A stretch of DNA of 64,000 bases, from positions 26,700 through 90,699 of the forward strand of contig CACZBS010000015.1 of NCBI GenBank assembly GCA_902779455.1, written 5' to 3'. Below are positions 1 through 64,000 of this stretch, piece after piece. Source of the stretch: an uncultured Prevotellaceae bacterium (lineage in GTDB: Bacteria; Bacteroidota; Bacteroidia; Bacteroidales; Bacteroidaceae). The translations under genes were made by a program, and so were the position numbers. How positions within the stretch are numbered: the stretch's first letter is position 1; every line of letters starts with the position of its first letter. A model generated the notes under the pieces. That model saw only the letters and a list, made by a program, of their open reading frames with translations. It made no database searches and had not been told where the DNA came from.

Positions 1-603
1 GTTCTGATGGACGTGGACGGCCATGACGTTCTCCGTGCCGTCGAATCGGATGAGGGCCTTCTGCTCGGGTGTGAGCAGGCGCCGCTCGTCGTTGTTCCAT
101 CCGTCGCTGACGGCGACGACCAGCTGGCCGTTGATGTAGTATTCGGCCGGCGCGTCGTCGTGGCCGCAGGCCAGGAAGAGGTCGGCCGCGATGGGCTCGT
201 CGAGGGTGAAGGTGCGGCGCAGATAGATGTCGCCCGTGATGTCCGACGTGATCCAGCGGTAGGAGCGCTGCCCCATGTAGACCTCGTCGCTGCTGAAGGG
301 CGCCGACTGCAGCGACCACGACTTCGGGCCGTCGGTCAGCTCGTAGGCCGCCTCATACCACTGCCGGCCCTGTGCGTCCTGCGGGGGCGTGCCCCAGACG
401 TGATTGTAGTCGGCGTCCTGATAGCGGCGGCCGTCGTTGAAGACCATGACCTGCGCCTGCCATGCCTGGGCCGGTGTGTACTGTGCGGCCGGCAGCACCA
501 CCTTGCGGGGGTTCCACGTGGCGGTCACTTCCGCCTGCTGGGCTGTCGCTGCGAGGACGGCCATGCATGCCGCAGCCATGAGGATGTTTCTTTTCGTTGC
601 CAT
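1..603 (-). CDS. Secreted protein, N-terminal part (runs off the window); galactose-binding-like/GH2-type sugar-binding region
   Basis: Not in the ORF track because no stop lies in the window. Manual translation from ATG 603: MATKRNILMAAACMAVLAATAQQ (signal peptide) ... DIYLRRTF ... GHDDAPAEYYING ... NVMAVHVHQN. High GC3; minus-strand promoter motif at 806-813. Confidence 0.65.
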   Translation of the reverse strand, partial: MATKRNILMAAACMAVLAATAQQAEVTATWNPRKVVLPAAQYTPAQAWQAQVMVFNDGRRYQDADYNHVWGTPPQDAQGRQWYEAAYELTDGPKSWSLQSAPFSSDEVYMGQRSYRWITSDITGDIYLRRTFTLDEPIAADLFLACGHDDAPAEYYINGQLVVAVSDGWNNDERRLLTPEQKALIRFDGTENVMAVHVHQN

Positions 604-628
604 AAACTAAAGTATTAAACTTTCGCAT

Positions 629-757
629 GGGAGTGAAGGGTAGTGAAACGGGAGTGAGGGGGGAGTGAATGGGACGTCAGTCCTATCGCCAGCATCAAGG
701 CTGGAGGTAACGTCCCCTTCACTACCCCTTCACTTCCTTTTCACTTCTTTTGACTCC
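629..757. repeat. Imperfect palindrome with GAGTGAA-type repeated arms
   Basis: Left arm gggagtgaagggtagtgaa...gggacgt is complementary to right arm acgtccccttcactaccccttcac... Confidence 0.75.
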
Positions 758-805
758 AAACATGCGAAACTTGTATTAATGAATTGATAGGTTTAGGCTT
801 TTGTG

Positions 806-813
806 CAAAGTTA
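806..813 (-). promoter_or_regulatory. Bacteroidota sigma70 -7 element (TAACTTTG)
   Basis: CAAAGTTA on +, upstream of the 603 start. The same motif class occurs before most divergent genes in the window. Confidence 0.65.
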
Positions 814-929
814 CGCATAATGCGGCTCAGCCGACGCCACTTTCTGTTCAAAAAACAACAAAATCCGGTATTGACGAGATAATGCGCTTTCTTGAACGTA
901 CATTTGCATGGTTTGTCGGGCTTTGGGCC

Positions 930-937
930 TATCTTTG
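930..937 (+). promoter_or_regulatory. Bacteroidota -7 element (TATCTTTG)
   Basis: TAnnTTTG consensus about 40 nt before ATG 980. Confidence 0.7.
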
Positions 938-979
938 CAGCAATTTCTTTCCTTAATTATTTAACAAACAATAAACATT

Positions 980-3787
980 ATGAAAAAACTATTCATCCTT
1001 TTGGCGGCCGTGCTGACGGGCCTCGTGGCCCAGGCTCAGACGGACGTGACCATGGTCGACAACATCGGCGACTACACGGGCAGCGACGCCTACGTCTACA
1101 ACAAGGCGGACGGCAAAGTCTACGTGAAGAACAACCTGGGCGACTATGAGCGCTACGGCGTCTATCCCAAGGTGGCCACGCTCAAAGTGGCCGGCGGCGG
1201 CGACACCGACATCGACTACATCGCCACGACCGACAACATGAGCAACATGCCCTACATCAACACGGGCTACACCCACAAGGCCGACACGCGCGTCGTCGTC
1301 GAGTGCGACCTCTCGACCAAGTCGAACACGTGGCAGGCCGTCTACGGCGCACGCGCCAACGTGACGTCGCAGGGCTTCATCTTCTTCTGCCGCTTCGACG
1401 GCAACAACCAGGGCTGCTACGTGCGCGACTGGCAGGAGAAGCGCGGCGACGCCGACCTGCCCCGCGGCGAGAAGATCACCATCGACGCCCAGGGCAAGTT
1501 CTGCTATGTCTACGACAAGGACGGCACGCTCGTCTCGACCATCGAGACCGACGCCGTCGACGGCACGAGCGAGGGCAACTGCCCGATGTACATCTTCGAC
1601 CTGAACAACAACGGCGACCGCCACGGACGCGACAATTCGTCGGCCTTCATGAAGCTCTACAGCTTCAAGGTCTACGAGGGCGAGACGCTCGTCATGGACC
1701 TGCAGCCCATCGTCTCGGCCACGGGCCAGGGCGGACTGCGCGACAAGGTCAGCGGCCAGCGCTTCTTCTCCGCACAGGAGGGTGCTGAGTTCGCACTGAG
1801 CCCCGACGGCGTGGCTGCTGCCAGCGAGGCCGGCATCACGGTCTACGACGGCAAGATGGTGGTCAACACCACCGACGGCAAGGTCTACAAGTACGTCGCT
1901 GCCGACGAGGCCTTCACCGAGGTGGGTCCCTGCGGCTATGAGCCCCTGGCCGACGAGAGCTATAAGGACCTGAACAACTGGGAGACCAACAGCGACCACG
2001 CTGCCATCTACGACGGCAAGATCGAATACGACGCCGAGGCCTCGACCAACTACATCGCCAGCTACGTCGGCACGGGCGGCCACGAGCCCCTCATGATCCG
2101 CGTGGCCACGGAGCCGGGCGAGGACTACAACTTCGCCTTCAACTACAGCTGCAGCCCCTACTGGTCGTGGCATGGCGTCGAGATGCACGCCTACGTCTGC
2201 AACTTCTACGACCTCTGGACGTCGAACTCCGGACAGAGCGCCGGCGGCGACATCCTGGCCACCTACATGCTGCCCTTCGAGGGTGCTGACGACGTCGACG
2301 TGTCGCTCGACTTCACCGCCCAGCAGGACACCGAGACGCTGCTCTATCAGTTTGGCGACGTCGAGGACGGCGACCGCGGCTTCTGGTTCCGCTTCAACCG
2401 CCTGCTCGTCCAGAAGTATGTCTATCCCGAGGCTTATCCCGTCGTCAACCCCTTCAAGGAGCTGCTCAGCAAGGTCATCGAACTGGCCAAGGCCGACGGC
2501 GTGGACACGGAGGAGGCCGAGCAGTTGCTCGCCAGCGGCACCGATGGCTTCGAGGGCATGATCAACACGCTGCGCGTGGCCCGCAAGGTGGCCAACATGG
2601 ACACGGACGACGTCGCATTCAAGGGCCATGCCCCCGCCGAGGGCAAGTTCTACCTCTACAATGTGGGCCGCAAGGCTTACCTGACCAGCGGCTCCGACTG
2701 GGGCACACACGCCGCCCTGGGCTATCCCGGACTGGAGTGCACCCTGACCGCTGAGGGCGACGGCTACACCATCCGCTTCGACGAGCTCATCCAGGGCGAC
2801 GCCCGCGACCGCTACCTCGGCGGCAGCCCCTACGTCGACTGCAGCTTTGACGGCCGCCACGTCTACGTCTTCACACCTGTCGAGGGCAAGGAGAATGTCT
2901 ACACCGTGAAAGGCGACCGCGGCTATATGGCCTTCGACTCCAACGGCGAGGTCGACGGCGGCGGCATCAAGCACTTCAACACCGTCACCGCCATGTGGGC
3001 CGAACCCAACGGTGAGGACGCCCAGTGGATGCTCGTCACGAAGGACGACCGCCTGGCCCTGATGGACACGGCTACGCCCGAGCAGCCCGCCGACGTCACC
3101 GTCCTCGTGCGCGACGCCAGCTTCAACAAGTATGCTGCCCTCGATGCTCCCTGGACCGACCTGAACCAGGACTGGGAGTGGGGCAACCGCCACTTCGGCG
3201 ACAAGAACACCGAGACCTACAACTCGCAGGAGTACAACCTCTCGCAGACCGTCACCCTGCCCCGCGCCGGTGTCTATGAGGTCAGCGTGCAGGCCTACTA
3301 TCGCGACGGCAACTTCGAAGCCCACGTCGAGAGCGTGGCCAACGGCGACGAGCTCCACGCACCCGCAGTGCTCTATGCCGGCGAGGAGGAGACGCCCCTG
3401 GCCTATATCCACGCTGAGGCCGACAAGGCTCCCGGCGAGGGTCGCGACTCGAAGATCGGCAACATGCCTGACAACATGATGCAGGCGGCCGCCTTCTTCC
3501 AGACGGGATGCTATCGCAACACGGTCCGCCTGACGGTCGACGAAGATAACAAGCCCGTCGCCATCGGCATCCGCAAGACGGGCAACGACCACCGCGACGC
3601 CAACTGGATCGTGGCCGACAACTTCCGCGTGAAGTATCTCGGCTCAGACGAGACCGTAGGCATACGCGAGGTGGCTCAGCCCGCCGACGCACAGGCTGCT
3701 CCCGTCTACAACCTGCGCGGCCAGCGCGTGCTGACGCCCGCCAAGGGCCTCTACATCTCTGGCGGCCGCAAGGTGCTGGTGAAGTGA
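980..3787 (+). CDS. T9SS-secreted multidomain beta-rich protein (LamG/ConA-like, beta-trefoil-like and carbohydrate-binding-like modules)
   Basis: Signal peptide MKKLFILLAAVLTGLVAQA; C-terminus TVGIREV...VYNLRGQRV...KGLYISGGRKVLVK is a typical Prevotella CTD; high GC3. Confidence 0.8.
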   Translation: MKKLFILLAAVLTGLVAQAQTDVTMVDNIGDYTGSDAYVYNKADGKVYVKNNLGDYERYGVYPKVATLKVAGGGDTDIDYIATTDNMSNMPYINTGYTHKADTRVVVECDLSTKSNTWQAVYGARANVTSQGFIFFCRFDGNNQGCYVRDWQEKRGDADLPRGEKITIDAQGKFCYVYDKDGTLVSTIETDAVDGTSEGNCPMYIFDLNNNGDRHGRDNSSAFMKLYSFKVYEGETLVMDLQPIVSATGQGGLRDKVSGQRFFSAQEGAEFALSPDGVAAASEAGITVYDGKMVVNTTDGKVYKYVAADEAFTEVGPCGYEPLADESYKDLNNWETNSDHAAIYDGKIEYDAEASTNYIASYVGTGGHEPLMIRVATEPGEDYNFAFNYSCSPYWSWHGVEMHAYVCNFYDLWTSNSGQSAGGDILATYMLPFEGADDVDVSLDFTAQQDTETLLYQFGDVEDGDRGFWFRFNRLLVQKYVYPEAYPVVNPFKELLSKVIELAKADGVDTEEAEQLLASGTDGFEGMINTLRVARKVANMDTDDVAFKGHAPAEGKFYLYNVGRKAYLTSGSDWGTHAALGYPGLECTLTAEGDGYTIRFDELIQGDARDRYLGGSPYVDCSFDGRHVYVFTPVEGKENVYTVKGDRGYMAFDSNGEVDGGGIKHFNTVTAMWAEPNGEDAQWMLVTKDDRLALMDTATPEQPADVTVLVRDASFNKYAALDAPWTDLNQDWEWGNRHFGDKNTETYNSQEYNLSQTVTLPRAGVYEVSVQAYYRDGNFEAHVESVANGDELHAPAVLYAGEEETPLAYIHAEADKAPGEGRDSKIGNMPDNMMQAAAFFQTGCYRNTVRLTVDEDNKPVAIGIRKTGNDHRDANWIVADNFRVKYLGSDETVGIREVAQPADAQAAPVYNLRGQRVLTPAKGLYISGGRKVLVK

Positions 3788-3853
3788 GATAGTCCGCTGT
3801 CATGAAAACAAAGCGCCGCTTCTCCCCCGGAGAAGGACCGCTTTGAACCCCTC

Positions 3854-3892
3854 GAAGTGCCGCTTCCCTGCCCGGGAAGCGGCACTTCTTTT
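3854..3892 (+). terminator. Intrinsic terminator-like hairpin
   Basis: Perfect 15-bp stem gaagtgccgcttccc/gggaagcggcacttc followed by TTTT, downstream of the 980-3787 gene. Confidence 0.6.
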
Positions 3893-4049
3893 CGGCCCCT
3901 CCTGCCGGCCCTCGGCCGTGGGCCCTAACGTCCCCTTTTTCAACCCGATACAAGAAAAGGGCCGATGAAATTTTGCGGTTAGCGTTTTTTTTTGTACTTT
4001 TGCAAACTCTAAACCGAAATAAGTAAAACAAAAAAGTAATAGAAATCTG

Positions 4050-5345
4050 ATGAGAAAGAACTTTGTAGAAGAACTGCGCTGGCGCGGAATGCTGGCCCAG
4101 ATGATGCCCGGAACGGAAGAACTCCTGCAGAAGGAGATGGTCACGGCTTACCTCGGAACCGACCCGACGGCCGACTCACTACATATTGGCCACCTCTGTG
4201 GCATCATGATGCTGCGCCATCTGCAGCGCTGCGGCCACAGGCCCATCATCCTCGTCGGCGGAGCCACTGGCATGATCGGCGACCCCTCGGGCAAGAGCCA
4301 GGAGCGCAACCTGCTCAACGACGAGACGCTGCGCCACAACCAGGAGTGCATCAAACGGCAGGTGGCCAAGTTCCTCGACTTCGAGAGCCAGGACGAGAAC
4401 GCTGCCCTGATGGTCAACAACTACGACTGGATGAAGGACTTCACCTTCCTCGACTTCGCACGCGAGGTGGGCAAGCACATCACCGTCAACTATATGATGG
4501 CGAAGGACAGCGTCCAGCAGCGGCTCAACGGCACGGCACGCGACGGACTGTCGTTCACCGAGTTCACCTATCAGCTGCTCCAGGGCTACGACTTCCTCTA
4601 CCTCTATCAGCACTATGGCGTCAAGCTGCAGCTCGGCGGCAACGACCAGTGGGGCAACATGACCACCGGCACGGAGCTCATCCGCCGCACGCTGGGCTCT
4701 GAGGTGGAGACCTTCGCACTGACCTGCCCCCTGATCACCAAGTCGGACGGCAAGAAGTTCGGCAAGACGGAGAGCGGCAACATCTGGCTCGACCCCAAGC
4801 GCACCACCCCCTACCGCTTCTATCAGTTCTGGCTCAACGTCTCGGACGACGACGCCGAGCGCTATATCAAGATCTTCACGTCGCTCGACAAGGAGACCAT
4901 CGACGCCCTCGTCGAGGAGCATAAGGCCGATCCCGGACGCCGCGTGCTGCAGAAGCGGCTGGCTGAGGAGGTCACCATCATGGTCCACTCGCGCGAGGCC
5001 CTCGACATGGCCATCTCGGCATCCAACATCCTCTTCGGCAAGGCTACGCGCGAGGCCCTCGAGCAGCTCGACGAGCAGACATTCCTCGACGTGTTCGACG
5101 GCGTCCCGCAGTTTGAGATCGCGCCCGACCAGCTGGGCAAGCCCGCATCAGAGCTCTTCACCGTCGACACCAAGGTGTGCCAGTCGAAGCGCGAGATCCG
5201 CGAGTTCCTCAAGAGCGGCGCCCTCTCGCTGAACAAGGACAAGCTGGCCGACGACCGCGCCATCACGGCCGACGACCTGCTGGGCGGCAAGTATCTGCTC
5301 GTGCAGCGCGGCAAGAAGAACTACTATCTGATCGTAGTACGATAA
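4050..5345 (+). CDS. tyrS: Tyrosine--tRNA ligase
   Basis: [11 protein letters not shown] (HIGH motif), [18 protein letters not shown] (KMSKS motif), C-terminal S4-like RGKKNYYL. Confidence 0.98.
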
Positions 5346-5361
5346 TAAAATATGGTGAGAT

Positions 5362-6321
5362 ATGCGACGGGTCATAGGAATTGGCGAGACCGTTCTCGAC
5401 ATCATCTTTAAGGACGACCAGCCCATCGGCGCTGTGCCAGGCGGGTCAGTGTTCAACGGCATCATCTCGCTCGGACGATCGGGCGTGTCGGCCTCCTTCA
5501 TCAGCGAGGCCGGCAACGACCGCGTCGGCCGGTCCATCATCAAGTTCCTGCGCGACAACGGCGTCGACGCTGACGCCGTCAACGTCTATCCTGACTCCAA
5601 GTCGCCCATCTCGCTCGCCTTCCTCGACGAGAAGAACGACGCCGAGTATATCTTCTACAAGGATCATCCGCGCGACCAGCTCGACTTCGCCTATCCGCCC
5701 GTCAGCCGCGACGACGTCGTCATGTTCGGATCGTTCTATGCCGTCAATCCGGCCATACGTCCGCAGGTCGTCGGATTCCTTGAGTATGCCCGGCAGCGCG
5801 GCGCCATCCTCTATTACGACGTCAACTTCCGCGCTTCCCACAAGAACGACCTGCTGCGCGTGCAGCCCAACCTGCTCGAGAACCTCGAGCTGGCCGACAT
5901 CGTGCGCGGATCGGCTGAGGACTTCCAGGTCATGTTCGGCAAGTCGGACGCTGACCAGATCTACCGCTCGCAAATCGCGTTCTACACCCGCAAGTTCATC
6001 TGCACCCGCGGCGCCGAGCCCGTCGAGCTGCGGGCCGAGGACCCCGCCACGGGCGGCACGCTGAAGAAGCAATACCCCGTGGCCCACACCGAGCGCGTCA
6101 TCAGCACCATCGGCGCCGGCGACAACTTCAACGCCGGCTTCGTCTACGGACTCATCCGCTACGGCATCACCCGCGACGTCATCGAGCGGGGACTGACCGA
6201 ACAGCAGTGGGACGACGTCATCCGCCAGGCCCAGCTCTTCTCCGCCAACGTCTGCCAGAGCATCAACAACAGCGTCGACCAGGCCTTCGGCGACGAAATG
6301 AAGCAGCAGCTGATTTATTGA
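5362..6321 (+). CDS. PfkB-family carbohydrate kinase
   Basis: GIGETVLD, PGGS, YYDVNFR and the PfkB signature STIGAGDNFNAGF. Confidence 0.92.
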   Translation: MRRVIGIGETVLDIIFKDDQPIGAVPGGSVFNGIISLGRSGVSASFISEAGNDRVGRSIIKFLRDNGVDADAVNVYPDSKSPISLAFLDEKNDAEYIFYKDHPRDQLDFAYPPVSRDDVVMFGSFYAVNPAIRPQVVGFLEYARQRGAILYYDVNFRASHKNDLLRVQPNLLENLELADIVRGSAEDFQVMFGKSDADQIYRSQIAFYTRKFICTRGAEPVELRAEDPATGGTLKKQYPVAHTERVISTIGAGDNFNAGFVYGLIRYGITRDVIERGLTEQQWDDVIRQAQLFSANVCQSINNSVDQAFGDEMKQQLIY

Positions 6322-6323
6322 AG

Positions 6324-6412
6324 GATCCCGAAATCCCGGAATCTCAAAATCCCGAAATCTCGATATAACGATATAACGAAATAACGAAAATAACGAAATC
6401 CCGAAAAAAGAA
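6324..6412 (+). repeat. Tandem 8-mer array (ATCCCGAA/ATAACGAA)
   Basis: About 10 degenerate 8-nt units between the kinase and fprA genes. Confidence 0.8.
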
Positions 6413-6435
6413 AGAATAAAAAAAGCCCCAAGACT

Positions 6436-7617
6436 ATGAAAAAGATTACCGACCGCATCTACTACGTAGGCGTCAACGACCGCAACAAGAACCTCTTCGA
6501 AGGCCTCTGGCCCCTCCCGAAGGGCGTCAGCTATAACGCCTATCTCATCGACGACGAGAAGACCTGCCTCGTCGACACCGTCGAGGCTGACTTCTTCATG
6601 CCCTTCCTCGAGAACATCCGCGAGGTGCTCGGCGACCGCCAGCTCGACTATGTCGTCGTCAACCACATGGAGCCCGACCACAGCGGTTCGCTGGCCCTCA
6701 TCAAGAAGTATTATCCCGGCGTCCAGATTGTCGGCAACAAGAAGACGTTCGACATGATGCGCGGATTCTATCAGATAGAAAATGACGTTTTTGAAGTGAA
6801 AAACGGCGATTCCATCGAACTTGGCGCCCTGAAACTCAGCTTCGTCCTCACCCCCATGGTCCACTGGCCCGAGACGATGATGACGCTCTGCGGGAAGGTC
6901 CTCTTCTCCGGCGACGCCTTCGGATGCTTCGGCGCACTCAACGGAGCTTGGGTCGACGAGCAGATGAACTGCGACGACTTCTGGATGGAGATGGTGCGCT
7001 ACTACTCGAACATCGTCGGCAAGTACGGCACGCCTGTGCAGATGGCCCTCAAGAAGCTGGCCGGCGTCAAGGTCGACTACATCTGCGCCACCCACGGACC
7101 CGTCTGGCATCAGTACGTCGAGAAGGTCATCGCCCTCTACGACCGGCTGTCGCGCTATGAGGCAGAGCCGGGCCTCGTCATCTGCTACGGCACGATGTAC
7201 GGCAACACCGAGCGGGCCGCCGAGGTCATCGCCCGCGCTGCTGCCGAGGCCGGCGTGAAGAACATCGTCATGCACAACGTCTCGAAGTCGCACCACAGCT
7301 ACATCATCCGCGACGTCTTCCGCTACAGCGGTCTCATCGTCGGTGCACCGACCTACAACACCGGACTTTATCACGAGATGAACGTCCTGCTCGACGAGCT
7401 GTCGCAGAAGGACATCAAGGGCCGCCTGCTCGGCTACTTCGGCAGCTACTCATGGGCATCGAAGGCCGTCAGCGAGATACGCCGCTGGAACGAGGAACGG
7501 CTGCACTACGAGGAGGTTGGGCAGCCCGTCGAGATCCGTCAAGCCCTCACCCCGGAGACCTTCGCACAGTGTGAGGCCCTCGGCCGTGCCATGGCCGAGC
7601 GGCTGGCTCAGCAATGA
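6436..7617 (+). CDS. fprA: FprA-type flavodiiron protein (metallo-beta-lactamase plus flavodoxin domains)
   Basis: NHMEPDHSGS, HWPET, SGDAFG and HGP diiron ligands; flavodoxin-like GTMYGNT. Confidence 0.92.
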   Translation: MKKITDRIYYVGVNDRNKNLFEGLWPLPKGVSYNAYLIDDEKTCLVDTVEADFFMPFLENIREVLGDRQLDYVVVNHMEPDHSGSLALIKKYYPGVQIVGNKKTFDMMRGFYQIENDVFEVKNGDSIELGALKLSFVLTPMVHWPETMMTLCGKVLFSGDAFGCFGALNGAWVDEQMNCDDFWMEMVRYYSNIVGKYGTPVQMALKKLAGVKVDYICATHGPVWHQYVEKVIALYDRLSRYEAEPGLVICYGTMYGNTERAAEVIARAAAEAGVKNIVMHNVSKSHHSYIIRDVFRYSGLIVGAPTYNTGLYHEMNVLLDELSQKDIKGRLLGYFGSYSWASKAVSEIRRWNEERLHYEEVGQPVEIRQALTPETFAQCEALGRAMAERLAQQ

Positions 7618-8807
7618 TCATGATGAAGCGCATCGGACTGCTGCCACGCATCCTCGTGGCCATCGTCGCCGGCATCCTCTTGGCCCACCTGCTGCCAATG
7701 GGCGTGATGCGAGTCTTTGCCACTTTCAACAGCATCTTCGGCCAGCTGTTGGGCTTCCTGATTCCGCTGATCATCATCGGACTCGTCACGCCCGCCATCG
7801 GCGACATCGGCAACCGTGCCGGCCGCTTGCTGCTGGCGACGGTGGCCATCGCCTATGTCGACACCGTCGTCAGCGGACTGCTGGCCTTCGGCACGGGCTC
7901 CATGCTCTTTCCCCGCATGGTGGCGTCGGTCGAGGACATGGCGGGCGTCACGGCACAGGCTGTGGCGCTTGAGCCCTACTTCTCCATCAAGATTCCCCCG
8001 ATGGTCGATGTGATGTCGGCACTGGTGCTGTCGTTCATGCTGGGCCTCTGCATCGCCCACGGCTCGCTGCCGACGCTGAAAAAGTGCGCATCGGAGTTTC
8101 GCGACGTCGTGACGAAGGTCATCGCCAAGCTCATCATCCCCCTGCTGCCGGTCTATATCTTCGGCATCTTCCTCGACATGACCTCCTCAGGCCAGACGCT
8201 GCGCATCATCACCGTCTTTGCGCAGGTCATCCTGGTCATCTTCGCCCTTCACATCCTGATACTGCTCTATCAGTTCTGCTTCGCCGGCTTTATGGCGAAG
8301 AAGAACCCCATCAGACTTCTTTGGCACATGCTGCCCGCCTACATGACGGCCCTCGGCACATCGTCGTCGGCCGCCACCATTCCCGTGACGCTGCGCCAGA
8401 CCGTCGGCAACGGCGTCGACGAGGACATCGCCAGCTTCACCGTCCCCCTCTGTGCCACCATCCACATGTCGGGCTCGGCCATGAAGATCACGGCCTGCGC
8501 CCTGACCATCTGTCTGCTGGAGGGCATCAGCTATGACTTCCCGATGTTCCTGCACTTCGTGCTGATGTTGGCCATCGTCATGGTGGCGGCGCCCGGCGTG
8601 CCCGGCGGTGCGATCATGGCCGCCCTGGCCCCGCTGGGCAGCATCCTCGGCTTCACCGCCGACCAGCAGGCCCTCATGATAGCCCTCTACATCGCCATGG
8701 ACTCCTTCGGCACGGCCTGCAACGTCACGGGCGACGGCGCCATCGCCATCGTCGTGGATCGGCTGTTCAATAAGCGTAAGGGCGTCAGCCAGCCAGCAAA
8801 TTCCTGA
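7614..8807 (+). CDS. Dicarboxylate/amino acid:cation symporter (DAACS, SstT-like)
   Basis: Multiple TM helices; TSSSAATIP, PLCATIHMSG, GVPGG and TACNVTGD motifs. Confidence 0.92.
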   Translation: MIMMKRIGLLPRILVAIVAGILLAHLLPMGVMRVFATFNSIFGQLLGFLIPLIIIGLVTPAIGDIGNRAGRLLLATVAIAYVDTVVSGLLAFGTGSMLFPRMVASVEDMAGVTAQAVALEPYFSIKIPPMVDVMSALVLSFMLGLCIAHGSLPTLKKCASEFRDVVTKVIAKLIIPLLPVYIFGIFLDMTSSGQTLRIITVFAQVILVIFALHILILLYQFCFAGFMAKKNPIRLLWHMLPAYMTALGTSSSAATIPVTLRQTVGNGVDEDIASFTVPLCATIHMSGSAMKITACALTICLLEGISYDFPMFLHFVLMLAIVMVAAPGVPGGAIMAALAPLGSILGFTADQQALMIALYIAMDSFGTACNVTGDGAIAIVVDRLFNKRKGVSQPANS

Positions 8808-9318
8808 CCTCGCCGACCGACGTGACGACGTGGATCAGCTCGCGCCATGGCCGCCGCATCATGCCCTGGCGGCCGAGGTCGTCGAGCAGGGCCACCAGCG
8901 CGTCCCAGCAGCCCGACATGTTGTAGACGATGATGGGCTTCGGCTGGTAGCCCAGCGTGGCGGCGGCACAGACGGTGAAGAGCTCGTCGAGCGTGCCCAC
9001 GCCGCCGGGCAGCACGACGAAGGCGTCGCTCATGTCCATCATCAGCTGCTTGCGGTCGGTCAGGTCCTCACAGGGCACGTGGACGTCGAGGAAGGGCGTC
9101 AGCCGACCCATCTCCTCAATCCGTCGCGGCACGACGCCGATGACCCGTCCGCCGGCGTCCTTGCAGGCTCGGCTGACGGCGTGCATCAGTCCGGCATCAT
9201 GGCCGCCAAACACGATGGAATGGCCGTTTTCGGCGCACCAAATGCCCAATTCCTTGGCTTTCTCGAAATAATCGGCCGCAATCTGATTGTTGGCCGAACA
9301 GAAAATACATACGTTCAT
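8785..9318 (-). CDS. LOG-family (TIGR00730-like) nucleotide phosphoribohydrolase
   Basis: VCIFCS, VFGG...GLM and PGGVGTLDE motifs; start reassigned to ATG 9318. Confidence 0.9.
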   Translation of the reverse strand: MNVCIFCSANNQIAADYFEKAKELGIWCAENGHSIVFGGHDAGLMHAVSRACKDAGGRVIGVVPRRIEEMGRLTPFLDVHVPCEDLTDRKQLMMDMSDAFVVLPGGVGTLDELFTVCAAATLGYQPKPIIVYNMSGCWDALVALLDDLGRQGMMRRPWRELIHVVTSVGEVRNLLAG

Positions 9319-9400
9319 CACGGCAAAGTTACGCCTTTTTTCCCGATTCTCCAAAATTTTTAGTATCTTTGCACCTGAATTCCTATCTTTTCACTTGATT

Positions 9401-11263
9401 ATGAAGACATTCGAAGAACTGGGCGTCAGCGAGCAGATACGCCGCGCCATCGAGGAACTGGGATTTGTGCAGCCCATGCCTGTGCAGGAGTCAGTCATCC
9501 CCTTCTTGATCGAGGGACAGCGCGACGTCATCGCCTTGGCGCAGACGGGCACGGGCAAGACGGCCGCCTTCGGCATCCCCGTGCTGCAGCGGCTCGACAC
9601 CGCCCAACGGGCCACGCAGGCACTTATCCTCAGTCCCACGCGCGAGCTCTGCCTGCAGATTGCCGACGACCTGCACGACTTCTCGAAGTTTATGGAGGGC
9701 GTCCACGTGGAGGCCGTCTACGGCGGCGCTGCCATCGAGCCGCAGATCCGTGCGCTGAAGAAGGGCGTCAACGTCATCGTGGCCACGCCCGGCCGTCTGC
9801 TCGACCTGAAGAACCGCGGCTTCGTCCACCTGGAGCAGGTCAGCCGCATCGTCCTCGACGAGGCCGACGAGATGCTCAACATGGGTTTCTCGGACGCCAT
9901 CAACGAGATCTTCGAGTCGCTGCCCGCCGACCATCAGACGCTGATGTTCTCGGCCACGATGAGCCGCGAGGTGGAGCGCGTGGCCAAGAACTACCTGACG
10001 GACTACGAGACGATCGTCGTCGGGAGCCGCAACGAGGGTGCCGAGAATGTCAACCATATCTACTACATGGTGCACGCCAAGGACAAGTATCTGGCCCTGA
10101 AGCGCATCGTCGACTATTACCCCAAGATTTTTGCCATTATCTTCTGCCGGACGAAGATCGAGACGCAGGAGGTGGCCGATGCGCTGATACGCGACGGCTA
10201 CAACGCCGAGTCGCTCCACGGCGACCTGTCGCAGCAGCAGCGCGACCTGACGATGCAGAAGTTCCGCCAGCACCTGACGCAACTGCTCGTGGCCACCGAC
10301 GTGGCTGCCCGCGGACTCGACGTCGACGACCTGACCCACGTCATCAACTACGGTCTGCCCGACGACATCGAGAACTACACCCACCGCTCGGGCCGCACCG
10401 GCCGTGCCGGCAAGAAGGGCACGTCGATCAGCATCGTCCACACGAAGGAGAAGCACAAGATACGCGCCATCGAGAAGGAGATCGGCAAGGCCTTCGTCGA
10501 GGCCGAGATCCCGAAGGCTGAGGAGATCTGCAAGAAGCAGCTCTACAAGGTGATGGACCAGATCGTCAAGACCGACGTCAACGACGATGAGATCGCGCCG
10601 TTCATGCAGGACATCAACCGCTACTTCGAGTATATCGACAAGGACGAGCTGATCAAGAAGATCGTCTCGCGCGAGTTCGGACGCTTCCTCGTCTACTATG
10701 CCGACGCGCCCGAGATTGAGAAGCCCGTGCGCGAGAAGCGCGAGAAGAAACCGCAGACCGACCGCGAGAAGCGCATGAACAAGGCGCAGGAGGGCTACGA
10801 GCGACTCTTCATCAACCTGGGCAAGCGCGACGGCTTCTACCCCGGCGAGCTGATGCAGACGCTCAACCGCTACGTCGGCGGCCGTCAGGAGGTGGGCCAC
10901 ATCGACCTGCTCGACACCATCAGCTACTTCGAGGTGCCGAAGCAGGACGCCCGCAAGGTGATGACCCAGCTGACGGGCATCCGCTACAAGGGACGCGTCG
11001 TGCGCTGTAATTCGGAGGACGACAAGGACGCAAAAAACGTGCCAAACCGCCCACGTGGCGAATCAAAGAATTCACCAAAAATTAACCAAGGCCCAAAATC
11101 GACGGAGCGAGGCTCAAAAAAGCGCGATTCCATCGGAAATGAGCGCCGCGGTCGCGACGACTGGCGCCAGCTGATGCAGCCCCGCAAGTGGGAGCTGCGC
11201 GGCCCTGAGCCCGACTTCACTGAAGAGGGCTGGGCGCGGCGCAAACCGAAGAAGAAGAAATAA
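9401..11263 (+). CDS. DEAD-box RNA helicase with DbpA-type C-terminal RNA-binding domain
   Basis: AQTGTGKT, PTREL, DEADEM, SAT and HRSGRTGRAG motifs; start reassigned to ATG 9401; promoter TATCTTTG at 9364. Confidence 0.95.
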   Translation: MKTFEELGVSEQIRRAIEELGFVQPMPVQESVIPFLIEGQRDVIALAQTGTGKTAAFGIPVLQRLDTAQRATQALILSPTRELCLQIADDLHDFSKFMEGVHVEAVYGGAAIEPQIRALKKGVNVIVATPGRLLDLKNRGFVHLEQVSRIVLDEADEMLNMGFSDAINEIFESLPADHQTLMFSATMSREVERVAKNYLTDYETIVVGSRNEGAENVNHIYYMVHAKDKYLALKRIVDYYPKIFAIIFCRTKIETQEVADALIRDGYNAESLHGDLSQQQRDLTMQKFRQHLTQLLVATDVAARGLDVDDLTHVINYGLPDDIENYTHRSGRTGRAGKKGTSISIVHTKEKHKIRAIEKEIGKAFVEAEIPKAEEICKKQLYKVMDQIVKTDVNDDEIAPFMQDINRYFEYIDKDELIKKIVSREFGRFLVYYADAPEIEKPVREKREKKPQTDREKRMNKAQEGYERLFINLGKRDGFYPGELMQTLNRYVGGRQEVGHIDLLDTISYFEVPKQDARKVMTQLTGIRYKGRVVRCNSEDDKDAKNVPNRPRGESKNSPKINQGPKSTERGSKKRDSIGNERRGRDDWRQLMQPRKWELRGPEPDFTEEGWARRKPKKKK

Positions 11264-11278
11264 CGTGGACGATAACTT

Positions 11279-11357
11279 CCATCACGCCGTGACGCCATGC
11301 CGTCACGGCGTGATTTCATGTCGTCACGTCGAGACGCCATGCCGTCACGACGTGACG
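11279..11357. repeat. 21-nt tandem array with internal palindrome GTCACG-N-CGTGAC (4 units)
   Basis: Consensus unit ccgtcacgacgtgacgccatg; lies between convergent genes; a second copy is at 44905. Confidence 0.85.
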
Positions 11358-11369
11358 AGAGTTTTGTGG

Positions 11370-13694
11370 TCAGAATTCGTAGCCGAGGTTGATGAAGAAG
11401 TAGGGCTTGTTGGTGCGGTTGCTGTAGCCGACGGTGGCGCCGACGGGCCCGACAATCGTGTTGTAGTAGTAGGCTATCTGGCCGCCCAGCAGGGTGCGGT
11501 TGTCGATAAGCTTCTTCAGCTGTCGGGCCTGTTGCGCTCCGGCGAGGCTGAGCAGCAGGTAGCCGTTGGAGGCGATGCGCTGCTGGGCCTTCAGTCTGGC
11601 AGCTACGAAATGATGGCTGACGTACTCGATGTTGCCGATGCCGGAGAAGGGCATCTGCTGCTCGACGTAGTGGCCGAACCAGTCGCCGCCGATGGCGTTG
11701 CAGAAGACGAACGGTACGACGGCGCCGAAGAGCAGTCGGCCGTAGAGCATGGGCTGGAGGGTGAAGCGCTGGCCCATGGTGAACGACATGCGCCAGTCGG
11801 CGCTGAGGTCGCTCATGCCCGGCTTCTTGCCGATGACGGTGCCGTCGGCGGCGCGCTGCTTCAGCTTGGCGAAGTTGTTGGTCACGTAGGCATACTCGGC
11901 GTTGAAGCGTGCGCCGCGTGTGGGGAAGTTCCAGTCGTCCTCGCTGTTGTATGTCAGCCGGTAGTGATAGCTGAAGAAATGCTCGTTCTTGAGGACCAGT
12001 TCGGGCGAGTCCTCAGCTTCGAGCATGTGGCGATAGTGCATGAAGTCCCAGCGCAGTCCTGCTTGCAGGTTGAAGTGGCGCAGGTTGAAGTTGATGGGCA
12101 TGAACTCTGCCTGGAACTGGTTGTAGCGGATGTTGAAGTCGAGGTCGCCGTCCATGTAGACGTCGACGTCGTTGCGGCGGAAGGTGTAGCTGAACGTGGG
12201 TCGGGTGAAGTTGCGCGGGTGGTAGGTGACTTCTCCCCGTGCCATCAGTCGCTTGCCCAGTCGCAGGGTGATGTCGTGATTGACGGGGATTTTGGTCTTC
12301 AGGGGTATGTCGACGCCCAGGAGGAGCGAGGCATACTCCTCGGTGTCGTAGCGTGCGCCGATGTGCAGCTGCACCGTCTTGCGGTCGCCGGCGGTGAGGA
12401 CGACGCGCACGCCGTCGGCTTCGTTCCACTTCTTCTCCACTTCATTGTAGATGCCGTGGACGATGGAGCGTGGTGACGCCTTCTTGGGCAGCTTCTCGGG
12501 GATGAGGGTGCACTGGGCTGTCTGATAGAACAGGTCGACGCGCATGGATGTGGTGAGCTCCTGCTCCAGGCGTGCGTCGATGCTGTCGGTTCTGTTCAGA
12601 TGGAACTTCTGTCGGAGGAACCGCTCGTCCTGTGGGGTCATGTTCTCGAAGGTGAAGCCGGTGATGCGCAGTTTCTCGGTCATCACCTTCGGGCGCACGG
12701 GGTGGAGGATCTGCGGGCGGAACGTCTCGTCGATGCCGATGCGGCTTTTCAGGGCGATGATGTCGTCCCAGTGGCGCATGGCCTCCTCCTCGCCGCGTCG
12801 GATGAGCGTGTCGATGGCCGCATGCGAGAAGCTGGCTGAGCTATAGCCCTTGGTGTTGACCTGAAGGTGCAGGTCGGTGATGGCGAGGTTCTCGTCGAGC
12901 TTGTTCTTGCAGTTGACGTCGATGATCTGGCTGAGGATGCTCATGGTGCCGCTCAGCTCCTCGGCACTCTTCGGGGCGCCCTGGACGGTGACGCCGATGA
13001 TGATGTCGGCCCCCATCTGGCGGGCGATGTCGGCGGGATAGTTGTTCTTCAGTCCGCCGTCGACGAGCACCTTGTCGCCGATCCTGACGGGCGAGAAGGC
13101 GGCGGGTATGGCCATTGAGGCGCGCATGGCCTGTGGGAGGCGTCCGCTGTGGAAGTCGACCTCGGAGTTGTCGATGATGTCGGTGGCGACGCAGGCGAAG
13201 GGTATGGGCAGGTCGCGCGTGAAGTCGAGCGAGTCGCTGAATCCCCGGCATAGCTGGTTGAAGAGCTCGGCCAGGTTCTTGCCCTTGATGAGTCCGCCGG
13301 CCTGCATGTTACGCTTGCCGATGGTCAGGCCCAAGTCGTAGATGTAGGAGTTTTGCTTCTGGCGGTCGCTGAGGCTCTGGCGGCGCAAGTCCTCGCGGTC
13401 GGTGATGACGTAGCTCCAGTCCTGGACGCGCACCATCGAGTCGAGTGCCTGGGCGTTGTATCCGATGGCATAGAGTCCGCCGACGATGCTGCCCATGGAC
13501 GTGCCGGTGATGATGTCGATGGGTATGCCGGCCTGCTCGAGCACCTTGAGCACACCGATGTGTGCCATGCCCTTTGCTCCGCCGCCGCTCAGCACGACGG
13601 CCACTTTCTTCCTTTGCGGGGAGGCATTGTCTTCCCCGGCGAATGCCCATCCGCACATCATCACGGCCAGGGCAATGAGGACGGTCTTCTTCAT
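11370..13694 (-). CDS. Patatin-like phospholipase with POTRA and beta-barrel C-terminus (PlpD-like)
   Basis: Signal peptide; GGGAKG, GTSMG and DGG motifs; terminal aromatic residue (NLGYEF). Confidence 0.9.
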   Translation of the reverse strand: MKKTVLIALAVMMCGWAFAGEDNASPQRKKVAVVLSGGGAKGMAHIGVLKVLEQAGIPIDIITGTSMGSIVGGLYAIGYNAQALDSMVRVQDWSYVITDREDLRRQSLSDRQKQNSYIYDLGLTIGKRNMQAGGLIKGKNLAELFNQLCRGFSDSLDFTRDLPIPFACVATDIIDNSEVDFHSGRLPQAMRASMAIPAAFSPVRIGDKVLVDGGLKNNYPADIARQMGADIIIGVTVQGAPKSAEELSGTMSILSQIIDVNCKNKLDENLAITDLHLQVNTKGYSSASFSHAAIDTLIRRGEEEAMRHWDDIIALKSRIGIDETFRPQILHPVRPKVMTEKLRITGFTFENMTPQDERFLRQKFHLNRTDSIDARLEQELTTSMRVDLFYQTAQCTLIPEKLPKKASPRSIVHGIYNEVEKKWNEADGVRVVLTAGDRKTVQLHIGARYDTEEYASLLLGVDIPLKTKIPVNHDITLRLGKRLMARGEVTYHPRNFTRPTFSYTFRRNDVDVYMDGDLDFNIRYNQFQAEFMPINFNLRHFNLQAGLRWDFMHYRHMLEAEDSPELVLKNEHFFSYHYRLTYNSEDDWNFPTRGARFNAEYAYVTNNFAKLKQRAADGTVIGKKPGMSDLSADWRMSFTMGQRFTLQPMLYGRLLFGAVVPFVFCNAIGGDWFGHYVEQQMPFSGIGNIEYVSHHFVAARLKAQQRIASNGYLLLSLAGAQQARQLKKLIDNRTLLGGQIAYYYNTIVGPVGATVGYSNRTNKPYFFINLGYEF

Positions 13695-13712
13695 ATAATG
13701 GCGTTGTGAGAA

Positions 13713-15605
13713 TTATTCGAGGTAGGTGTAGCCGTAGAGGCCGGAGCGGTAGTTGCTGAGGAATTCCTTGCCCTCGTCGAGAGTGATGCGGCCCTCCTTG
13801 ACGCTCTTCGTGACCCATATCTCGAGCTGGCGGACGAGCTTCTTGGGGTTGTACTGCACGTATTCGAGCACCTCCTCGACCGTCTCGCCGTCGATGATCT
13901 GGTCGATGTGGTAGTGGCCGTCCTTGGCCGAGACGTGGACGGCGGTGGTGTCGCCGAAGAGGTTGTGCATGTCGCCGAGGATCTCCTGATAGGCACCGAC
14001 GAGGAAGACGCCGAGGTAGTAGTCCTCGTTCTTCTTCAGGGCGTGGACGGGCAGGGAGTGGGAGTTGTGGCGGTTGGTGACGAAGTTGGCAATCTTGCCG
14101 TCCGAGTCGCAGGTGATGTCCTGTATGGTGGCGTTGCGCGTGGGCCGCTCGTCGAGCCGCTGTATGGGCATGATGGGGAAGAGCTGGTCGATGGCCCACG
14201 AGTCGCTGAGGCTCTGGAAGAGCGAGAAGTTGCAGAAGTACTTGTCGGCCAGCAGCTTGTCGATGTTCATGAGCTCCTCCGGCACGTGCTTCATGTTCTT
14301 CGTCAGGGCGTTGATCTCGTGGCAGACGCTCCAGTACATGGCCTCGATCTCGGCGCGCGTCTTGAGGTCGACGATGCCGTGGGAGAAGAGGTTGAGCACC
14401 TCGTCGCGGATCTGCTCGGCGTCGTGCCAGTCCTCGAGGACGTTGCGGGGCGAGAGGTTGTCCCAGATCTCGTAGAGGTCCTTGACCAGCTGGTGGGAGT
14501 TCTCGTCGGGCTCGAAGTCCTCGTCCATCTCGGGCAGCGAGGCCGTCTCGAGCACGTCGATGACGAGCACGGAGTGGTGGGCGGCGAGCGACCGTCCGCT
14601 CTCGGTGATGATGTTGGGGTGGGGGATATCGTTCTTGTTGGCTGCCTCGACGAAGGTGTAGATGCAGTCGTTGACGTATTCCTGGATGGAGTAGTTGACG
14701 GAGCTCTCGCTGGATGGCGAGCGCGTGCCGTCGTAGTCGACGCCCAGTCCGCCGCCGCAGTCGACGAAATCGACGTTCCAGCCCATTTTGTGCAACTGGA
14801 CGTAGAACTGCGAGGCCTCGCGCAGGGCGGTCTGTATGCGGCGTATCTTGGTGATCTGCGAGCCGATGTGGAAGTGTATGAGGCGCAGGCAGTCGCGCAT
14901 GTCCTTCTTGTCGAGCAGCTCCAGGGCCTCGAGCAGCTCGGCGCTGGTGAGTCCGAACTTCGAGGCGTCGCCGCCGCTCTCCTCCCACTTGCCGGCGCCG
15001 CTCGATGCCAGCTTGATGCGGATGCCGATGTTGGGCCTGACGTTGAGCTGCTTGGCCACGCGGGCGATGATGTCGAGCTCATTCATCTTCTCGACGACGA
15101 TGAAGATCTGCTTGCCCATCTTCTGGGCCAGCAGGGCCAGCTCGATGTACGACTGGTCCTTATAGCCGTTGCAGACGATGATGGAGTCGCTCTGACACTG
15201 CATGGCGATGACGGCGTGGAGCTCGGGCTTCGAGCCGGCCTCCAGTCCGAGGTTGAACTTGCGTCCGTGGGAGATGATCTCCTCGACGACGGGCTGCATC
15301 TGGTTGACCTTGATGGGATAGACCACGTAGTTCTCGCCCTTGTAGTCATACTCCTCGGCGGCCTTCTTGAAGCAGCTCCAGGTCTTCTCGATGCGGTTGT
15401 CGAGGATGTCGGGAAAGCGCAGCAGCACGGGGGCCGTGACGTCGCGCAGCGACAGCTCGTCCATCACCTCGCGCAGGTCGATCTGCACGTCGTCCTTGCT
15501 GGGAGTGACGTAGACGTGTCCCTCCTCGTTGATGCCGAAGTAGCTCGTGCCCCAACCGTTGATGTTGTACAGTTCGCGGGCGTCGTCAATAGTCCATTTC
15601 TTCAT
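13713..15605 (-). CDS. speA: Biosynthetic arginine decarboxylase
   Basis: YPIKVNQ, LEAGSKPEL, HFHIGSQ, DITCDSDG and GAYQEILGDMHNLFG motifs. Confidence 0.97.
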   Translation of the reverse strand: MKKWTIDDARELYNINGWGTSYFGINEEGHVYVTPSKDDVQIDLREVMDELSLRDVTAPVLLRFPDILDNRIEKTWSCFKKAAEEYDYKGENYVVYPIKVNQMQPVVEEIISHGRKFNLGLEAGSKPELHAVIAMQCQSDSIIVCNGYKDQSYIELALLAQKMGKQIFIVVEKMNELDIIARVAKQLNVRPNIGIRIKLASSGAGKWEESGGDASKFGLTSAELLEALELLDKKDMRDCLRLIHFHIGSQITKIRRIQTALREASQFYVQLHKMGWNVDFVDCGGGLGVDYDGTRSPSSESSVNYSIQEYVNDCIYTFVEAANKNDIPHPNIITESGRSLAAHHSVLVIDVLETASLPEMDEDFEPDENSHQLVKDLYEIWDNLSPRNVLEDWHDAEQIRDEVLNLFSHGIVDLKTRAEIEAMYWSVCHEINALTKNMKHVPEELMNIDKLLADKYFCNFSLFQSLSDSWAIDQLFPIMPIQRLDERPTRNATIQDITCDSDGKIANFVTNRHNSHSLPVHALKKNEDYYLGVFLVGAYQEILGDMHNLFGDTTAVHVSAKDGHYHIDQIIDGETVEEVLEYVQYNPKKLVRQLEIWVTKSVKEGRITLDEGKEFLSNYRSGLYGYTYLE

Positions 15606-16129
15606 TGGCTCAGTATCTCTGTTAGTTTCTCGATTGTGTCATTGATCTTCTCGCGGTTGTCAAGCAGCGTGACGTCGAAGTGGTAGCGGGCCTTCAGGTA
15701 GAACGGCTCGCGCCAGGCCAGCTGTTCGTTGATGAATGTGGCCAGCTCCTCGGGGCTCTTGCCCTTGATGAGGGGGCGCTCGGTGCGGCCCATCTGCAGG
15801 TGGCGGGTGAGCACCTCGGGCGTCGCCTTGAGATAGACGACCTGTCCCTGGCGGTTCATGTAGTCGATGTTGTCGAAGAAGCAGGGCGTGCCGCCGCCGC
15901 AGCTGATGATGACGTCCTCGAATTCGGCCACCTCGTGGAGCATGTTGTGCTCAATCTTGCGGAAGCCCTCCTCGCCCAACTCAGCGAAGATCTGCGCCAC
16001 GGTGCGGTGGCGCCGGGTCTCGATGTACCAGTCGAGGTCATAGAAGGGTATGCCGAGCTTGGCGGACAGTGCCCGTCCGATGGTGGTCTTGCCGGCTCCC
16101 ATGTAGCCGATGAGGATGATTCTCTTCAA
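15602..16129 (-). CDS. aroK: Shikimate kinase
   Basis: GYMGAGKTT P-loop, DLD, GEEGFR, GGG and RPL motifs. Confidence 0.95.
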   Translation of the reverse strand: MKRIILIGYMGAGKTTIGRALSAKLGIPFYDLDWYIETRRHRTVAQIFAELGEEGFRKIEHNMLHEVAEFEDVIISCGGGTPCFFDNIDYMNRQGQVVYLKATPEVLTRHLQMGRTERPLIKGKSPEELATFINEQLAWREPFYLKARYHFDVTLLDNREKINDTIEKLTEILSQ

Positions 16130-16132
16130 TGC

Positions 16133-18508
16133 CTAATTCTTAATCAGTTTCATGGCTTCCTCGTAGCTGAGGTCCTTAGCGCGTTCGTGCATGGCCTTCG
16201 GCAGACGGTAGTTCTTGCCGTCGTAGCAGAGGTAGGGACCGAAGCGACCGTTGAGCACCTCGAGCTTGGGGTCCTCGTCGAAGGTCTTCAGATGACGCTG
16301 GGCGTCGGCCTTGCGCTTCTCGTCGATGAGTTTCACGGCCTCGGCGATGGTGATGGTCAGCGGGTCGGCACCCTTGGGCAGCGAGGTGTAGACGCCCTTG
16401 TGGAGCACGTAGGGTCCGAAGCGGCCGGTGCCGATGTTGACGGGCTGTCCCTCGTATTCGCCGAGCATGCGTGGCAGCCGGAAGAGCTCGAGGGCCTGCT
16501 CCATGGTGATGGTCTCGATGCTGAGCTCTTTGGGCATGTGGGCAAACTGGGGCTTGTCCTTGTCGTCGGCCGAGCCGATCTGTACGACGGGTCCGAAGCG
16601 TCCGATCTTGACGAAGACGGGCTTGCCCGACTTGGGGTCGATGCCCAGCTGTCGCTCGCCGGCTTTGTGCTCGGAGCGCTGGTTGAGGGTCTTCTCGACG
16701 GAGGGCTCGAAGTCGTGATAGAAGTCCTTGATCATGGTGTTCCACTGCTCCTTGCCCTCGGCAATCAGGTCGAAGTCCTGCTCGACGCGGGCCGTGAAGT
16801 TGTAGTCCATGATGGTGGGGAAGTGCTTCATGAGGAAGTCGTTGACGACGGTGCCCACGTCGGTGGGGATGAGCTTGCCCTTGTCTGAGCCGGTGGTCTC
16901 GGTGCGGGTCTTCTGGGTGATCTGCTTGCCCTTGAGCAGGAGCACGTTGTACTTGTGCTCTTCGCCTTTCTTGTCGCCCTTGACGACGTATTCGCGCTGC
17001 TGGATGGTCGAGATGGTGGGGGCATAGGTCGACGGGCGGCCGATGCCGAGCTCCTCGAGTTTATGGACGAGCGAGGCCTCAGAGTAGCGCTGCGGTCCGA
17101 CGCTCGAGCGCTCCAGGGCGCTGATCTCGCGGCGGATGAGCTCCTGTCCCTCGTGGAGCGGCGGCAGCACGTGGGCAAACTCGTCGGTGTTCTCGTCGTC
17201 GTCGTCCTGCGACTCGCGATATACTTTCAGGAATCCGTCGAACTTGACGACCTCGCCGGTGGCGACGAACTGAGAGTTGAGAGTTGAGAGTTGAGAGGTA
17301 TGATTAGTTACGTTGGTGCTGGCCTGAGAGTTATCATACCTCTCAGTTCCCAGTTCTCCGTTCTCAATTCTTATCGTGACCGTCGTCTTCTCAATCTCGG
17401 CGTCGGCCATCTGCGAGGCGGCCGTGCGCTTCCAGATGAGGTCGTAGAGGCGGCGCTCCTGCACCGTGCCCTCGATCGTGGTCTGGTCCATATAGGTGGG
17501 GCGGATGGCCTCGTGGGCCTCCTGGGCACCCTTCGACGAGGTGTGATACTGTCGCACCTTCGAATAGTCGCCGCCGTAGAGCTCGGTGATCTTATCCTTA
17601 GCCGAGTTGATGGCCAGGCTGGAGAGGTTGACCGAGTCCGTACGCATGTAGGTGATGCGTCCGCTCTCGTAGAGGTGCTGGGCGACCATCATCGTCTGGC
17701 TGACGGTGAAGCCGAGCTTGCGGGCGGCCTCCTGCTGCAGCGTCGAGGTGGTGAAGGGCGGTGCGGGCACGCGCTTCTGCGGCTTCTTCTGGATCTGCTC
17801 GATGGTGAACGTGGCGTCCTTGCAGAGCTCGAGGAACTGCTCGGCCTCCTGCTGCGACTTGAAGCGCTGGCCGAGCGTGGCCTTCACTTCCGACTGCGAC
17901 CCGTCGGCATTCACGACGCCGAAGGTGGCGCTGACGCTGTAGTAGGTCTCGCTCTTGAAGGCCTGCAGTTCGCGCTCGCGCTCAACGATGAGGCGCACGG
18001 CGACGCTCTGCACGCGTCCGGCCGAGAGGGCGGGCTTCACCTTGCGCCAGAGCACGGGCGACAGCTTGAAGCCGACGAGTCGGTCGAGCACGCGGCGTGC
18101 CTGCTGCGCGTTGACCAGGTTCATGTCGAGCGTGCGCGGATGCTCGATGGCGGCGAGGATGGCGGGTTTGGTGATTTCATGGAACACGATGCGCTTCGTC
18201 TTCTGCTCGTCGAGCCCGAGCACCTCGCACAGGTGCCATGAGATGGCCTCTCCCTCGCGGTCCTCATCGCTTGCGAGCCACACCTGCGAGGCTTTCTTGG
18301 CTTGCGACTTGAGCTCGCTGACCAGCTTTTTCTTCTCGTCGGGAATCTCGTATTCGGGTTCCATCGTGTTGTCGTCGATGCTGAGTTCGCGCTTCTTCAG
18401 GTCACGGATGTGACCATAGCTTGACATCACTTTGTAGTCATCGCCCAAAAACTTCTCAATGGTCTTGGCTTTTGCCGGCGACTCTACTATGACAAGGTTC
18501 TTTTGCAT
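16133..18508 (-). CDS. topA: DNA topoisomerase I
   Basis: VIVESPAK, SDEDREGE, SAGRVQS, ITYMRTDS (catalytic Tyr) and Bacteroidota C-terminal GRFGPY repeats. Confidence 0.98.
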   Translation of the reverse strand: MQKNLVIVESPAKAKTIEKFLGDDYKVMSSYGHIRDLKKRELSIDDNTMEPEYEIPDEKKKLVSELKSQAKKASQVWLASDEDREGEAISWHLCEVLGLDEQKTKRIVFHEITKPAILAAIEHPRTLDMNLVNAQQARRVLDRLVGFKLSPVLWRKVKPALSAGRVQSVAVRLIVERERELQAFKSETYYSVSATFGVVNADGSQSEVKATLGQRFKSQQEAEQFLELCKDATFTIEQIQKKPQKRVPAPPFTTSTLQQEAARKLGFTVSQTMMVAQHLYESGRITYMRTDSVNLSSLAINSAKDKITELYGGDYSKVRQYHTSSKGAQEAHEAIRPTYMDQTTIEGTVQERRLYDLIWKRTAASQMADAEIEKTTVTIRIENGELGTERYDNSQASTNVTNHTSQLSTLNSQFVATGEVVKFDGFLKVYRESQDDDDENTDEFAHVLPPLHEGQELIRREISALERSSVGPQRYSEASLVHKLEELGIGRPSTYAPTISTIQQREYVVKGDKKGEEHKYNVLLLKGKQITQKTRTETTGSDKGKLIPTDVGTVVNDFLMKHFPTIMDYNFTARVEQDFDLIAEGKEQWNTMIKDFYHDFEPSVEKTLNQRSEHKAGERQLGIDPKSGKPVFVKIGRFGPVVQIGSADDKDKPQFAHMPKELSIETITMEQALELFRLPRMLGEYEGQPVNIGTGRFGPYVLHKGVYTSLPKGADPLTITIAEAVKLIDEKRKADAQRHLKTFDEDPKLEVLNGRFGPYLCYDGKNYRLPKAMHERAKDLSYEEAMKLIKN
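17271..17372 (-). repeat. Palindromic 7-mer-armed element in frame within topA
   Basis: Stem gagaggtatgat/atcatacctctc with (ctctcaa)3; encodes IENGELGTERYDNSQ...TSQLSTLNSQ; AT-richer than the flanking codons. Confidence 0.8.
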
Positions 18509-18601
18509 GTCTTTTGCGGTCTATGTATTCGTTTGGGGTGCAAAAATACGCAAAAAGTTGGCATATACCTTATTATATAATAAGAATTTTAGTTTTCTTA
18601 A

Positions 18602-19123
18602 CTAAATTCCGCCTCTCAGGAATATTCCGACGGCCCGCCTGACGCTGCTGAGGCCGAAAGCTTCGGGTCTGACATCGCTCAGCGCCACCCACTCGAGCGA
18701 GGCTGCGTCGTCGGCCGCGTGCGGCTCGGCCGTGTCGTCGACGTCGACGCGGAAGAAGAGGTCGAGCGTGTGTATGCGCATGCCCGCGTATTCATAGATG
18801 TTGGGCAGCGAGAAGAGATAGCTCATGCGGCTGGCCTGCAGGCCCGTCTCCTCGAGGATTTCGCGGGCCATGCCCTCCTCGGCCGTCTCGCCGTGGTCGC
18901 AGAACCCGCCGGGCAGGTCCTGGGTGCCGCGGGCGGGCTCCTTGCCGCGCCGTGCGACGAGCAGCTGGCCCTGGCGCACGATGAAGGCGGCCGTGGCGGC
19001 CGACGGGTTGCTATAGAAGGTGAAGCCGCAGGCCTTGCAGTGCTTGCTCTTCCAGTTGTGTTCCGTCCACAGCGTGCTCCCGCAGGCTGGGCAGTGGGTG
19101 AATTTCTCTAAGGGATGTTCCAT
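18602..19123 (-). CDS. NUDIX hydrolase with N-terminal zinc ribbon
   Basis: CPACG...CKACG plus Nudix box GGFCDHGETAEEGMAREILEETGL; start reassigned to ATG 19123. Confidence 0.92.
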   Translation of the reverse strand: MEHPLEKFTHCPACGSTLWTEHNWKSKHCKACGFTFYSNPSAATAAFIVRQGQLLVARRGKEPARGTQDLPGGFCDHGETAEEGMAREILEETGLQASRMSYLFSLPNIYEYAGMRIHTLDLFFRVDVDDTAEPHAADDAASLEWVALSDVRPEAFGLSSVRRAVGIFLRGGI

Positions 19124-19198
19124 GCTTGGATTATTTCGATTGTTTGGTTCGGAAAAAGATTGAATTATTTCGATTGTTTGTTTGGTTCGGCAAAAGAT

Positions 19199-19384
19199 AG
19201 AGACCCCACCCCCAACCCCTCCCCTTGAAGGGAGGGGAGCAGCTGCGCCGTCATCCCCGTCGGGCAGTGCGCCAGCCACCCCCCTCCTTTGGAGGGGTCG
19301 GGGGAGGCCTCTCCCCTCCTTCGGAGGGGTCGGGGGAGGCTTTCTCCCCTCCCTTCAAGGGGAGGGGTTGGGGGTGGGGTCTCT
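19199..19384. repeat. MITE/REP-like element copy A (~42-bp terminal inverted repeats)
   Basis: agagaccccacccccaacccctccccttgaagggaggggag ... ctcccctcccttcaaggggaggggttgggggtggggtctct. Confidence 0.9.
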
Positions 19385-19495
19385 AACTTTGGGGTCTCTA
19401 ACTTTGTCAGTGGCATAACACCAGCACAAATAACTGTAGGATCCTATGTCTGGGCAAAGTTACGTCTTTTCTCCGAGATGGCCAAATGATAATGC

Positions 19496-19537
19496 AAAAA
19501 AGAGAGGCACAACCCTCTGTGTTTTGGGTTGTGCCTC
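19496..19537 (-). terminator. Intrinsic terminator of the 1420-aa gene
   Basis: 12-bp stem gaggcacaaccc/gggttgtgcctc followed by a T-run on the minus strand. Confidence 0.75.
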
Positions 19538-19586
19538 CAACTTTTTGTGTTCCTAAGAAATCAGAAAGCCGGAGCTTTCATTTCTC

Positions 19587-22500
19587 TCACTTACGGATGA
19601 CCTTGACGGTCTTGCCGTCGCTGGTCTGCATGATGAGCAGGCCTTTCTGCGACATGTCGGCGCGGCGGCCCTGCAGGTCGAAGAAGCGGGCGTTCTCAGC
19701 GTCGATGCTGACGTGGCTGATGCCGGTGGGCAGCATGGCCTCGAGGTCAGCGATGTACTGCTGGATGTCGAACCATCCGATGTTCGAGGTGTGCTCGATG
19801 CCGAGGCCGTGATAGACGCTCTGCACGCCGATCTTCTGCCATGTGGCGATCTCCTCGGCATTCCAGTTCAGATAGAACGTTTCGCCGCCGGCGTAGATGT
19901 CGTAGCCGTCGTCGTACATGTAGGGGATCTCCGTCATCTCGGTGGTGCCCTCAGGCATCTTGGTGTAGAGGTCGTTGGTGATGGTCAGCTTCTGCTCCAC
20001 GCCGTCCTTGTCGACGATGTAGACGATGTAGCCCAGCTTGTCGGTGACCATGCGCTCGCCATTGATGTCGACGGTGGGGATGTCGAACGAAACGTAGGGG
20101 AAGGTGCGGAACTGCAGTTCGGTGGATTCCTCACCGGGCGTATAGTACAGGGCGAAGATGTCGACCGAGGGATCTGCCGGTGTGGCCTCCTTCTCGATGA
20201 CCTTGGTCAGCTCGACGTCGGTGTACTCGTCCATGGTGTTGCCGTCCTCGTCGAAGCTGGTGAATCCTTCCTCGCTGGTGAACTTGAAGGCCTCGGCGTC
20301 GTATTTGAACGTGGCCGTGCCGAAGGTCATCTCGATCTCAACAACTGAGAATGTGTTCCAGTCTAAGTACTGATAGACGCCGAGATAGGTCTCGGGGATG
20401 GTGACGTTGCCGTCGCTGTCGATGGTGCCCTTCACCCAGGCCTCGGGCAGGAAGTAGCTCAGGCCCTGGAACCACACCTCGTTGTCGCCATAGAAGCCGA
20501 CCTGGACCTCACGTCCGCTCTCCTCTTCCTCCTCGTAGGTGTCGAAGCCCTTGAAGAGATAGGTCTCTGTGACGAGGTCCTCGGGAGCCACGAGCGGCTC
20601 TGGGAACTCGGGCATGAAGCTGGTGATCTGCAGGCCCGGCTCGTAGTAGTCGTAGACGCTGATTGTAGTGGCATTGGAGTTGAGCAGCACATACTGCTCG
20701 GTCGACAGGATGCCGGCCTCCTCCTGATAGGTGAAGGTCACGTCGCTGACGTTCTCGGCGTCTGACGTGCCGCAGAAGAACATGTCAACAGGCTCGCCGT
20801 TATTGTCGTATTCGCCATAGTACTGGCCGTTGGCGAAGGTGTAGGTGCCGTCGCCGTTGCTGGTGCCCATGACCCATGCCTCGGGCAGGTAGCTGTTGAG
20901 ACCCTGCACGTAGAGGTCGCTGCCGACGAAGGCCACGCTGACCTCGTCGCCCTTCACCTTGCCCGAATGGGCATTGGCGGTGAGATACCAGGTCTGGAGC
21001 TCGGCGCCCTCAGGCAGCACGACGACCTCGGGCTCTGCCTCGATGGTGTAGAAGAAGGCCTCGTCGTCGTTCTGCTCCATGGTGATGCTGTTCATGAACG
21101 TTCCCTTCGGGATGAGCAGGGCGTACTCGCCAGCCTCGGTGATGGCCTCGGCGAAGCTGATGTAGAGCTGCTTGCCGCCAATCTCATAGATAGGAGCGGT
21201 GGCGACGGGCTCGTCCCAGTTGTCGTCCTTGTAGAGCTCGGCCTTGGCGTTGTCGGCGTCGACGAGCTCGATCATGTAGTTGTTAAAGTCGACGGTGACG
21301 GTCTCAATGCTCTCCACGACGCCTTCCTTCGGGGTGACCTTCATGTCGGGCAGGATGACCTGTGAGGTCTTGAGGGTGATGTCGTCGACGACGAGGAAGA
21401 AGAAGTCGGAGCAGTCGAAGTGGCGGATGGCGACGTAGCCCTCAGCACCCTCGTAGCCGCTCAGGTCGACGGTGTACTCATGCCATTGGCCGGCGGCCTT
21501 GGCAGGCGAGCGGAAGGTGCCGCGGCCCACCTTGGCAGCGCGTGCGGCAGCCATGTCCCACTCCTGGACCTTCTCGAAGTCGGCAGGGTCGGTGTTGCCC
21601 TTCGTCGAGACGTAGACGCCGAAGTGCTCAGCGAAATATTTGGCATCCTGTGCGCAGCCATAGAAGGTGATGCTGCCGTCGAGCTTGACCTTCGGCGAGA
21701 CGAGGTAGTTGTCGGGCGTCAAGGGGCCTGCAGTGTTGTCGTAGCTCTGCGAGTAGACGGCATAGTCGCCCTCGCCTCCGCGGGCATTGATCTGCGCGCC
21801 GGAACCGATCGTCCAGTCGTAGCCGTCGCCGTCAGCGTCGATGGTGGTCCAGGGGTCGAGCGAGCCCTCGGCGAAGTCGTAGAAGCCCTCCGGTTTGGGT
21901 TCGGGAACCTTGGTGTAGACCACGTCGATCGAGACGATGCGTGCCTGCTTGCCGGTGGCGACGTCGAAGGCGGCCTTGTCGTTGATGAAGGTGACGTCGT
22001 TGGCCTTGCCTTCCCATGTGCCGGTGGCGCCGTCGACGGTGTAGGTCTCCACGTCGGTGCTCAGGTAGCCGTTATAGCTATCCGAGACGAAGTTGAGCAC
22101 GATCTTGTCGATGCTCTCCACGGCTTCACCGGCGGTGAAGGTGAACGAGTTGAGGTTGTAGACGCGCAGGGCCTTGCCCGAGTCGTAGTACTTGGCGGGG
22201 TTGGCGCTCTCGTTCTGCTCGAGCGTGACGCTGATGTTCTCGTCGATGTTGAACGACGCAATCACTTGTTCGTTCTCATATTTCTGCTCGGCTGCCACCC
22301 ATGAGGCCACGACCTGGCCAGGGCCATACTCGGGGGCAAACTCCTTGATGTCGTACCACTGGATCTCGGTCTCGTTCACTTCGTCGCCACCCTTGTAGAT
22401 GGACTTCACGCCGATGCGGTTGTAGTCAGAGAAGTCGTAGTTCAGGAAGACAAGCTTGTAGGCGCCGCTGACGTTGAAGTCGTAATCGTCATTGAACGTG

Positions 22501-23849
22501 TAGGGAATCTCGGTCATGTCCTCGGTCAGGTTCTCATAGAGGTCGGGCGTGAAGACGATGGGCTGCACGTCGTGCTCGATGTCGGAGAAGAGCTGGTAGT
22601 AGAGCTTCGACTCCTTGATCAAGTTGCCGTCGGCGTCGGTCGTGGGGATGTCGAGAGCCACGTAGCCGTAGCCCTTGCTGGCATTGTAGGCTCCCAGCTG
22701 ATAGACGGCGGGATAGGCCGGCACGGCTGCCACGTCGGGGATGACGGGGATGGCGAACTCAGAGCCGTCATTGAGCGTGATGGTGGTGTTGGCTTCGTAG
22801 ATACTAAATAGGGAGCCGCCCGTGGGCGAGTAGAGTGCCCAGTTGCCGTCGAAGGTGATGACGTTGGCGTCGACGTTTCCTGTGAAGGTGTTGACGTAAT
22901 AACTGCCGTTCTGGATCAGCAGGCCGGTAGTGTAGATTGCGCCGTACTGCTGGTCGTAGTAGTACATGTACTGCTCATTAACCACGCAGGAGGCGTCCTC
23001 CTTGATGGTGACGGTGATGGCTGTCTCCTGGCCTGCGAAGTTGAAGACCATGACGTTCTGGAGAGCCTCCTCGTCCTGGATGATGACCACGGGGAAGTCC
23101 TGTGCCTCGCCGTCAAGCTCTGCCACGTTCATCGTGCCGTTGGCGATCGTGACCACCGACTCGTAGATGTAGCCGGAGTACATGTAGCCGGCATACTGGC
23201 CGTCCTTGATGTAGTCGTACCACAGTCCGTCGACCACGAGAATGCCCGTAGAGCTGATGTAGGCCGTGAGGGGGTTTTCGTCCACGGCGTTGCCCAGCAC
23301 GACGGTGCCTTTATCGGTCACGGCCAGGGTCTGGCCCAGCTCGATGGTTGCCTGGGCGACAAAGCCCTGAGCGAGGAGCTCCTCGTCGGTCAGCGGGGCA
23401 ACCTTGGCGGTGATTGCCTGGTCAGCGTAGGAGGTGAAGCCCTCGATGGCCACCGTCTCGTCGTCGACTTTGGTGACGCTGATGGGCCAGCCGCCAGCGG
23501 CGGGCTCGCCGTCGAGAACCTCGCCTTCGTCGTTGGTCTCATAGTAGCTCGAGACGAGCATCAGCTGCCCGTCGATGTTTGCCAGCCCGTCGAGGATGCC
23601 GGCCTTGCGGGGTGCCTTCTTAGCCTTGGCGGCCGTGCGTGCGGCCGTGTACAGCTTGCTGTGCGCGGGAGCCTGGACGGCCTTGCCGGCAAACTGCTTC
23701 GGGGTCACCTGCTTCTGCATGGGCACCAGCGAGCGCATGGTCAGCTCGGCTTTCTTCTTCGGCGTGAATGCCGAGCCGCTGGCCGGCACGCCTGCCCATG
23801 ATGTCACGGCCATGAGGGCTGCGATGAGCATCAATGTAAACTTTTTCAT
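19587..23849 (-). CDS. Large T9SS-secreted adhesin-like protein with cleaved-adhesin (choice-of-anchor J) domain and duplicated modules
   Basis: Signal peptide; WTTIDADGDG...SQSY...LTPDNYLVSP...YVAIRHF adhesin motif; CTD TGISHV...FDLQGRR...KGLLI...KTVKVIRK. Confidence 0.85.
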   Translation of the reverse strand: MKKFTLMLIAALMAVTSWAGVPASGSAFTPKKKAELTMRSLVPMQKQVTPKQFAGKAVQAPAHSKLYTAARTAAKAKKAPRKAGILDGLANIDGQLMLVSSYYETNDEGEVLDGEPAAGGWPISVTKVDDETVAIEGFTSYADQAITAKVAPLTDEELLAQGFVAQATIELGQTLAVTDKGTVVLGNAVDENPLTAYISSTGILVVDGLWYDYIKDGQYAGYMYSGYIYESVVTIANGTMNVAELDGEAQDFPVVIIQDEEALQNVMVFNFAGQETAITVTIKEDASCVVNEQYMYYYDQQYGAIYTTGLLIQNGSYYVNTFTGNVDANVITFDGNWALYSPTGGSLFSIYEANTTITLNDGSEFAIPVIPDVAAVPAYPAVYQLGAYNASKGYGYVALDIPTTDADGNLIKESKLYYQLFSDIEHDVQPIVFTPDLYENLTEDMTEIPYTFNDDYDFNVSGAYKLVFLNYDFSDYNRIGVKSIYKGGDEVNETEIQWYDIKEFAPEYGPGQVVASWVAAEQKYENEQVIASFNIDENISVTLEQNESANPAKYYDSGKALRVYNLNSFTFTAGEAVESIDKIVLNFVSDSYNGYLSTDVETYTVDGATGTWEGKANDVTFINDKAAFDVATGKQARIVSIDVVYTKVPEPKPEGFYDFAEGSLDPWTTIDADGDGYDWTIGSGAQINARGGEGDYAVYSQSYDNTAGPLTPDNYLVSPKVKLDGSITFYGCAQDAKYFAEHFGVYVSTKGNTDPADFEKVQEWDMAAARAAKVGRGTFRSPAKAAGQWHEYTVDLSGYEGAEGYVAIRHFDCSDFFFLVVDDITLKTSQVILPDMKVTPKEGVVESIETVTVDFNNYMIELVDADNAKAELYKDDNWDEPVATAPIYEIGGKQLYISFAEAITEAGEYALLIPKGTFMNSITMEQNDDEAFFYTIEAEPEVVVLPEGAELQTWYLTANAHSGKVKGDEVSVAFVGSDLYVQGLNSYLPEAWVMGTSNGDGTYTFANGQYYGEYDNNGEPVDMFFCGTSDAENVSDVTFTYQEEAGILSTEQYVLLNSNATTISVYDYYEPGLQITSFMPEFPEPLVAPEDLVTETYLFKGFDTYEEEEESGREVQVGFYGDNEVWFQGLSYFLPEAWVKGTIDSDGNVTIPETYLGVYQYLDWNTFSVVEIEMTFGTATFKYDAEAFKFTSEEGFTSFDEDGNTMDEYTDVELTKVIEKEATPADPSVDIFALYYTPGEESTELQFRTFPYVSFDIPTVDINGERMVTDKLGYIVYIVDKDGVEQKLTITNDLYTKMPEGTTEMTEIPYMYDDGYDIYAGGETFYLNWNAEEIATWQKIGVQSVYHGLGIEHTSNIGWFDIQQYIADLEAMLPTGISHVSIDAENARFFDLQGRRADMSQKGLLIMQTSDGKTVKVIRK

Positions 23850-24158
23850 AAGCTTTTGTTTTTTGTTAATAATGTTAATATATATAATATGATTTTAAGT
23901 TTTTCGGAGCAATAACTTCGGCAAAGATAAACAATTTATTTTAATTGACCTAATAATTATTAAAAAAACTTGCTAAAATTAGGCAAATTAAGAAAAAATG
24001 TAAGAATTATCCGAATCCGTCGATGATTCCGAAACGGCGCTTCGCCGCCCCCGTTTCGGTGGTTCTCAAACAGATAAACGGCCCTTCTCGAAAGTAATAT
24101 AGGGGTATATTACCTCCGAAAAGGGCCGTTTCGCGGTTTTTAAGGCTTCTGTTTCGGC

Positions 24159-24235
24159 TATGAGAAAGCTTGGAGTGGAAGCTACCGTTATAAGAAAGCT
24201 TGGAGTGGAAGCTGTCGCTATAAAAAGCTTGGAGT
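24159..24235 (+). repeat. 30-nt tandem repeat, about 2.6 copies
   Basis: tat(g/a)agaaagcttggagtggaagct units starting at 24159, 24189 and 24219. Confidence 0.8.
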
Positions 24236-24240
24236 AAAAA

Positions 24241-24398
24241 TTAGAGACCCCACCCCCAACCCCTCCCCTTGAAGGGAGGGGAGTAAGCCTCCCCCGACCC
24301 CTCCGAAGGAGGAGAGTGGCTCCCGCACTGCTCGCCGCGGATGACGGCGCAGCTGCTCCCCTCCCTTCAAGGGGAGGGGTTGGGGGTGGGGTCTCTAA
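24241..24398. repeat. MITE/REP-like element copy B
   Basis: Same terminal inverted repeats as copy A; interior inverted relative to A. Confidence 0.9.
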
Positions 24399-24402
24399 CT
24401 TT

Positions 24403-24446
24403 AAAAAGAAGCTTCTTGCAATTATCGGACGTTGCAAGAAGCTTCT
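24403..24446 (-). terminator. Intrinsic terminator of the S46 peptidase gene
   Basis: 15-bp stem agaagcttcttgcaa/ttgcaagaagcttct followed by a T-run on the minus strand. Confidence 0.75.
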
Positions 24447-24481
24447 CTCAATGATCAGTCGTTAAAGAACCTTTCTCGGAG

Positions 24482-26560
24482 TTATCTGGCGTTGATCTCC
24501 TGGATCAGGCGGTCGGCATGACCCCAGCGGTCCATCATGTAGAGGACGTAGCGCATGTCGACGCCGATGCAGCGGGCGAGCTTCGAGTCGAAGAAGATGT
24601 CGCTGGAGAGCGAGTCCCAGTTGCCGTCGAAGGCCAGGCCGATGAGCTGGTTGCGACCGTCGAACATGGGTGAGCCGGAGTTGCCGCCCGTGATGTCGTT
24701 GGTGGTGAGGAAGCAGAGGGGCATGTCGCCGGCCTCCTGCATCAGGGTGAGCATCTCGGGCTCAGCCTTGTAATCTTCGATGGAATCGGCCTTTTTCATC
24801 TTCTCGACGATGCTCGGGGCCGTGGTCTGCCATCCCGAGGGGCGACCGCCCAGGGTGTATTCCTTCACCTGTCCGTACGACATGCGGAGGGTGAAGTTGG
24901 CGTCGCTGTAGTGGGGCTGGTCCTGCTCCATGCGCAGCTTGGCGTCGCAGAGGTAGTGCTCCTGCTGGTCGATGGTGTCGCTGATGGCCTCGATGGCGGT
25001 GCGCAGGTCGGCCATGTAGGTGGTCAGGCTCAGTCCGTAGCGCACGCCGAGGTCCTTGAGGAACGACTTCTTGTTGACGTAGATGCGCTTGCCCTTCTTC
25101 AGCAGCTTGGACTGGCTGTAGAGGGCGTCGGCGAAAGCCTGGCAGTCGCCGCCAAACTCGCGGTCGATGATCTCCGTGTAGAAGTCGGGCAGCTCCTCGG
25201 CCGGCAGGTTGCGGCGCATGTTGACGAGCAGGGTGCCGAGCGTCTCGCGGTCGGTGTCGAGGTCCCATGTGTCGCTGTTGTCCTGGAACTCGACGTACTG
25301 GCGCTTGCCCTTGCCCTTGGGGCTCATGCCGTTGTGGACGCGGAGGGCGCGGGCCGACAGCTCGTCGGTGCGGCGGAAGGTCTCGATGAAGTTCATGTAG
25401 CGCTTCATCACGGGGATGCGGCCCTCGCGGTAGAGTCGGGCGAGCTTCCCGATGTCGAGCTTGTCCTTGAGGTAGCCCGTCTTCTGCTGCCACGACTGCA
25501 GCTCCGACTCGAAGTGCTGCTTCTGACGGATGAGTCCGATGCTGTCGATGCACTTGTTCATGCCGATGGAGTTCTTCCAGTAGTTCGACGACTGGGCGTA
25601 CTTCGAGTCATACTTGATGCGGACGGTCTGCTGGGCGTCCATGTGGCGCTTCATCACCTCCTGCTTCACGCCGCGCACCTGCGCCCGGATGGCGTTCTGC
25701 ACGTAGCGCTCCTCGATGCCCATGCTCGACAGGTAGCGGCTCGTCGAGCCGGGGTAGCCCATGGTCATCGAGAACGAGCCCTCGCGATAGCCGTCCTTCG
25801 AGACACGGGCCCAGTGCTCGGGGTGGTAGGGCACGTTGTCCTTCGAGTATTCGGCGGGGCCGCCCGTCGTGGGGTCGCAGTAGATGCGGAAGACGGAGAA
25901 GTCGCACGTCTGGCGCGGCCACATCCAGTTGTCGGTCTCGCCGCCGAACTTGCCCATCGACTTGGGGATGGTGAAGACGAGCCGCACGTCGGTGAAGTCG
26001 CGATAGGTCGTCGCGTAGTATCGGTTGCGCTCGTAGAAGGCCTTCAGCTCCAGGCGCAGCGTCGGGTCCTTCTCCTTCGCCTCCTTCGACATCGCGTTCT
26101 CGATGGAATCGAGGAAAATCGTGCGCTGCTCGGCCGTCATCTCCTCCAGACCCTGGGCCATGAGCTCATCGGTGACGTCGCGCTGCTCGACCATGAACGA
26201 GACGAACATGTTCTTGTTGGGCAGCTCTTCCTCGAACGAGCGGGCGTAGAATCCGTCGCGCATGTAGTCGTGTTCGGCCGTCGAGTGCGAGCGGATGGCC
26301 TCGAAGCCGCAGTGGTGATTGGTGAAGACGAGGCCGTCCTTCGAGACGACCACGCCCGAGCAGTAGCCCGAGAAGTTGACCACGCTTTTCATGATCGCGT
26401 CGTCGGCCTTGTAGAGCTTGTCGTAGGGCAGCTCGTAGCCCTCTGCCTTCATCTGCTCGTAGACAGCCTGCGGCAGGTCGTAGAGCGTCCACATGCCCTC
26501 GTCGGCAGTGGCGGTGAGTGCCATTGTCAGGGCAGCTAAGGTAACAAAAGTTTTCTTCAT
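24482..26560 (-). CDS. S46 dipeptidyl peptidase (DPP7-like)
   Basis: DEGMW, TNHHC, DNWMWPR and DITGGNSGSP motifs; AFDGNW has Gly at the S1 position, as in DPP7 rather than DPP11. Confidence 0.93.
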   Translation of the reverse strand: MKKTFVTLAALTMALTATADEGMWTLYDLPQAVYEQMKAEGYELPYDKLYKADDAIMKSVVNFSGYCSGVVVSKDGLVFTNHHCGFEAIRSHSTAEHDYMRDGFYARSFEEELPNKNMFVSFMVEQRDVTDELMAQGLEEMTAEQRTIFLDSIENAMSKEAKEKDPTLRLELKAFYERNRYYATTYRDFTDVRLVFTIPKSMGKFGGETDNWMWPRQTCDFSVFRIYCDPTTGGPAEYSKDNVPYHPEHWARVSKDGYREGSFSMTMGYPGSTSRYLSSMGIEERYVQNAIRAQVRGVKQEVMKRHMDAQQTVRIKYDSKYAQSSNYWKNSIGMNKCIDSIGLIRQKQHFESELQSWQQKTGYLKDKLDIGKLARLYREGRIPVMKRYMNFIETFRRTDELSARALRVHNGMSPKGKGKRQYVEFQDNSDTWDLDTDRETLGTLLVNMRRNLPAEELPDFYTEIIDREFGGDCQAFADALYSQSKLLKKGKRIYVNKKSFLKDLGVRYGLSLTTYMADLRTAIEAISDTIDQQEHYLCDAKLRMEQDQPHYSDANFTLRMSYGQVKEYTLGGRPSGWQTTAPSIVEKMKKADSIEDYKAEPEMLTLMQEAGDMPLCFLTTNDITGGNSGSPMFDGRNQLIGLAFDGNWDSLSSDIFFDSKLARCIGVDMRYVLYMMDRWGHADRLIQEINAR

Positions 26561-26833
26561 TTTGTGATTGTTTTTATATATTATAGGTATATTGCATAAG
26601 TTTGGGGGTGCAAAAGTACGAAAAAAATCCCACTATTTTCGTGGGACGGCTCCTAAAACTGACGGCTGTTAAGTGTTTTTAGTAATTTTAAGGATTGACG
26701 GTCGGCTATAATTTTGGCCGGAATTTGGGCAATTTTGGCCGAAATGAACTGAATAATGGCCAAAATTCTGACTGGCCGCGGCCGTGTTCCTCTCTCAGCG
26801 TGTGGCTTTCGGGGCCTTGCCGCGCCGCTCTGT

Positions 26834-28327
26834 TCACTCGTTCTGGCGGGCCAGCTGCTGATAGACCGAGGGCGTCATGCCGCAGACACGCTTGAAGGCC
26901 CTGATGAAGCTGTTGGCGTTGTTGTAGCCTACGCTCTCGTAGATGGCCTGAATGGTGAAGTGGCCGAAGTGGTCGGTGTCGGTCAGTCGGCGGCAGGCCT
27001 CGTTGATGCGATACTCGTTGAGCAGCGTCTTGAAGTTTTTGCCGTAGGTCTCGTTGATGACCCACGAGACATACGACGTGTTCGACTTGACCATCGTGGC
27101 CAGCGTCTGCTGGTTGAAGTCGGGGTTCGATATGATGTTCGGGTCGCTCATTACGCTCAGGATGCGCTTCAGCAGCAGTGCCGCTGCGTCGGGCGTCATG
27201 GTCGCCTGACGTGTGGCGTCGGCCGGTTGTTCCATGTCTTCTGTCTGAGCGTCGGTGCCGTTCAGGTAGCTGCCGAGCATTTCGCGCTGTCGCTGGCTCT
27301 GCTCGGCCAGCTGCCTGTTTTTCTCGATGAGCAGCATCTGCGCCTGGCGCAGGTGGCGGTTTTTGCGGGCGATGACGATGCTGAAGACTCCCAGCACGGC
27401 CAGCAGCACCGACGCGCTGATGGTGAGCCAGGCACCCCGCGACAGCCGGTGGTCGAGCTCTTCGATGTGGGCCGTCTTCAGGCGGTCTTCCAGCTGGGCA
27501 TGGTGGAAGCGTGCGTCGTTGAACTTGCGCTGGTTGTATACCGAGTCGTTCAGTGCCACGTAGAGCTCGCGGTAGCGGTCGGCCTGGCTCTGGCGGCCCG
27601 TCATGGCATAGGCGTCGGTCAGCATCTTGTAGGCGTTCACCAGCAGTTCGCCGCTGCCCAGCCGTCGGGCTTCGTCTTCGCAGCGATGTCCCAGGGCGAT
27701 GGCCTCGTCGTAGTGGCCCGTCTTGACGTAGATGTTGCCTATCTCGCTCTGCTGGTAGAGCAGGTAGTGGTCGTCCATGCCTCGGCGGCGGGCGTAGTCC
27801 TCGGCCCGACGGTGGGCGGCGATAGCCTGCTCGTAGTTCTTTTCCGCTGTGCAGATGCGTGCCTCGTTGTAGTAGACGTAGTATTGCCAGTAGTCATACT
27901 TCTCGCGGCTCACGTTGCGTTTCTCCATTTCATAGTAGCGGTGGGCATTCTCCATGTCGCCCAGTCGGCAGAAGCCCACCACGATGTTTGGCAGCAGGTT
28001 GGCTTGTGCGCTGGCGTCGCCCATCCCGGCGGCCACCTCGTAAGCCCTTAGGAAAGAGTCGGTCGACGTGAGGTAGTCGCCAAAGGCGTCGTAGATGATG
28101 CCAATGTCGCAGTAGCATATCATCTGCGACTGCTTGTCGTCTTCTTCCACGGCTGTCTTCAGTGCACTGATATAAATGTCGAGCGCGTCCGACAGACGGT
28201 CGGCCTTGTAGAGGGCACTGGCCTGGTCGGTGAGCTGACGGGCTTTCGTGCCGCCCCATGTTGCCGTCGCGGTGAGAATCAGCAGCACAACAATGCAAAG
28301 TCTGCGTAAATAATCCTGCATAAGCAT
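26834..28327 (-). CDS. Membrane-spanning TPR-TM-AraC transcriptional regulator
   Basis: Signal-like N-terminus, TPR-like helices, TM segment (WLTISASVLLAVLGVFSIVI) and AraC HTH (LNEYRINEAC...ESVGYNNANSFIRAFKRVCGMTPS). Confidence 0.88.
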   Translation of the reverse strand: MLMQDYLRRLCIVVLLILTATATWGGTKARQLTDQASALYKADRLSDALDIYISALKTAVEEDDKQSQMICYCDIGIIYDAFGDYLTSTDSFLRAYEVAAGMGDASAQANLLPNIVVGFCRLGDMENAHRYYEMEKRNVSREKYDYWQYYVYYNEARICTAEKNYEQAIAAHRRAEDYARRRGMDDHYLLYQQSEIGNIYVKTGHYDEAIALGHRCEDEARRLGSGELLVNAYKMLTDAYAMTGRQSQADRYRELYVALNDSVYNQRKFNDARFHHAQLEDRLKTAHIEELDHRLSRGAWLTISASVLLAVLGVFSIVIARKNRHLRQAQMLLIEKNRQLAEQSQRQREMLGSYLNGTDAQTEDMEQPADATRQATMTPDAAALLLKRILSVMSDPNIISNPDFNQQTLATMVKSNTSYVSWVINETYGKNFKTLLNEYRINEACRRLTDTDHFGHFTIQAIYESVGYNNANSFIRAFKRVCGMTPSVYQQLARQNE

Positions 28328-28493
28328 TCTGCGTTTGGAAATGCAAAATTACAAAAAGATAGCGATAAAAACCGCCGAAAATTGCTCTTTTTGTTTTATT
28401 TTTTATAAAATGTAAAACATCTACAAGGAGTTTGTTGCAGGTTTGTGGATAAAGTTTCGTATATTTGCAATCGAAACAAAAGAATCAAAGCCT

Positions 28494-30056
28494 ATGAATA
28501 AAATGTCTGTTATCCTGACCGGTCTCGCCTGTCTTGCGGCGGGCGTGGTTCAGGCGTATGAAGTGAGCACTGCCCAGGAGAAGAAAAACGTGCTGATGGA
28601 AGCTTTCACCGGCACGGGGTGCTACTACTGCACCGACGGGCATGCCATCAGTCAGCGCATGACCGAGGTGTGGCCCGGCCGCGTCTTTGCCGTCAACGTG
28701 CATACCGGCAGCCTCGCAGGTGCCTATACCACAAAGGACGGCGACAATATCGGGGCCTATGTGAACTGCGAGTCGCAGGGCTATCCCTGCGGCGACGTCA
28801 ACCGCCGCAACTTCGGCGGCGAGACCATGCTCATGGGGCGAGGTCTCTGGCAGCTGGCCGCCTGGTCAGTGCTGCAGGAGGATGCCCCCGTCAATCTGCT
28901 GATGAAGAGCCAGGTGGACGGCGACACGCGCCTGCTCACCATCCACATTGAAGGCTATTGCACCGCCACGCCTGCCGACCCTCTGCGGCTCAGCGTGCTG
29001 CTCTTGCAAGACAACGTGTGGGGCTATCAGAACGGCCCTGAGAGCGGCGACTACTGCCACATGCACATGCTGCGCAAATACATCAGCGACCTCTGGGGCG
29101 ACGCTCTGGGCGAGCTCGCCAAGGGCGACTACTTCAGCCGCGACTACACCTACGAACTGCCCGCCGTCATCGGCGACGTCGACGTGAAGCCCGAGGACAT
29201 CCAGCTGGTGGCCTTCGTGGGCAATGGCCGCTCAGACATACAGCAGGTGACGGGCGGCAAGCCTGAGTACGTAAACTGCCAGCTGCCCTTCGGCGTGGCG
29301 CTGAAGGAGCCCCGCATCCCTCTCTACAACCACTACGGCTTCCAGTTCTTTGAGGCTCAGCTGCAGAATCTTTGCGATGAAACCGTGGAAAACTGCACTT
29401 TCGAGGTCACTGTCGGCAAGAAGACGGAGAGTGTGGACGTAGCCTGCCACATCGACCGCTTTGGCCTGGCCTTGGCCACCATCCCCTTCACTTATGAATA
29501 CAGCGTGCGCGGCACCACCAAGTATAGCCTCACACTCGTCGAGGCTAACGGCAAACCCGTGGAGCGGCAGACGCTCAGCGGGCAGTTCGTGAAGCCTTAT
29601 GCCGCCACGGCTACCGTGCGTGTCGTGGTGCAGACCGACGACCGTAGCTGGCAGAACACCGTCAGCATCCGCGATGCCATGGGCAACGCGGTGTGGCAGG
29701 CCGACCTACCTGAGGCCGATGGGGCCAGTCTGATTGACCAGACTGTCAGTCTGGAGCCCGGGCAGAACTACTGCTTAGAGGTGACCGACGCGTGGGGCGA
29801 CGGCGCCTATGCCGGAACGACGGGCTATGTAGAGCTGCGCGATGATGCCGGCATGCTCATCGACAAGCAGTATATCAATGGCTTCGGCATGCGCACATTC
29901 TTCACCACACCACAAGCCAGCGCCATCGGCAACCTGCCCTTTGGGGCCCCCGCAGCGCCGCGTCTGTTCGCCCCCGACGGTCGCCAGGCCCATCGCAGCA
30001 GTGGGCTGCTCATAGAGCGCAACAGCGATGGAACCGCAAGAAAACTCATAAAGTAA
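28494..30056 (+). CDS. Omp28-related protein (thioredoxin-like CxxC) with CTD-like tail
   Basis: KKNVLMEAFTGTGCYYCTDG, VNVHTG, GYP, NRR and HMHMLR motifs; start reassigned to ATG 28494. Confidence 0.85.
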   Translation: MNKMSVILTGLACLAAGVVQAYEVSTAQEKKNVLMEAFTGTGCYYCTDGHAISQRMTEVWPGRVFAVNVHTGSLAGAYTTKDGDNIGAYVNCESQGYPCGDVNRRNFGGETMLMGRGLWQLAAWSVLQEDAPVNLLMKSQVDGDTRLLTIHIEGYCTATPADPLRLSVLLLQDNVWGYQNGPESGDYCHMHMLRKYISDLWGDALGELAKGDYFSRDYTYELPAVIGDVDVKPEDIQLVAFVGNGRSDIQQVTGGKPEYVNCQLPFGVALKEPRIPLYNHYGFQFFEAQLQNLCDETVENCTFEVTVGKKTESVDVACHIDRFGLALATIPFTYEYSVRGTTKYSLTLVEANGKPVERQTLSGQFVKPYAATATVRVVVQTDDRSWQNTVSIRDAMGNAVWQADLPEADGASLIDQTVSLEPGQNYCLEVTDAWGDGAYAGTTGYVELRDDAGMLIDKQYINGFGMRTFFTTPQASAIGNLPFGAPAAPRLFAPDGRQAHRSSGLLIERNSDGTARKLIK

Positions 30057-30073
30057 CTAAATAAATAGCAATC

Positions 30074-31651
30074 ATGATGAAGCACTTTCTACTCACTTTC
30101 GCTTTGCTGCTTCCGGCGGCTTTCACCGCCCAGGCGCAGTGGTCGGATGACCCCGCAGTGAACAATCGTATCTCGCCCAGCAACCTAGGGTTCTACGACC
30201 CCTGCTATCTGACTAATCAGGACGGCGTGACCTTCTATCACTACCTCGTGCCGAACCAGAAGGACGGGGTGGACTGCATGCAATCGCGCCTGCAGATATA
30301 CGACGCGCAGGGCCAGCGCCAGCTGGGTGCCTCGGGTATGGTGGTGTGCAATGAGCGCAACAACACTTGGACAAAGTTCAACGACTATGTGATTCTCGAC
30401 AACGACGGCAACCTCATCCTCTCAGCCTACGACCTGCGCCAGTCGGCTGCCGACAAATACGACTTCTCTTTCGCCATCTATAAGTATTCGCCTAAGGGCG
30501 AGATGCTGTGGAGCGAACCCGTCATTCTCAACGAGGGCCGCGGCGACGCCCACTGCATGGGACTCAGCATGTGTGCTACCGACGATGGCGGCACGGCTTT
30601 CGTCTATTCGGCCACCAGCGCCGACGGTACCCATCTGGTGACCCACCTGGAGCGCCTCGACAAGGACGGCAAGACGCTGTGGGACGAGCCTCTCGTTGTT
30701 GAGCCCGACATGGCCACCAATCGCCCCTTTGTGGTGAACAACACGCAGAACGAGGTGATGGTGCTCTATGCCGACGCCGACGTGCAGTATAACGCCCGCG
30801 TCTTCGATGCTGAGGGGCACGACGTCTGGGAGGAGTCGGTGCCCGTCTATTCGGGTGGCTACTCCGACGGCATCAAGATTTATCCCTCCGTCAGCGTGGA
30901 GCCTGGTCCTGACGGCGGCGTCTTCTTCTGCGTGATGGACGGCGGATGGGAAGGTCGTCTGGTCTATCTCACCAAAGACGGACAGTATGGTTTCCCCACG
31001 GCCAACCTGGGTACGAAGGTGGCCGGCCCCGACTATCAGAGCACTATGCCTGCCGTCTATTATAATCCTGCCGACCAGATGATCTACACAGCTTTTGCCA
31101 ACATGGCTGCTTACGGGCAGAACGGTTACGGTCTTTATGCCCAGAAATTCACCCTCGGCGGACAACGCCTGTGGGGCGACGACGGCATCTGCATCGAAGA
31201 GACAGCCACCGGCCAGCAGACGGGCCATCCCTTTGTGCGTCCGTCGGCCGACGGACGTCTGGCCATCTTCCACCAGAAGCAGACGGGCACGGCCTATGGC
31301 TCGCCCGTGGGCAGCTTTATCACGCTGATTGACACCGAGGGCAACATAGTTGCCGAACCGCAAAACTTCACCACCTCGGCTGGTGTGAAGAACAACTTTG
31401 GCGTGTCGCCACTCATCGGCGGCAACCACTACATCGCCAGCTGGACCGAGAAACGCGCCAACAGCACTGCCGAGTGCATCTTCTCGCAGTATGTCAGCGC
31501 CGACGGCTCTACCGTCAACGGCATCGAAACCATCGGTTGTACACCATCAGCCATCCGCCATTCGGTCTTCGACCTTCAGGGACGTAGCATGGATGGCGAG
31601 CTGAAAAAGGGAATATATGTGATTGATGGAAAGAAATTCATCAAGCAATAA
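30074..31651 (+). CDS. T9SS-secreted putative beta-propeller protein
   Basis: Signal peptide then QWSDDPA; repeated Q/K-x-D/T-x-x-G-x-x-L-W motifs; CTD SVFDLQGR...KKGIYVIDGKKFIK. Confidence 0.75.
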   Translation: MMKHFLLTFALLLPAAFTAQAQWSDDPAVNNRISPSNLGFYDPCYLTNQDGVTFYHYLVPNQKDGVDCMQSRLQIYDAQGQRQLGASGMVVCNERNNTWTKFNDYVILDNDGNLILSAYDLRQSAADKYDFSFAIYKYSPKGEMLWSEPVILNEGRGDAHCMGLSMCATDDGGTAFVYSATSADGTHLVTHLERLDKDGKTLWDEPLVVEPDMATNRPFVVNNTQNEVMVLYADADVQYNARVFDAEGHDVWEESVPVYSGGYSDGIKIYPSVSVEPGPDGGVFFCVMDGGWEGRLVYLTKDGQYGFPTANLGTKVAGPDYQSTMPAVYYNPADQMIYTAFANMAAYGQNGYGLYAQKFTLGGQRLWGDDGICIEETATGQQTGHPFVRPSADGRLAIFHQKQTGTAYGSPVGSFITLIDTEGNIVAEPQNFTTSAGVKNNFGVSPLIGGNHYIASWTEKRANSTAECIFSQYVSADGSTVNGIETIGCTPSAIRHSVFDLQGRSMDGELKKGIYVIDGKKFIKQ

Positions 31652-31694
31652 CTTTGCAATAAACTAAAAACCGTTCATTAAAAATTAAACGAAG

Positions 31695-33407
31695 ATGAAA
31701 AAGTCTTTACTCATCGTGGCAATGGCACTGACCAGTATGGCAGGCCTTGCACAGCAGAAGAGCGTCAACGTGGCGACCGCCGGACAGCTGTCGTCGCTCA
31801 TCGGCGCCAGTGAGAAATACGCCATCACCGACCTGACAGTGACAGGAGAACTGAACGGCGCAGACATCGCCTTTATCCGTGACATGGCTGGAAAGGACGA
31901 GGAGGGCGAGACTACCGAGGGACAGCTGCAGAAACTCGACATGAAGGGCGCCAAGATTGTCGGCGGCGGCGTCTACTACACCAACATGCGCACCACTCAG
32001 GAATATGAGGCCGAGGCCGACGTGGTGGGCGAGATGATGTTCAGCAGTCTGAAGCTGACCGACGTCGTGCTGCCTCAGGATCTCAGCCGCATGGATTATC
32101 GTGCCTTCTACGAGTGCAAGGAGCTCGCCAGCATCGAGGGCACAGAGAGCGTGGGCGAGTATGGCAAGGCTGTATTCGAGAGTTGTTCGAAGTTGGCTAA
32201 GGTGATGTTGCCGCCGACGATGACAGTGGTGCCCGAGGCTATGTTCAGTCGCTGCTCGGTGCTCGACGGCGTTGAGCTGCCTGCCGGCCTGACCACCGTG
32301 GAGGCTGATGCCTTCTATGGCTGCGGCCTCACCTCTATCACGCTGCCCCAAAGCCTCGAGAACATCGGCAACGATGCCTTTGGCTATACCGACATCACGA
32401 CTCTCGTGCTGCCTGCCAGTGTACGTACGTTGGGCGACGGTGCATTCTCGGGCTGCAAACAGCTTGCCGACCTGACGCTCAACGAGGGCCTCGTGACCAT
32501 CGGAGAGCGCGCCTTCAACTCGGTAGGAGCTGAGAAAATCACGGTGCCCTCGACGGTGACGTCTATCGGTTCGTCGGCCTTCGGTACCTGCGCCAACCTG
32601 ACCGAGGTGGTGCTGCCTGAGGGTCTGACCACTCTGGCAGACTATCTCTTCGACCGCTGCGACAACCTGACGACGGTGAACATCCCCTCCACCGTGACGC
32701 TTATCGACGAGTGCGCCTTCCAGAACTGCTATGCGCTGCTCGACGTCACCTTGCCCGAGGGCCTGGAGACCATTGGCGAGCGTGCCTTCTCGTCGTGCGA
32801 GGCCCTGACGTCGTTTGCTGCTCCCTCTACGCTGAAGTCCATTGGCCCCTCGGCCTTCGAGTGGTGCTCGGGCCTGCAGACCGTCACGCTTAATGACGGG
32901 CTTGAGACCATCGGCGCCGGTGCCTTCCAGTCGACGCCCATCACTGAGATTACTATCCCCGAAGGTATCACCGAGCTCGGTGTCGGCGACGGCAGCATGT
33001 GGGGCCCCTCAGGCATGGTTTTCATGGGTTGCGACCAGTTGGCCACCGTCCATCTGCCCAGCACCATCACCTCGCTTGGGCGTGGCTCGTTCATAGGATG
33101 TCCCCTGGAGCAACTCACTATCGACGCCATCGTGCCGCCCACCATCGAGTCGCGCTCGAATCCTTTCGACGGCGAGTGCTATGAAACCTGCCAACTCAAC
33201 GTCCCTGAGGGCAGTGTCGATGCCTACAAGGAGGCTGCCGTGTGGAGCAACTTCACCAACATCACTGCTTCTACCACCACAGGCGTGAAGAGTATTGATA
33301 ATGTACAAGTGAAGGCTGACAACAGGGTTTACAACCTCGGCGGACAGCGCAAGGTGGCAGGCTCGAAAGGCTTGACTCTCTCTCGTAATAAGAAGTATAT
33401 ACGCTGA
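31695..33407 (+). CDS. BspA-like leucine-rich-repeat surface protein
   Basis: Many LPxxLxxIGxxAFxxCxxL repeats and a CTD. A TAACTTTG promoter motif at 31649-31656 overlaps the upstream stop codon. Confidence 0.92.
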   Translation: MKKSLLIVAMALTSMAGLAQQKSVNVATAGQLSSLIGASEKYAITDLTVTGELNGADIAFIRDMAGKDEEGETTEGQLQKLDMKGAKIVGGGVYYTNMRTTQEYEAEADVVGEMMFSSLKLTDVVLPQDLSRMDYRAFYECKELASIEGTESVGEYGKAVFESCSKLAKVMLPPTMTVVPEAMFSRCSVLDGVELPAGLTTVEADAFYGCGLTSITLPQSLENIGNDAFGYTDITTLVLPASVRTLGDGAFSGCKQLADLTLNEGLVTIGERAFNSVGAEKITVPSTVTSIGSSAFGTCANLTEVVLPEGLTTLADYLFDRCDNLTTVNIPSTVTLIDECAFQNCYALLDVTLPEGLETIGERAFSSCEALTSFAAPSTLKSIGPSAFEWCSGLQTVTLNDGLETIGAGAFQSTPITEITIPEGITELGVGDGSMWGPSGMVFMGCDQLATVHLPSTITSLGRGSFIGCPLEQLTIDAIVPPTIESRSNPFDGECYETCQLNVPEGSVDAYKEAAVWSNFTNITASTTTGVKSIDNVQVKADNRVYNLGGQRKVAGSKGLTLSRNKKYIR

Positions 33408-33437
33408 TGCGGTTTCTCTGAATCAACAAAATCCAAC

Positions 33438-33478
33438 AAAAGCCCGCGGGTCTTGACAGTCAAGGCCTGCGGGCTTTT
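33438..33478. terminator. Bidirectional terminator hairpin
   Basis: aaaagcccgcggg...cctgcgggctttt between convergent genes. Confidence 0.75.
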
Positions 33479-33548
33479 GTTTCCACGGGGATATTATGTT
33501 GTTCTGAAGTGTGATTCTGGCAGGAGTGGCAGCGCAGGCCGATGCTGT

Positions 33549-35011
33549 TCAGGAGGCGTGCGCATGCCTTGCGGGGAGGAACATGGGTATCAGAGCCACA
33601 CCGAGACCGTAATAGACGGCGTCGCCTGGCAGGGTCCATAGTTTAGCGAGAAGCATGGCGACGGTGCCCAGCAGCATGGAGAGCAGCACGGCGCGTTGAC
33701 TGAAACGACCCGGCAGCCACAGGGCGAAGCTGAGCGGGAAGAGGATGGCCACGGCGCGCAGACCCAGCGAGAGGAATCCCAAATCGTTGATGAACGTGCC
33801 GTCTATCATCAGCAGGGCCGCTCCTACAGCCACCAGCAGTAAGCCCACGATGGTGAGGCGTGTCTGAGCCAGTTGTCCGCCGATGCGGTTGCTGGGACTG
33901 ATGCGGGCAGGCAGGTTGCTGTAGACGTCGCGCACCAGGATGGTGGCCGCGCCGAGCGACAGCCCGCTGCCGCAGCCAATGATGTTGATGAGCAGTGTGC
34001 CCAGCATGATGCCGCCCAGCCAGGCGGGCAGGTGATGCAGGATGAAAGCGGGGAAGGCCTGTGCCGACCCTTCGATGACGCCCAGCGTGGCAGGCAGCTG
34101 CTCGCCGGCCTGCTCGTAGAACTGTGCCAGCAGTTCGAAGACCTCGAGCTGCATGTCCTTCATCCCCAGCGACACGGCAATGTGCTCGGGGCGGCGCAGC
34201 TGACTGACGGCTTCGATGAAATCGCCCTTTTTGGCATAGACTTTCGCTCGTTCTACGCAGGTGAAGTAGACCAGCCGGCGGTAGGCCGTGGTGTCGATGA
34301 GCTGCAGCTGGCGGTCGAAGACGCCGATGGCGTCGTCGTAGCGCTGACGGTCGAGGAGTGTGTAGGCCTCGTGGAGCAGTTTGTTGTATCGTCGGAGCCA
34401 GGCCGTGGGCCCCGTCTCGGGCAGTTGGCTGTATCGCTGCCATTGGGCCTCGACCGACGGGATGCCGTGCTGGATGGAGGCCATCGAGAGGACGTCGGTG
34501 CAGGCCATGTCGGTGTGGAGGTCGTCGGCGGTGCGCAGTCCGGCGTCGAGGGCCATGATGTAGTAGTCGAGGGCCTGGGTGCCCAGTTCGAAGTTGTCGG
34601 TCTCCTCGGAGATGGTCTGATACATGCAGCCCAGTCCGATGTAGATGTTGGCGTCCTCGATGCCGGCCTCGTCGGCGATCTCGCGGGCCTGCGCCAGGTA
34701 TTCGAAGCACTTGGGATAGTCGAAGTAGTCGTAGTAGAAGATGCGCCACAGCCGCATGTTGGCATCCTTGGAGAGGCGTTTCTCGCGGGGCGTCATGCGG
34801 GGTCGTAGCGGTGGACGACGATGTTGTAGCAGACGAGGGCCGAGTCCTTCGTGCCTCCGTCGGCGCTGTCGTGGTCGCCCATCTGCATGAGCTGCTCTGA
34901 GGGCAGTGCGAGCCACTGCTGGTGCATGCGGCTCTGCTCGGCCGCCCTCGCGTCGGCGACGGAGATCAGATATAAGATAATAGATAACAGATAATAGATA
35001 ACAGATGTCAT
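33549..35011 (-). pseudogene. Frameshifted chimera: TPR sensor N-terminus fused in frame to the C-terminal TM half of a sodium:solute symporter-like protein
   Basis: ATG 35011 frame ends RYDPA*; the next frame continues MTPREKRL (frameshift near 34800). TPR sequence switches at about 34100 to QAFPAFILHHLPAWLGGIMLGTLLINIIGCGSGLSLGAATILVRDVY. Confidence 0.75.
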
Positions 35012-35139
35012 TGGAATCGTCGTTTGCCCGACAAAAGTACGAATAATTCGGCAGACGGCAAAAGGAATGGTCTTATAAAAAAATATAAAAAACAGCGGAT
35101 AATGATTGTCGATTTGCGGGCTTTTCGTAATTTTGCGCC

Positions 35140-35493
35140 ATGAAGCGCCGTGAAACGATAGGCCGCCGATGGAGGGCATGGATGCTGCTGGCAGTGTTCG
35201 TGCCGATGCTCTTGATGTCGGCTCTCCACGTGCACGGGGGCTCCGGCGCCTGGCAGGACGCGTGCTCCGAGTGCGTCGACCACCATTGTGGCGGTCATCT
35301 GGGGCAGTATGCTGGCGGAGCGATCCACGACTGCGTGCTCTGCCAGTTTCTGACGCTGACCTTTGTTCCGGCCGTCGTCGCCACGGCTATTATATATTAT
35401 AATGTGGTGCGGCTTGGGCGAGTGGAGCTCGCCGGGCGCATCGTCCTTAGGAACCAGGGTGTCGTCGGTCTGAGGGCACCGCCGGTGCAGTGA
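35140..35493 (+). CDS. DUF2946-like Cys/His-rich leader protein with C-terminal RAPP motif
   Basis: Hydrophobic N-terminal segment; HVH, CSEC, HHCGGH and HDCVLC; ends GLRAPPVQ*. TAATTTTG promoter motif just upstream. Confidence 0.8.
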   Translation: MKRRETIGRRWRAWMLLAVFVPMLLMSALHVHGGSGAWQDACSECVDHHCGGHLGQYAGGAIHDCVLCQFLTLTFVPAVVATAIIYYNVVRLGRVELAGRIVLRNQGVVGLRAPPVQ

Positions 35494-35615
35494 ATAGTTA
35501 ATAGTTTATAGTTATGATTAGACTTGCTGCTTGTTTAAGCCTGAGTCTTTTCATCGACTAATCATAGCTATTCACTATTAACTATTCACTGTTCACTATT
35601 CACTATAAACTATTT
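35491..35615. repeat. 31-bp hairpin with TATTCAC-type 7-mer arms
   Basis: 35491-35521 pairs with 35558-35588 (3 mismatches); further 7-mers extend to about 35615. Confidence 0.85.
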
Positions 35616-35629
35616 ATTCTTTTTACAAC

Positions 35630-37981
35630 ATGAATAAACTCAGACAATTATATATTGTGCTGACGTTGCTGTGCGTCGGCACGGCGCTGACGGCTGCTCC
35701 GCTGGCACGCAAGACCACGCTCAGCGGACACGTCAGCGACGCCACCACTGGTGAGGCCGTGGTCGGCGCAAGCATCTATTTCCCACAGCTCAAGGCCGGC
35801 ACGCTCAGCGACGCTCAGGGCGACTATCGGCTCGAGGGGCTGCCCCAGATCCGCACGACGGTGCAGGTGAGCTATGTGGGCCATCAGACGATCATCGAGA
35901 CGGTCGACCTGCGCACGACCGAGCGGCTCGACTTCCGCCTGCAGGAGAACAACGCGATGCTCGACGAGGTGGTCGTCACGGGACTGACGGGCTCGTCGCT
36001 GGCCGCCCGCTCGCCGTCGCCGGTCAGCGTGGTCAGCCAGCGGACGCTGATGGAGACGGCGTCGACGAACGTCATCGACGCCGTGGCCCGCCAGCCGGGC
36101 GTCAGTCAGCTGACCACGGGCACGGGCATCTCGAAACCCGTCGTCCGCGGCTTGGGCTATAACCGCATTGTCGTCGTCAACGACGGCATGCGCCAGGAGG
36201 GCCAGCAGTGGGGCGACGAGCACGGCATCGAGGTCGATGCGCAGACGGTCCACTCGGTGGAGATCCTCAAGGGCCCGGCCTCGCTGATGTATGGCTCCGA
36301 CGCCATGGCCGGCGTGCTCGTCATGCACGAGCAGCCCGTCATGCCGCAGGGACAGATGGCGGCGACGGTGGGCGGCGAGTATCAGTCGAACCAGCGGCTG
36401 TGGGACTATACAGCCAGCTTCGCCGGCAACCGCGGCGGCGTGGTCTGGAACTGGCGGTGGAGCGAGAAGGACGCCGGCGAATATGAAAACCGGCGCGACG
36501 GTCGCGTCGGCGGGTCGCAGTTTCATGAGCGCGCCCTGACGGGTATGCTCGGACTGAACCGCGCCTGGGGCTACTCGCACCTGAAGCTCTCGGGCTATCA
36601 CATCAAGCCGGGCCTCGTCACGGGCCACCGCCATGACGACGGCTCGCTGGAGCCGTCGGAGGCTTTCCAGAAAATCTTTCACTATAAGGCAGCCCTCGAC
36701 AACTCGTTCGTCCTTGGCGACGGCACGCTGAAGGCCGTCGTGGGCTATCAGCTGAACCGCCGACAGGAGTTCGGCCATGACCACGACCACGGCGAACATG
36801 AGCATGAAGACGGGGAGCATCACGACGACGATGAGGCCGATGAACATGAGCATGAGCACCACCATGAGGCCGGTGAGGCGGGCCTCGACTTCCGCCTGCA
36901 CACGGTCAACTACGACGTCCACTATCAGGCTGCGCCCAGCGACGAGTGGCAGTATGCGGCCGGCGTCTCAGGCATGTGGCAGCGCTCGGAGAACCTGGGC
37001 GAGGAGGTGCTCATACCGGCCTACCGACTGTTCGACGTGGGCCTCTTCGCCTCCGCCACGCGCTCGCTCGACCGGCTGACGCTCAGCGGCGGCCTTCGCT
37101 ACGACCACCGCCGCCTGCACAGCTATGCGCTGGAGCACGACGGCGAGCAGCACTTCCGCGACTTCCGTCGCTCGTTCAGCGGTCTGACGGGCAGCCTCGG
37201 CGCCATCCTCAACCTGACCGACCGAATGAACCTCAGGCTGAACCTCTCGCGAGGCTTCCGCGCACCCAACCTCAGCGAGCTGGGCTCCAACGGTCAGCAC
37301 GAGGGCACCTTCCGCTACGAGATAGGCAACGCCGAACTGGCGCCCGAGTTCTCCTGGCAGGGCGACGTGGGCTTCGACTTCTCATCGGACGTCCTGTCAG
37401 CCCAGCTGTCGCTGTTTGTCAATCATATCGACAACTTCATCTACCTCAAGCGCCTGCCCGGCTTGACTGACCGCTTCAGCTATACCTCCGGCGACGCCCG
37501 CCTCTGGGGCGGCGAGGCGCTCGTCGACATCCACCCCGTGGAGCCGCTGCACTTCGAGAACACCTTTTCGATGGTCAGTGCACGACAGCTGCACCAGCCG
37601 GCCGACGCCCGCTGGCTGCCCTTCACGCCGGCACCACGCTGGACGAGCGACCTGCGTTACGACATCGTGCGCGACGGCCGCCGTCTGCTCAACAACACGT
37701 TTGCGGCCGTCGGACTGGAGTGCTACCTGCGGCAGAGCCATGCCCACACGGCCAACCAGACGGAGACGCCCACGCCCAGCTACACGCTGGTGCATCTCTC
37801 GGCCGGCACCGACTTCAACCTGCGCGGACGCCGCCTGTGCACGCTCCTGCTCACCGTCCAGAACCTCTTCGACCGCTACTACACGTCGCACCTCAGCCGG
37901 CTGAAGTATGCTGAGGACGGACCCGTCGGCGGCATGGGCCGCAACATCGCCCTCAAACTGCAAGTGCCTATCACACTTTGA
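35630..37981 (+). CDS. TonB-dependent receptor with His/acidic loop (probable metal uptake)
   Basis: N-terminal carboxypeptidase-regulatory-like domain; plug SKPVVRG...QQWGDEHG...ILKGPASLMYGSDAMAGV; loop GHDHDHGEHEHEDGEHHDDDEADEHEHEHHHE; C-terminal GRN...KLQVPITL. Confidence 0.93.
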   Translation: MNKLRQLYIVLTLLCVGTALTAAPLARKTTLSGHVSDATTGEAVVGASIYFPQLKAGTLSDAQGDYRLEGLPQIRTTVQVSYVGHQTIIETVDLRTTERLDFRLQENNAMLDEVVVTGLTGSSLAARSPSPVSVVSQRTLMETASTNVIDAVARQPGVSQLTTGTGISKPVVRGLGYNRIVVVNDGMRQEGQQWGDEHGIEVDAQTVHSVEILKGPASLMYGSDAMAGVLVMHEQPVMPQGQMAATVGGEYQSNQRLWDYTASFAGNRGGVVWNWRWSEKDAGEYENRRDGRVGGSQFHERALTGMLGLNRAWGYSHLKLSGYHIKPGLVTGHRHDDGSLEPSEAFQKIFHYKAALDNSFVLGDGTLKAVVGYQLNRRQEFGHDHDHGEHEHEDGEHHDDDEADEHEHEHHHEAGEAGLDFRLHTVNYDVHYQAAPSDEWQYAAGVSGMWQRSENLGEEVLIPAYRLFDVGLFASATRSLDRLTLSGGLRYDHRRLHSYALEHDGEQHFRDFRRSFSGLTGSLGAILNLTDRMNLRLNLSRGFRAPNLSELGSNGQHEGTFRYEIGNAELAPEFSWQGDVGFDFSSDVLSAQLSLFVNHIDNFIYLKRLPGLTDRFSYTSGDARLWGGEALVDIHPVEPLHFENTFSMVSARQLHQPADARWLPFTPAPRWTSDLRYDIVRDGRRLLNNTFAAVGLECYLRQSHAHTANQTETPTPSYTLVHLSAGTDFNLRGRRLCTLLLTVQNLFDRYYTSHLSRLKYAEDGPVGGMGRNIALKLQVPITL

Positions 37982-37997
37982 CGACCTGATTGTTCTT

Positions 37998-38172
37998 AAA
38001 CCGCGAATTTATTTTAGAACCACGAATTAAACGAATTGAACGAATTTTTTAGAACCACGAATTAAGCGAATTAAGCGATTTTTTAAAACAACGTATTGAA
38101 CGAATTAAACGAATTGGCAGCGGATTACTTGTGCGCAGCCAATTCGTTTAATTCGTTTAATTCGTGGTTAAG
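37998..38172. repeat. 9-mer (ACGAATTAA) array forming an inverted repeat
   Basis: ccacgaattaaacgaattgaacgaat occurs repeatedly, then the inverted arm caattcgtttaattcgtttaattcgtgg; lies between convergent genes. Confidence 0.85.
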
Positions 38173-38193
38173 AATAATTCGGGGTGCGGGCCG

Positions 38194-39684
38194 TCAGCGG
38201 CGGAAGTACTTGCCGACGACGGGCAGGGAGCTCAGCGGCAGGTCGCGGCGGACGATGAGGGCCACGAAGATGAGGATGAGCAGCGTGTTGACGGCCAGTT
38301 GCGGGATGAGCGGCAGACTGGCGGTCAGCGTCATGCCGACGTAGAGCGCGGCGGCCACGACGACGTAGAGCGCCATGTCGGCCAGCGGATAGTCGATCTT
38401 GTAGTAGTGCTGGCCGATGAAGTAGCTGAGGAGCATCGACACGGCGTAGGCAGCGAAGCCGGCCCAGGCGCAGGCCATGTAGCCGTAGCGCGGGATTAGG
38501 GCGACGTCGATGGCGATGAGCACCACGGCGCCGATGCCCGAGAAGTAGGCGCCCCAGATGGTGCGGTCGGTCAGCTTATACCAGAAGGAGAGGTTGAAGA
38601 AGACGCCGAACATGATCTCGGCGGCCATGACGATGGGCACCACGCGCAGACCCTCCCAGTAGCTCTCGCCGATGATGAACTTCAGCAGGCCGAGATAGCC
38701 CATGACCGCGAGGAAGGCCAGCAGCGTGAAGATGAGGTAGAACTTCATCGCCTGGGCGTAGGTCTCGCGGTTGTCGCGGTCCTTCGACTTGCCGAAGACG
38801 AAGGGCTCGTAGGCGAAGCGGAAGGCCTGGGTGATCATGACCATAATCATCGCAATCTTGATGCAGGCGCCGTAGATGCCCAACTGGGCGCGGGCCTCGT
38901 CGACCGAGCCGTCGTAGAGGTAGGGGAAGAGGATCTGCGAGGCGGCCTGGTTGAGCTGTCCGGCGACGCCCATGACGAGCAGCGGCCACGTGTAGGCCAG
39001 CATGCGGCGGCAGGCGGCCCAGTCGAATCCGAAACGGATGCCCCGCAGCTCCTTGTAGAGCATGAGCAGCGTGGCGACGGTGCAGACGAGGTTGATGTAG
39101 AAGACGAAGGCCACGTCGAGCGTGAACGCCTCGTCGTAGATGCCCAGCGGGTCCCACCTGAGTGCCGGCAGCGCGATGAGGTAGAGCACGTTGAGCGTGA
39201 TGTTCAGCAGGATGTTGATGATCTTCAGGGCGGCGAACTTCACCGGCTTGTGCTGATAGCGCAGGTAGGCGAAGGGGATGGCCGTGAAGGCGTCGATGGC
39301 CACCGTGGCGTACATCACGCCGACATACTCCGGGTGGTCGCCGTAGCCTATGGCCGTGGCGATGGGGTCAAGCAGCAGGAGCACCACGACGATGCTCAGC
39401 AGCGACGTCGCGGCCAGCATGCGCAGCGTCGTCGAGTAGATGCGTTGCGGCTGTTCGCCCTCGCGGTTCATGAAGCGGAAGAAGGTTGTCTCCATGCCGA
39501 ACGTCAGCAGGATGATGAGAATCGAGACGTAGGCGTAGACGTTGGTGATGACGCCGTATTCGCCGCCGGAGGCCGCGAAGCGTGCCGTCTGGATGGGCAC
39601 CAGCAGGTAGTTGATGAATCGGGCGACGATGCTCGACAGTCCGTAGATGGCCGTGTCCTTGGCCAGCGATTTCAGGTTGGGCAT
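38194..39684 (-). CDS. Polysaccharide flippase (Wzx/MOP family)
   Basis: LKSLAKDTAIYGLSSIVARF, TFGMETTFFRF and many TM helices. Confidence 0.88.
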   Translation of the reverse strand: MPNLKSLAKDTAIYGLSSIVARFINYLLVPIQTARFAASGGEYGVITNVYAYVSILIILLTFGMETTFFRFMNREGEQPQRIYSTTLRMLAATSLLSIVVVLLLLDPIATAIGYGDHPEYVGVMYATVAIDAFTAIPFAYLRYQHKPVKFAALKIINILLNITLNVLYLIALPALRWDPLGIYDEAFTLDVAFVFYINLVCTVATLLMLYKELRGIRFGFDWAACRRMLAYTWPLLVMGVAGQLNQAASQILFPYLYDGSVDEARAQLGIYGACIKIAMIMVMITQAFRFAYEPFVFGKSKDRDNRETYAQAMKFYLIFTLLAFLAVMGYLGLLKFIIGESYWEGLRVVPIVMAAEIMFGVFFNLSFWYKLTDRTIWGAYFSGIGAVVLIAIDVALIPRYGYMACAWAGFAAYAVSMLLSYFIGQHYYKIDYPLADMALYVVVAAALYVGMTLTASLPLIPQLAVNTLLILIFVALIVRRDLPLSSLPVVGKYFRR

Positions 39685-39699
39685 TGTTTTTTTCTCTTT

Positions 39700-39790
39700 T
39701 TATTCGTTATCTCGTTATAACGTTATTTCGTTATAACGGCATTCCGGCATTTCGTTATAACGTTATATCGTTATTCCGACATTTCTTTAT
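39700..39790 (-). repeat. Tandem 8-mer array (ATAACGAA family)
   Basis: Reverse complement reads ataacgatataacgttataacgaaatgccgga...; same family as 6324-6412. Confidence 0.75.
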
Positions 39791-39805
39791 TCCGCCGTTC
39801 CGGGC

Positions 39806-41038
39806 TCACCCGAAGAAGAAGTAGGCGATGGCGATGGCGGCGATGATGCCGGCCAGGTCGGCCAGCAGGCCGCAGACGACGGCGTGGCGGGTGTAGCGGA
39901 TGCCGACGCTGCCGAAGTAGACGGCTAATATATAAAAGGTGGTGTCCGTGGAGCCCTGGAAGATGCAGCTGAGGCGCCCTACGAACGAGTCGGCGCCGTA
40001 GGTCGTCATGGCGTCGACCATCATGCCGCGGGCACCGCTGCCCGAGAGGGGCTTCATCAGCGCCGTGGGCAGTGCTGCGACGAAGTCGGTGTCCAGTCCG
40101 ACGGCCCCCACGCACCAGGCGATGCCGTCGATGAGGGCGTCCATGGCGCCCGAGGCGCGGAAGACGCCGATGCCCACGAGGATGGCCACGAGGTAGGGGA
40201 TGATGCGCACGGCCGTCGTGAAGCCGTCCTTGGCGCCCTCGATGAAGGCGTCGTAGACGTTGACGCGCTTGCGCATGCCGGCCACGATGAACCCGACGAT
40301 GATGGTCATCAGCAGGATGTTGGCCACGCTCGTCGACACCAGGTTCATCTTCTCCGGGTCAAGCTGCGAGAAGCCCCAGATGGTGGCGGCCACGAAGGCG
40401 CAGACGCCTCCGAGGAAGAGCAGCAGCGTGCGGTTGAGCAGGTTGATGCGCTGATAGAGCGACGTGACGATGATGCCGGCCAGTGTGGAGAAGAACGTGG
40501 CCAGCAGGATCGGCACGAAGATGTCGGTCGGCTGTGCGGCCCCCATCTGTGCGCGGTAGACGAGGATAGAGACGGGAATGATGGTCAGTCCGCTCGTGTT
40601 GAGCACGAGGAACATGATCATTGGGTCGGTGGCCGTGTCCTTCCGCGTGTTCAGCTCCTGCATCTGCTCCATCGCCTTCAGGCCCAGCGGCGTGGCCGCA
40701 TTGTCCAGTCCCAGCATGTTGGCCGCGATGTTCATGAAGATGGAGCCCGTGACGGGGTGCCCCTTCGGGATCTGCGGGAACAGTCGCACGAAGACGGGGC
40801 TGAGCAGTCGTGCCAGCACACCCACCACGCCGCCGCGCTCGCCGATCTTCATGATGCCGAGCCACAGCGACAGGACGCCCGTCAGTCCGAGTGAGATTTC
40901 AAACGCGGTCTTCGACGACGAGAACGTCGAGTCCATCATAGCGGGGAAGACGTCGAAGTCGCCCCAGAACACGAGCTTCACCAGCGCCACGATGAAGGCG
41001 ATGACGAAGAATGCAATCCAAATGTAATTCAGTACCAT
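39806..41038 (-). CDS. SpmA/SpmB fusion (nucleoside-recognition/Gate domain) membrane protein
   Basis: NMLGLDNAATPLGLKAM, FIEGAKDGF, KPLSGSGA and GSTDTTFYILAVYFG motifs; start reassigned to ATG 41038. Confidence 0.9.
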   Translation of the reverse strand: MVLNYIWIAFFVIAFIVALVKLVFWGDFDVFPAMMDSTFSSSKTAFEISLGLTGVLSLWLGIMKIGERGGVVGVLARLLSPVFVRLFPQIPKGHPVTGSIFMNIAANMLGLDNAATPLGLKAMEQMQELNTRKDTATDPMIMFLVLNTSGLTIIPVSILVYRAQMGAAQPTDIFVPILLATFFSTLAGIIVTSLYQRINLLNRTLLLFLGGVCAFVAATIWGFSQLDPEKMNLVSTSVANILLMTIIVGFIVAGMRKRVNVYDAFIEGAKDGFTTAVRIIPYLVAILVGIGVFRASGAMDALIDGIAWCVGAVGLDTDFVAALPTALMKPLSGSGARGMMVDAMTTYGADSFVGRLSCIFQGSTDTTFYILAVYFGSVGIRYTRHAVVCGLLADLAGIIAAIAIAYFFFG

Positions 41039-41171
41039 AACGGCTGCAAAGGTACAGTTTTTTTGCCGAAACTGATTGCGTTTCGGCAAAAAACTCGCAG
41101 CCGGCTGGTAATTTTTGGGGGAGGGAAATGCGAGCTATGAGAATTACCACCATTTTTGATAATGGATTCAT

Positions 41172-41260
41172 GGGAAGGGCGGGGCAGCCCCGCTCCCGCC
41201 GGGCAGTGCGCCAGCCGCTCCCCTCCCTTCAAGGGGAGGGGCCGGGGGTGGGGTCTGTAA
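41172..41260. repeat. MITE/REP-like element copy C (right arm only)
   Basis: ctcccctcccttcaaggggaggggccgggggtggggtctgtaa. Confidence 0.8.
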
Positions 41261-41307
41261 CTATTTCTGCGTAAAGAAGGCACTCACACTTCCTCGGATT
41301 TAAAGTC

Positions 41308-41502
41308 AGAGACCCCACCCCCAACCCCTCCCCTTGAAGGGAGGGGAGTGGCTGCGCCGTCATTCCCATTATTGCGCCGCCCCATTATTGTGCCGCCCCA
41401 TTATTGTGCCGCCCCGATATTGTGCCGCCTCGTTATTGCCCCGTCATCCCTGTCGGGCCGTGTGCTAACCACTCCCCTCCTTCGGAGGGGCCGGGGGAGG
41501 CT
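41308..41502. repeat. MITE/REP-like element copy D with five internal 16-nt tandem units
   Basis: Left terminal repeat as in copy A; cccattattgtgccgc x5 at 41365-41444. Confidence 0.85.
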
Positions 41503-41512
41503 CTTTCTTCCC

Positions 41513-44500
41513 TTAATCCCCACTCACTATCATTCCTACCAGCGCGGTCAGGTCGGCGACGGTGACGCCGCCGTCCTCGTTGACGTCAGACATCTCGGTG
41601 TCTGCGGCCGTGCCGACGATGATGCCGGCGAGCACCGTCAGGTCGTCGCCATCGACCGTGCCGTCCATGTTGACGTCGCCGCGCACGTAGGTCGGGCAGG
41701 TCAGGGTCACCCACAGATTCTTGGCTGGTAAGTATATTCTGTCTACTCTACCCGTGCCTGAACTTATGCATACATTGTTGTTTACGAAGTAACCCTGTGT
41801 GGTGTTTGTGCCATCCTGGCTTCTCACCAGCAGCGAGGCGCCCGCGGGATAGGTCAGCGCCTTCAGCTGGCCTATGCTCACTTTTTTGCCGATGGCCTTG
41901 ACCACCGTGCCGTTGCCCTCTACGTTCAGTGTGCCGACGCATGCGGCCTCGCTTACTCCGTTTAATCCATCCCGCGTGAAGCCGCTGATGCCGTAGCTGT
42001 CGGATGATGTTGCTTCGCTGGCGTCGGCAATGACCTCGGCACCGCCCTTGATGGTCAGCGTGTTGTCATTCCAGGAAAGGTCGATGGCGTTGTTGTCAGT
42101 TTTGAATGTCACCTTGCCCGGGCCCGTGATGGTGACGTCGCAGTAGGCGTCCAGTCCGCCGCCCTTCGACATGTTGAATGTGCTCTCGCCGTTGAGCTTG
42201 ATCGTCAGGCCGGGGATGCTGTCGCGGATAGCGTAGGCCGCTGTCGAGCCGATCCAGGCACTGTCGAGCGTCAGCGTGTTCGTCATCTCGTCGTAGGAGA
42301 TGCGTCCCTGGTCATAGCGGGTCAGATTCTCGATGTCGTTGCAGTTGGCCGTCGTCACCCGCGTGCCGTTGACCCACAGGTCGTACTCCACGGGCTGACC
42401 CTCGTAGTCAGTCCAGGTATAGCCGTTAGTGGTGTATTGCGGGTTCCATCCCTTCTCCTTCAAGAAGTCAACCAGGCGGACCGTCAGGACGTTGCCCTCA
42501 GCGGCGTAGCCCTGATAGTAAGCCCTCAGGTTGGCGGCCGACGTCCGTCGGGGCAGTGCTTCGGCTATGGCCTGCATGGCGTCGGCCTTGAGCTGGTTGG
42601 CGTAGAGGTGGACCTCACGCAGCAGGCTGTAATTGGGCAGGCTGACGGCCGTGAGTCTGTTCTTTTCGGCGGAAAGATACTTGATATTGCCGGCGCCGCT
42701 CAGGTCGAGCTCGGTCAGCTTGTTGCCGCCGCAGGAGAGAGAGCTCAGCATGGTCAGCGTCGCGACGTCCAAAGAGTCGAGCCGGTTGTTGGAGCAGCCG
42801 AGGGTGCGCAGGTCTGTCAGCAGGTTGAGCCCCCGGATGATGCTCAGCTGGTTGTTGTCGCAATTCACGCTCTGCAGCTTGACGTTGCTCGTGAGGTCGA
42901 GTTCGGTCAGCTGATTGTCCTCGAGGCTGAGGTTGGTCAGCTCGTCGCAGCCCGTCAGGTTCAGTGAGCTGAGGCCGCATTCCCAGCCAATCAGCCAGCG
43001 CAGCTTCTTGAGCATACTGGCGTCGAAGCTGGTGATGCCTTCGTTCTGGCTGAACTCCAGATGCGTCAGGTTGGGCAGGTAGGCCACGGGTTGGAATCCG
43101 TCGCTGGTCAGGTTGTTGCTCGAGCAATTGAGGTAGGTCAGGTTTCTCAGGTAATTGATGCCCTCTATCGAGGCGATGCTCTTGCCCTGAAGGTCGAGGC
43201 TGGTGATGGCAGCTATCTCGTCGTCGGTCAGCAGGGAGTCGCGGCCGTACGACTGGCTGAGCAGGTAGCGGCGGAAGCGCTCGTCGGGAAAGTTGTATTC
43301 GTTGATGCCGACGCCCTTGACGCCGGTAGTGATATTGACCCACATCGTCGTCCCATTGCCGGCATGATAGCCATAGCACACCTCGTCGAAATCGAAGCCG
43401 TTCATATTGATGAGCAGGTACTCGCCCCGCATAAGCGGTTTGGAGATTTTATAGCGCCCTTTATTGTAGACGTAGTAACTGAGGTTGAAAATGGAATCAA
43501 CGTTGACCTTGCTGTTCAGCCGCACGTATAAACCTCCGTCAATGTCCACGGCCTGACCCACTAAGTACTGGTCGCAGTTTGACAAGTTGCTGATTCGGGT
43601 GGGCGTGACGTCGAGCGCATACAGTTGGTTGCCGTGGAAGTAGCCATGCCAAAGTGCAGCGTTGTGCGAAAGGTCAATCGTAGTCAGTTTGTTGTAATCG
43701 CAAAAAAACCATGCCAATGACGTCATTCCTGACACGTCAATTGAGGATAGTCCGCAATTATTGCAACTCAGGAGCCACAATTCTTCAGGATGCGGGATGG
43801 CGCTGAGATCTTCGCCGCTGACCTTCGTGCTGTCGCAGTACAGTTGTCTTACTGAGCCGTTGCCTGCCGACGACCAGGTGATGCCGTTGATGGGGGAATT
43901 GGAACAATTGACGCTGTTGTACCGGTTGTCGCCCAGGTCGAGGGTGGTGAGCTGGGTGTGGCGGCAGTCCAGTTCCGTCAGGTGCGTAGTTGGTTTGTAG
44001 TTGATCGTTGGCAGGAACAACGCCGTCAGGGGGTTATAGCTACAGTTAATGGTCTGGATGCTGGGCGACGTGATGTTAAGTATTGTGAGCTGATTATTAT
44101 GGCAATCAAGATAATTCAGCACTGTCGCACGGCCCAGGTTGAGCGCGGTCAGCCGGTTGTCGTAGCACTTAACTGACAGCAAGCTCGTGCAGCCTTGCAA
44201 GTTGAGCGTGGTGAGTTTGTTCTGCTGGCAATGCACCACTTCAAGCTTCTCACAGCCTTGCAGGTTAAGCGACTCGAGTTGCAGGCCCTCGGTATAGAAG
44301 GTCGACATCTGCATGCCCGAGAGGTCGAGGGCCTTCAGGTCTGTAGAATAGACATGTATCCACTGATCCTCAACCTCGCACTGGGAGAAGTATTGGATGC
44401 CCTCAACACTCTTGCACCCTTCGGGGATGATAATTAGTTTCACATGCTTGCGCTCATAGTCCGACAGCTTGCCGTCCTCGCCGACAAGGGGCTGGACGGT

Positions 44501-44656
44501 GATGCTCTTCATATATTGCATCTGAGTTAGCACATAATTCCGAAACACGGGGTCGGGGAAGTGCTCGGCGTCGATGGGGATGTCTTCGGCACGCATCTGC
44601 ATGCAGAAGCACGTCAGGGCCGCAATGGCCAAAAAGATTATTTTCTTCATCATCAT
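41513..44656 (-). CDS. Secreted internalin-like LRR protein with C-terminal dockerin-like domain
   Basis: Signal peptide; two FPDxxFRxY-capped LRR blocks (LxxLxCxxNxLxxL); RGDVNMDGTVDGDDL...DVNEDGGVTVADL dockerin pair. Confidence 0.88.
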   Translation of the reverse strand: MMMKKIIFLAIAALTCFCMQMRAEDIPIDAEHFPDPVFRNYVLTQMQYMKSITVQPLVGEDGKLSDYERKHVKLIIIPEGCKSVEGIQYFSQCEVEDQWIHVYSTDLKALDLSGMQMSTFYTEGLQLESLNLQGCEKLEVVHCQQNKLTTLNLQGCTSLLSVKCYDNRLTALNLGRATVLNYLDCHNNQLTILNITSPSIQTINCSYNPLTALFLPTINYKPTTHLTELDCRHTQLTTLDLGDNRYNSVNCSNSPINGITWSSAGNGSVRQLYCDSTKVSGEDLSAIPHPEELWLLSCNNCGLSSIDVSGMTSLAWFFCDYNKLTTIDLSHNAALWHGYFHGNQLYALDVTPTRISNLSNCDQYLVGQAVDIDGGLYVRLNSKVNVDSIFNLSYYVYNKGRYKISKPLMRGEYLLINMNGFDFDEVCYGYHAGNGTTMWVNITTGVKGVGINEYNFPDERFRRYLLSQSYGRDSLLTDDEIAAITSLDLQGKSIASIEGINYLRNLTYLNCSSNNLTSDGFQPVAYLPNLTHLEFSQNEGITSFDASMLKKLRWLIGWECGLSSLNLTGCDELTNLSLEDNQLTELDLTSNVKLQSVNCDNNQLSIIRGLNLLTDLRTLGCSNNRLDSLDVATLTMLSSLSCGGNKLTELDLSGAGNIKYLSAEKNRLTAVSLPNYSLLREVHLYANQLKADAMQAIAEALPRRTSAANLRAYYQGYAAEGNVLTVRLVDFLKEKGWNPQYTTNGYTWTDYEGQPVEYDLWVNGTRVTTANCNDIENLTRYDQGRISYDEMTNTLTLDSAWIGSTAAYAIRDSIPGLTIKLNGESTFNMSKGGGLDAYCDVTITGPGKVTFKTDNNAIDLSWNDNTLTIKGGAEVIADASEATSSDSYGISGFTRDGLNGVSEAACVGTLNVEGNGTVVKAIGKKVSIGQLKALTYPAGASLLVRSQDGTNTTQGYFVNNNVCISSGTGRVDRIYLPAKNLWVTLTCPTYVRGDVNMDGTVDGDDLTVLAGIIVGTAADTEMSDVNEDGGVTVADLTALVGMIVSGD

Positions 44657-44701
44657 ATCGTTGTTTTTTAGTTGTTATTTCTATATTTACACCGTCTTGC
44701 A

Positions 44702-44769
44702 GTAGGAGGCGACGTGTCCCACGTCGCAATCCAGCAGCTTGTTGCGACGTGAGACACGTCGCCTCCTAC
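44702..44769. repeat. GTAG-type REP doublet (REPIN-like)
   Basis: gtaggaggcgacgtgtcccacgtcgcaa ... ttgcgacgtgagacacgtcgcctcctac. Confidence 0.8.
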
Positions 44770-44904
44770 TTGTGCGCTGCAAAGTTAAGCATTTTTTTCG
44801 AAACAGACTTTGCATAATCGCGCATCGACTTTGCATAATTCGACAAAATCTTTGCACAATCGCGCATTTGGATTTGTTTTGCATCTAAATGCACTATATT
44901 GCTT

Positions 44905-44988
44905 CCGTCACGGCGTGACCGCATGCCGTCACGACGTGACGCCATGAAACCACGTCGTGACGGCATGCCGTCACGTCGTGACGGAATG
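44905..44988. repeat. 21-nt tandem array, second copy (4 units)
   Basis: ccgtcacgNcgtgacgNcatg units as at 11279. An unrelated 21-nt-period array (actttgcataatcgcgcat) precedes it at about 44796-44860. Confidence 0.85.
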
Positions 44989-45075
44989 AAGAGGCGGCAG
45001 AAAAAACAGTCAAATATTTTGCCGTTTCGGATTTTTTGTCTAATTTTGCAGAATGTAAATATTAATAAGGTATAT

Positions 45076-45942
45076 ATGAACAAGAACGTAAAATTCATAA
45101 TGGCCCTCGGCCTGCTGGCCATGACCGGCGCCACGGCCGGCGCCACGGAGCAGGGCGACACGCTCGTCTTCGAGCGGGTCGACAAGGTGAGAATCGAGAC
45201 GCGCGACACCGTGCAGCGCATCGTCATCAACGGCATGAAGGGCGAGCCTGACATGCGCTACGAGCAGCGTATCGCCATTCCCGACACGTCGGCCGTGCGC
45301 CGCCAGCTGCGGATGGAGGACTTCAACAAGGTGCGCATCCCGCGCAGCGACGGCAAGCCCAGCAAGTGGTCGTCGTCGTTCCATCTCAACATCGGCCTGG
45401 GCACGCTGACGGGCACTGACGACGTCGACGTGATGCGCGGCGTGGGCTTCGAGATCGGCCTCGCTGTCACGGCCGACTGGAACCCCTTCGGCAAGAAGAA
45501 CACGTGGAGCCTCGGCCTCGGCTACGACTATCGCACGTTCAAGGCCCCGAAGAACCAGTACTGGGCCAAGGACGGCGGCGTGATGCACTTCGTCCAGGCT
45601 GACCCGGCGTGGGAGGATCCCGACGCAATGTTCAGCGTCTCCTCGCTCCAGTTCCCCTTCTACTACACCCATACGTTCGACGCCCGCGGCCGCTGGAATG
45701 TGGCCCTCGGCGCCCTCTTCAACTTCAATTTTGGCTGGATTTATCGCTCTTACGACATCAACTATGAGCACTACGACGTCGACGCCGCCGCACGTGGCGT
45801 GCGTCTCTTCACCGTCGAGGGCTTTGCCGTCGTCGACGTGCCCTACCTGCCGCCCCTCTACGTGCGCTATGCGCCCATGTCGGTCTTCAAGGACGACAAG
45901 GGTCCCGATATGAACATGCTCACCTTCGGCATCTGCTTCTAA
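45076..45942 (+). CDS. Outer-membrane beta-barrel protein (porin-family-like)
   Basis: Signal peptide MNKNVKFIMALGLLAMTGATAGA; amphipathic strands; terminal Phe (TFGICF); start reassigned to ATG 45076. Confidence 0.7.
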   Translation: MNKNVKFIMALGLLAMTGATAGATEQGDTLVFERVDKVRIETRDTVQRIVINGMKGEPDMRYEQRIAIPDTSAVRRQLRMEDFNKVRIPRSDGKPSKWSSSFHLNIGLGTLTGTDDVDVMRGVGFEIGLAVTADWNPFGKKNTWSLGLGYDYRTFKAPKNQYWAKDGGVMHFVQADPAWEDPDAMFSVSSLQFPFYYTHTFDARGRWNVALGALFNFNFGWIYRSYDINYEHYDVDAAARGVRLFTVEGFAVVDVPYLPPLYVRYAPMSVFKDDKGPDMNMLTFGICF

Positions 45943-45960
45943 TCCCCCTGCGTCCGGCCT

Positions 45961-49212
<3,252 letters not shown>

Positions 49213-49284
49213 CTCGGAAGAATTCGTGTAATTAGTGAAATTCGTGGTCGAATAAATAGAAGTGAATTTGAATAATTAAATAGA

Positions 49285-49395
49285 ATGAACAGACGATTAG
49301 TTTTGCTGTTAGCATGCGTGTGCGGACTCGTCACGACACGTACTTTGACTTCCCTGTCAGTCAACTCGCAAATCGATGAAACCGCTAAAAATTGA
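49285..49395 (+). pseudogene. Possible 5' remnant of a secreted-protein gene (36 codons)
   Basis: A-rich initiation region, then MNRRLVLLLACVCGLVTTRTLTSLSVNSQIDETAKN*. Confidence 0.35.
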
Positions 49396-49412
49396 ACCTG
49401 TTATTGCTGAAA

Positions 49413-51047
49413 ATGAATAGAATGCGAACCTCGCTGACCCTTCTCTTCCTCGCCCTCACCTCGCTGGCACTTCAGGCCGTCGACGTCAAGACGGTCGACA
49501 GCCTCGTGCAGCGCTTCGAGACGTCGCCCGCCTCTGAGCGGCCCGACGTGGCTAACCGCCTGATGCAGATCTGCGTCGACGAACAGCTCTGCGACGAGCC
49601 CCTCCGCTTCGGCCCTGAGACGCATCCCGACACGCTCGCCCAGCAGGTCAGCTACTGGGCGGCCGAGCTCTACTATGCCTGTCAGGACTACGACCGCGCC
49701 ATCGCCAGCGCGCTGAAGGCCGAGCCCCTGAGCCGCGGCACCGACGTGGAGTCCGACGTGGTCAACCTGCTGGCACTGTCCTATTTCCGTACGGCCGACT
49801 ACGAGCATGCCGCTCAGTATGCCAAGCGCTGCTATCAGCTCGATGAGCAGACGGGCGATGCCGACCTCATGTCGTCGTCGCTCAACACGCTGGCCGGCAT
49901 CTACATCGGCGCCAACCAGCCCAAGGAGGCAGAGGGCTATATCCTAAAAGGTATCGAGATGGCCCGCAAGGCCGACAATCCCGCCCGCATGGCCGTCCTC
50001 CAGGGCATGGCCTCTGAGGTCTATCATGCCCTCGGACAGGACGCCAAGGCCCTCGGGTATATCAACGAGGCGTGCGACCTGGAGCGGCGGCTGGGGCGTC
50101 AGGACCGGCTGGCCGTGCGCACCACGCAGCGCGCCTCCGTCCTCATCGGACTCCATCACTACGAGGAGGCCGAGCGCGACCTTGGCGACGTCATCACCTA
50201 TCTGCGTACGACGCCCGACCGCCACTCCCTCGGCATCGCCCTCAACAAGCTGGGCATGGCCATCCTCCAGCAATACCGCGAGGCCGATGCGCTGCCCTGT
50301 TTCCGTGAGGCTGCCGACATCTTCAGCGACATGGGCGACATGGGCAATGAGATGCACGCGCGCCGCGGCCTCTACGAGTGTCTGCGCAAGAGCGACCCTG
50401 AGGCAGCCCATCGCGAGCTCGACCGCTTCGACCTGCTCAAGGACTCGCTCTACAGCCACGCCACGGCCGAGAGCCTGGCGCGATATAATGCCGAGTTCGG
50501 CGCACAATGGCTACAGCGTGAGAACGCGGCGCAGCGCCGCACGCTGTGGCTCCTCGGCGCGGCCCTGCTGTTGCTCTGCGTCGTCGCCGTCGGCGTCTGG
50601 CTCTACATGCACCGCCGCTATCAGGTGCGCGAGGAGGCCCTCCGCATCATCATCGACCAGCTGCGCCATGACGCTGACGACGCCTTTGACGCAGATGCCG
50701 ACGTCGTCCGCACGGCGCCTTCCAACCATGAACTTCTCAGCCACGTCGTGGCCTATGTCATGGCCAACCTCCCCAAGGGCGACCGCAGCCTGGAGGGCCT
50801 CGCCGCCGAGCTGAACATCTCGCGCAGTCAGCTCAACCGCCGCATCAAGTTGCTCACCGGCGTCACCGCCCAGCAGTATGTGCTGCAGGTGAGGCTCGAG
50901 CATGCCCGTCTGCTGTTGCAGGAACACCCCGGGATGTCGGTCGCCGAGATCGGTTTCCAGTGTGGATTTGAGAGTGCTGCGAGCTTCTCGCGCGCCTTCC
51001 GACGCGCCTTCGGCGTGGCACCCTCACAGTTCCGGACGGCGATGTGA
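49413..51047 (+). CDS. TPR-TM-AraC transcriptional regulator
   Basis: Signal peptide, TPR helices (SSSLNTLAGIY), TM segment (LWLLGAALLLLCVVAVGVWLY) and AraC HTH (VRLEHARLLL...EIGFQCGFESAASFSRAFRRAFGVAPSQFR). Confidence 0.9.
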   Translation: MNRMRTSLTLLFLALTSLALQAVDVKTVDSLVQRFETSPASERPDVANRLMQICVDEQLCDEPLRFGPETHPDTLAQQVSYWAAELYYACQDYDRAIASALKAEPLSRGTDVESDVVNLLALSYFRTADYEHAAQYAKRCYQLDEQTGDADLMSSSLNTLAGIYIGANQPKEAEGYILKGIEMARKADNPARMAVLQGMASEVYHALGQDAKALGYINEACDLERRLGRQDRLAVRTTQRASVLIGLHHYEEAERDLGDVITYLRTTPDRHSLGIALNKLGMAILQQYREADALPCFREAADIFSDMGDMGNEMHARRGLYECLRKSDPEAAHRELDRFDLLKDSLYSHATAESLARYNAEFGAQWLQRENAAQRRTLWLLGAALLLLCVVAVGVWLYMHRRYQVREEALRIIIDQLRHDADDAFDADADVVRTAPSNHELLSHVVAYVMANLPKGDRSLEGLAAELNISRSQLNRRIKLLTGVTAQQYVLQVRLEHARLLLQEHPGMSVAEIGFQCGFESAASFSRAFRRAFGVAPSQFRTAM

Positions 51048-51206
51048 CGGGTTCTGATTCTCAGTCGACCTCCTCGTCGGCCTCATAGCCACCCATCTCG
51101 CGGATGGCGTTCTTCAGTCCCTGCAATAGTTCGCATTATTTCTATAAAAATAATTGGACTCGTGCAGTCTTTTACATGATTATCGGACATAATAAATAGA
51201 GACATC

Positions 51207-51617
51207 ATGTTTTCGATGGAAGTTATGCGGCTGATAGAACGATGCAGACAGGGGGACGCGGATGCCCTCGGAGAACTGTACAAAGCATACGCCCAACGGA
51301 TGAGGGGCGTATGCCGTCGGTATGTCAGTGACGAACAAACCATCAGCGATGTGCTGCATGACTCCTTCGTGATCATCTTCACCTCCTTTGACAAACTGCG
51401 CGATGACAGGAAGGCTGAGGCATGGATGATGTCGATAACGAGAAATGTGGCCTCGAAATATAAAGACCATCTGGCAAAGATGACCTTTGTGCCGCTGGAG
51501 GAAGCGGAGCATTTGCAGATGTCGAAGCCAGAGAGCGAAGTGAGAGGCGTGCCGTTGGAGGATGTAATGCAGCTCGTAGACGGTCTGCCGGAAGGCTACG
51601 GACAGGTATTCCAATAA
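51207..51617 (+). pseudogene. ECF sigma factor truncated at the start of region 4
   Basis: Region 2 LYKAY...DVLHDSFVIIF...AWMMSITRN is present, but the ORF stops at LPEGYGQVFQ* without the region-4 HTH. Confidence 0.85.
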
Positions 51618-51622
51618 ATCAC

Positions 51623-51661
51623 AAATGTCGCTTTGTCGTTTTGTCGTATTTCTCGCGCTTC
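51623..51661 (+). repeat. Left direct repeat (TGTCGTTT x3 + CTCGCGCTTC)
   Basis: aaatgtcgctttgtcgttttgtcgtatttctcgcgcttc matches 59796-59836. Confidence 0.8.
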
Positions 51662-51742
51662 TGCATGAAACACTGCGTAAACGAAAGATTCGCCCAGCTG
51701 TCACAGCGGAGCGAATCTATCAAAGAAGCAAAAACCCCTGAT

Positions 51743-51853
51743 TCATCCGATGGCGTTTACACAGGCCGTGATGCCCAGCGCCGTCGCGATGCCCGACAGG
51801 ATGTAGAGCAGCGCATTGACGACGAACTTCCAAAAAGCCTTATTCTTCCACAT
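51743..51853 (-). CDS. Smalltalk-family small membrane peptide (36 aa)
   Basis: Below the ORF-track cutoff. MWKNKAFWKFVVNALLYILSGIATALGITACVNAIG*, directly downstream of the HU-like gene, the usual context for this family. Confidence 0.8.
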   Translation of the reverse strand: MWKNKAFWKFVVNALLYILSGIATALGITACVNAIG

Positions 51854-51929
51854 AGCAGTAAGATTGAAGATTAAACATTGAAGATTAGAAAGAGCCCCGC
51901 CAGCTCAGATGCAGGAGGGGCCCCATTGT

Positions 51930-52442
51930 TCAGTCGCCGGGGTTTTCGACGACGGGCTCGTTGTCGTTGCCGCCGCTCGAGGTGCCGCCACCGCCCGTGG
52001 AGCCGCCATCGCTTTCGCCGCCGGTGTACGTCATACCCAGCGAGGCGATGTCCTTGAGCGCCACCTTCTTGCGCAGCGAGACGCTGTCGAGCATAGCGCG
52101 GGAGCTCGAGTCGGGCAGGAAGCGCAGGCGCACGTTCTTGATCTGGTCCATCGTGGCCTCGTCGGCCGACTCGGCGGCGGTGCTGCTCACGGAGAGGTAG
52201 AACGTGCCGAGGCCGTCAATCTTCACCTTCTTCGACTCCATCAGCTGCTCGATGAGACAGTTGCGGAAAGCCTTCAGCACGCCCTGGACGATGTCCTCGG
52301 TGTAGGGCGAGCCGTGATCGACGATGTGCTTGCCGAGATCCTCGAGACTCAGCGTAGCGATGTGAACAGCCCGACGGTAGAACTTGCCTTTAGTCTTTTC
52401 GTTGTTCACAGTGTTCTGATACAAACGGGTCAAAAGTGCCAT
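51930..52442 (-). CDS. HU-related DNA-binding protein (Bacteroidota HU_rel type)
   Basis: KGKFYRR, IVQGVLKAF...LMESKKVKIDGLGTF and a Gly-rich acidic tail. Confidence 0.9.
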   Translation of the reverse strand: MALLTRLYQNTVNNEKTKGKFYRRAVHIATLSLEDLGKHIVDHGSPYTEDIVQGVLKAFRNCLIEQLMESKKVKIDGLGTFYLSVSSTAAESADEATMDQIKNVRLRFLPDSSSRAMLDSVSLRKKVALKDIASLGMTYTGGESDGGSTGGGGTSSGGNDNEPVVENPGD

Positions 52443-52556
52443 AGTTGTAAGAATTTTTAGTTAAACATGTTATCCTGAAAGGGCAATCCCTTTACACCTG
52501 CAAAGTTACGAAATCGGAGGCCCCGATGCAAACGAGGCCCCCGGTTTTAACGTTTT

Positions 52557-52997
52557 TTAGCGGAGTATCTTTCGGATGACGCCAACTTTACGCTTACCTG
52601 GACTCCAAGGATCGTTGGCGTAGTGGAGCCATACGCTTTCCGAGCCGATGTCGCCCTCAATGTAGAGCTCGTCGAAGTCGGGACACAGGCGGGCCAGCGT
52701 GGCCATCTTGCGGCAGGCGTCGTCAAGGTTGCAACACTTGATGTCGACGGCGCAGCCTTGCAGGTGATAACTCGTCGGGGAGCCGCCGACGGCTTTATTA
52801 ACCTCCTTCGACCTATAGCCGCTGTTGATGACAATAGGCTCACCTCCCAGCGCGAAGCGGAGCTTCTCGAGGGTTTCTGCTATCTCAACGAGATTATTTA
52901 TGACTACGGCTGGTGGCGCGTTATTGACGTTCTTAACGTTCGTGACACAAAGCTCCTTCAGACTGAAATGTTCAGTCAATTTTAAATGCTTAATCAT
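52557..52997 (-). CDS. Peptidase M15A (D-Ala-D-Ala carboxypeptidase/endolysin-like)
   Basis: LTEHFSLKEL, INSGYRSKEVNKAVGGSPTSYHLQGCAVDI and WLH motifs. Confidence 0.92.
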   Translation of the reverse strand: MIKHLKLTEHFSLKELCVTNVKNVNNAPPAVVINNLVEIAETLEKLRFALGGEPIVINSGYRSKEVNKAVGGSPTSYHLQGCAVDIKCCNLDDACRKMATLARLCPDFDELYIEGDIGSESVWLHYANDPWSPGKRKVGVIRKILR

Positions 52998-55570
52998 AGT
53001 GTGAGTACTTTTTTGATTTTCTTATACTTACGGTCTTTGGGGGCGGTGATGATTCCGTCACTGACCCATCGTCTGCAGGTTTGTCCGGCATTGTTCAGGG
53101 TTTTCAATCCCAGTATCTGCATGACATCCTCGGTCGTGAACTCCATCGGCAGCTGATTGTAGGCTTCGCGCACTTTCGTCGAGCGTCGCCGAGGTTCGAA
53201 ATCCTGCGTCTGAGCGTCGAGAGCATCCATGACCATTTGCCCAAAAAAGTGCATCTGCGACATGAGACAGAAGTCGCCGATGAGCCGGGCAAACTCGAGG
53301 TCGCTGTCGTCGCAGACTAGGTCGTCGCCCTTGATGGCGGCATCGAGCTGTCGCATGACCATGCGCACCAGCGCATAGCGCATCATGATGATCGGGATGC
53401 GCTTGCGGAAGTAGTCGAGGCATCGGTCTTGTTCCAGTCGGGCCTGCTCGGTCAGTTCGGCCTCGTATTTGTAGCAGTAGTCCACAAGCCGCTCAACGCC
53501 CTTGCCGCTGAGCTCGCCGCAGACTTGCTCGAGCCGCAAGCCGAGCGACCGCAGGTAGCACTCGCGATCGTGGTCGCGGACGACGCGGCGGCGGTCAATC
53601 ATGGCGTAGTCGTTGCTAGGCATGGGGAAGATGCAGAGGCGGGTGACGAGACCATCAAGCACCGTCGAAGGTCGGATCTTGCGGCGCAGGGCGTCGGGCG
53701 TGCCCGTGATGACCTGATTCCAATTCACCTGGATAATGCCATTTACCGACGCGTCGTTCGCATAGTCCACGCCGGCCAGCTCATCTTGAAAACTTTTGCA
53801 CTCGAGGTCGAGTTTGCCTGCCCAAGAGCCCGTCTGCGCCCGCAGGGCCGTGGCCAGCTCGGGCTCAAAAGTGTAGCAATGGAGATGGAGCGTTTGCCCG
53901 TCGGCGTCCTGATGCTGGTCGTCGATCGCATCCGTCAGACGGCGGTAGAGCATCGCGTTACTGATGGTGGACGGCACGTAGCGGATGACGGGGTGCTTCT
54001 GCTCGGGCGCCTCGCTGCGGGCGTTCTTGCTGGAGGCTGCGCGTTTCTTCATGTCCTCCTTGTACTGGCGTTCCCACTCGCGGCCGACGTTGTCGGCGGC
54101 TCGCATGGGCGCCATCAGAAGTTTGTCCATCTGCACGGCAAACGACTTACCGGAGGCGGCGTCACCGATGATGTAGACGAGGTACGAGAGCCGATAATCC
54201 TTGCCGTCGAAGTGAGGCCACCAGCAGCGGGTCAGGTACGTGCCCATCATCGCGCCGGCAGCTAAGACGCCAGCGAGCTTGTGCTGTGGCGGGAGATCGG
54301 CCACAGCTTCTCTGAAACCCGGGGCTTCGACCAGAAGAGGCTCCAGTCGCTTGGTCCAGGCGTCGTAGTCGATCGCAGCCACTCGAGCAGTTTCAGCGTC
54401 TGACGGCGCGTCATCATGCTGTACACCAGCAAGCTGTAGGACACGTTGCAGTCGTTTGGGGATAGACCTGTAGAGGGGTTTAAGACAAGCGTCACTTGCA
54501 ATTCGGTTGAGCTCGGACTGCCCTCGTTCGTTGACAATTTCTTGACCCACCGGCAGCTGCGCAAGGACCCGCGACAGTAGACCCGGGTCGTCATCGGCGA
54601 TATAGCGCAGGTCGCAAGCCAGCTGGAACAAGCTGCGATGACGGTCTCCTGCCTTTGGCATGCCGCCCTGAACGCTTTTGAACCATTCTTCTGCAATTCG
54701 CTCATAGCTGACATCGTGGTAGGTTAGAGTTTCATCAGGTTCAGGCTGTCCAGCCAGCAGCGCAGTTCCGTCTCGGCGTTGTACAGGGTTGTTGCCATTA
54801 TGTCCACCAGCAGTCTGAGAAGATCGACTATCACACTTAACGCTGCGACGATCACTCGCAAAAAGGTCACCAATGGCAGCACTATGCCCGCCGCGATAGA
54901 TTTCATTGTATTTTTGAGCAAATTCTTCATTGTGGTAATTAAATATGTCTCTGTCAATAAAAACTAAATCATCGAATCCGGGGCAGAACGACAGGCGCGA
55001 GGCGTCTTTGCACGACTCGTCCATCGTCATGCCGAGTTGAGAGGCCAGCCAGTGCTGGTTGTCGGCGATATTGCCGACCGCGGGGTCGGCCTTACCCACG
55101 AGGCGCAGTCCGAAGCCGGAGCTCGTCACGTGGATGAGCATCAGGCGCAGCTCGTCGGCACGGACCTTGATGGCCTTAGCCGTCTCCTTGACGTCTCCCT
55201 CGAGGTGGTCGAGGTCGAGCATATAAAGGCCGTTGAGCTGTGTGGCCGACTGCTTGCGCCATGCCCCGAGAATGCCAGTCTTCGACTTGGTGTCGTCGAA
55301 CGTGGCTTGGAAGATGTAGCAGGGCAGCTGGCGTTTCAGGCGGTCGGCCTCCTTGATGCAGCGCTTGCGCTCTGCCTCGAGGTCGGCGTTCATTGGCTCC
55401 GCGGGGTCGGGATTGGCCGCGATGAGCGCAGCAGCATCAGCGGCCTTTCGGCGCCACTCGCGGATTTCGCGGATGCGGCGGTTGACGCCGTCGTCAATGA
55501 GCAGCTGCTCAAAGAGACGGCTGGTTACTACTTGCGTAGGAGTGAAGAAATTGGATTGATAGCAAAACAT
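52994..55570 (-). CDS. BT4734/VirE-N-type primase fused to a DUF3987-like NTPase/helicase domain
   Basis: KRQLP, LYMLDLDHL, HVTSSGFGLR and CKDASRLSF (VirE_N/BT4734-type AEP); GDRHRSLFQLACDL (PriCT-like); Walker A IGDAASGKS; winged-helix-like tail. Confidence 0.82.
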   Translation of the reverse strand: MFCYQSNFFTPTQVVTSRLFEQLLIDDGVNRRIREIREWRRKAADAAALIAANPDPAEPMNADLEAERKRCIKEADRLKRQLPCYIFQATFDDTKSKTGILGAWRKQSATQLNGLYMLDLDHLEGDVKETAKAIKVRADELRLMLIHVTSSGFGLRLVGKADPAVGNIADNQHWLASQLGMTMDESCKDASRLSFCPGFDDLVFIDRDIFNYHNEEFAQKYNEIYRGGHSAAIGDLFASDRRSVKCDSRSSQTAGGHNGNNPVQRRDGTALLAGQPEPDETLTYHDVSYERIAEEWFKSVQGGMPKAGDRHRSLFQLACDLRYIADDDPGLLSRVLAQLPVGQEIVNERGQSELNRIASDACLKPLYRSIPKRLQRVLQLAGVQHDDAPSDAETARVAAIDYDAWTKRLEPLLVEAPGFREAVADLPPQHKLAGVLAAGAMMGTYLTRCWWPHFDGKDYRLSYLVYIIGDAASGKSFAVQMDKLLMAPMRAADNVGREWERQYKEDMKKRAASSKNARSEAPEQKHPVIRYVPSTISNAMLYRRLTDAIDDQHQDADGQTLHLHCYTFEPELATALRAQTGSWAGKLDLECKSFQDELAGVDYANDASVNGIIQVNWNQVITGTPDALRRKIRPSTVLDGLVTRLCIFPMPSNDYAMIDRRRVVRDHDRECYLRSLGLRLEQVCGELSGKGVERLVDYCYKYEAELTEQARLEQDRCLDYFRKRIPIIMMRYALVRMVMRQLDAAIKGDDLVCDDSDLEFARLIGDFCLMSQMHFFGQMVMDALDAQTQDFEPRRRSTKVREAYNQLPMEFTTEDVMQILGLKTLNNAGQTCRRWVSDGIITAPKDRKYKKIKKVLTL
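54724..54930 (-). CDS. Putative nested 68-aa membrane protein in the +1 frame of the primase linker
   Basis: MKNLLKNTMKSIAAGIVLPLVTFLRVIVAALSVIVDLLRLLVDIMATTLYNAETELRCWLDSLNLMKL*. Codons are host-like (ctg, tac, aac, gcc) in this frame while the primase frame becomes T3-rich. Confidence 0.55.
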   Translation of the reverse strand: MKNLLKNTMKSIAAGIVLPLVTFLRVIVAALSVIVDLLRLLVDIMATTLYNAETELRCWLDSLNLMKL

Positions 55571-56022
55571 TGATTAATCTCCTGCATTATTTGCATCATT
55601 CGTTTTTGATAGTTCGGATAGACAGTGATGTCGATTAAAAAGTTGACACCGATGACTTTCTGCGTCTTGTTAAGACGGACATCGACGTCTTGCTTGTGCA
55701 GAAGCACCGCTCCGACGGGCTTGCGGGGCTCCCGTGTCGCGAGCACAGCGGCGCATCGTTCCAACGATTGCTGCATTTCGGCGTAGGGATCGGGCGCGTC
55801 GGCATCGCAGACGAGGTGGGCCACGATCTTCCGGTCCTTCTTGCCGGTGGTGCGGTAGACCTTCGACGCACCGGATTTCTTGATGAGCTCCTGCATGGGC
55901 TCACCGGCCTGTTGCGGTCGGAACTCCATCGTGTCGTCCTCAGCGACCGACATGGTGCCGCGGATTTTGCGAGGCCACTTCTCTTCGGGAGTGGCCTGCG
56001 CGGATTTCACTTGCTCTTCCAT
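55528..56022 (-). CDS. Hypothetical protein upstream of the primase
   Basis: 164 aa, host-like GC3, overlaps both neighbouring genes as in an operon. Confidence 0.75.
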   Translation of the reverse strand: MEEQVKSAQATPEEKWPRKIRGTMSVAEDDTMEFRPQQAGEPMQELIKKSGASKVYRTTGKKDRKIVAHLVCDADAPDPYAEMQQSLERCAAVLATREPRKPVGAVLLHKQDVDVRLNKTQKVIGVNFLIDITVYPNYQKRMMQIMQEINQCFAINPISSLLRK

Positions 56023-56303
56023 ATCGGTGCAATGCGGTCAACGTAAACGATGGTATCGTAGCGCTTCTCGCCTGCCTGTGTTTCCCATTCGCGGGCCTGC
56101 GCAGACAGCTCTACGCGCACATAGTCGCCGACGGCATAGTTAGGAGCCCGGCGGGCGCGGTCGCCCGTCAGGAGGGCATTGACGGAGTTCAGTCCGTCGG
56201 TCAGTTTGACGACGCGCTCGGCGAACGTCTGCGGCTGCCCGTTTCGGTCGGTGTACTGCCGCTCATTGCACGGGCCGACCATTTCTACAAATGCTTGTTT
56301 CAT
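56007..56303 (-). CDS. DUF3127-like small OB-fold (SSB-like) protein
   Basis: RQYTDRNG...ERVVKL...VGDYVRVELSAQAREW...RY pattern; promoter motif TACCTTTG near 56347-56354. Confidence 0.6.
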   Translation of the reverse strand: MKQAFVEMVGPCNERQYTDRNGQPQTFAERVVKLTDGLNSVNALLTGDRARRAPNYAVGDYVRVELSAQAREWETQAGEKRYDTIVYVDRIAPIWKSK

Positions 56304-56430
56304 ATTCCAGAGTTTTATTGTTTATACTTGTTGGTTCGAACCGTCGGCAAAGGTACGGACATTGCGGCAAAAAAAAAATGCCGTTGCAGCCTCCGTAACT
56401 GCACAGCATTTAACACTCTGGAATATGATT

Positions 56431-56862
56431 TTATAAGATTCTCGCTCGCAATATATCGCTAAACTCTGAATAGAAGCCAGCATTCAGCGCCTTTTGCATA
56501 TCTGCCCTCATATTGCGGCGGCCCCAAAACATCTCGAAGGGCTGCCAACGCCGCTCTGGAGGCAGTTTCAGCAAATGGCCTATATGGTCGGCCAGCATCG
56601 CTACACGTGCCCGAGACAGCTCCTGCGGCTGATTTTGTTCGTCGAGCCATCCGGCGGCGCGGGCTTGCGCGAAGATTGCTTCAGCCTGCTTCGTAGCAAG
56701 CGGACTGTCAGCGGGCAATTCTTTTGTGTGGCAGACGATGGAGTCGGCTCGAGAGATTTGTATACGCTCGTCGGGGGTATTGTAAACATTCACTTGCTCT
56801 ACTGCGCCGAAATTCTGTCCGATTGAACTGTTATTGTATTGATTTACTTTAACGCCCTGCAT
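56431..56862 (-). CDS. Hypothetical protein
   Basis: AGWLDEQNQP...LA..I...L...W.PFE.FW pattern; start reassigned to ATG 56862 to reduce the overlap. Confidence 0.65.
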   Translation of the reverse strand: MQGVKVNQYNNSSIGQNFGAVEQVNVYNTPDERIQISRADSIVCHTKELPADSPLATKQAEAIFAQARAAGWLDEQNQPQELSRARVAMLADHIGHLLKLPPERRWQPFEMFWGRRNMRADMQKALNAGFYSEFSDILRARIL

Positions 56863-57148
56863 ATAGATCACGTGATTTGATTGTTTCAGCGGCCGCAATG
56901 CTGGTGCCTACGGGCGCCTCAAAGTAATTGTTTACGTTGGTTGTCGTCTTACCAGCTGCCTGAGACAGCTGAGCCAAAGGCACGTGAGCATCATGGCACG
57001 TTGCGGTGAGTTCCTTGATGATCTGGGCAGCCTCCTGCAGGTCACGCTCCAGTCTGACTTTCTCAGCCCTGAGCACCTGCATCTCATCAGCCAGGGCCAT
57101 CCTGGCCAGTTCCCTCAGCTCCTCCACTGAGTTGATAGTAATCTGCAT
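56849..57148 (-). CDS. Hypothetical coiled-coil protein (99 aa)
   Basis: Heptad-rich LRAEKVRLERDLQEAAQIIKEL; AGGAGG 7 nt before the ATG. Confidence 0.75.
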   Translation of the reverse strand: MQITINSVEELRELARMALADEMQVLRAEKVRLERDLQEAAQIIKELTATCHDAHVPLAQLSQAAGKTTTNVNNYFEAPVGTSIAAAETIKSRDLYAGR

Positions 57149-57336
57149 TGGTTATCCTCCTTTTCTTTTTTGTTTTAATAAACATAATGATTTCAATTTT
57201 GTTTGGTGAAAAGACCGCTATCCTCACGGACAGCGGTCATTGGTAAAAAAACTAAATTTTAATTGTACAAATTACCTGGCGGCGACCCTCACGGGCGGCA
57301 CTCTGAGGCCAGTTTTCTTATTATCAGCAATGCTGA

Positions 57337-57495
57337 TTATTCTTCTTCGTCGTCCCAGAAGCCGCCGCGGTCACGGCTCAGCAACTTGCTCTCGTCGTCG
57401 GCTGTGCCGCTATATTTATCGATCGAGCCAGCCATCAGCGTCTGGGGCATCACGTTCAGCACCTCGGTGCTGGGAATCTGATATGTCTTTTTCAT
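57337..57495 (-). CDS. 52-aa MKKTYxxP-type small peptide
   Basis: Below the ORF-track cutoff. MKKTYQIPSTEVLNVMPQTLMAGSIDKYSGTADDESKLLSRDRGGFWDDEEE*; AGGAGG 8 nt upstream. Confidence 0.75.
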   Translation of the reverse strand: MKKTYQIPSTEVLNVMPQTLMAGSIDKYSGTADDESKLLSRDRGGFWDDEEE

Positions 57496-57516
57496 TGTTT
57501 TATCCTCCTATTTTTA

Positions 57517-59295
57517 TTACTTAATGACTTTCTTACCATTCACAATATAGAGGCCCTTCACAGGCTGAGCCACGCGACGGCCCTGCAGGTCGAAGACCTC
57601 ATTGTTCATTGTACATTTTTCATTGTACATTGTTTCGATGCCTGTCATCTCAGCGTCGCCGCCGAAGCTCAGGTACGAACGCGAGCCCGTCTTCGTGGTA
57701 GGAAGGTAGACGCGGCCAACAGCCAGAGGAGCTGCGCCTGTCCACTCGTAGAAGCCGACTCCCTCGTTACCGTTGTAGAGCACGTAGCTACCAGCGGGAG
57801 CGGGCTCGTTAGCGGTGACAACCTTCAGCAGGTTGCCTTCGATGTTGCTCGTCGTTCCTTCATAGTCAACGATGGGGAAGTTGAACGTGTCAGCATTTTT
57901 CAGTACAACAGGAGCACCTGCGGGAATAGTAGTCGTCACGTCAGCCGTCGTCACAGACTTCTCATTGATGGCGGTGACAATCATGGCCTGCACACCGTTA
58001 GGCACTTTTACTTCGTACTGAGGAACGAACGTTGCCATACCAGCGCTTGTAACTTCCTTGCTGATGCAGCCAGTAATCGTAATAGGACCTACACCTACGT
58101 TCGAGCCTTTATGGAATACCAAACGTACAAATCTATCAGTTTTAGCAAAAAATTTGGTTGTTGTTAAAGGCAGGATATCATTTTGCTCGCCGCTGATTTC
58201 GAGCGTTTCTAAAGTCGTAAAAGTCTCGCCATCAGCAGAGGCATTTACATCGATATACGATGTATTGGCTCCACCAATCATCTTAACGCCAATAGTAACA
58301 ATGCCTGGCTGCTCATTCGTCTTTATCTGAATGTAGTCACCATCACTGTCGAACTTGATATTGTAGGGTGAATGATCGACGGCATAATTAGATCCGAGTC
58401 CGTATGTTGATATGCCCAATCCAACAAGATCGGATTTATTACCGCCCTCCCATTCGAACGGCAGTGGGGCATAGTCTGGTACAAAAGCGGCTTGGGTGAT
58501 TGTGACGAGATCCGAGTATACCTCTTTGGCGTCGTTGTCTAAAGCGTATACCTTCAAGTAAGCCGTGCGGGCTTCTCCGTCATTGGCTTCGACAAGGTAG
58601 TTTACGTTGTTGTCGTCGTCAATTTCGGCAGTAATCCAGTCGTAGGTTTCTACCGTCGTGCCGTCAGAGGCGAAGAAAGCTACATTGGCAGCATCGTCGG
58701 AAATGTTATCATAGGTAACAGTAATGACACCTTCTTCGCCTTCGCAAGGCACGCTCACCTGAGTGCTACCAACAGTAACGGCCGGTTCTGTAGGAGCTGC
58801 TGTCGTGTATGTTACTTTTACACTTTTAACATAAAGGGCCTTTTGGGCTTGTGAAGGTTTCGTCACTGTTACAACGATTTCTCCAGAGGCAGAACCTACA
58901 AATGTGTAGTCTGTTGCAGTGGTAGTCAAAGATTGGGCAGCCCCGCCAAAAGCAGCCCCGCCAACCGTAATGTCTGCAGTTGCGGTAACCCCAGAAGCAG
59001 TGCTGGCATTCACCACGATTTGAGTAATTGTTCCCGAGATGCCGGAAGTACTAAGTTTGATGTATTGAACTGCAGCTTTACCTGTACCATAATGAATGCC
59101 TCTCTCGCTGTCGAAAGTAGATTCGCTTCCATCAGAAGTCACGGTCCATTTTACATTGTCGTCAGCAGTTCCGCTGCCGCCGCAAGCTGCTGTAAAATTT
59201 AACGTGCTGACTGCAGCATTGACTTTTAACAAATTCCCGCTTCCTATGATAGCCAGGAGCAGGAGCAATGTTTTGATGTGTAGATTTTTTAACAT
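57517..59295 (-). CDS. T9SS-secreted protein with BACON-like domain, lower GC
   Basis: Signal peptide; WITAEID...YLVEANDGEARTAYL (BACON-like); CTD TGIETM...EVFDLQGRRVAQPVKGLYIVNGKKVIK. Confidence 0.85.
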   Translation of the reverse strand: MLKNLHIKTLLLLLAIIGSGNLLKVNAAVSTLNFTAACGGSGTADDNVKWTVTSDGSESTFDSERGIHYGTGKAAVQYIKLSTSGISGTITQIVVNASTASGVTATADITVGGAAFGGAAQSLTTTATDYTFVGSASGEIVVTVTKPSQAQKALYVKSVKVTYTTAAPTEPAVTVGSTQVSVPCEGEEGVITVTYDNISDDAANVAFFASDGTTVETYDWITAEIDDDNNVNYLVEANDGEARTAYLKVYALDNDAKEVYSDLVTITQAAFVPDYAPLPFEWEGGNKSDLVGLGISTYGLGSNYAVDHSPYNIKFDSDGDYIQIKTNEQPGIVTIGVKMIGGANTSYIDVNASADGETFTTLETLEISGEQNDILPLTTTKFFAKTDRFVRLVFHKGSNVGVGPITITGCISKEVTSAGMATFVPQYEVKVPNGVQAMIVTAINEKSVTTADVTTTIPAGAPVVLKNADTFNFPIVDYEGTTSNIEGNLLKVVTANEPAPAGSYVLYNGNEGVGFYEWTGAAPLAVGRVYLPTTKTGSRSYLSFGGDAEMTGIETMYNEKCTMNNEVFDLQGRRVAQPVKGLYIVNGKKVIK

Positions 59296-59513
59296 AATGA
59301 TTAAATTATAAATTAATGGTTTGTATGTTCCTCATCTGTAGGCAGCGCAAAGGCATGCACGGGTGGGGTTGCGTCACGCGGGGCGCAAATCGGGTGCAAA
59401 GTTACAAAGACTTTCGGATATAACCAAGACATTGCCCAAAAATATTGGGGGGCCGCGTCTGTTAAAAGTTGTGTATTTTTAGTCCCGTTTGCGGCCCTCC
59501 CGGGAAAATATCG

Positions 59514-59521
59514 TATCTTTG
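59514..59521 (+). promoter_or_regulatory. -7 promoter element with no intact downstream ORF
   Basis: TATCTTTG, with a TTTG at 59488-59491; divergent from the minus-strand motif near 59397. Confidence 0.55.
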
Positions 59522-59524
59522 CAG

Positions 59525-59635
59525 CCGTGTGCCACAGAGGTTGCGATTCACTAGCACGCTCGCCCCGCCCTTCGGGGCGCATGCATCCGCGCAGGCGTCG
59601 CCTTTACAGTATACACCTGCGCGGACTTTCAACAA
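59525..59635 (+). ncRNA. Candidate structured RNA or leader
   Basis: Hairpins cgcccc/ggggcg and tccgcgcagg/cctgcgcgga immediately after the orphan promoter. Confidence 0.25.
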
Positions 59636-59693
59636 ATAAGCGCTAAAATCTCGCACTTCCATCATTTTGCCGATTTTATTGCGGAAAACGTGA

Positions 59694-59836
59694 AAATACG
59701 ACAATACGACAATACGACATTTTGTATAAAACGGACGTTGAATATAATATTATATAATAATATTATAAAATAATTCAATCTATGTCTATAATTATAAATG
59801 TCGTTTTGTCGTTTTGTCGTTTTCGTCTCGCGCTTC
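59694..59836. repeat. Inverted 8-mer triplets flanking an AT-rich core (includes the right direct repeat)
   Basis: (aatacgac)3 at 59694-59722, about 70 nt of nearly pure AT, then (tgtcgttt)3 + ctcgcgcttc at 59796-59836. Confidence 0.85.
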
Positions 59837-59839
59837 GTC

Positions 59840-60024
59840 GAGCCAATCAGGTCTATTCGCAAGGATATTACAATGAATTGGCCACTTTCGTGGAAGCCGC
59901 CCGACATCATGATCGCCACGTCATTTCGACTCTCGAAACAATAAAGGACACTTATCGGTTGATGGACAATCTGCAGTCTGGCTGGATCACCTTCCGGCGT
60001 GGCGAGGCCGAGCCGGACTGCTGA
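59840..60024 (+). pseudogene. Possible 3' gene remnant (resembles a Gfo/Idh/MocA oxidoreductase C-terminus)
   Basis: NQVYSQGYYNELATFVEAA...STLETIKDTYRLMDNL reads like a protein C-terminus, with no plausible start. The family assignment is from memory only. Confidence 0.3.
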
Positions 60025-60214
60025 AAGGACAGTCACGTCAAGTTTCGCTTGTACTAATTATCTGATAATGAGTGTCACTTCGTGACAGAAATCTAGCAAA
60101 TCTTTTCAAATCTTCCAAAGCAGATTTGTTTGATTTGTAGGCGACTAAAAATCAGGGCTTTCGCATGCTTGCGAAAGTTGAGCAGTCACGTCTCCTCTGC
60201 TGTCGGCCAAAGTC

Positions 60215-62263
60215 TTAACGGCTGAATTTGGCACTGTGGCGACGGCCCTGCCACTGCCAGGCGACGACATAGAGTCCGCGTGGCAGTGAGGCGACGCTGG
60301 CGCCGTCCTGAGCACGGAAGCTGAGGACGGGGCGTCCGGCGGCGTCGTAGACCGTGGCGTCAAAGGTGAGGCGGCTGAGGTCGTCGGTGCCGTAGTGGAG
60401 TCGCAGGCCCTGCGGGTCGTAGGCCAAGGCGTAGTCGACGTCGGGCTGTCTGGGCGCGTCGATGGCGTCAGGCGCGGTGAGGCTGTCGACGACGACGAGC
60501 GTCCACAGGCGGTTGTTGCTCGTGGCGTTGCGGCTGTCGTTGGTGTAGCTCAGGATGGTGGTGCCGTCGTCGGCGCGTCCGCCGGTGAGGTTGGCGGTGT
60601 GGTCGCTCTGCCGGTTGTTCAGGTTGATGCGTCCGCCCGACTGCATGACGAGATGCCATTGCTGGGCGCGGTCGGCCGTATCGGCGGGGGCGACGCGGAG
60701 CTGGGTGCTCAGGTTGGTGGTGGCGGTGGAAGGCCCCTCGGTGGGGTCGGTCAGCGCCTGTCCGCTCAGTCGGTTGACGAGGTGGTGGTAGCCGTTGCTG
60801 AGGGTGATGACCTGCCACTGCTGGCTGTGGCTGTCGTCGCGCGCATGGTTGGCGACGACGTGGCCCTCCGCGTCGGTGTCGAGGCGTGTGGCGGTGCCGG
60901 CATTAGCGATGGCGTAGTAGTAGTCGGGGCGGGTGGTGACGTCGGGCTCGATGCCGATGAGGTCGTCCGTGTCGGGGTGGTCGGGGTGTCGCCGGGCGAA
61001 GGCGTCCAGCAGGGCCGGGATGCGTATGTGGACGAAGCGCCGGAGGTCGTCGACATATTCGTCGTAGGTGCTGTAGATGACGACCTCGCGCAGGGTGCGC
61101 TGGCGGATGTTCCATCGCTCGTAGTTCAGCTGTTGCGAGGCGTCGATGAGGGCTGCGAGACTGTCGATCCTGCTGATGAGCTTTTGTTCGAGGCGGTCTT
61201 CGCAGAGCGTCTTGTAGTGGTCGAAGACGAGTCGCTGGAACCACTCGTCCTGCCACATGCGGCGGATCCACTGCTCCAGCCCGTTGTTGGTGAAGCCGAT
61301 GTCGGCCATGAGCTCACGCTGTGGGGTGTGTCCGCTGAGGCGGTTGTCGTTGTCGAAGGCGATGTCGTAGTCCCACATGGGTCCGAAGTGCAGGCGGTCG
61401 TCGTCGCGGTCCTTATAGAAGTACATGCTCCAGAGATAGTCGGGGTTGGCGGTGATCTCGCTGGCGAGATACCAGCTGACGAGCGAGAGCGTGTCGACGT
61501 AGTGGCGATAGCTGAGGGCCGACTCGAAGGTGTTGTTGAACAGACGGCTCTCGAACGTGTTGACGACGTTGCGGATATACGTGAACTGCCTTGTCGTGAT
61601 CTCGTCCTCCGCAGGATAGTGGATGGTCATGGGCACGCCCTTGAGGCTCGTGCGCCATCCCGTCTTGCCGTCGACGTAGTCGCGGAAGCCGTCGGCCTCG
61701 ACGAGGTAGCCGCCGCTGATGTTGCTCTCCGGCGTGAGGGGCTCGTCCTGCTCGGCGATGTCGACGCGGTGCTTGCGCACGTCAATCTGGTCGCTCACCT
61801 GATAGTTGCCGCGATACTGCCCGTTGAGGGTCAGGTCGACGAACATGGCGCCGGGGGTGAACGTCTGGCCGCAGAGGTCGCCGATGTAGCTGGCCAGGGC
61901 GTTGCGCAGGAGCGACTTGTCGCCGTGGTTGGCCAGCAGGGTCCACTTCTTGGCATTGGCGCGCTCAGGGCCCATGAAGCGCTCCTTCTGCGGGAACTTG
62001 ATGCGGTAGGGCTTCTTCTCCATTTTCCAGGTCGAGTTGCCGCGTCCACGGATGAGGACAGAGTCGTAGTAGGCCTCGCGGCTGCCCTCGACGATCCACA
62101 GTCGTGCCGGCACCTCGGTGGTCTTGCTGGCGGGGTCTTGTCCGCTGAAGGTCTCGATGTAGATGTGGGGCAGGTTGGTCAGCTGTCTGCGGCTGCCGTC
62201 CTGTGCCATGATGACAACGGCGGCAGCGATGAAGGCAATCAGTGTGAGCGCAAGGCGTTTCAT
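60215..62263 (-). CDS. CotH-kinase-family protein with ricin-like lectin domain and CTD
   Basis: RGRGNSTW, KKPYRIK, KKWTLLAN, NGQYRGNY and GPMWDYDIAF motifs; QQW repeats; C-terminal YDAAGR...RGLYVV. Confidence 0.9.
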   Translation of the reverse strand: MKRLALTLIAFIAAAVVIMAQDGSRRQLTNLPHIYIETFSGQDPASKTTEVPARLWIVEGSREAYYDSVLIRGRGNSTWKMEKKPYRIKFPQKERFMGPERANAKKWTLLANHGDKSLLRNALASYIGDLCGQTFTPGAMFVDLTLNGQYRGNYQVSDQIDVRKHRVDIAEQDEPLTPESNISGGYLVEADGFRDYVDGKTGWRTSLKGVPMTIHYPAEDEITTRQFTYIRNVVNTFESRLFNNTFESALSYRHYVDTLSLVSWYLASEITANPDYLWSMYFYKDRDDDRLHFGPMWDYDIAFDNDNRLSGHTPQRELMADIGFTNNGLEQWIRRMWQDEWFQRLVFDHYKTLCEDRLEQKLISRIDSLAALIDASQQLNYERWNIRQRTLREVVIYSTYDEYVDDLRRFVHIRIPALLDAFARRHPDHPDTDDLIGIEPDVTTRPDYYYAIANAGTATRLDTDAEGHVVANHARDDSHSQQWQVITLSNGYHHLVNRLSGQALTDPTEGPSTATTNLSTQLRVAPADTADRAQQWHLVMQSGGRINLNNRQSDHTANLTGGRADDGTTILSYTNDSRNATSNNRLWTLVVVDSLTAPDAIDAPRQPDVDYALAYDPQGLRLHYGTDDLSRLTFDATVYDAAGRPVLSFRAQDGASVASLPRGLYVVAWQWQGRRHSAKFSR

Positions 62264-62394
62264 GTTCGGGCGGTGATGAAGTCAGATGTCTTTTCAGTGT
62301 GCAAATTTATAAAATAAAGGTCAAAACGACGAGAGAATTTAGAAAAAAGTGTTACCTTTGCAGCTGATTTTTAAGTAACCACTAATATGATAAA

Positions 62395-62521
62395 GTTACA
62401 GACCCCACCCCCGACCCCTCCCCTTGAAGGGAGGGGAGCGGCTACCGCCCTGACCGCCGCATGGGACTCCGCAGGCACTCCCCTCCCTTCAAGGGGAGGG
62501 GTCGGGGGTGGGGTCTGTAAC
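62395..62521. repeat. MITE/REP-like element copy E
   Basis: gttacagaccccacccccgacccctccccttgaagggaggggag ... ggggtctgtaac, between promoter TACCTTTG (62353-62360) and ATG 62556. Confidence 0.9.
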
Positions 62522-62555
62522 ATTTTTAACGCTCACTAAAAAAGAAAAACGAACA

Positions 62556-64000
62556 ATGACGAGCGACGCAGAGACTCTTTCACCCATACTTGAGCTGCAA
62601 CGGCAGCGGGCCCTGCTCCAGATGGAGTATGAGGAGGAGCGCGCGGCCTATCAGCAGATGGCTGAGGCCGTCGGCGTGGAGCGTCGTGTCGAGCGTGGCG
62701 ACGCGTGGATGCCCGTCAGCGTGACGCGCACCTATTATAATTCGCTGAATCAGCTCTGTGTCGAGATTGTCCGTCAGCTTGGCCCCGACGATGATGCCGA
62801 CCACAACTTCGAGTTCGGCCGCCCCGTGCAGTTCTTTCGAAGTGAGAAGTCAAATACTTCTCACCTCTCACCTCTCACTTCTCACTTACATTATTATGCT
62901 TTCACCGGCACCGTCAGCTTCGCCGAGGCCGAGCGCATGGTCGTCGCTGTGCCCGACGGGGCGCCGCTCGTCGACCTGCAGTCGGGCGAGGGCCAGCTGG
63001 GCGTCATGCTCTCCTTCGACGAGACCTCCTTCCGACTGATGTTCGAGGCCCTGGAGCGCACCATGCGCGCCAAGGGCCGGCTGGGTTATCTGCGCGACCT
63101 CTTCTACACACGTCAGCGGGCCGAGACCTTCACCTTCCCCGACATGGGGTTCCAATACCTGAACGCGACGCAGGAGCGGGCCGTCAACGAGGTGCTGCGG
63201 GCCAAGGACGTGGCCATCGTCCACGGCCCTCCCGGCACGGGCAAGACGACCACCCTCGTCGAGGCCATCTACGAGACGCTGCGGCGCGAGCCCCAGGTGC
63301 TCGTCTGTGCGCAGAGCAACATGGCCGTCGACTGGATCTCGGAAAAACTCGTCGACCGCGGCCTCAACGTGCTCCGTATCGGCAATCCCGTCCGCGTGGA
63401 CGACAAGATGCTGGCCTTCACCTACGAGCGGCGCTTCGAGGCCCATCCTGACTATCCCCAGTTGTGGGCCCTGCGCAAGGCTATCCGCGAGCTGCGCGCG
63501 GCCAAGAAGCGCGGCGAGCAGTGGCACCAGCGCATGGACCGCCTGAAGGACCGGGCCACGGAGCTCGAGATCCGCATCCGCAGCGAGCTCTTCGGCGAGG
63601 CCCGCGTCATCGCCTCGACGCTTGTCGGCTCGGCCAACCGCCTGCTCGACGGCATGAAGTTCGGCACCCTCTTCATCGACGAGGCAGCCCAGGCCATGGA
63701 GGCCGCCTGCTGGATTCCCATCCGCCGCGCCCAGCGCGTCATCCTGGCCGGCGACCACTGTCAGCTGCCGCCCACGGTGAAGTGCTACGAGGCCCTGCGG
63801 GGCGGACTGGGGCGCACGCTCATGGAGCGCATCGCTATGCTGAAACCCGAGGTGGTCACGCTGCTGCGCATGCAGTATCGCATGCACGAGGACATCATGC
63901 GCTTCTCCTCCGACTGGTTCTATCACAACCAGATGGTCGCGGCGCCTGAGGTGAAGCATCGCAGCATCCTGGACCTCGACTTGCCCATGACGTGGATAAG
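62556..64000 (+). CDS. SF1B helicase (IGHMBP2/Upf1-like), runs off the window
   Basis: Not in the ORF track (no stop in window). Manual translation: HGPPGTGKTT, AQSNMAVD, IDEAAQ, LAGDHCQLPP and QYRM motifs. Confidence 0.93.
   Translation, partial: MTSDAETLSPILELQRQRALLQMEYEEERAAYQQMAEAVGVERRVERGDAWMPVSVTRTYYNSLNQLCVEIVRQLGPDDDADHNFEFGRPVQFFRSEKSNTSHLSPLTSHLHYYAFTGTVSFAEAERMVVAVPDGAPLVDLQSGEGQLGVMLSFDETSFRLMFEALERTMRAKGRLGYLRDLFYTRQRAETFTFPDMGFQYLNATQERAVNEVLRAKDVAIVHGPPGTGKTTTLVEAIYETLRREPQVLVCAQSNMAVDWISEKLVDRGLNVLRIGNPVRVDDKMLAFTYERRFEAHPDYPQLWALRKAIRELRAAKKRGEQWHQRMDRLKDRATELEIRIRSELFGEARVIASTLVGSANRLLDGMKFGTLFIDEAAQAMEAACWIPIRRAQRVILAGDHCQLPPTVKCYEALRGGLGRTLMERIAMLKPEVVTLLRMQYRMHEDIMRFSSDWFYHNQMVAAPEVKHRSILDLDLPMTWI
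62840..62888 (+). repeat. Heptamer (CTCTCAC) palindromic insert in frame within the helicase
   Basis: gtgagaagt-caaat-acttctcac followed by ctctcac x2; encodes SEKSNTSHLSPLTSHL. Confidence 0.8.

Follow-up and report, generated by a model that had tools for sequence, protein, structure and literature searches.

In Bordetella pertussis, the DUF2946 protein CruR (Bp2923) is the product of a small gene that opens its operon and directly precedes the gene for a TonB-dependent transporter; its output is Rho-dependent termination of transcription ahead of the receptor gene (Roy et al. 2022, PMC9426467). The CxxC and RAPP motifs of CruR and other DUF2946 proteins are separated by 45 ± 2 residues, and more than 95% of DUF2946 members have an N-terminal export signal or an N-in transmembrane segment (PMC9426467). 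CutF of Rhodobacter capsulatus is a DUF2946-like protein (Ozturk et al. 2023, PMC9973294; bioRxiv 10.1101/2025.02.05.636593). ApdA, ApdP, and ApcA are RAPP-class arrest peptides (PMC7897499, PMC10951233, PMC12992588). Each is a small exported or membrane protein with an R-A/G-P-P core near its C terminus, and its gene precedes the one that it regulates, an arrangement shared by the leader reported here; these three regulate Sec/YidC components, whereas our leader family adjoins TonB receptor genes. A 2025 survey lists TonB-dependent receptors among the genes enriched downstream of RAPP/RGPP upstream ORFs (uORFs) in Gram-negative phyla (PMC12992588); in the part of it available, the TonB class is treated in aggregate, and no Bacteroidales family, ligand pattern, promoter geometry, or RNA helix is described.

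The locus analysed here lies in a 64,000-nt stretch of DNA from an uncultured Prevotellaceae bacterium, a rumen Prevotella (the window). Its leader is a member of a large, unnamed family of Bacteroidales, apparently a new version of the CruR/DUF2946 copper-sensing leader switch of proteobacteria. To our knowledge, the only demonstrated cases of metal uptake controlled by an arrest peptide come from two proteobacteria, and in both the metal is copper. The leader family would carry this control into the Bacteroidota, the dominant phylum in the rumen and gut, which uses neither Shine-Dalgarno sequences nor sigma-70 promoters. The preliminary description of the locus knew of no characterised example in this phylum, and a literature search likewise found no characterised family member in Bacteroidota and was silent on the family upstream of BT1420/BT1419 in B. 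thetaiotaomicron; the pairing of RAPP/RGPP uORFs with TonB receptors, however, had already been covered by the 2025 survey. A text search of Table S1 of PMC9426467 returned no entry with the stem Bacteroid or the name Prevotella.

The leader ORF (35140-35493, plus strand, as are the -7 box, the window hairpin, and the receptor features below) begins with ATG and encodes a DUF2946-like, Cys/His-rich peptide of 117 aa, MKRRETIGRRWRAWMLLAVFVPMLLMSALHVHGGSGAWQDACSECVDHHCGGHLGQYAGGAIHDCVLCQFLTLTFVPAVVATAIIYYNVVRLGRVELAGRIVLRNQGVVGLRAPPVQ, which ends in GLRAPPVQ before the stop codon (35491-35493). It contains two hydrophobic segments, residues 14-29 (WMLLAVFVPMLLMSAL, 35179-35226), a predicted N-in signal anchor, and residues 69-90 (QFLTLTFVPAVVATAIIYYNVV, 35344-35409), the latter supported by alignment, AF2, and charge analysis. 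Between them lies a Cys/His loop (residues 30-68, 35227-35343), the predicted periplasmic metal-sensing part, with the pattern HxH...CxxCxxHHCxGH...HxCxxC and the ligand motifs H30-V-H32, C42-S-E-C45, H48-H49-C50-G-G-H53 (HHCGGH), and H63-D-C65-V-L-C68. The RAPP motif, R112-A-P-P115, is encoded by AGG GCA CCG CCG (35473-35484), and a gap of 136 nt (35494-35629) separates the leader from the receptor gene. The ORF, its HxH, CSEC, HHCxxH, and HDCVLC motifs, its C-terminal end, the RAPP codons, and the gap to a TonB receptor gene were all given correctly in the preliminary description, which had also noted more metal ligands than a single CxxC, in agreement with the 5 Cys and about 7 His of the loop. 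The low-confidence AF2 model of the leader (pLDDT 67.5, pTM 0.36) contains two helices, one of them formed by residues 5-29, and a disordered loop. An alternative start at M15 (35182), prompted by shorter database entries, was ruled out because the basic N-terminal residues, of which R9 is nearly invariant, and the promoter geometry favour M1. Across the family, the N terminus has on average 4.1 K+R and leads into a hydrophobic segment of 16 residues without charges, and the loop has means of 0.2 K+R, 4.4 D+E, 5.0 Cys, and 6.8 His; the positive-inside rule thus predicts that the loop is periplasmic.

A profile search placed the size of the family at 635 clusters at 50% identity. Species-level loci number 274, nearly all of them from rumen Prevotellaceae, a word-based search gave 281 matches, and several cultured Prevotella are carriers. 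The family has no Pfam entry of its own, and its members are often missed by gene callers. Eleven residues are invariant in an alignment of 118 homologues (H30, H32, C45, C50, G52, H53, C65, C68, R112, P114, and P115). The C-terminal motif stands 2 to 6 residues before the stop codon in 256 of 267 family proteins, as RAPP (210), RGPP (43), or RSPP (3), and the remaining 11 proteins are without it and look truncated. The only substitutions seen within RAPP are A to G and A to S, both of which retain arrest experimentally, and natural variation in the RAPP class is likewise confined to RAPP, RGPP, and RSPP (PMC12992588). The distance from CxxC (C65-V-L-C68) to RAPP is 43 intervening residues in the window leader and in 215 of these 267 proteins, and 42 to 44 in 238. 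A Parabacteroides subfamily that is only 27% identical nevertheless retains RAPP/RGPP, so the family-wide conservation of the motif, which the preliminary description had proposed to check, is borne out; the spacing counted from the Parabacteroides homologue is also 43. The dN/dS of the family is 0.10 to 0.29 and low along the whole ORF. A GC-rich genome (59%) yields many spurious long ORFs, and a gene-calling artefact with a fortuitous RAPP might be suspected here; such a chance ORF is refuted by the conservation data, namely hundreds of homologues with invariant ligands under purifying selection, together with fixed spacing, synteny, and promoter-to-start geometry, and its probability is negligible.

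The Pfam DUF2946 HMM (PF11162) matched the window leader over profile positions 8-117 of 117 with E = 3.7e-4, and an HMM match of this kind had been suggested as a check; it is full length, but its 21.7 bits fall just below the gathering score of 23.7 bits, and of 118 family members compared with this model, just 4 came out at E < 0.01. Homology to DUF2946, judged from this sub-threshold match and the shared architecture, therefore looks likely rather than established. The best 150 matches listed by an exhaustive profile search were all family members, with no true DUF2946 among them, and a tblastn search against plasmids returned no true DUF2946 sequence, only the Parabacteroides relative and a Rhizobium match, which is spurious, lying inside a GGDEF/EAL gene on the other strand. 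CruR and the leader family have in common the first-gene position before a TonB-dependent transporter, an N-terminal export signal (predicted here), an invariant CxxC, RAPP near the C terminus, and a fixed spacing between the two (45 in CruR, 43 here). They differ in that the CruR loop holds one CxxC and a semi-conserved Cys, compared with 5 Cys and about 7 His in the leader family, and in that the second hydrophobic segment is absent from CruR. The partner receptor is OprC-like for CruR and ZnuD/heme-like for the leader family, a PepSY_TM gene, which forms part of the comparison with CruR, is absent from the family, and the metal, copper for CruR, is probably not copper here. From the identity of the motif with those of ApdA, ApdP, and CruR, we infer that ribosomes stall at RAPP, and the metal response of the leader is likewise putative. 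Taken with the TonB synteny described below, the DUF2946 match, RAPP conservation, and CxxC-RAPP spacing support the original suggestion of a Bacteroidota version of the CruR-type switch, and we assign a probability of about 0.7 to the leader being a CruR/DUF2946-type regulatory arrest peptide for the downstream TonB receptor gene.

The -7 box of Bacteroidetes sigma-A promoters spans -12 to -5 and is followed by 4 to 5 nt to the transcription start site (Baez 2019, PMC6847099). Such a box, TAATTTTG (35128-35135), lies 4 nt (CGCC) before the leader ATG, the geometry TAnnTT(T/C)G-N4/5-ATG/GTG occurs in 54 of 85 family ORFs, and an alignment of 53 loci gave the promoter consensus TTcGTAcCTTTGCAGCCGTGAA. 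Because the box is 4 to 5 nt from the start codon, the transcription start site is predicted at or within 1 nt of it, implying that the leader mRNA would be leaderless, unlike that of CruR. A Fur-box-like sequence, GATAATGAT (35098-35106), was dropped, as it is not conserved in the same alignment of 53 loci. Only three RNA runs contained the window sequence, at 6-7% of sampled words, and all of these are contigs without usable 5' ends or coverage; one 151-nt contig (35091-35241) spans the predicted transcription start and may derive from DNA or from an antisense transcript.

The receptor gene (35630-37981) encodes a protein of 783 aa with CarboxypepD_reg, Plug (PF07715, 8.8e-22), and TonB_dep_Rec_b-barrel (PF00593, 6.7e-42) domains. 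In all 76 informative loci, that is, those with enough downstream sequence, the leader is followed by a TonB receptor gene on its own strand, and metatranscriptome contigs cross from leader into receptor gene at one locus (L058). The synteny with His-rich TonB receptors envisaged in the preliminary description holds for the receptor but not for the His-rich loop, which is not a family feature: the His/Asp/Glu-rich stretch HDHDHGEHEHEDGEHHDDDEADEHEHEHHH (aa 383-412, 36776-36865) has counterparts at this position only in L001 and L030, and the other receptors have His runs elsewhere or none. The closest relatives of the window receptor are of the ZnuD and heme-receptor type, and ZnuD (PDB 4RDR) is the nearest solved structure (E = 6e-16) and also the top NCBIfam match for a class-B family receptor (L006). 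The window receptor scores 97.7 bits with the ZnuD model NF038289, and family receptors score 98 to 148 bits, all far below the equivalog cut-off of 950 bits. ZnuD and the window receptor each have a His/Asp-rich stretch; unlike ZnuD, the window receptor carries a CarboxypepD_reg domain at its N terminus, as is typical in Bacteroidota. In partner operons there are genes for DUF4625 lipoproteins with Asp/His tails, and a Fur-family repressor gene adjoins the Parabacteroides locus. The receptor probably imports a divalent metal, zinc being the favoured candidate, and the family bears on which metal limits Prevotella in the rumen.

These neighbours also bear on whether the arrest peptide might respond to something other than metal, such as membrane insertion or secretion capacity or periplasmic disulfide/redox status, as SecM, MifM, VemP, and thioredoxin-linked RAPP uORFs do. 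The leader combines an N-terminal export signal with a further hydrophobic segment some 25 residues away from the arrest point, a layout typical of arrest peptides that are released by force, its several Cys pairs could form disulfides, as proposed for CutF, and RAPP uORFs are known upstream of DsbA/thioredoxin genes (PMC12992588). However, the regulated gene is always a metal/heme-type TonB-dependent receptor and never Sec, YidC, or Dsb, His is as frequent as Cys among the invariant residues, and the His-rich receptor loops, Asp/His-tailed lipoproteins, and neighbouring Fur-family regulator all point to metal, which makes such a sensor improbable.

It is also rather unlikely that the leader acts mainly as a stable small inner-membrane metalloprotein that partners the receptor, as a periplasmic metal relay or part of the uptake machinery, with RAPP a mere pause that aids insertion or metal loading. 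Segment 1 is unusually conserved among homologues (LLAVFVPML..SSLHxH); in it, as at the start of segment 2 (CVLCQFLTL), conservation goes far beyond what a generic signal anchor would require, about 5 Cys and 7 His could make two tetrahedral sites, and the low dN/dS extends over the entire ORF, all of which would suit a functional protein. RAPP and RGPP are nevertheless among the most strongly avoided tetrapeptides in bacterial proteomes and are enriched at the C termini of regulatory uORFs (PMC12992588), the motif always lies close to the stop codon with an RNA helix beginning exactly behind it, tandem leader copies precede a single receptor gene at some family loci, and CruR itself was not detected as a protein (PMC9426467). 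The two roles, metalloprotein and arrest leader, are not mutually exclusive.

Behind the motif, a helix is predicted family-wide at the position that a long hairpin occupies in the window. Relative to the end of the Pro-Pro codons, the median start of its 5' arm is -1 nt, and its 3' arm stops a median of 7 nt short of the receptor ATG. The helix energy is -11.9 kcal/mol with each locus's own arms versus -7.5 to -9.0 kcal/mol in three controls (p = 7e-5 to 8e-10), the helix is present in 46 of 72 minimum-energy folds, and at least 12 different complementary arm sequences could be read off across loci. The predicted helix is thus one that covaries and joins the nucleotides just past the Pro-Pro codons to the receptor translation start region. 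No such helix is seen at roughly one in three loci, nor at the Parabacteroides locus (z = -0.7). Intergenic regions in most relatives are 40 to 60 nt long, so that the family pairs a short gap with a stop-to-start helix, whereas CruR has 162 nt with a Rho site.

The mechanism that we propose for the arrest leader has six steps, of which the first and fifth are drawn from sequence patterns and the second, third, fourth, and sixth we infer. A constitutive sigma-A promoter would place the 5' end of the transcript at the start codon or one base ahead of it, and the first ribosome would therefore load on a leaderless mRNA and trail RNA polymerase closely. The basic N terminus and segment 1 would then send the nascent chain to the membrane in the N-in orientation, and the acidic Cys/His loop would thread toward the periplasm. 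[quoted passage not shown] The invariant CxxC, 43 residues back, would at this point be separated from the peptidyl-transferase centre by roughly the combined length of the exit tunnel and translocon, and the family bears on whether the 43-45-residue CxxC-RAPP distance is a ruler across the two. In the fourth step, the arrest would persist while metal is scarce, and folding of the metal-bound loop or insertion of segment 2 would pull on the chain and release it. This polarity is that of CruR and is sensible for an uptake receptor. In the fifth step, the arrested ribosome would cover the 5' arm of the helix, including the stop codon; with the 3' arm ending about 7 nt before the receptor ATG in most family members, the Shine-Dalgarno-independent initiation region would therefore be single-stranded and the receptor made, until release and termination let the helix close. 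In the sixth step, which concerns the window, what the stall affects may be transcript elongation, Rho access, or processing instead of the accessibility of the start site.

CutF resembles the proposed leader in that a nascent exported peptide reads periplasmic metal through Cys, has a C-terminal proline-based stall, and uses the stalled ribosome to melt a stem-loop shielding the downstream translation start. The CutF stall is PPP, EF-P-dependent, and paired with CxxxC, compared with RAPP and CxxC in the leader family, and the CutF stem-loop shields a Shine-Dalgarno sequence, a signal that Bacteroidota do not use; the family thus bears on how a stalled ribosome turns on a downstream gene without one. 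Metal induces the CutF stall and switches a detoxifying oxidase on, and the opposite polarity is expected for the leader because the downstream gene encodes an uptake receptor. The fullest version of the proposal is that a leaderless arrest peptide reads a periplasmic non-copper metal, probably zinc, through a two-site Cys/His loop, and that the RAPP-stalled ribosome directly holds the receptor-start helix open, as the first translational metal switch in Bacteroidota. We put this forward tentatively; if true, the switch would differ in kind from CruR and CutF, and two-leader tandem operons would compute on two signals. Natural RAPP and CAPP variants in Parabacteroides distasonis, together with the cultured Prevotella carriers, make the switch testable.

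At the window locus itself, the output step is uncertain because the repeat hairpin ends about 32 nt before the receptor ATG. This long AT-rich hairpin of 7-nt repeats (35484-35596; core arms 35488-35521 and 35558-35591, inverted repeats I8 and I17) has 34 to 45 bp and a fold energy of -65.2 kcal/mol (z = -8.5), and its 5' arm, which opens with the final base of the second Pro codon, takes in the last two sense codons and the stop. A single-stranded, G-poor tract with the receptor translation initiation region follows (35592-35629, from composition and fold). In constrained folds, most of the hairpin survives the stall, and the pairing probability of the initiation region is 0.34 with a stalled ribosome versus 0.32 without, with no change; start-site unmasking is accordingly not claimed for the window.

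The equal accessibility of the initiation region with and without the stall would suit a CruR-like output, in which the same sensor is read by the lead ribosome controlling Rho- or hairpin-dependent termination between leader and receptor, at least in the window and L001. Bordetella CruR works in this way (PMC9426467), the 72 nt before the ATG (35558-35629) are strongly C-over-G (16 C, 2 G) and rut-site-like, a leaderless mRNA would couple polymerase and lead ribosome tightly, and repeat hairpins of the same kind stand at gene ends elsewhere in the window. However, half of the C-rich tract is locked inside the hairpin, and no U-tract directly follows the stem, where scans for sigma-70 promoters and intrinsic terminators, which are uninformative for Bacteroidota, found nothing. 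The short intergenic regions of most relatives leave too little room for Rho loading and show the start-site helix instead, and the L058 metatranscriptome contigs have no obvious drop across the junction, although this is weak evidence. Termination control is thus possible but doubtful.

Rfam gave only sub-threshold chance matches to the window hairpin. Its type of 7-nt repeat occurs in several other intergenic regions of the genome and in many unrelated metagenome contigs, and the window hairpin may therefore be a generic element. One further set of hairpins, made up of CGAATTAAA-type repeat units (inverted repeats I5, I7, and I11), lies at 38018-38181 between convergent gene ends, where the receptor gene meets a minus-strand gene ending at 38194, and likely marks the end of the two-gene operon.

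The leader is encoded at 35140-35493 on the forward strand, with exactly the coordinates given in the preliminary description, as a 117-amino-acid peptide with a basic N-terminal part and two hydrophobic segments (residues 14-29 and 69-90). Its Cys/His ligands are H30-x-H32, C42-SE-C45, H48-H49-C50-GG-H53, and H63-D-C65-VL-C68, and the peptide ends in GLRAPPVQ followed by the stop, with the RAPP codons at 35473-35484 on the forward strand. A gap of 136 nt separates the leader from a TonB-dependent receptor gene on the same strand (35630-37981), whose 783-amino-acid product contains CarboxypepD_reg, Plug, and barrel domains. Since the gene after the receptor is convergent, the leader and the receptor form a two-gene unit. 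At L058, a homologous leader locus in another genome, contigs from three metatranscriptome runs span the leader, the gap, and the receptor gene (4133-6414, 4160-4605, and 4313-4806), which fits a single transcript carrying both genes and could also arise from DNA carry-over. The minus-strand gene divergent from the window leader (33549-35179) seems to be split. Its N-terminal piece (ORF 34793-35179; likely start near 35010, at the Met of MTSVIYYLL...) overlaps a 455-amino-acid ORF (33549-34916) that is in a different frame and in which TPR-like sequence is joined to a C-terminal multi-pass membrane segment. The split could represent a frameshift, a pseudogene, or an assembly chimera.

Conservation shows the leader to be a real gene. 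Word matching retrieved 281 leader homologues, an exhaustive profile search yielded 635 clusters at 50% identity (413 of these at <1e-10), and a scan of one genome per species identified 274 leader loci. Among the loci listed, the carriers are nearly throughout rumen Prevotella and Prevotellaceae MAGs, plus isolates that include Prevotella aff. ruminicola Tc2-24, Prevotella sp. khp7, and Prevotella sp. MA2016. The closest leader, L001 from Prevotella sp. RGIG4424, shares 91% identity. Where named, the leader proteins are labeled as hypothetical proteins, and they have no Pfam family. In an alignment of 118 homologues, H30, H32, C45, C50, G52, H53, C65, C68, R112, P114, and P115 are invariant; C42, H48, and H63 are close to invariant, as are large parts of LLAVFVPML..SS and CVLCQFL. 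Pairwise dN/dS values within the family range from 0.10 to 0.29.

The arrest motif is conserved as well. R-x-P-P, scored at ≤15 residues from the C terminus, was found in 256 of 267 family proteins, as RAPP (210), RGPP (43), or RSPP (3), and the 11 proteins without it look truncated. In nearly all motif-bearing proteins, it lies 2 to 6 residues ahead of the stop. The only natural substitutions are Ala to Gly and Ala to Ser, both of which retain arrest activity according to a mutational study (PMC12992588), which also places RAPP and RGPP among the most avoided tetrapeptides of bacterial proteomes. A distant Parabacteroides subfamily (27% identity; hhalign probability, 95%) likewise ends in RAPP, with the same CxxC-to-RAPP spacing. 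The preliminary description had named loss of RAPP among homologues as a refuting result, and the conservation seen here does not refute the proposal. We consider it probable, at roughly 0.7, that the peptide is an RAPP-arrest regulatory leader for the receptor gene, and we hold the metal, polarity, and output step of the switch with less confidence.

The leader had been proposed as a Bacteroidota version of the CruR switch of Bordetella pertussis, in which copper releases an RAPP stall with a Rho-dependent output (PMC9426467). The hallmarks of CruR are all found in the leader family, including an export signal, CxxC, RAPP near the C terminus at a fixed spacing, and placement at the head of an operon that includes a TonB-dependent transporter (PMC9426467). 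In CruR, RAPP is three residues from the end and its spacing from CxxC is fixed within one or two residues (PMC9426467); this spacing is 45 in CruR and 43 in 215 proteins of the leader family. The DUF2946 HMM aligned over its full length (positions 8 to 117 of 117; E = 3.7e-4), but the score of 21.7 bits is below the gathering score of 23.7 bits, and only 4 of 118 relatives reached E < 0.01, which places the leader family outside Pfam DUF2946 as defined. Homology to DUF2946 is therefore suggested by a sub-threshold HMM match together with the shared architecture. DUF2946 proteins are reported from beta-, gamma-, and alphaproteobacteria and a few Planctomycetes, Firmicutes, and Deinococcus, and a text search of Table S1 returned no entry for Prevotella or for names beginning with Bacteroid or Flavobacter (PMC9426467).

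A Bacteroidetes −7 box, TAATTTTG, lies at 35128-35135 and is followed by CGCC and then the leader ATG. Of 85 family ORFs, 54 have a TAnnTT[T/C]G box exactly 4 or 5 nt ahead of an in-frame ATG or GTG, GTG being the commoner start after the box, and this promoter-linked start codon sits 11 to 14 codons upstream of the hydrophobic segment. The promoter consensus is TTcGTAcCTTTGCAGCCGTGAA. Because the Flavobacterium −7 box is located at −12 to −5, with 4 to 5 nt between it and the transcription start (PMC6847099), the leaders are predicted to be translated from leaderless mRNAs, a class that is rare in Bacteroidota (~4 to 5%). One 151-nt contig from an RNA run (35091-35241) spans the predicted start of the window leader and speaks weakly against a strictly leaderless transcript. 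The Parabacteroides subfamily appears, judged from sequence, to have a short 5′ untranslated region instead. The promoter alignment revealed no conserved motif besides the −7 box upstream of the leaders, which is compatible with a constitutive promoter and posttranscriptional control.

Across the family, the RNA immediately downstream of the Pro-Pro codons pairs with the stretch that directly precedes the receptor ATG. Pairing between the arms of the same locus gave −11.9 kcal/mol versus −7.7 kcal/mol with the arms of other loci, and the control pairings gave −7.7 (segment upstream of RAPP), −9.0 (first 43 nt of the receptor coding sequence), and −7.5 kcal/mol (shuffled partners), with P values from 7e-5 to 5e-10. 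This stop-to-start helix occurs in the minimum-energy folds of 46 of 72 loci; the median start of its 5′ arm is −1 nt relative to the end of the second Pro codon (interquartile range [IQR], −1 to +1), and its 3′ arm ends at a median of 7 nt ahead of the receptor ATG (IQR, 5 to 15). The arm sequences vary by lineage while complementarity is kept, as in TCTGTTTGA/TCAAACAGA, TCTCCATTT/AAATGGAGA, CTTTTTGAATGAG/CGTTCAAAAA, GCTGTCTG/CAGACAGC, and TGTTTTGGCGT/GCGTCAAAACA, and at least 12 complementary arm types were read by eye. Approximately one-third of the loci showed no clear helix, and neither did Parabacteroides (z = −0.7). A ribosome protects approximately 15 nt past the first P-site base, so that in the commonest layout, with two codons and then the stop, the whole 5′ arm would lie inside the arrested ribosome. 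Initiation in Bacteroidota proceeds without Shine-Dalgarno pairing and responds to RNA structure from −20 to +20. Receptor initiation should be blocked by a helix that reaches −7, and a stalled ribosome should relieve this block. The same logic was shown for CutF of Rhodobacter capsulatus, in which a copper-induced PPP stall melts a stem-loop over the downstream start; here it is proposed.

Folding of the 201 nt spanning the leader-receptor junction of the window gave −65.2 kcal/mol (z = −8.5). The 5′ arm of the hairpin opens with the final base of the second Pro codon (35484) and takes in the two remaining sense codons and the stop. This hairpin of 34 to 45 bp is far longer than the family helix and is made of 7-nt repeats, and a 7-nt AATAGTG indel after 35499 is polymorphic in one run. 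It ends ~32 nt ahead of the receptor ATG, and a stall would open the hairpin only at its base; the start region pairs with the same probability with and without the stall (0.34 versus 0.32). The 72 nt ahead of the ATG contain 16 C and 2 G, a tract that resembles a Rho loading site. Long hairpins of tandem ~7-nt units and their complements occur in several intergenic regions of the window (35484-35613, 38018-38181, 17267-17370, 39705-39790, and 44701-44988). Many unrelated rumen metagenome contigs contain matches to the TTCACTA array at 35568-35613, which has a word depth of 931 versus ~7 in its flanks (run X18). Because of the length of the hairpin, its distance from the ATG, the unchanged pairing, the similar repeats elsewhere, and the C-rich tract, several output steps are kept for this locus: the stall may affect initiation, RNA processing, or, as in CruR, termination (Rho- or hairpin-dependent). 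The window also contains at least three copies of a dispersed GC-rich palindromic repeat with ~50 nt per arm (...GACCCCACCCCCxACCCCTCCCCTTGAAGGGAGGGGAG...; 19193-19390, 41212-41354 with 41469-41495, and 62392-62524), which resembles REP or MITE elements.

The mean number of Lys and Arg residues in the leader family is 4.1 in the N terminus, 0.2 in the loop, and 2.5 in the tail after segment 2, and the 38-residue loop has means of 4.4 Asp+Glu, 5.0 Cys, and 6.8 His. By the positive-inside rule, this charge distribution predicts a periplasmic Cys/His loop, in the compartment into which the receptor releases its cargo. A low-confidence AF2 model contains helices at residues 5 to 29 and 62 to 105 and an unstructured loop. 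The ligands could form two tetrahedral sites, e.g., C42/C45/C50/H53 and H30/H32/C65/C68, the latter of which would clamp both hydrophobic segments together.

A TonB receptor ORF is next on the same strand in 76 of 80 fetched loci, mostly after a gap of 40 to 120 nt, and the other four loci end at contig edges. Class A receptors share 46 to 52% identity with the window receptor and are mostly in two-gene units. Class B receptors (~27% identity; ~694 amino acids) are followed by two small lipoproteins with Asp/His-rich tails, at least one of which is a DUF4625 protein (e.g., L006, 5309-6244; L058, 6502-7407; L081-L083, 10570-11492). These lipoproteins share a conserved IEIHNNFDHHTH motif and have a poly-Asp linker after the lipobox Cys and an Asp/His-rich C terminus (...EEEEDDDDHDHDHD). 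In Bacteroides, a role as lids of non-SusC TonB transporters has been proposed for DUF4625 lipoproteins (bioRxiv 10.1101/2023.03.17.533168), and the class B lipoproteins are candidate surface metal-capture lids. The preliminary description had the leader control a His-loop receptor. The loop is present in the window receptor, as a His/Asp/Glu-rich stretch at amino acids 383 to 412, but it is not family-wide: only the window, L001, and L030 have it there. In further class A receptors (L016, L051, L013, L024, and L043, among others), His runs lie elsewhere, some right after the signal peptide (NEHSHEQHWHGLLHNQHEH) and some near amino acid 590 (HHSHSTVAHHH). Because the runs differ in place among related receptors, metal-capturing segments may have been gained repeatedly and independently in class A. 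The nearest types for both classes are ZnuD and heme receptors, with scores far under the equivalog cutoffs, and a divergent Fur-family repressor adjoins the Parabacteroides locus. Our guess is that the cargo and signal is a divalent metal, most plausibly zinc.

This kind of switch is already known from CruR, CutF, and a 2025 survey (PMC12992588), which reports RAPP/RGPP upstream ORFs to be enriched ahead of TonB receptors in Gram-negative bacteria and copper-related ones to be absent from Bacteroidota. No characterized or described member from Bacteroidota was found in the literature searched. New here are a large Bacteroidales family not captured by Pfam, a far richer Cys/His ligand set with a second hydrophobic segment, a predicted periplasmic-loop topology, a predicted leaderless promoter geometry, a covarying stop-to-start RNA helix in a phylum without Shine-Dalgarno sequences, and partners that are ZnuD-like and DUF4625-associated rather than copper genes.

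Several loci deviate from the common arrangement. In Parabacteroides distasonis (L084; NZ_OY725763.1), an unannotated distant leader homologue (4968-5300) precedes a TonB receptor gene and two DUF4625 genes and adjoins the Fur-family gene, and the record annotates an opposite-strand hypothetical protein instead (4896-5180). In this strain, a single CGC-to-TGC change replaces RAPP with CAPP (a cluster of 13 sequences), and RAPP is present in the commoner Parabacteroides variant (145 sequences) and other relatives; judged by its sequence, the CAPP leader is a natural arrest-motif mutant. Some loci have tandem leader paralogues, two ahead of one receptor gene (L007, 3998-4789; L065), and a second paralogue type ends in ...RPRAPP and contains CYECAHHLPHHGHL. 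Another locus (L080) has three leaders within 2.7 kb (1655-2017, 2358-2759, and 3989-4342), and a receptor fragment lies between them. A 3.5-kb contig binned as "Candidatus Saccharibacteria" (L010; JAGCNM010000060.1) also carries a leader typical of Prevotella (54% identity) and is probably mis-binned.

Follow-up and report, generated by a model that had tools for sequence, protein, structure and literature searches.

We analysed a stretch of DNA of 64,000 nucleotides (the window) from a rumen Prevotella-like chromosome, in which an island of 8.2 kb occupies positions 51613–59836. All nine island genes are co-oriented on the minus strand. GC content is 0.57 in the island core and 0.49 in its cargo, against 0.61–0.63 in the flanks. 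Every gene listed in the first-pass annotation of this DNA was found again in the orientation given there, and its statement that integrase, capsid and conjugation genes are missing holds for the island and for about 10 kb on either side. The features of the locus are as follows:

51207–51617, plus strand: ECF sigma-70 gene of the flank, truncated (region 2 only), abutting the End terminus
51613–51672, minus strand: End terminus, comprising iteron array A (51623–51651, 3 x 8 bp ACGACAAA on the module strand) and inner motif TTTCTCGCGCTTC
51743–51853, minus strand: smalltalk peptide of 36 aa with a single predicted transmembrane helix (NF033879, 31.5 bits; cut-off 24.7)
51930–52442, minus strand: DNA-binding protein of the HU-HIG family, tail glycine-rich (PF18291, 70.4 bits; cut-off 26.2)
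52557–52997, minus strand: Peptidase_M15_3, a LAS-type peptidoglycan peptidase (PF08291, 66.7 bits; cut-off 23.2)
52994–55570, minus strand: 858-aa replication protein (BT4734-like_N, PF08800, the BT4734-like AEP primase family; 41.1 bits, above the gathering cut-off of 22.4)
55528–56022, minus strand: p164, overlapping the primase start
56007–56303, minus strand: small OB-fold-like (SSB/DUF3127-like) protein, 98 aa, all matches sub-threshold
56348–56372, minus strand: Bacteroidetes-type promoter motif TTTG ... TACCTTTG, before the replication operon
56358–59670, minus strand: variable cargo segment, absent from sister elements
56431–56898, minus strand: hypothetical ORF, 155 aa (cargo)
56849–57148, minus strand: hypothetical ORF, 99 aa (cargo)
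57337–57495, minus strand: 52-aa ORF (cargo)
57517–59295, minus strand: secreted-looking protein, 592 aa (cargo)
59694–59722, plus strand: R iteron array, 3 x 8 bp, in the opposite orientation to L and End
59723–59795, no strand: AT-rich spacer, ~73 nt, 85% AT, containing a palindrome; candidate DNA-unwinding element
59796–59836, minus strand: L iteron array (59796–59823) and 13 nt of End-type inner motif, marking the island's outer boundary

The 858-aa protein is predicted to contain a BT4734-like AEP primase domain (residues ~78–226), a helical linker, an MCM-like AAA+ helicase with the Walker A motif GDAASGKS at residues 469–476, and a C-terminal winged helix (~798–851). Residues D119, D121, H122 and D184/D189 are invariant in 27 primase sequences, as is GxAASGKS; AEP motif II reads SGxGLR and has no histidine at the canonical sxH position. 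No DUF3987 or VirE Pfam match was obtained for the helicase half. Foldseek searches with an AF2 model of the protein (pLDDT 76) retrieved MCM helicases (E 8e-5, probability 1.0) and LigD-pol (probability 0.96). The C-terminus is modelled as three helices and a hairpin. Across the family this region is conserved except for its putative recognition helix, which varies most. A comparison of the three closest elements revealed no stretch of protein that clearly changes along with the iteron. The universal partner of the primase in this family is p164, for which a poor structure model gave no fold match. For the OB-fold-like protein, sub-threshold matches were obtained with the Pfam models SSB (22.6 bits, cut-off 26) and DUF3127 (21.5 bits, cut-off 27) and with SSB/Ten1 structures in the PDB (E ~0.1), a resemblance that is consistent but weak. 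The motif preceding the operon was named after what we take to be the Bacteroidetes promoter consensus, and equivalent TAnnTTTG boxes are present in two related elements, L001 and L004. Purifying selection acts on all six core genes (dN/dS 0.10–0.38), the values being 0.10–0.38 for smalltalk and 0.10–0.18 for the OB-fold-like protein.

Downstream of the primase lie the M15 peptidase, HU-HIG and smalltalk genes. The peptidase matches a PHROG endolysin family (E 3e-28) and PDB entry 1LBU (E 1e-6), and has no evident signal peptide. Across the family the primase is followed by a cytoplasmic peptidoglycan hydrolase of varying type (M15, Amidase_2 or P5-like), and an HU-HIG gene follows it in L001, L004, L008, L026, L044 and L045 as well. 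The suggestion that the island could weaken the cell wall is plausible. M15, HU and smalltalk are accessory: they lie outside the universal core, and the block is missing from many family members. HU-HIG/peptidoglycan-hydrolase/smalltalk clusters of Bacteroidota comprise the same three families in the same order, beside a BT4734-type primase; in the present family, the cluster is linked consistently, within a subclade, to a primase module and to iteron arrays. We know of no published function for this cluster.

The cargo had been described as encoding a surface protein. By eye, the 592-aa protein shows a signal-peptide-like N-terminus and a C-terminal motif, the basis for that label; no T9SS domain model matched it. 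Public gene calls place an 83-aa ORF on the opposite strand where we list the 155-aa ORF.

The island is bounded by three arrays, each of 3 x 8 bp ACGACAAA. The 8-bp motif occurs six times in the window, where 0.47 occurrences are expected, and it is confined to the two ends of the island. At one end, the inverted arrays L and R enclose the AT-rich spacer; at the other, the End array directly follows smalltalk. The End terminus is a direct repeat of the L array (51617–51658 and 59790–59831 are 83% identical) and an inverted repeat of the R array; counting the inner motif of R, ...TTCCGCAATAAAATCGG, the inverted repeat shared by R and End extends over about 50 bp. Read on the module strand, the order is L array, AT-rich spacer, inverted R array, optional cargo, OB-fold protein, p164, primase-helicase, optional hydrolase/HU-HIG/membrane peptide of 36–40 aa, and End array. 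Short repeated sites beside an AT-rich region, as expected of an iteron-type theta replicon, are present. The L-spacer-R stretch is predicted to form a long hairpin (z = -5.5), and the spacer has a promoter-like score; the stretch is not simply the operator of the operon, since the operon has its own promoter motif 3.3 kb away. These arrays, the key feature of the island, do not appear in the first-pass annotation. Short arrays also occur away from the island: the genome has many other intergenic palindromes of 7–9-bp tandem repeats. Within the window these were located at 627–760, 17270–17370, 35490–35600 and 38012–38165, and solitary arrays at 6325–6406 and 39703–39794.

On the left, similarity to sigma homologues ends at 51612 and similarity to sister elements begins at 51623; the region-4 half of the sigma gene was not found anywhere in the window. 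Broken genes had been proposed for both flanks, and this was borne out for the left side only, no identification being obtained for the right-flank ORFs at 59782–60036. The insertion site is the same in every contig with the identical neighbouring CotH gene (23 contigs read), and it is fixed in all samples of the strain.

The three-array layout is kept in eight related elements, whose primases are 43–87% identical and whose genomic contexts are unrelated; this is so even for sister elements that are 86–87% identical. The spacers measure 75–110 nt with 78–87% AT, that of the window being 79% identical to that of L004. Each element has a repeat unit of its own: ACATCATT in L001, ACAACAAA in L004, AAGTACAC in L021, AAACTTGC in L026, AATCAGTC in L044, TTACAAAA in L045 and GACTTTTG in L124. 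The unit is wholly replaced between elements 86% identical, and within each element the arrays are homogenised. A register nnn(A)-CA-(A/T)(A/T) fits 12 of 13 units, with a conserved core, A-CA-(A/T)(A/T), beside three bases that differ from element to element. In the window, L001 and L004, R and End form an extended inverted repeat consisting of the array and TTTCxCGCGCTTCCGCAATAAA. A fourth array in L026 and L045 delimits two repeat-bounded units in tandem. Among 47 further loci, a tandem array begins 150 bp or less from the primase stop in 11, and many distant family members have the End array alone or the upstream pair alone.

Read-depth increase and circular junctions had been named beforehand as signs of activity. 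Neither was found in assemblies of four bovine-gut metagenomes: the depth of the island contig equals that of the flanks, and no excision or circle junction was recovered, these being steady-state assemblies, in which rare or induced forms would be missed. None of ~120 loci is a circular contig with terminal overlap. No relative was detected among 72,556 plasmids and one weak match among 50,697 phages; IMG/VR contains two distant relatives only, in contigs with no capsid or terminase gene among the ORFs scanned. Neither the assemblies (depth, junctions, circular contigs) nor the plasmid search revealed autonomous replication or a free circular form. Fixed synteny together with no amplification or excision had been proposed as grounds for rejecting an active element; with a fixed site and flat depth, and within the scope of steady-state assemblies, the results lean against current activity.

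Several known systems resemble the island in part. PICI/SaPI elements are likewise chromosomal, have their own primase/initiator and two sets of short iterons around an AT-rich melting region (PMC6092414), and carry accessory cargo. Unlike them, the island has no integrase, att site, Stl-like repressor, packaging or interference genes or known helper; its primase is an AEP domain fused to an MCM-like helicase, and its origin would lie upstream of the operon, with a third array downstream. In phage P4, octamer iterons are located at two cis sites several kb apart, both of which are needed for replication. P4 differs from the island in its DnaG/toprim-type primase and SF3 helicase and in having integrase, cos and capsid-size genes, and the two share no sequence similarity. 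Like the island protein as predicted, P4 alpha unites in one polypeptide a primase, a hexameric helicase and, at the C-terminus, a winged helix that binds the origin; pRN1 ORF904 too has a primase, a helicase and a C-terminal winged helix (PMC2777425). In ORF904-type and AEP-MCM replicases, an AEP prim-pol, a helicase and a winged helix constitute the replicase of a small mobile replicon, and essential cis regions are located both upstream and downstream of the operon (PMC4234260, PMC5862659). Unlike the island, these replicons are plasmids and proviruses of archaea or Firmicutes whose free forms are known, and iterons cannot be recognised in pRN1. Among AEPs, the BT4734-like group counts as an orphan family outside any assigned clade (PMC5862659). 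Bacteroides NBU-type elements share with the island a location in Bacteroidota chromosomes and a BT4734/VirE-type primase gene. Family searches of the island and its neighbourhood yielded neither the integrase nor the relaxase or oriT that would mark an integrative mobilizable element; the relatives show none of these either, and the helicase half has no match to the Pfam families of the NBU-type proteins.

With moderate confidence, we regard the island as a chromosomally integrated, integrase-less iteron-type replicon of a family so far found only in rumen/gut Prevotellaceae. By analogy, its layout is best read as that of a PICI pri-rep-ori module or of phage P4 alpha/ori/crr, to which variable cargo and an accessory hydrolase/HU-HIG/peptide block are added. 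The winged helix of the 858-aa protein would bind the 8-bp iterons; at the two sets that point into the AT-rich spacer, helicase rings would be loaded head to head, and the spacer would melt. Synthesis would then be primed by the AEP domain while the OB-fold protein coats single strands; HU-HIG may bend the origin, and the distal End array would play the part that crr has in phage P4, that of a second cis site. The proposal that the unit could replicate locally gains from the cognate 8-bp arrays, the origin-like layout and the modelled primase, MCM-like helicase and winged helix, and is weakened by the lack of a depth rise or junctions in the metagenomes.

A bolder form of this reading seems to us quite unlikely. 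It takes the island as a new class of (semi-)mobile element without integrase or transposase, whose arrays are both origin and ends. The AEP-MCM replicase would copy the unit either in situ or into a product slightly longer than one unit, beginning and ending at an array; hydrolase, HU-HIG and membrane peptides would serve cell exit, and the solitary and palindromic arrays of the host would be footprints or targets. If true, array-to-array copying would keep the arrays of one element identical while arrays diverge fast between elements.

The island may instead be the domesticated or stranded replication module of a former integrative element (NBU-like, prophage or satellite) that has lost integrase and transfer genes, is now immobile and has its genes kept for a role at the host level. 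The fixed site in all samples of the strain, the flat depth and the missing integrase and mobilization genes suit such a history, as do flanking genes truncated with their other half gone (the sigma gene of the window, a 92-aa fragment in L001 and a kinase fragment in L045). In B. thetaiotaomicron, moreover, VirE/DUF3987 primase genes adjoin integrase and MobC/relaxase genes (PMC10434189, table). A dead origin should decay, however, whereas eight diverged elements keep three intact, homogenised arrays despite full replacement of the unit. All genes are under purifying selection, and no integrase remnant was found in any of at least 10 contexts examined; we hold this history to be unlikely. Still less probable is a transposon-like element moved by its own replication proteins, with the ~50-bp inverted repeats of the R arm and the End terminus, each with three subterminal 8-bp sites, as its ends and the L array as the leftover of a tandem or circular junction. 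The extended R/End repeats, the tandem units of L026 and L045 and the many unrelated contexts occupied would agree with it. The direct copy L and the spacer fall outside the inverted repeat. Against it, no transposase, Cas1 or recombinase fold was found in a conserved gene, and each variant was seen in one context only, with no target-site duplication visible at the junctions and no empty site recovered.

The first-pass annotation had proposed a phage satellite or a DNA-release aid. In such an element, replication would be switched on by a helper phage or by stress; lysis would follow through the M15 peptidase and the small membrane peptides, and the DNA would escape inside helper capsids, in vesicles or free. 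A pri-rep-ori-like layout (PMC6092414), an endolysin-like M15 protein flanked by single-helix peptides of 36–38 aa, the recurrence of some wall hydrolase after the primase and the Bro-N/ANT and GP88-like genes adjoining L048 might be cited for it. Yet there is no integrase, repressor, terS, cos, packaging or capsid-redirecting gene, the gene tables of L001, L004, L044, L045 and L048 likewise list no integrase, PHROG matches are limited to endolysin, SSB and DNA-binding protein, and many family members do without the hydrolase/HU/peptide block. Since phage and viral-contig relatives are few, copy number does not rise, junctions are missing and the site is fixed, nothing supports the satellite idea, which we consider highly doubtful. 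We likewise give little credence to a regulatory or structural role for the arrays (as operators, insulators, terminators or nucleoid-protein sites, e.g., for HU-HIG) in place of that of an origin, with island genes acting in repair or defence. The other palindromes and solitary arrays of the window and the promoter-like spacer would be in keeping with this, and a role in conflicts with invading DNA has been suggested for HU-HIG proteins (PMC5499826). PADLOC models of known anti-phage defence systems gave generic AEP-domain matches only, and the L-spacer-R structure lies 3.3 kb from the operon that it would regulate. The End array is one-directional and cannot make a terminator hairpin. The background palindromes lack a third, distant copy and their loops are short and GC-rich, whereas the island-type spacer is long, 78–87% AT and conserved between elements.

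The island (window 51613-59836) was found to contain every gene listed in the first-pass annotation, all of them on the minus strand. GC content, ~59% for the window, is lower between 51.6 and 59.8 kb, with 0.57 in the core of replication-module genes and 0.49 in the variable cargo segment (56358-59670), against 0.61-0.63 in the flanks.

Genes of the island
minus strand, secreted-looking protein of 592 aa (cargo)
minus strand, 2-3 small ORFs of uncertain coding status
56007-56303, minus strand, OB-fold-like protein of 98 aa (SSB and DUF3127 models, both slightly below cut-off)
55528-56022, minus strand, p164, a protein of 164 aa without database match
minus strand, BT4734-like primase protein of 858 aa
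minus strand, M15_3 peptidase (top PHROG match, an endolysin)
minus strand, HU-HIG protein
minus strand, smalltalk peptide of 36 aa

The annotation had also claimed that integrase, capsid and conjugation genes are missing, and this holds: no integrase, capsid, terminase, relaxase or transposase gene was found in the island or its neighbourhood. Protein p164 has no match in Pfam, NCBIfam, PHROG, PADLOC or PDB sequences; its AF2 model is poor (pLDDT 64) and gave no Foldseek match below E 0.2. A T9SS sorting domain was searched for in the 592-aa cargo protein and none was detected, and a search of the island against Rfam matched no RNA family.

The island is bounded by repeat arrays that match one another. 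Three tandem copies of the octamer ACGACAAA (module strand, i.e., the minus strand of the window) are found at each of three sites.

Repeat arrays of the island
51623-51651, array A (End array), directly after the smalltalk gene
59694-59722, array B (R array), one arm of the inverted pair B/C
59796-59823, array C (L array), the other arm of the inverted pair B/C
between B and C, spacer of ~73 nt, 85% AT

The octamer motif occurs 6 times in the window, where 0.47 occurrences are expected, and is confined to the array sites of the island. Arrays C and A form a direct repeat over 42 nt, at 83% identity. Between B and A the repeat is inverted (29 nt at 90% identity), and the similarity continues inward over a shared motif, TTTCxCGCGCTTCCGCAATAAA; the genes are enclosed by the resulting inverted repeat of ~50 bp, made up of the B/A arrays and the inner motif. 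As assembled contigs span each flank junction in several of four independent metagenome runs, the arrangement is not an assembly artefact. The L array retains 0-16 nt of the motif adjoining the End array, and the left edge therefore resembles a truncated copy of the right terminus, an appearance which, speculatively, would fit a product slightly over one unit long. A putative Bacteroidetes-type promoter motif was read in the sequence directly upstream of the OB-fold gene, in front of the replication operon. That the operon has this motif of its own, 3.3 kb away from the L-spacer-R structure in the window, argues against the latter being simply the operator of the operon.

Short arrays alone are not diagnostic of island-type elements, the genome being rich in other 7-9-bp tandem-repeat structures. 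Tandem Repeats Finder located many of these in intergenic regions, often as inverted pairs; they differ from the island arrays in having short GC-rich loops and no distant third copy, and may be related to the same phenomenon. Within the window, intergenic palindromes at 627-760, 17270-17370, 35490-35600 and 38012-38165 have arms of 7-9-bp tandem repeats, each with its own unit, around short GC-rich loops; their frequency is far above chance, and they may be terminator-like. Two solitary intergenic 8-bp arrays (6325-6406 and 39703-39794) have two units in common, of the ATAACGA type and the AAATCCCG type. They are inverted, lie 33 kb apart among ordinary-looking genes, and may represent the ends, or footprints, of a further array-bounded segment.

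A word-indexed search with the primase protein returned more than 1,100 relatives, and an exhaustive profile search 1,701 clusters at 50% identity, 518 of them at E <= 1e-30. Those with a named organism are all Prevotella or Prevotellaceae, except for one contig binned as Erysipelotrichaceae; relatives of the window and public runs holding it are rumen or bovine-gut Prevotellaceae. Two sister elements (L001 and L004), 86-87% identical, lie in quite different genomic contexts: the neighbours are a GH67 gene and a FecR/sigma pair in one case, and a dockerin protein and a further large gene in the other. DNA homology of the window to these sisters is limited to 51623-56357 and 59671-59825, on either side of a 3.3-kb stretch (cargo and hypotheticals) which is therefore a variable insert; in its place the sisters have ~250 bp encoding a 37-aa membrane peptide.

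The layout is kept while the repeat unit (the iteron) differs from element to element, each listed element having a single unit, identical in all three arrays.

Iteron units of elements with related primase
window, ACGACAAA
L004, ACAACAAA
L001, ACATCATT
L021, AAGTACAC
L026, AAACTTGC
L044, AATCAGTC
L045, TTACAAAA
L124, GACTTTTG

Primase identity to the window is 43-87% among these eight elements, and spacers of the related elements measure 75-110 nt with 78-87% AT. Alignment of the units in register gives nnn(A)-CA-(A/T)(A/T) for 12 of 13, that is, a conserved half and three free positions. A fourth array is present further upstream in L026 and L045. In L026 (155-9412) it encloses 9 kb of cargo beside the replication module, comprising an HU-HIG gene, WG-repeat proteins, type I methylase and specificity subunits and an S24 peptidase. 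Among 80 further metagenome loci, a simple script recovered the complete three-array pattern in one (L124) and an AT-rich inverted pair upstream in nine; the script retained one unit per locus, the length of many contigs is insufficient, and the pattern may be genuinely absent from distant members. Of 47 loci, 11 have a tandem array no more than 150 bp from the primase stop, against ~1 expected from background array density. The 3′-end array appears to be family-wide; the full three-array layout is frequent, having been seen in a part of the family. One family member (L048) adjoins rpoB/rpoC, has Bro-N/ANT and GP88-like genes beside it, and carries 7-bp units (GAGAGTT/GACAGTT) at 8665-8817 and 12488-12544, the upstream copies numbering ~20 and those at the primase stop 8.

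Comparison of the loci by tblastn identified p164 and the primase protein as a universal pair, usually with the small OB-fold gene in front, and the M15-HU-smalltalk trio as limited to closer relatives. Elsewhere, the primase gene is followed by an Amidase_2 gene (L047), by a gene for a protein with an RNNNPLNI motif, which we take to resemble phage P5-type muramidases (L013), by HU-HIG and a 40-aa DUF6486 peptide (L045 and L044), or by HU-HIG alone (L026). The primase is thus repeatedly accompanied by a cytoplasmic wall hydrolase and an HU-HIG gene, with changes of family. HU-HIG genes have been stated to lack conserved linkages (PMC5499826), unlike the recurrent association with the primase seen here. 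In the three closest elements, all six core genes are under purifying selection (dN/dS 0.10-0.38, dS 0.12-0.54). The M15 peptidase gene of L004 (10529-10966) has a dS of ~1.1, above the 0.2-0.5 of its neighbours, which suggests that this gene alone was exchanged by recombination.

Twenty-seven sequences of the 858-aa protein were aligned. Invariant positions include D119, D121 and H122 (AEP motif I), the block D184...KDASR192 (motif III region) and the Walker A sequence GxAASGKS; AEP motif II reads SGxGLR and not sxH. In the AlphaFold model (mean pLDDT 76), an alpha/beta domain at the N-terminus is followed by a helical linker with disordered loops on either side and by a C-terminal half; Foldseek matched this half to MCM helicases (400-520 aligned columns; best E 8e-5, probability 1.0). 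SV40 large-T helicase was matched less well, and so were LigD polymerase and NrS-1 prim-pol, both of these with the N-terminal domain. The last 60 residues are modelled as three helices and a hairpin, a winged-helix-like arrangement. Across twelve elements the scaffold of this C-terminal domain is conserved, and variability is high in the stretch that precedes the invariant Trp/Arg in helix three. A protein segment covarying with the iteron was sought in the window, L001 and L004 and gave no clear signal; only 2-4 residues of the putative recognition helix differ in this trio.

The description that fits the island best is an integrated AEP-MCM replicon, bounded by iterons and lacking an integrase, in which the cargo varies and the hydrolase/HU-HIG/peptide block is accessory. 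We infer its replication function from anatomy, and propose that the arrays are arranged as would be expected of an origin served by a primase-helicase recognising its own origin. The two iteron sets would face the AT-rich stretch, where two helicase rings could be loaded head to head; the fused AEP domain would do the priming, and the End array may play a part similar to that of crr in phage P4. In P4, octamer iterons are present at ori and at the distant second site crr, both being required in cis. We liken the island to the pri-rep-ori modules of islands, satellites and small plasmids, and the logic of its origin has documented parallels in three known systems, P4 and pRN1 among them. The P4 alpha protein combines primase, helicase and a C-terminal winged helix (PMC2777425), and in pRN1 essential cis regions flank the replication operon on both sides (PMC4234260). 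No published description of the island architecture was found in the literature.

The three free bases of the iteron are alike in all arrays of one element and differ between elements just 14% apart. Such uniformity would reflect either co-evolving recognition, as in plasmid incompatibility (two copies are present in each of several MAGs), or a copying process that homogenises the arrays; comparison of the closest trio favoured neither.

Genes had been reported as broken on both flanks. This is confirmed on the left, where an ECF sigma gene is cut after region 2 and homology to intact relatives ends at 51612; the ORFs of the right flank have no assignable match. A clean insertion into the sigma gene was rejected, as the likeness of the right flank to sigma region 4, noted by eye, is unsupported by Pfam, and a tblastn search of the 64 kb with an intact homologue did not recover the C-terminal half. 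A truncated neighbour whose other half is missing recurs in three contexts (sigma in the window, a fragment of 92 aa in L001, the C-terminal part of a kinase in L045); the insertion in L004 is intergenic. No recombinase was found and no target duplication is visible at the island junctions; queries with the exact CotH neighbour and with sigma homologues returned filled sites or unrelated contexts, with no empty site. Homologues of the sigma fragment in public data are cut at many different points (79-146 aa). The immediate flanks (51170-51603 and 59850-60283) are 10-40x deeper than the island in four metagenomes and are therefore repeated across the community. At window position 60137, between the CotH gene and the island, samples of one strain show an indel polymorphism, a 95-bp segment (62 bp in one sample) being present in L028, L029 and L031 and missing from the window.

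The island had been interpreted as a possible phage satellite or self-replicating element, for which increased read depth and circular or excision junctions were to be looked for. Neither was seen: contig depth of the island equals that of its flanks in four bovine-gut metagenomes.

Contig depth of the island and its flanks
metagenome 1, island 15.3, flanks 16.7 and 13.5
metagenome 2, island 9.1, flanks 9.2 and 6.8
metagenome 3, island 18.1, flanks 18.4 and 14.9
metagenome 4, island 11.2, flanks 10.7 and 9.7

No assembled contig of these four runs joins the flanks without the island or the island ends to each other, and none of the fetched loci is a circular contig; such data describe steady-state communities, in which rare or induced forms are invisible. 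The region is contained in no RNA run. An identical CotH neighbour is found on 23 contigs from many samples, with the island at the same place in every locus long enough, and each sister variant occurs in one context only. PLSDB plasmids contain no relative and GenBank phages essentially none (one weak match). IMG/VR holds two distant relatives among methylase- and helicase-type genes, with no capsid or terminase gene among the ORFs scanned on the two contigs. The assembly data give the satellite idea no support, nor do the phage and plasmid databases; the earlier interpretation is supported in part.

BT4734/VirE-type primase genes, the expanded HU-HIG family and smalltalk rank with the uncharacterised genes that are most over-represented in gut Bacteroidota, and we know of no function assigned to the recurring cluster that they form. 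Part of this cluster can now be seen as a replicon-like unit with cognate, fast-diversifying iterons, which gives it a concrete mechanism that can be tested through origin binding, origin firing and the incompatibility of co-resident copies. If the origins fire, the islands would be internal chromosomal origins, with a bearing on gene dosage, genome instability (the truncated neighbours) and gene flow in rumen Prevotella; replicating vectors might also be built on the island origin for this group, in which genetic manipulation is difficult. Should the origins never fire, the strict conservation of three homogenised arrays requires another explanation.

Two further repeats were noticed. A GC-rich palindromic element of ~130 bp (CCCCTCCCCTTGAAGGGAGGGG...) is present at window 62393-62521 and 19281-19362, in L004 (3845-3899) and in L001 (8370-8480); copies in the window and on an unrelated contig share 90-94% identity, and the element resembles a repeat family of the REP or MITE kind. 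Repeats of 21 bp in tandem (TCACGACGTGACGCCATGCCG-like) are found at several intergenic sites and on an unrelated contig (window 11282-11357 and 44905-44990; L001 8060-8140).

Follow-up and report, generated by a model that had tools for sequence, protein, structure and literature searches.

We found that a primase-like gene of an uncultured Prevotellaceae bacterium probably encloses a second, overprinted gene. Translation of this gene, ORF-A, would begin at an ATG within the AEP-primase/P-loop mRNA and proceed in the +1 frame, yielding a single-helix membrane peptide of roughly 65 amino acids. A signature of selection on it runs through the family of homologues, and from this signature we infer that the peptide is translated and inserted into the membrane. 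The window analyzed was a stretch of 64,000 nucleotides (NCBI GenBank assembly GCA_902779455.1, contig CACZBS010000015.1, positions 26,700 to 90,699 of the forward strand). Its features are listed in table 1, numbered from the first letter of the window.

ORF-A and the enclosing primase-like gene

The N domain of the enclosing gene scored above the family threshold of the BT4734-like primases (PF08800; 41.1 bits, cut-off 22.4, aa 78–196), and it also matched the PADLOC PrimPol model (E=2e-10). Together with the Walker A motif GDAASGKS of the C half, which was invariant among the aligned homologues, these matches make the label "primase-helicase" used in an earlier note on this DNA a reasonable one. 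BT4734-like proteins are recognised as an AEP family whose motif I reads hhhDhD/E, and DUF3987 has been predicted to be a helicase (PMC5862659). A candidate for motif I in the enclosing gene was YMLDLDH at aa 116–122, with D119, D121, and H122 invariant in the alignment. The C half had no significant Pfam match of its own in the window, while that of one homologue matched DUF3987 weakly, and a PDB sequence search with the gene returned no relative. A database search gave 1116 homologues, and the few named ones were all Prevotella. A phage origin of the gene was considered and rejected, as there was one weak tblastn match (22% identity) and no PHROG. The linker between the two halves differed in sequence and length between the conserved motifs YRGG and YHG.SY, and its frame-0 nonsynonymous divergence was higher than that of the rest of the gene.

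ORF-A is a complete start-to-stop ORF on the same strand as the enclosing gene and lies wholly inside it, in the +1 frame. Counted from a TTG instead of the ATG, it would span 54724..54957 (-) and 77 aa. Its translation contains the hydrophobic run SIAAGIVLPLVTFLRVIVAALSVIV, which the earlier note had pointed out, and its tail includes, for example, LLVDIMATTLYNAETELR and CWLDSLNLMK. The series of +1 codons quoted there (ctg tac aac ... aac ctg) matched the DNA exactly. The accompanying series of T-ending primase codons was right as a trend, the frequency of T at third codon positions (T3) being 0.49 in the linker (aa 227–283), where the synonymous usage of the gene itself predicts 0.17, and approximate as a quotation, with gcc, gac, and gcg omitted.

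The best 19-aa Kyte–Doolittle (KD) window of ORF-A reached 2.55, compared with 0.69±0.43 after synonymous randomisation (P<0.001) and 1.09±0.44 under a null of local codon usage (P=0.002). Over the overlap, the codon-usage log-likelihood, trained on 16 host genes, came to −0.04 in the +1 frame and to −0.95 in the primase frame; elsewhere in the enclosing gene it was about +0.3 to +0.9 in frame 0 and about −1.2 in the +1 frame. GC content dropped to 0.40–0.42 at 54840–55019. AF2 modelled ORF-A as a single helix over residues 2–67 (mean pLDDT 84), and this prediction of one long helix adds little on ORF-A.

The openness of the +1 frame in the window was by itself no more than chance (P=0.56). 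It is uninformative because a hydrophilic linker, without frame-0 NTA/NTG codons, rarely makes +1 stops, and it was dropped as evidence in single sequences (P 0.3–1.0). The other frames were also considered. The +2 frame had stops throughout, and an antisense gene was rejected as the cause, the antisense frames having neither stop depletion nor consistent openness; a 62-aa antisense ORF at 54779–54967 (+) was judged a by-product.

Table 1. Features of the window around ORF-A
Feature	Position	Strand	Remarks
ORF-A, nested +1-frame ORF, 68 aa	54724..54930	(-)	ATG 54928-54930, TAA 54724-54726; MKNLLKNTMKSIAAGIVLPLVTFLRVIVAALSVIVDLLRLLVDIMATTLYNAETELRCWLDSLNLMKL
Hydrophobic core of ORF-A, S11-V35, predicted transmembrane	54826..54900	(-)	T-ending primase codons aa 224-248
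Putative internal translation-initiation region, 40 nt	54931..54970	(-)	AT-rich, G-poor; holds TTG 54955-54957 and gtttttattg
ORF-B, second +1-frame ORF, 150 aa	54262..54714	(-)	ATG 9 nt past ORF-A stop
Primase-like gene enclosing ORF-A	52994..55570	(-)	858 aa; AEP primase half fused to P-loop NTPase half
BT4734-like AEP primase domain, aa 78-196	54983-55339	(-)	Pfam PF08800, E=2.4e-10
Hypervariable interdomain linker, aa 227-283	54722..54892	(-)	read in frame 0
Walker A GDAASGKS, aa 469-476	54143-54166	(-)	P-loop NTPase half
Peptidase M15 gene, endolysin-like	52557..52997	(-)	PF08291 E=2.4e-18; PHROG 894 "endolysin" E=2.9e-28
Conserved ~4.75-kb cassette	51623..56357	(-)	85-87% identical to loci L007 and L010, in unrelated genomic contexts
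SSB/DUF3127-like gene	56007-56303	(-)	cassette member
164-aa gene, no assigned identity	55528-56022	(-)	cassette member
HU-HIG gene	51930-52442	(-)	cassette member
36-aa membrane peptide	51743-51853	(-)	cassette member

Selection on the +1 frame among homologues

The +1 ORF was kept in 54 of 59 non-identical closer homologues (41–87% identity). Start site, stop position, and architecture (a basic N-terminus, a hydrophobic helix of 20–30 aa, and a charged tail) were all retained in these 54. Across the family, ORF-A had a median length of 66.5 aa, an N-terminal net charge of +2.6, a median uncharged run of 20.5 aa, and about 8 charged residues in the tail. The best 19-aa KD window of the 54 was mostly about 2.0–2.9 (overall 1.15–2.92), while synonymous randomisation gave about 0.3±0.45. 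The hydrophobic signal survived the null of local codon usage at P≤0.05 in 53 of the 54 and at P≤0.01 in 44, and an AT-rich middle region was thus rejected as the whole explanation. These counts overstate independence, because the homologues are phylogenetically related.

The start codon of ORF-A was present in 54/54 homologues (29.7 expected), and a +1 stop lay between −18 and +3 codons from the invariant Y284 in 52/54 (32.4 expected). According to our tally, Y212 was encoded by TAT in 38 of the 39 genes whose next codon starts with G and by TAC in 13 of the 15 whose next codon does not, and all 16 genes without an ATG at Y212 carried AAT followed by G at N214. The five homologues without the hydrophobic segment served as natural negative controls, and they had neither the T3 excess nor the stop. 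A scan of genome contigs added the 30–38% relatives L001–L006; L001–L005, which span the linker, did not have the ORF-A feature and were therefore used as outgroups only. Beyond the part imposed by the primase, the hydrophobic pattern and a C-terminal Trp were all that was kept of the ORF-A sequence. Gene callers selected ORF-A on fragmentary contigs, and protein database searches for free-standing homologues gave nested copies only, from fragmentary or gapped contigs. No description of this nested gene was found in the literature searched, and a search for RNA sequencing runs yielded DNA metagenomes of bovine and goat gut only.

The overlap also left its mark on the primase frame. T3 in the linker was 0.369 for the family, compared with 0.150 expected, and it peaked at 0.42–0.53 over reference aa 211–260 above a baseline of 0.08–0.11. 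Peaks of A at third positions (A3) flanked the T3 peak, which produces a hydrophilic–hydrophobic–hydrophilic pattern in the +1 frame. The enrichment was specific to T (2.5-fold, with A at 1.3-fold) and to codon position 3. Substitution classes were counted over 7 independent close pairs. Changes that the primase does not register but that are nonsynonymous in the +1 frame amounted to 0.172 in the overlap versus 0.385 elsewhere (OR 0.33, p=5e-16), and changes nonsynonymous in the primase and silent in the +1 frame to 0.215 versus 0.118 (p=3.5e-7). At fourfold sites, one example was 1/30 vs 92/327. A scan of 14 pairs placed the deepest synonymous-rate trough of the gene at aa 209–281. The close pairs L048–L050, L014–L015, and L017–L029 were without synonymous suppression. 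Permuting synonymous codons within the linker revealed modest clustering only (median P 0.12). With a dNN/dNS of 0.62 over the overlap, compared with 0.80 for the remainder of the gene, ORF-A has a moderate dN/dS of its own, and its peptide is therefore weakly constrained.

The earlier note had suggested selection on the +1 frame and, nested there, a small membrane-protein gene, and it had named a comparison of homologues as a way to check this. The comparison came out in favor of such a candidate gene. The homologues were free of +1 stops over the ORF-A stretch, the hydrophobic segment persisted, and the primase-synonymous sites were constrained across the overlap.

Might the same pattern arise without a second protein? 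The T-rich third positions would then be a nucleic-acid or translation-kinetics signal, such as an unstructured, U-rich stretch of mRNA or a pause at rare codons where the domains meet, and the +1 ORF would be a by-product. This agrees with the fact that T-ending frame-0 codons automatically give an open, hydrophobic +1 frame, that openness alone was significant for no single sequence, that the middle third of the gene (aa ~195–430) is richer in A3 and T3 than the flanking domains, and that the +1 peptide sequence is poorly conserved. We consider it unlikely, however, in view of the ATG, which is kept through two alternative codon solutions co-varying with the next codon, and of the conserved stop. 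The order from A-rich to T-rich and back to A-rich speaks against it as well. Moreover, the T excess is found at position 3 only, although a free linker could take T at positions 1 and 2, and equally variable linkers without a +1 hydrophobic segment show normal T3.

Our preferred reading, a nested gene, implies the following mechanism. Ribosomes would initiate at the internal ATG within the mRNA of the primase-like gene and read the +1 frame. The resulting peptide, some 65 aa long, would have a basic N-terminus, cross the membrane with one helix, and end in a charged amphipathic tail. Selection would retain the start codon, the hydrophobic run, and the stop of ORF-A, the hydrophobic run being attained through T at +1 codon position 2, that is, at primase codon position 3. 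The primase may tolerate the overlap because it falls in a hypervariable, presumably disordered interdomain linker.

Among 53 homologues, positions −40 to −1 of the ATG were depleted of G, A was favored at −3/−4 and from −25 to −10, and the sequence further upstream was GC-rich. Over reference aa 201–220, A3 was 0.29 against 0.12 expected and T3 was 0.34 against 0.18 expected. We take this putative initiation region to be linked to the Shine–Dalgarno-independent initiation of Bacteroidota. The earlier note had offered a +1 frameshift near gtttttattg as another route into this frame. A programmed ribosomal shift near this T-run (~54957–54966) would produce an AEP primase domain joined to the hydrophobic segment and thereby anchored in the membrane. 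The run of five T is present in the window, whose +1 frame is open starting at 54957, and many homologues are open in the +1 frame far upstream. However, the T-run is not conserved, and no conserved slippery motif was seen by eye. In 10 of the 46 homologues tabulated, the +1 frame is closed just past the run by a stop at reference aa 205, and several have +1 stops at aa 193–202, between the T-run and the hydrophobic segment, so that six codons or fewer would be left for any shift. Besides, an ATG held by codon choice would be superfluous for a shift. A frameshift is thus very improbable.

ORF-B and possible translation in the +1 frame

ORF-A is followed by a second +1-frame ORF, ORF-B. An ATG lay at most 10 codons from the ORF-A stop in 52/52 homologues, compared with 19–27 expected. 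Over aa 288–424 the number of +1 stops was 0.83, against 3.2 under synonymous permutation within the region; control regions were unchanged, and no other frame was depleted. No amino-acid constraint on ORF-B was detected (dSN 0.427, about equal to dSS 0.444), and its database search gave no match. Because the ATG is conserved and stops are avoided, ORF-B appears to be translated by coupling. In the window its stop lies 8 nt ahead of frame-0 M440 and M441 (54248–54253), of which M441 is invariant.

These properties raise the scenario that +1 translation itself matters and not the peptides. Ribosomes would start, terminate, restart 2–9 codons later, and stop near M441. This would supply ribosomes for the frame-0 start of a helicase-only isoform, or an internally started transcript would be translated through to the endolysin gene. 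The scenario draws on the features of ORF-B, which keeps its ATG and avoids +1 stops with unconstrained amino acids, and on its stop just before M440/M441 in the window. Homologues without the hydrophobic segment still retain the ATG and are open in the +1 frame to about aa 423, and on L099 the gene caller picked ORF-A, ORF-B, and then frame 0 from M440/M441. Nevertheless, it leaves the hydrophobicity of ORF-A unexplained. ORF-B ends at aa 423 in most homologues, which is 54 nt before M441, and no conserved Bacteroidota-type promoter box was visible by eye upstream of ORF-A among the homologues. It is also compatible with a functional ORF-A peptide and not exclusive of one. As a substitute for the peptide, we judge it slightly less likely still than a signal without any second protein.

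The cassette and known overlapping genes

The enclosing gene belongs to a conserved cassette (table 1) whose GC3 was 0.5–0.7, while that of the host genes in the codon-usage set was 0.75–0.94. The next gene, an endolysin-like M15 peptidase, overlaps the primase stop by 4 nt and has no N-terminal signal peptide (within its first 35 aa, no 10-aa KD window exceeds 1.05). At 41 ORF-A-positive loci the sequence continued downstream for 150 nt or more. An endolysin-like gene came next at 27 of them (25 by motif and 2 variant motifs by eye), and none was seen in the 300 nt available downstream at the other 14. These lysins represented three unrelated families across the homologues (M15, Amidase_2, and PHROG-873-like), and the examples checked had no signal peptide. 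At L081 the hydrophobic segment was absent and the amidase was still present. A distance of 1.7 kb separates ORF-A from the start of the lysin gene downstream. Other small membrane peptides also occur in the cassette; like L081 and the 14 loci without a lysin, they count against a holin reading.

ORF-A resembles single-helix or small holins in size (57–84 aa for most), in its one hydrophobic predicted helix and charged C-terminal tail, and in being linked at this locus to a cytoplasmic endolysin-like enzyme, which carries no export signal. Unlike them, it does not stand free beside the lysin, it had no match at all in Pfam, NCBIfam, PHROGs, or PADLOC and thus none to a holin family, and hole formation is conjectural here. 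Its most likely role, which we put forward tentatively, would be that of a holin-like or membrane-permeabilising partner of the downstream endolysin-like gene; this is plausible from the context, because the adjacent endolysin-like gene lacks a signal peptide. Otherwise ORF-A would be another small membrane effector or a regulator of the cassette. A wider and somewhat more doubtful proposal is that the middle third holds an "operon within a gene", read in the +1 frame and conserved across rumen Prevotella. Here ORF-A would serve the downstream endolysin as its missing holin or membrane trigger, and ORF-B (~140 codons) would be coupled to it and selected for translation and not for sequence, relaying ribosomes to the M441 helicase-only start or to the lysis gene.

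Several known genes share features with ORF-A. The lysis gene E of the ssDNA phage phiX174 is embedded in the +1 frame of the scaffold gene D, and its product has one N-terminal membrane helix and blocks MraY without an endolysin. Like E, ORF-A is small, nested out of frame on the same strand, and predicted to form one helix, with a constrained hydrophobic segment and a lysis-related context. Unlike E, it lies in a primase-like gene of a bacterial chromosomal cassette next to an endolysin-like gene, has no sequence similarity to E, and is known from sequence only. Gene 4 of phage T7 has an internal in-frame start that yields a helicase-only form, and the out-of-frame ORFs 4.1/4.2 lie inside it. 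Both it and the gene studied here are thus primase-helicase genes with extra internal coding, but the primases are unrelated (DnaG-type in T7, AEP here). To our knowledge, none of the internal ORFs of T7 encodes a membrane peptide, nor has a conserved role been described for them.

In cellular genomes, comS is nested within srfA of Bacillus subtilis. In E. coli, gndA is nested within gnd (PMC11230408). As with these two, which are translated independently, ORF-A is a small out-of-frame ORF in a large cellular gene. As far as we know, the evidence for these two is experimental and comes from a single species or a few, whereas the support for ORF-A is comparative and extends to homologues down to 41% identity. 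Phage lambda has its spanin gene Rz1 nested inside Rz, in the +1 frame (PMC5295617). Rz1 is wholly embedded on the same strand and encodes a small envelope protein, as ORF-A would, and it belongs to a lysis cassette next to an endolysin. The Rz1 product is, however, a lipoprotein of the outer membrane that carries a signal peptide and a lipobox, and the gene around it encodes the protein with which it functions. No lipobox is present in ORF-A, whose enclosing gene encodes a replication protein.

Same-strand overlaps are well established in small phages. Those in bacterial chromosomes tend to be dismissed and go unannotated, and few have comparative support. Judged on its DNA, ORF-A is best regarded as a conserved, unannotated overprinted gene without a database family, and as a rare well-supported case in which one stretch of bacterial DNA would code for two proteins. 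Its signal is strong, recurs in homologues down to 41% identity, and can be read from the DNA alone, in the start, the stop, the hydrophobic pattern, and the synonymous-site constraint. If the proposal for ORF-B is true, its conserved start and open frame combined with a free sequence would represent an unusual selection for translation itself. The BT4734-like AEP primase cassettes of Bacteroidota are widespread in gut and rumen bacteria. If the ORF-A peptide is made, these cassettes would contain a new, unannotated family of membrane proteins and a candidate route by which signal-less cell-wall hydrolases reach the wall, and disordered interdomain linkers would prove to be birthplaces of new genes.

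The nested +1-frame ORF and its conservation among homologues

The linker of the primase-like gene contains an ORF in the +1 frame, here called ORF-A, whose peptide is MKNLLKNTMKSIAAGIVLPLVTFLRVIVAALSVIVDLLRLLVDIMATTLYNAETELRCWLDSLNLMKL. The earlier note proposed an overprinted gene for a membrane peptide at this site, and both the hydrophobic run and the string of G/C-ending +1 codons that it reported are exact in the sequence. Its observation that the primase codons end in T held as a trend (third-position T, T3, was 0.49 over linker aa 227-283 vs 0.17 predicted by the synonymous usage of the gene itself), whereas the codon string it quoted was approximate. GC dropped to 0.40-0.42 at 54840-55019. 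The openness of the +1 frame by itself was not beyond chance in the window sequence (P=0.56), because +1 stops require a frame-0 NTA or NTG followed by a purine, which is rare in a hydrophilic linker. Hydrophobicity was beyond chance: the best 19-aa Kyte-Doolittle window scored 2.55, vs 0.69+-0.43 under synonymous randomisation and 1.09+-0.44 under AT-richer local codon usage (P=0.002). On a codon-usage score derived from 16 host genes, the +1 frame exceeded frame 0 over the overlap (-0.04 vs -0.95), while elsewhere in the gene frame 0 scored +0.3 to +0.9 and the +1 frame about -1.2. AlphaFold2 predicted a single long helix for ORF-A (mean pLDDT 84).

Table. Features of the primase-like gene, its cassette and the neighbouring sequence (window positions unless a locus is named)
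Feature	Position	Strand	Length	Remark
Primase-like host ORF	52994..55570	-	858 aa	frame 0
ORF-A from TTG	54724..54957	-	77 aa	+1 frame of host ORF
ORF-A from ATG at 54930	54724-54930	-	68 aa	TAA at 54724-54726
ORF-B	54262-54714	-	150 aa	+1 frame; ATG 9 nt past the ORF-A stop
Antisense ORF	54779-54967	+	62 aa	opposite ORF-A
A+T-richer middle third	53860-54640	-		ref aa ~290-430
Overlap of upstream 164-aa ORF with host ORF	55528-55570	-	43 nt	first 43 nt of host ORF
M15 peptidase	52557-52997	-		directly after the primase-like gene
Membrane peptide MWKNKAFWKFVVNALLYILSGIATALGITACVNAIG	51743-51853	-	36 aa	after HU-HIG gene; weak DUF6486 match, E=0.016
Hydrophobic peptide MFTTSVLTAIVAAFVIFVLGIIVGYAARSVVAYLHEK	L007 2984-3097; L010 2986-3099; L014 445-561		37-38 aa	5' of cassette
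Free-standing amphipathic peptide, e.g. MKKLFAFSIKTVWELIKYIKPLYELIAAIVKIIKNDKKDEEELKN	L068, L073, L077, L079, L082		45-50 aa	acidic tail; between primase-like gene and lysin
Cassette	51623-56357		~4.75 kb	
Extra sequence vs L007 and L010	56358-59664		~3.3 kb	between cassette and conserved flank
Low-GC3 ORF	57517-59295		592 aa	in the extra sequence
Short conserved flank	59665-59825			

DNA was gathered from 6 homologues that are close (60-87% identity) and from a further 80 loci in metagenomes (41-74%). Once identical linkers were removed, 64 sequences spanned the region, of which 59 were closer homologues and 5 were distant. The linker protein, bounded by the conserved motifs YRGG and YHG.SY, was hypervariable in sequence and length. 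Nevertheless, the architecture of ORF-A was common to 54 of the 59 closer homologues: an N-terminus of M-K-T-K-N-x-x-K-N, a hydrophobic stretch (median uncharged run 20.5 aa), a tail that is about 30 aa long, has some 8 charged residues and often includes Trp, and a stop 5-50 nt ahead of the invariant Y284. T3 in these linkers was 0.369 vs 0.150 expected, and the hydrophobic signal was significant against local codon usage in 53 of the 54. Along the whole gene, T3 rose from 0.08-0.11 in the two flanking domains to 0.42-0.53 over aa 211-260, with third-position A peaking on both sides, the pattern expected if the +1 product were hydrophilic-hydrophobic-hydrophilic. In the other five homologues (L039, L064, L077, L081 and L085) the hydrophobic segment, the T3 excess and the stop were absent together, so these loci serve as natural negative controls. 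The feature was also missing from the distant relatives L001-L005 (30-32% identity). The +2 frame was full of stops, and the antisense frames showed no stop depletion relative to permutation. The antisense ORF opposite ORF-A is most likely a by-product of T-rich third positions, since no conservation signal was found in the antisense frames of the homologues.

Both ends of ORF-A were retained. A +1 ATG occurred at Y212 or N214 in 54/54 genes vs 29.7 expected. By our own tally, Y212 was TAT, giving ATG, in 38 of the 39 genes with a G-initial next codon and TAC in 13 of the 15 without one, and all 16 genes lacking the ATG at Y212 had AAT followed by G at N214; therefore, two different codon solutions keep one start. 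The 40 nt 5' of the ATG were AT-rich and G-poor through synonymous choice, which fits Shine-Dalgarno-independent initiation, a mode that occurs in Bacteroidota. A +1 stop lay within -18 to +3 codons of Y284 in 52/54 genes vs 32.4 expected.

Substitution pattern and competing readings

Substitution classes were counted in seven independent, well-aligned pairs. Changes silent in the primase and non-synonymous in the +1 frame stood at 0.172 in the overlap and 0.385 in the rest of the gene (OR 0.33, p=5e-16), and those non-synonymous in the primase and silent in the +1 frame at 0.215 and 0.118 (p=3.5e-7). Counts at fourfold sites were, for example, 1/30 vs 92/327 for the window and L007, a close copy, and 1/24 vs 112/297 for the L057-L093 pair; three pairs showed no reduction. 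In a sliding synonymous-rate scan of 14 pairs, the deepest trough covered aa 209-281, where observed/expected was about 0.5-0.67 and p fell as low as 5e-6. For the +1 frame itself, dNN/dNS was 0.62 vs 0.80 outside the overlap; thus, the +1 constraint is moderate, and it is mostly retention of T at position 2 of the +1 codons. Separately, a weaker dip in synonymous divergence was seen at aa 313-361 (observed/expected about 0.7), and A and T were commoner at third positions in the middle third of the gene (T3 0.2-0.3) than in the flanking domains.

The proposal of an overprinted membrane-peptide gene is supported by several sequence-level signals, namely the start, the stop, the hydrophobicity and the synonymous trough, all sharing one underlying cause, and the homologue alignment that the earlier note had suggested came out in its favour for architecture and synonymous constraint alike. 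ORF-A is probably a selected, translated gene. That a compositional or kinetic by-product, and not a second gene, accounts for these signals seems unlikely. The same note had offered a +1 frameshift fusion near the T-run at ~54960 as an alternative. However, this T-run is not conserved, 10 of 46 tabulated homologues have a +1 stop at aa 205, right after it, others have +1 stops at aa 193-202, and the conserved ATG would be unnecessary, so we consider the fusion highly improbable.

A second +1-frame ORF and database copies

The +1 frame remains open past ORF-A into a second ORF, ORF-B, which stops in the window 8 nt before frame-0 M440 and the invariant M441; across homologues its usual end is aa 423. 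Over aa 288-424, the 59 homologues had 0.83 +1 stops vs 3.2 under within-region synonymous permutation, while three control regions and all other frames were unchanged by the same test. No more than 10 codons beyond the ORF-A stop, an ATG was present in 52/52 genes vs 19-27 expected, and in homologues without the hydrophobic segment the +1 frame reads straight from the ATG at the ORF-A start to about aa 423. No amino-acid constraint was detected in ORF-B (dSN 0.427 was close to dSS 0.444), nor any database match. Selection on its translation and not its sequence, in a coupling or relay role, would fit, and so would a young protein under weak constraint. A relay through the +1 frame, with translation rather than product selected, is compatible with ORF-A as a gene, and as a separate reading we regard it as quite unlikely.

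ORF-A had no match in Pfam, NCBIfam, PHROGs or PADLOC, and literature searches found the nested gene nowhere described. A profile search of 5.8 billion proteins yielded 5 sequences, and HMMER, run exhaustively against 1.84 billion representatives, gave 11 matches, 10 of them small peptides of the ORF-A type; the remaining one, a 1126-aa protein, was spurious. The database copies inspected were nested ORFs, annotated only because the contig was short or gapped. In locus L099, with an intact primase frame, the gene caller nonetheless chose ORF-A, followed by ORF-B and by frame 0 starting at the M441-equivalent Met.

The cassette and a possible role for ORF-A

Residues 78-196 of the host protein matched PF08800 (BT4734-like N-terminal domain, E=2.4e-10) and the PADLOC PrimPol model (E=2e-10). 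BT4734-like proteins are a recognised archaeo-eukaryotic primase family, with DUF3987 as predicted helicase partner (PMC5862659). The C half has an invariant Walker A motif (GDAASGKS) and no significant Pfam match. Translation of the gene may in fact begin at a Met further downstream, judging from the 799-aa database copy of the window's protein and the overlap with the upstream ORF. Metagenomes of rumen and gut were the source of the homologues, and those few that carry a name were Prevotella.

The cassette comprises genes for an SSB/DUF3127-like protein, a 164-aa unknown, the primase-like protein, the M15 peptidase, HU-HIG and the 36-aa membrane peptide. It resembles a module that is mobile or often exchanged, because its copies in L007 and L010, which share 85-87% identity with it, lie in unrelated genomic contexts and because it has lower GC3 than the surrounding host genes (0.5-0.7 vs 0.75-0.94); no integrase was seen with it. 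The adjoining extra sequence in the window contains a 155-aa ORF, a 99-aa coiled-coil ORF and the 592-aa ORF, the last without a significant Pfam match.

Right after the primase-like gene comes an endolysin-like one, which in the window is the M15 peptidase, with a match to PHROG 894 'endolysin' (E=2.9e-28). Downstream sequence of at least 150 nt was available for 41 ORF-A-positive loci, and there motifs identified 9 M15, 6 Amidase_2 and 10 PHROG-873-like genes (match to 'endolysin', E=9.4e-30), and two further loci with variant motifs, recognised by eye, brought the count to 27/41. The PHROG-873-like lysins are an 'RNNNP' family; the survey of all three families took in the sequence downstream of the primase-like gene in loci L017-L093. 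The amidase is still present in L081, which lacks the hydrophobic segment. No N-terminal hydrophobic signal was found in the endolysin-like examples checked, and cytoplasmic wall-cutting enzymes of this type normally require a membrane partner.

Further small membrane peptides exist in the cassette besides ORF-A. The 36-aa peptide, kept in L007, L010, L014 and L015, is another candidate partner for the endolysin. The 37-38-aa peptide was absent from the window by tblastn, and the 45-50-aa peptide belongs to one clade that includes L077, a locus without the nested hydrophobic ORF. In size and layout ORF-A itself resembles a small holin, although it had no match to holin families; given that it is real, a holin-like role is possible and put forward tentatively. 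The M15, Amidase_2 and PHROG-873-like genes at one fixed position represent non-orthologous replacement, and this exchange of unrelated lysin families suggests that a wall-cutting function is conserved next to the primase-like gene.
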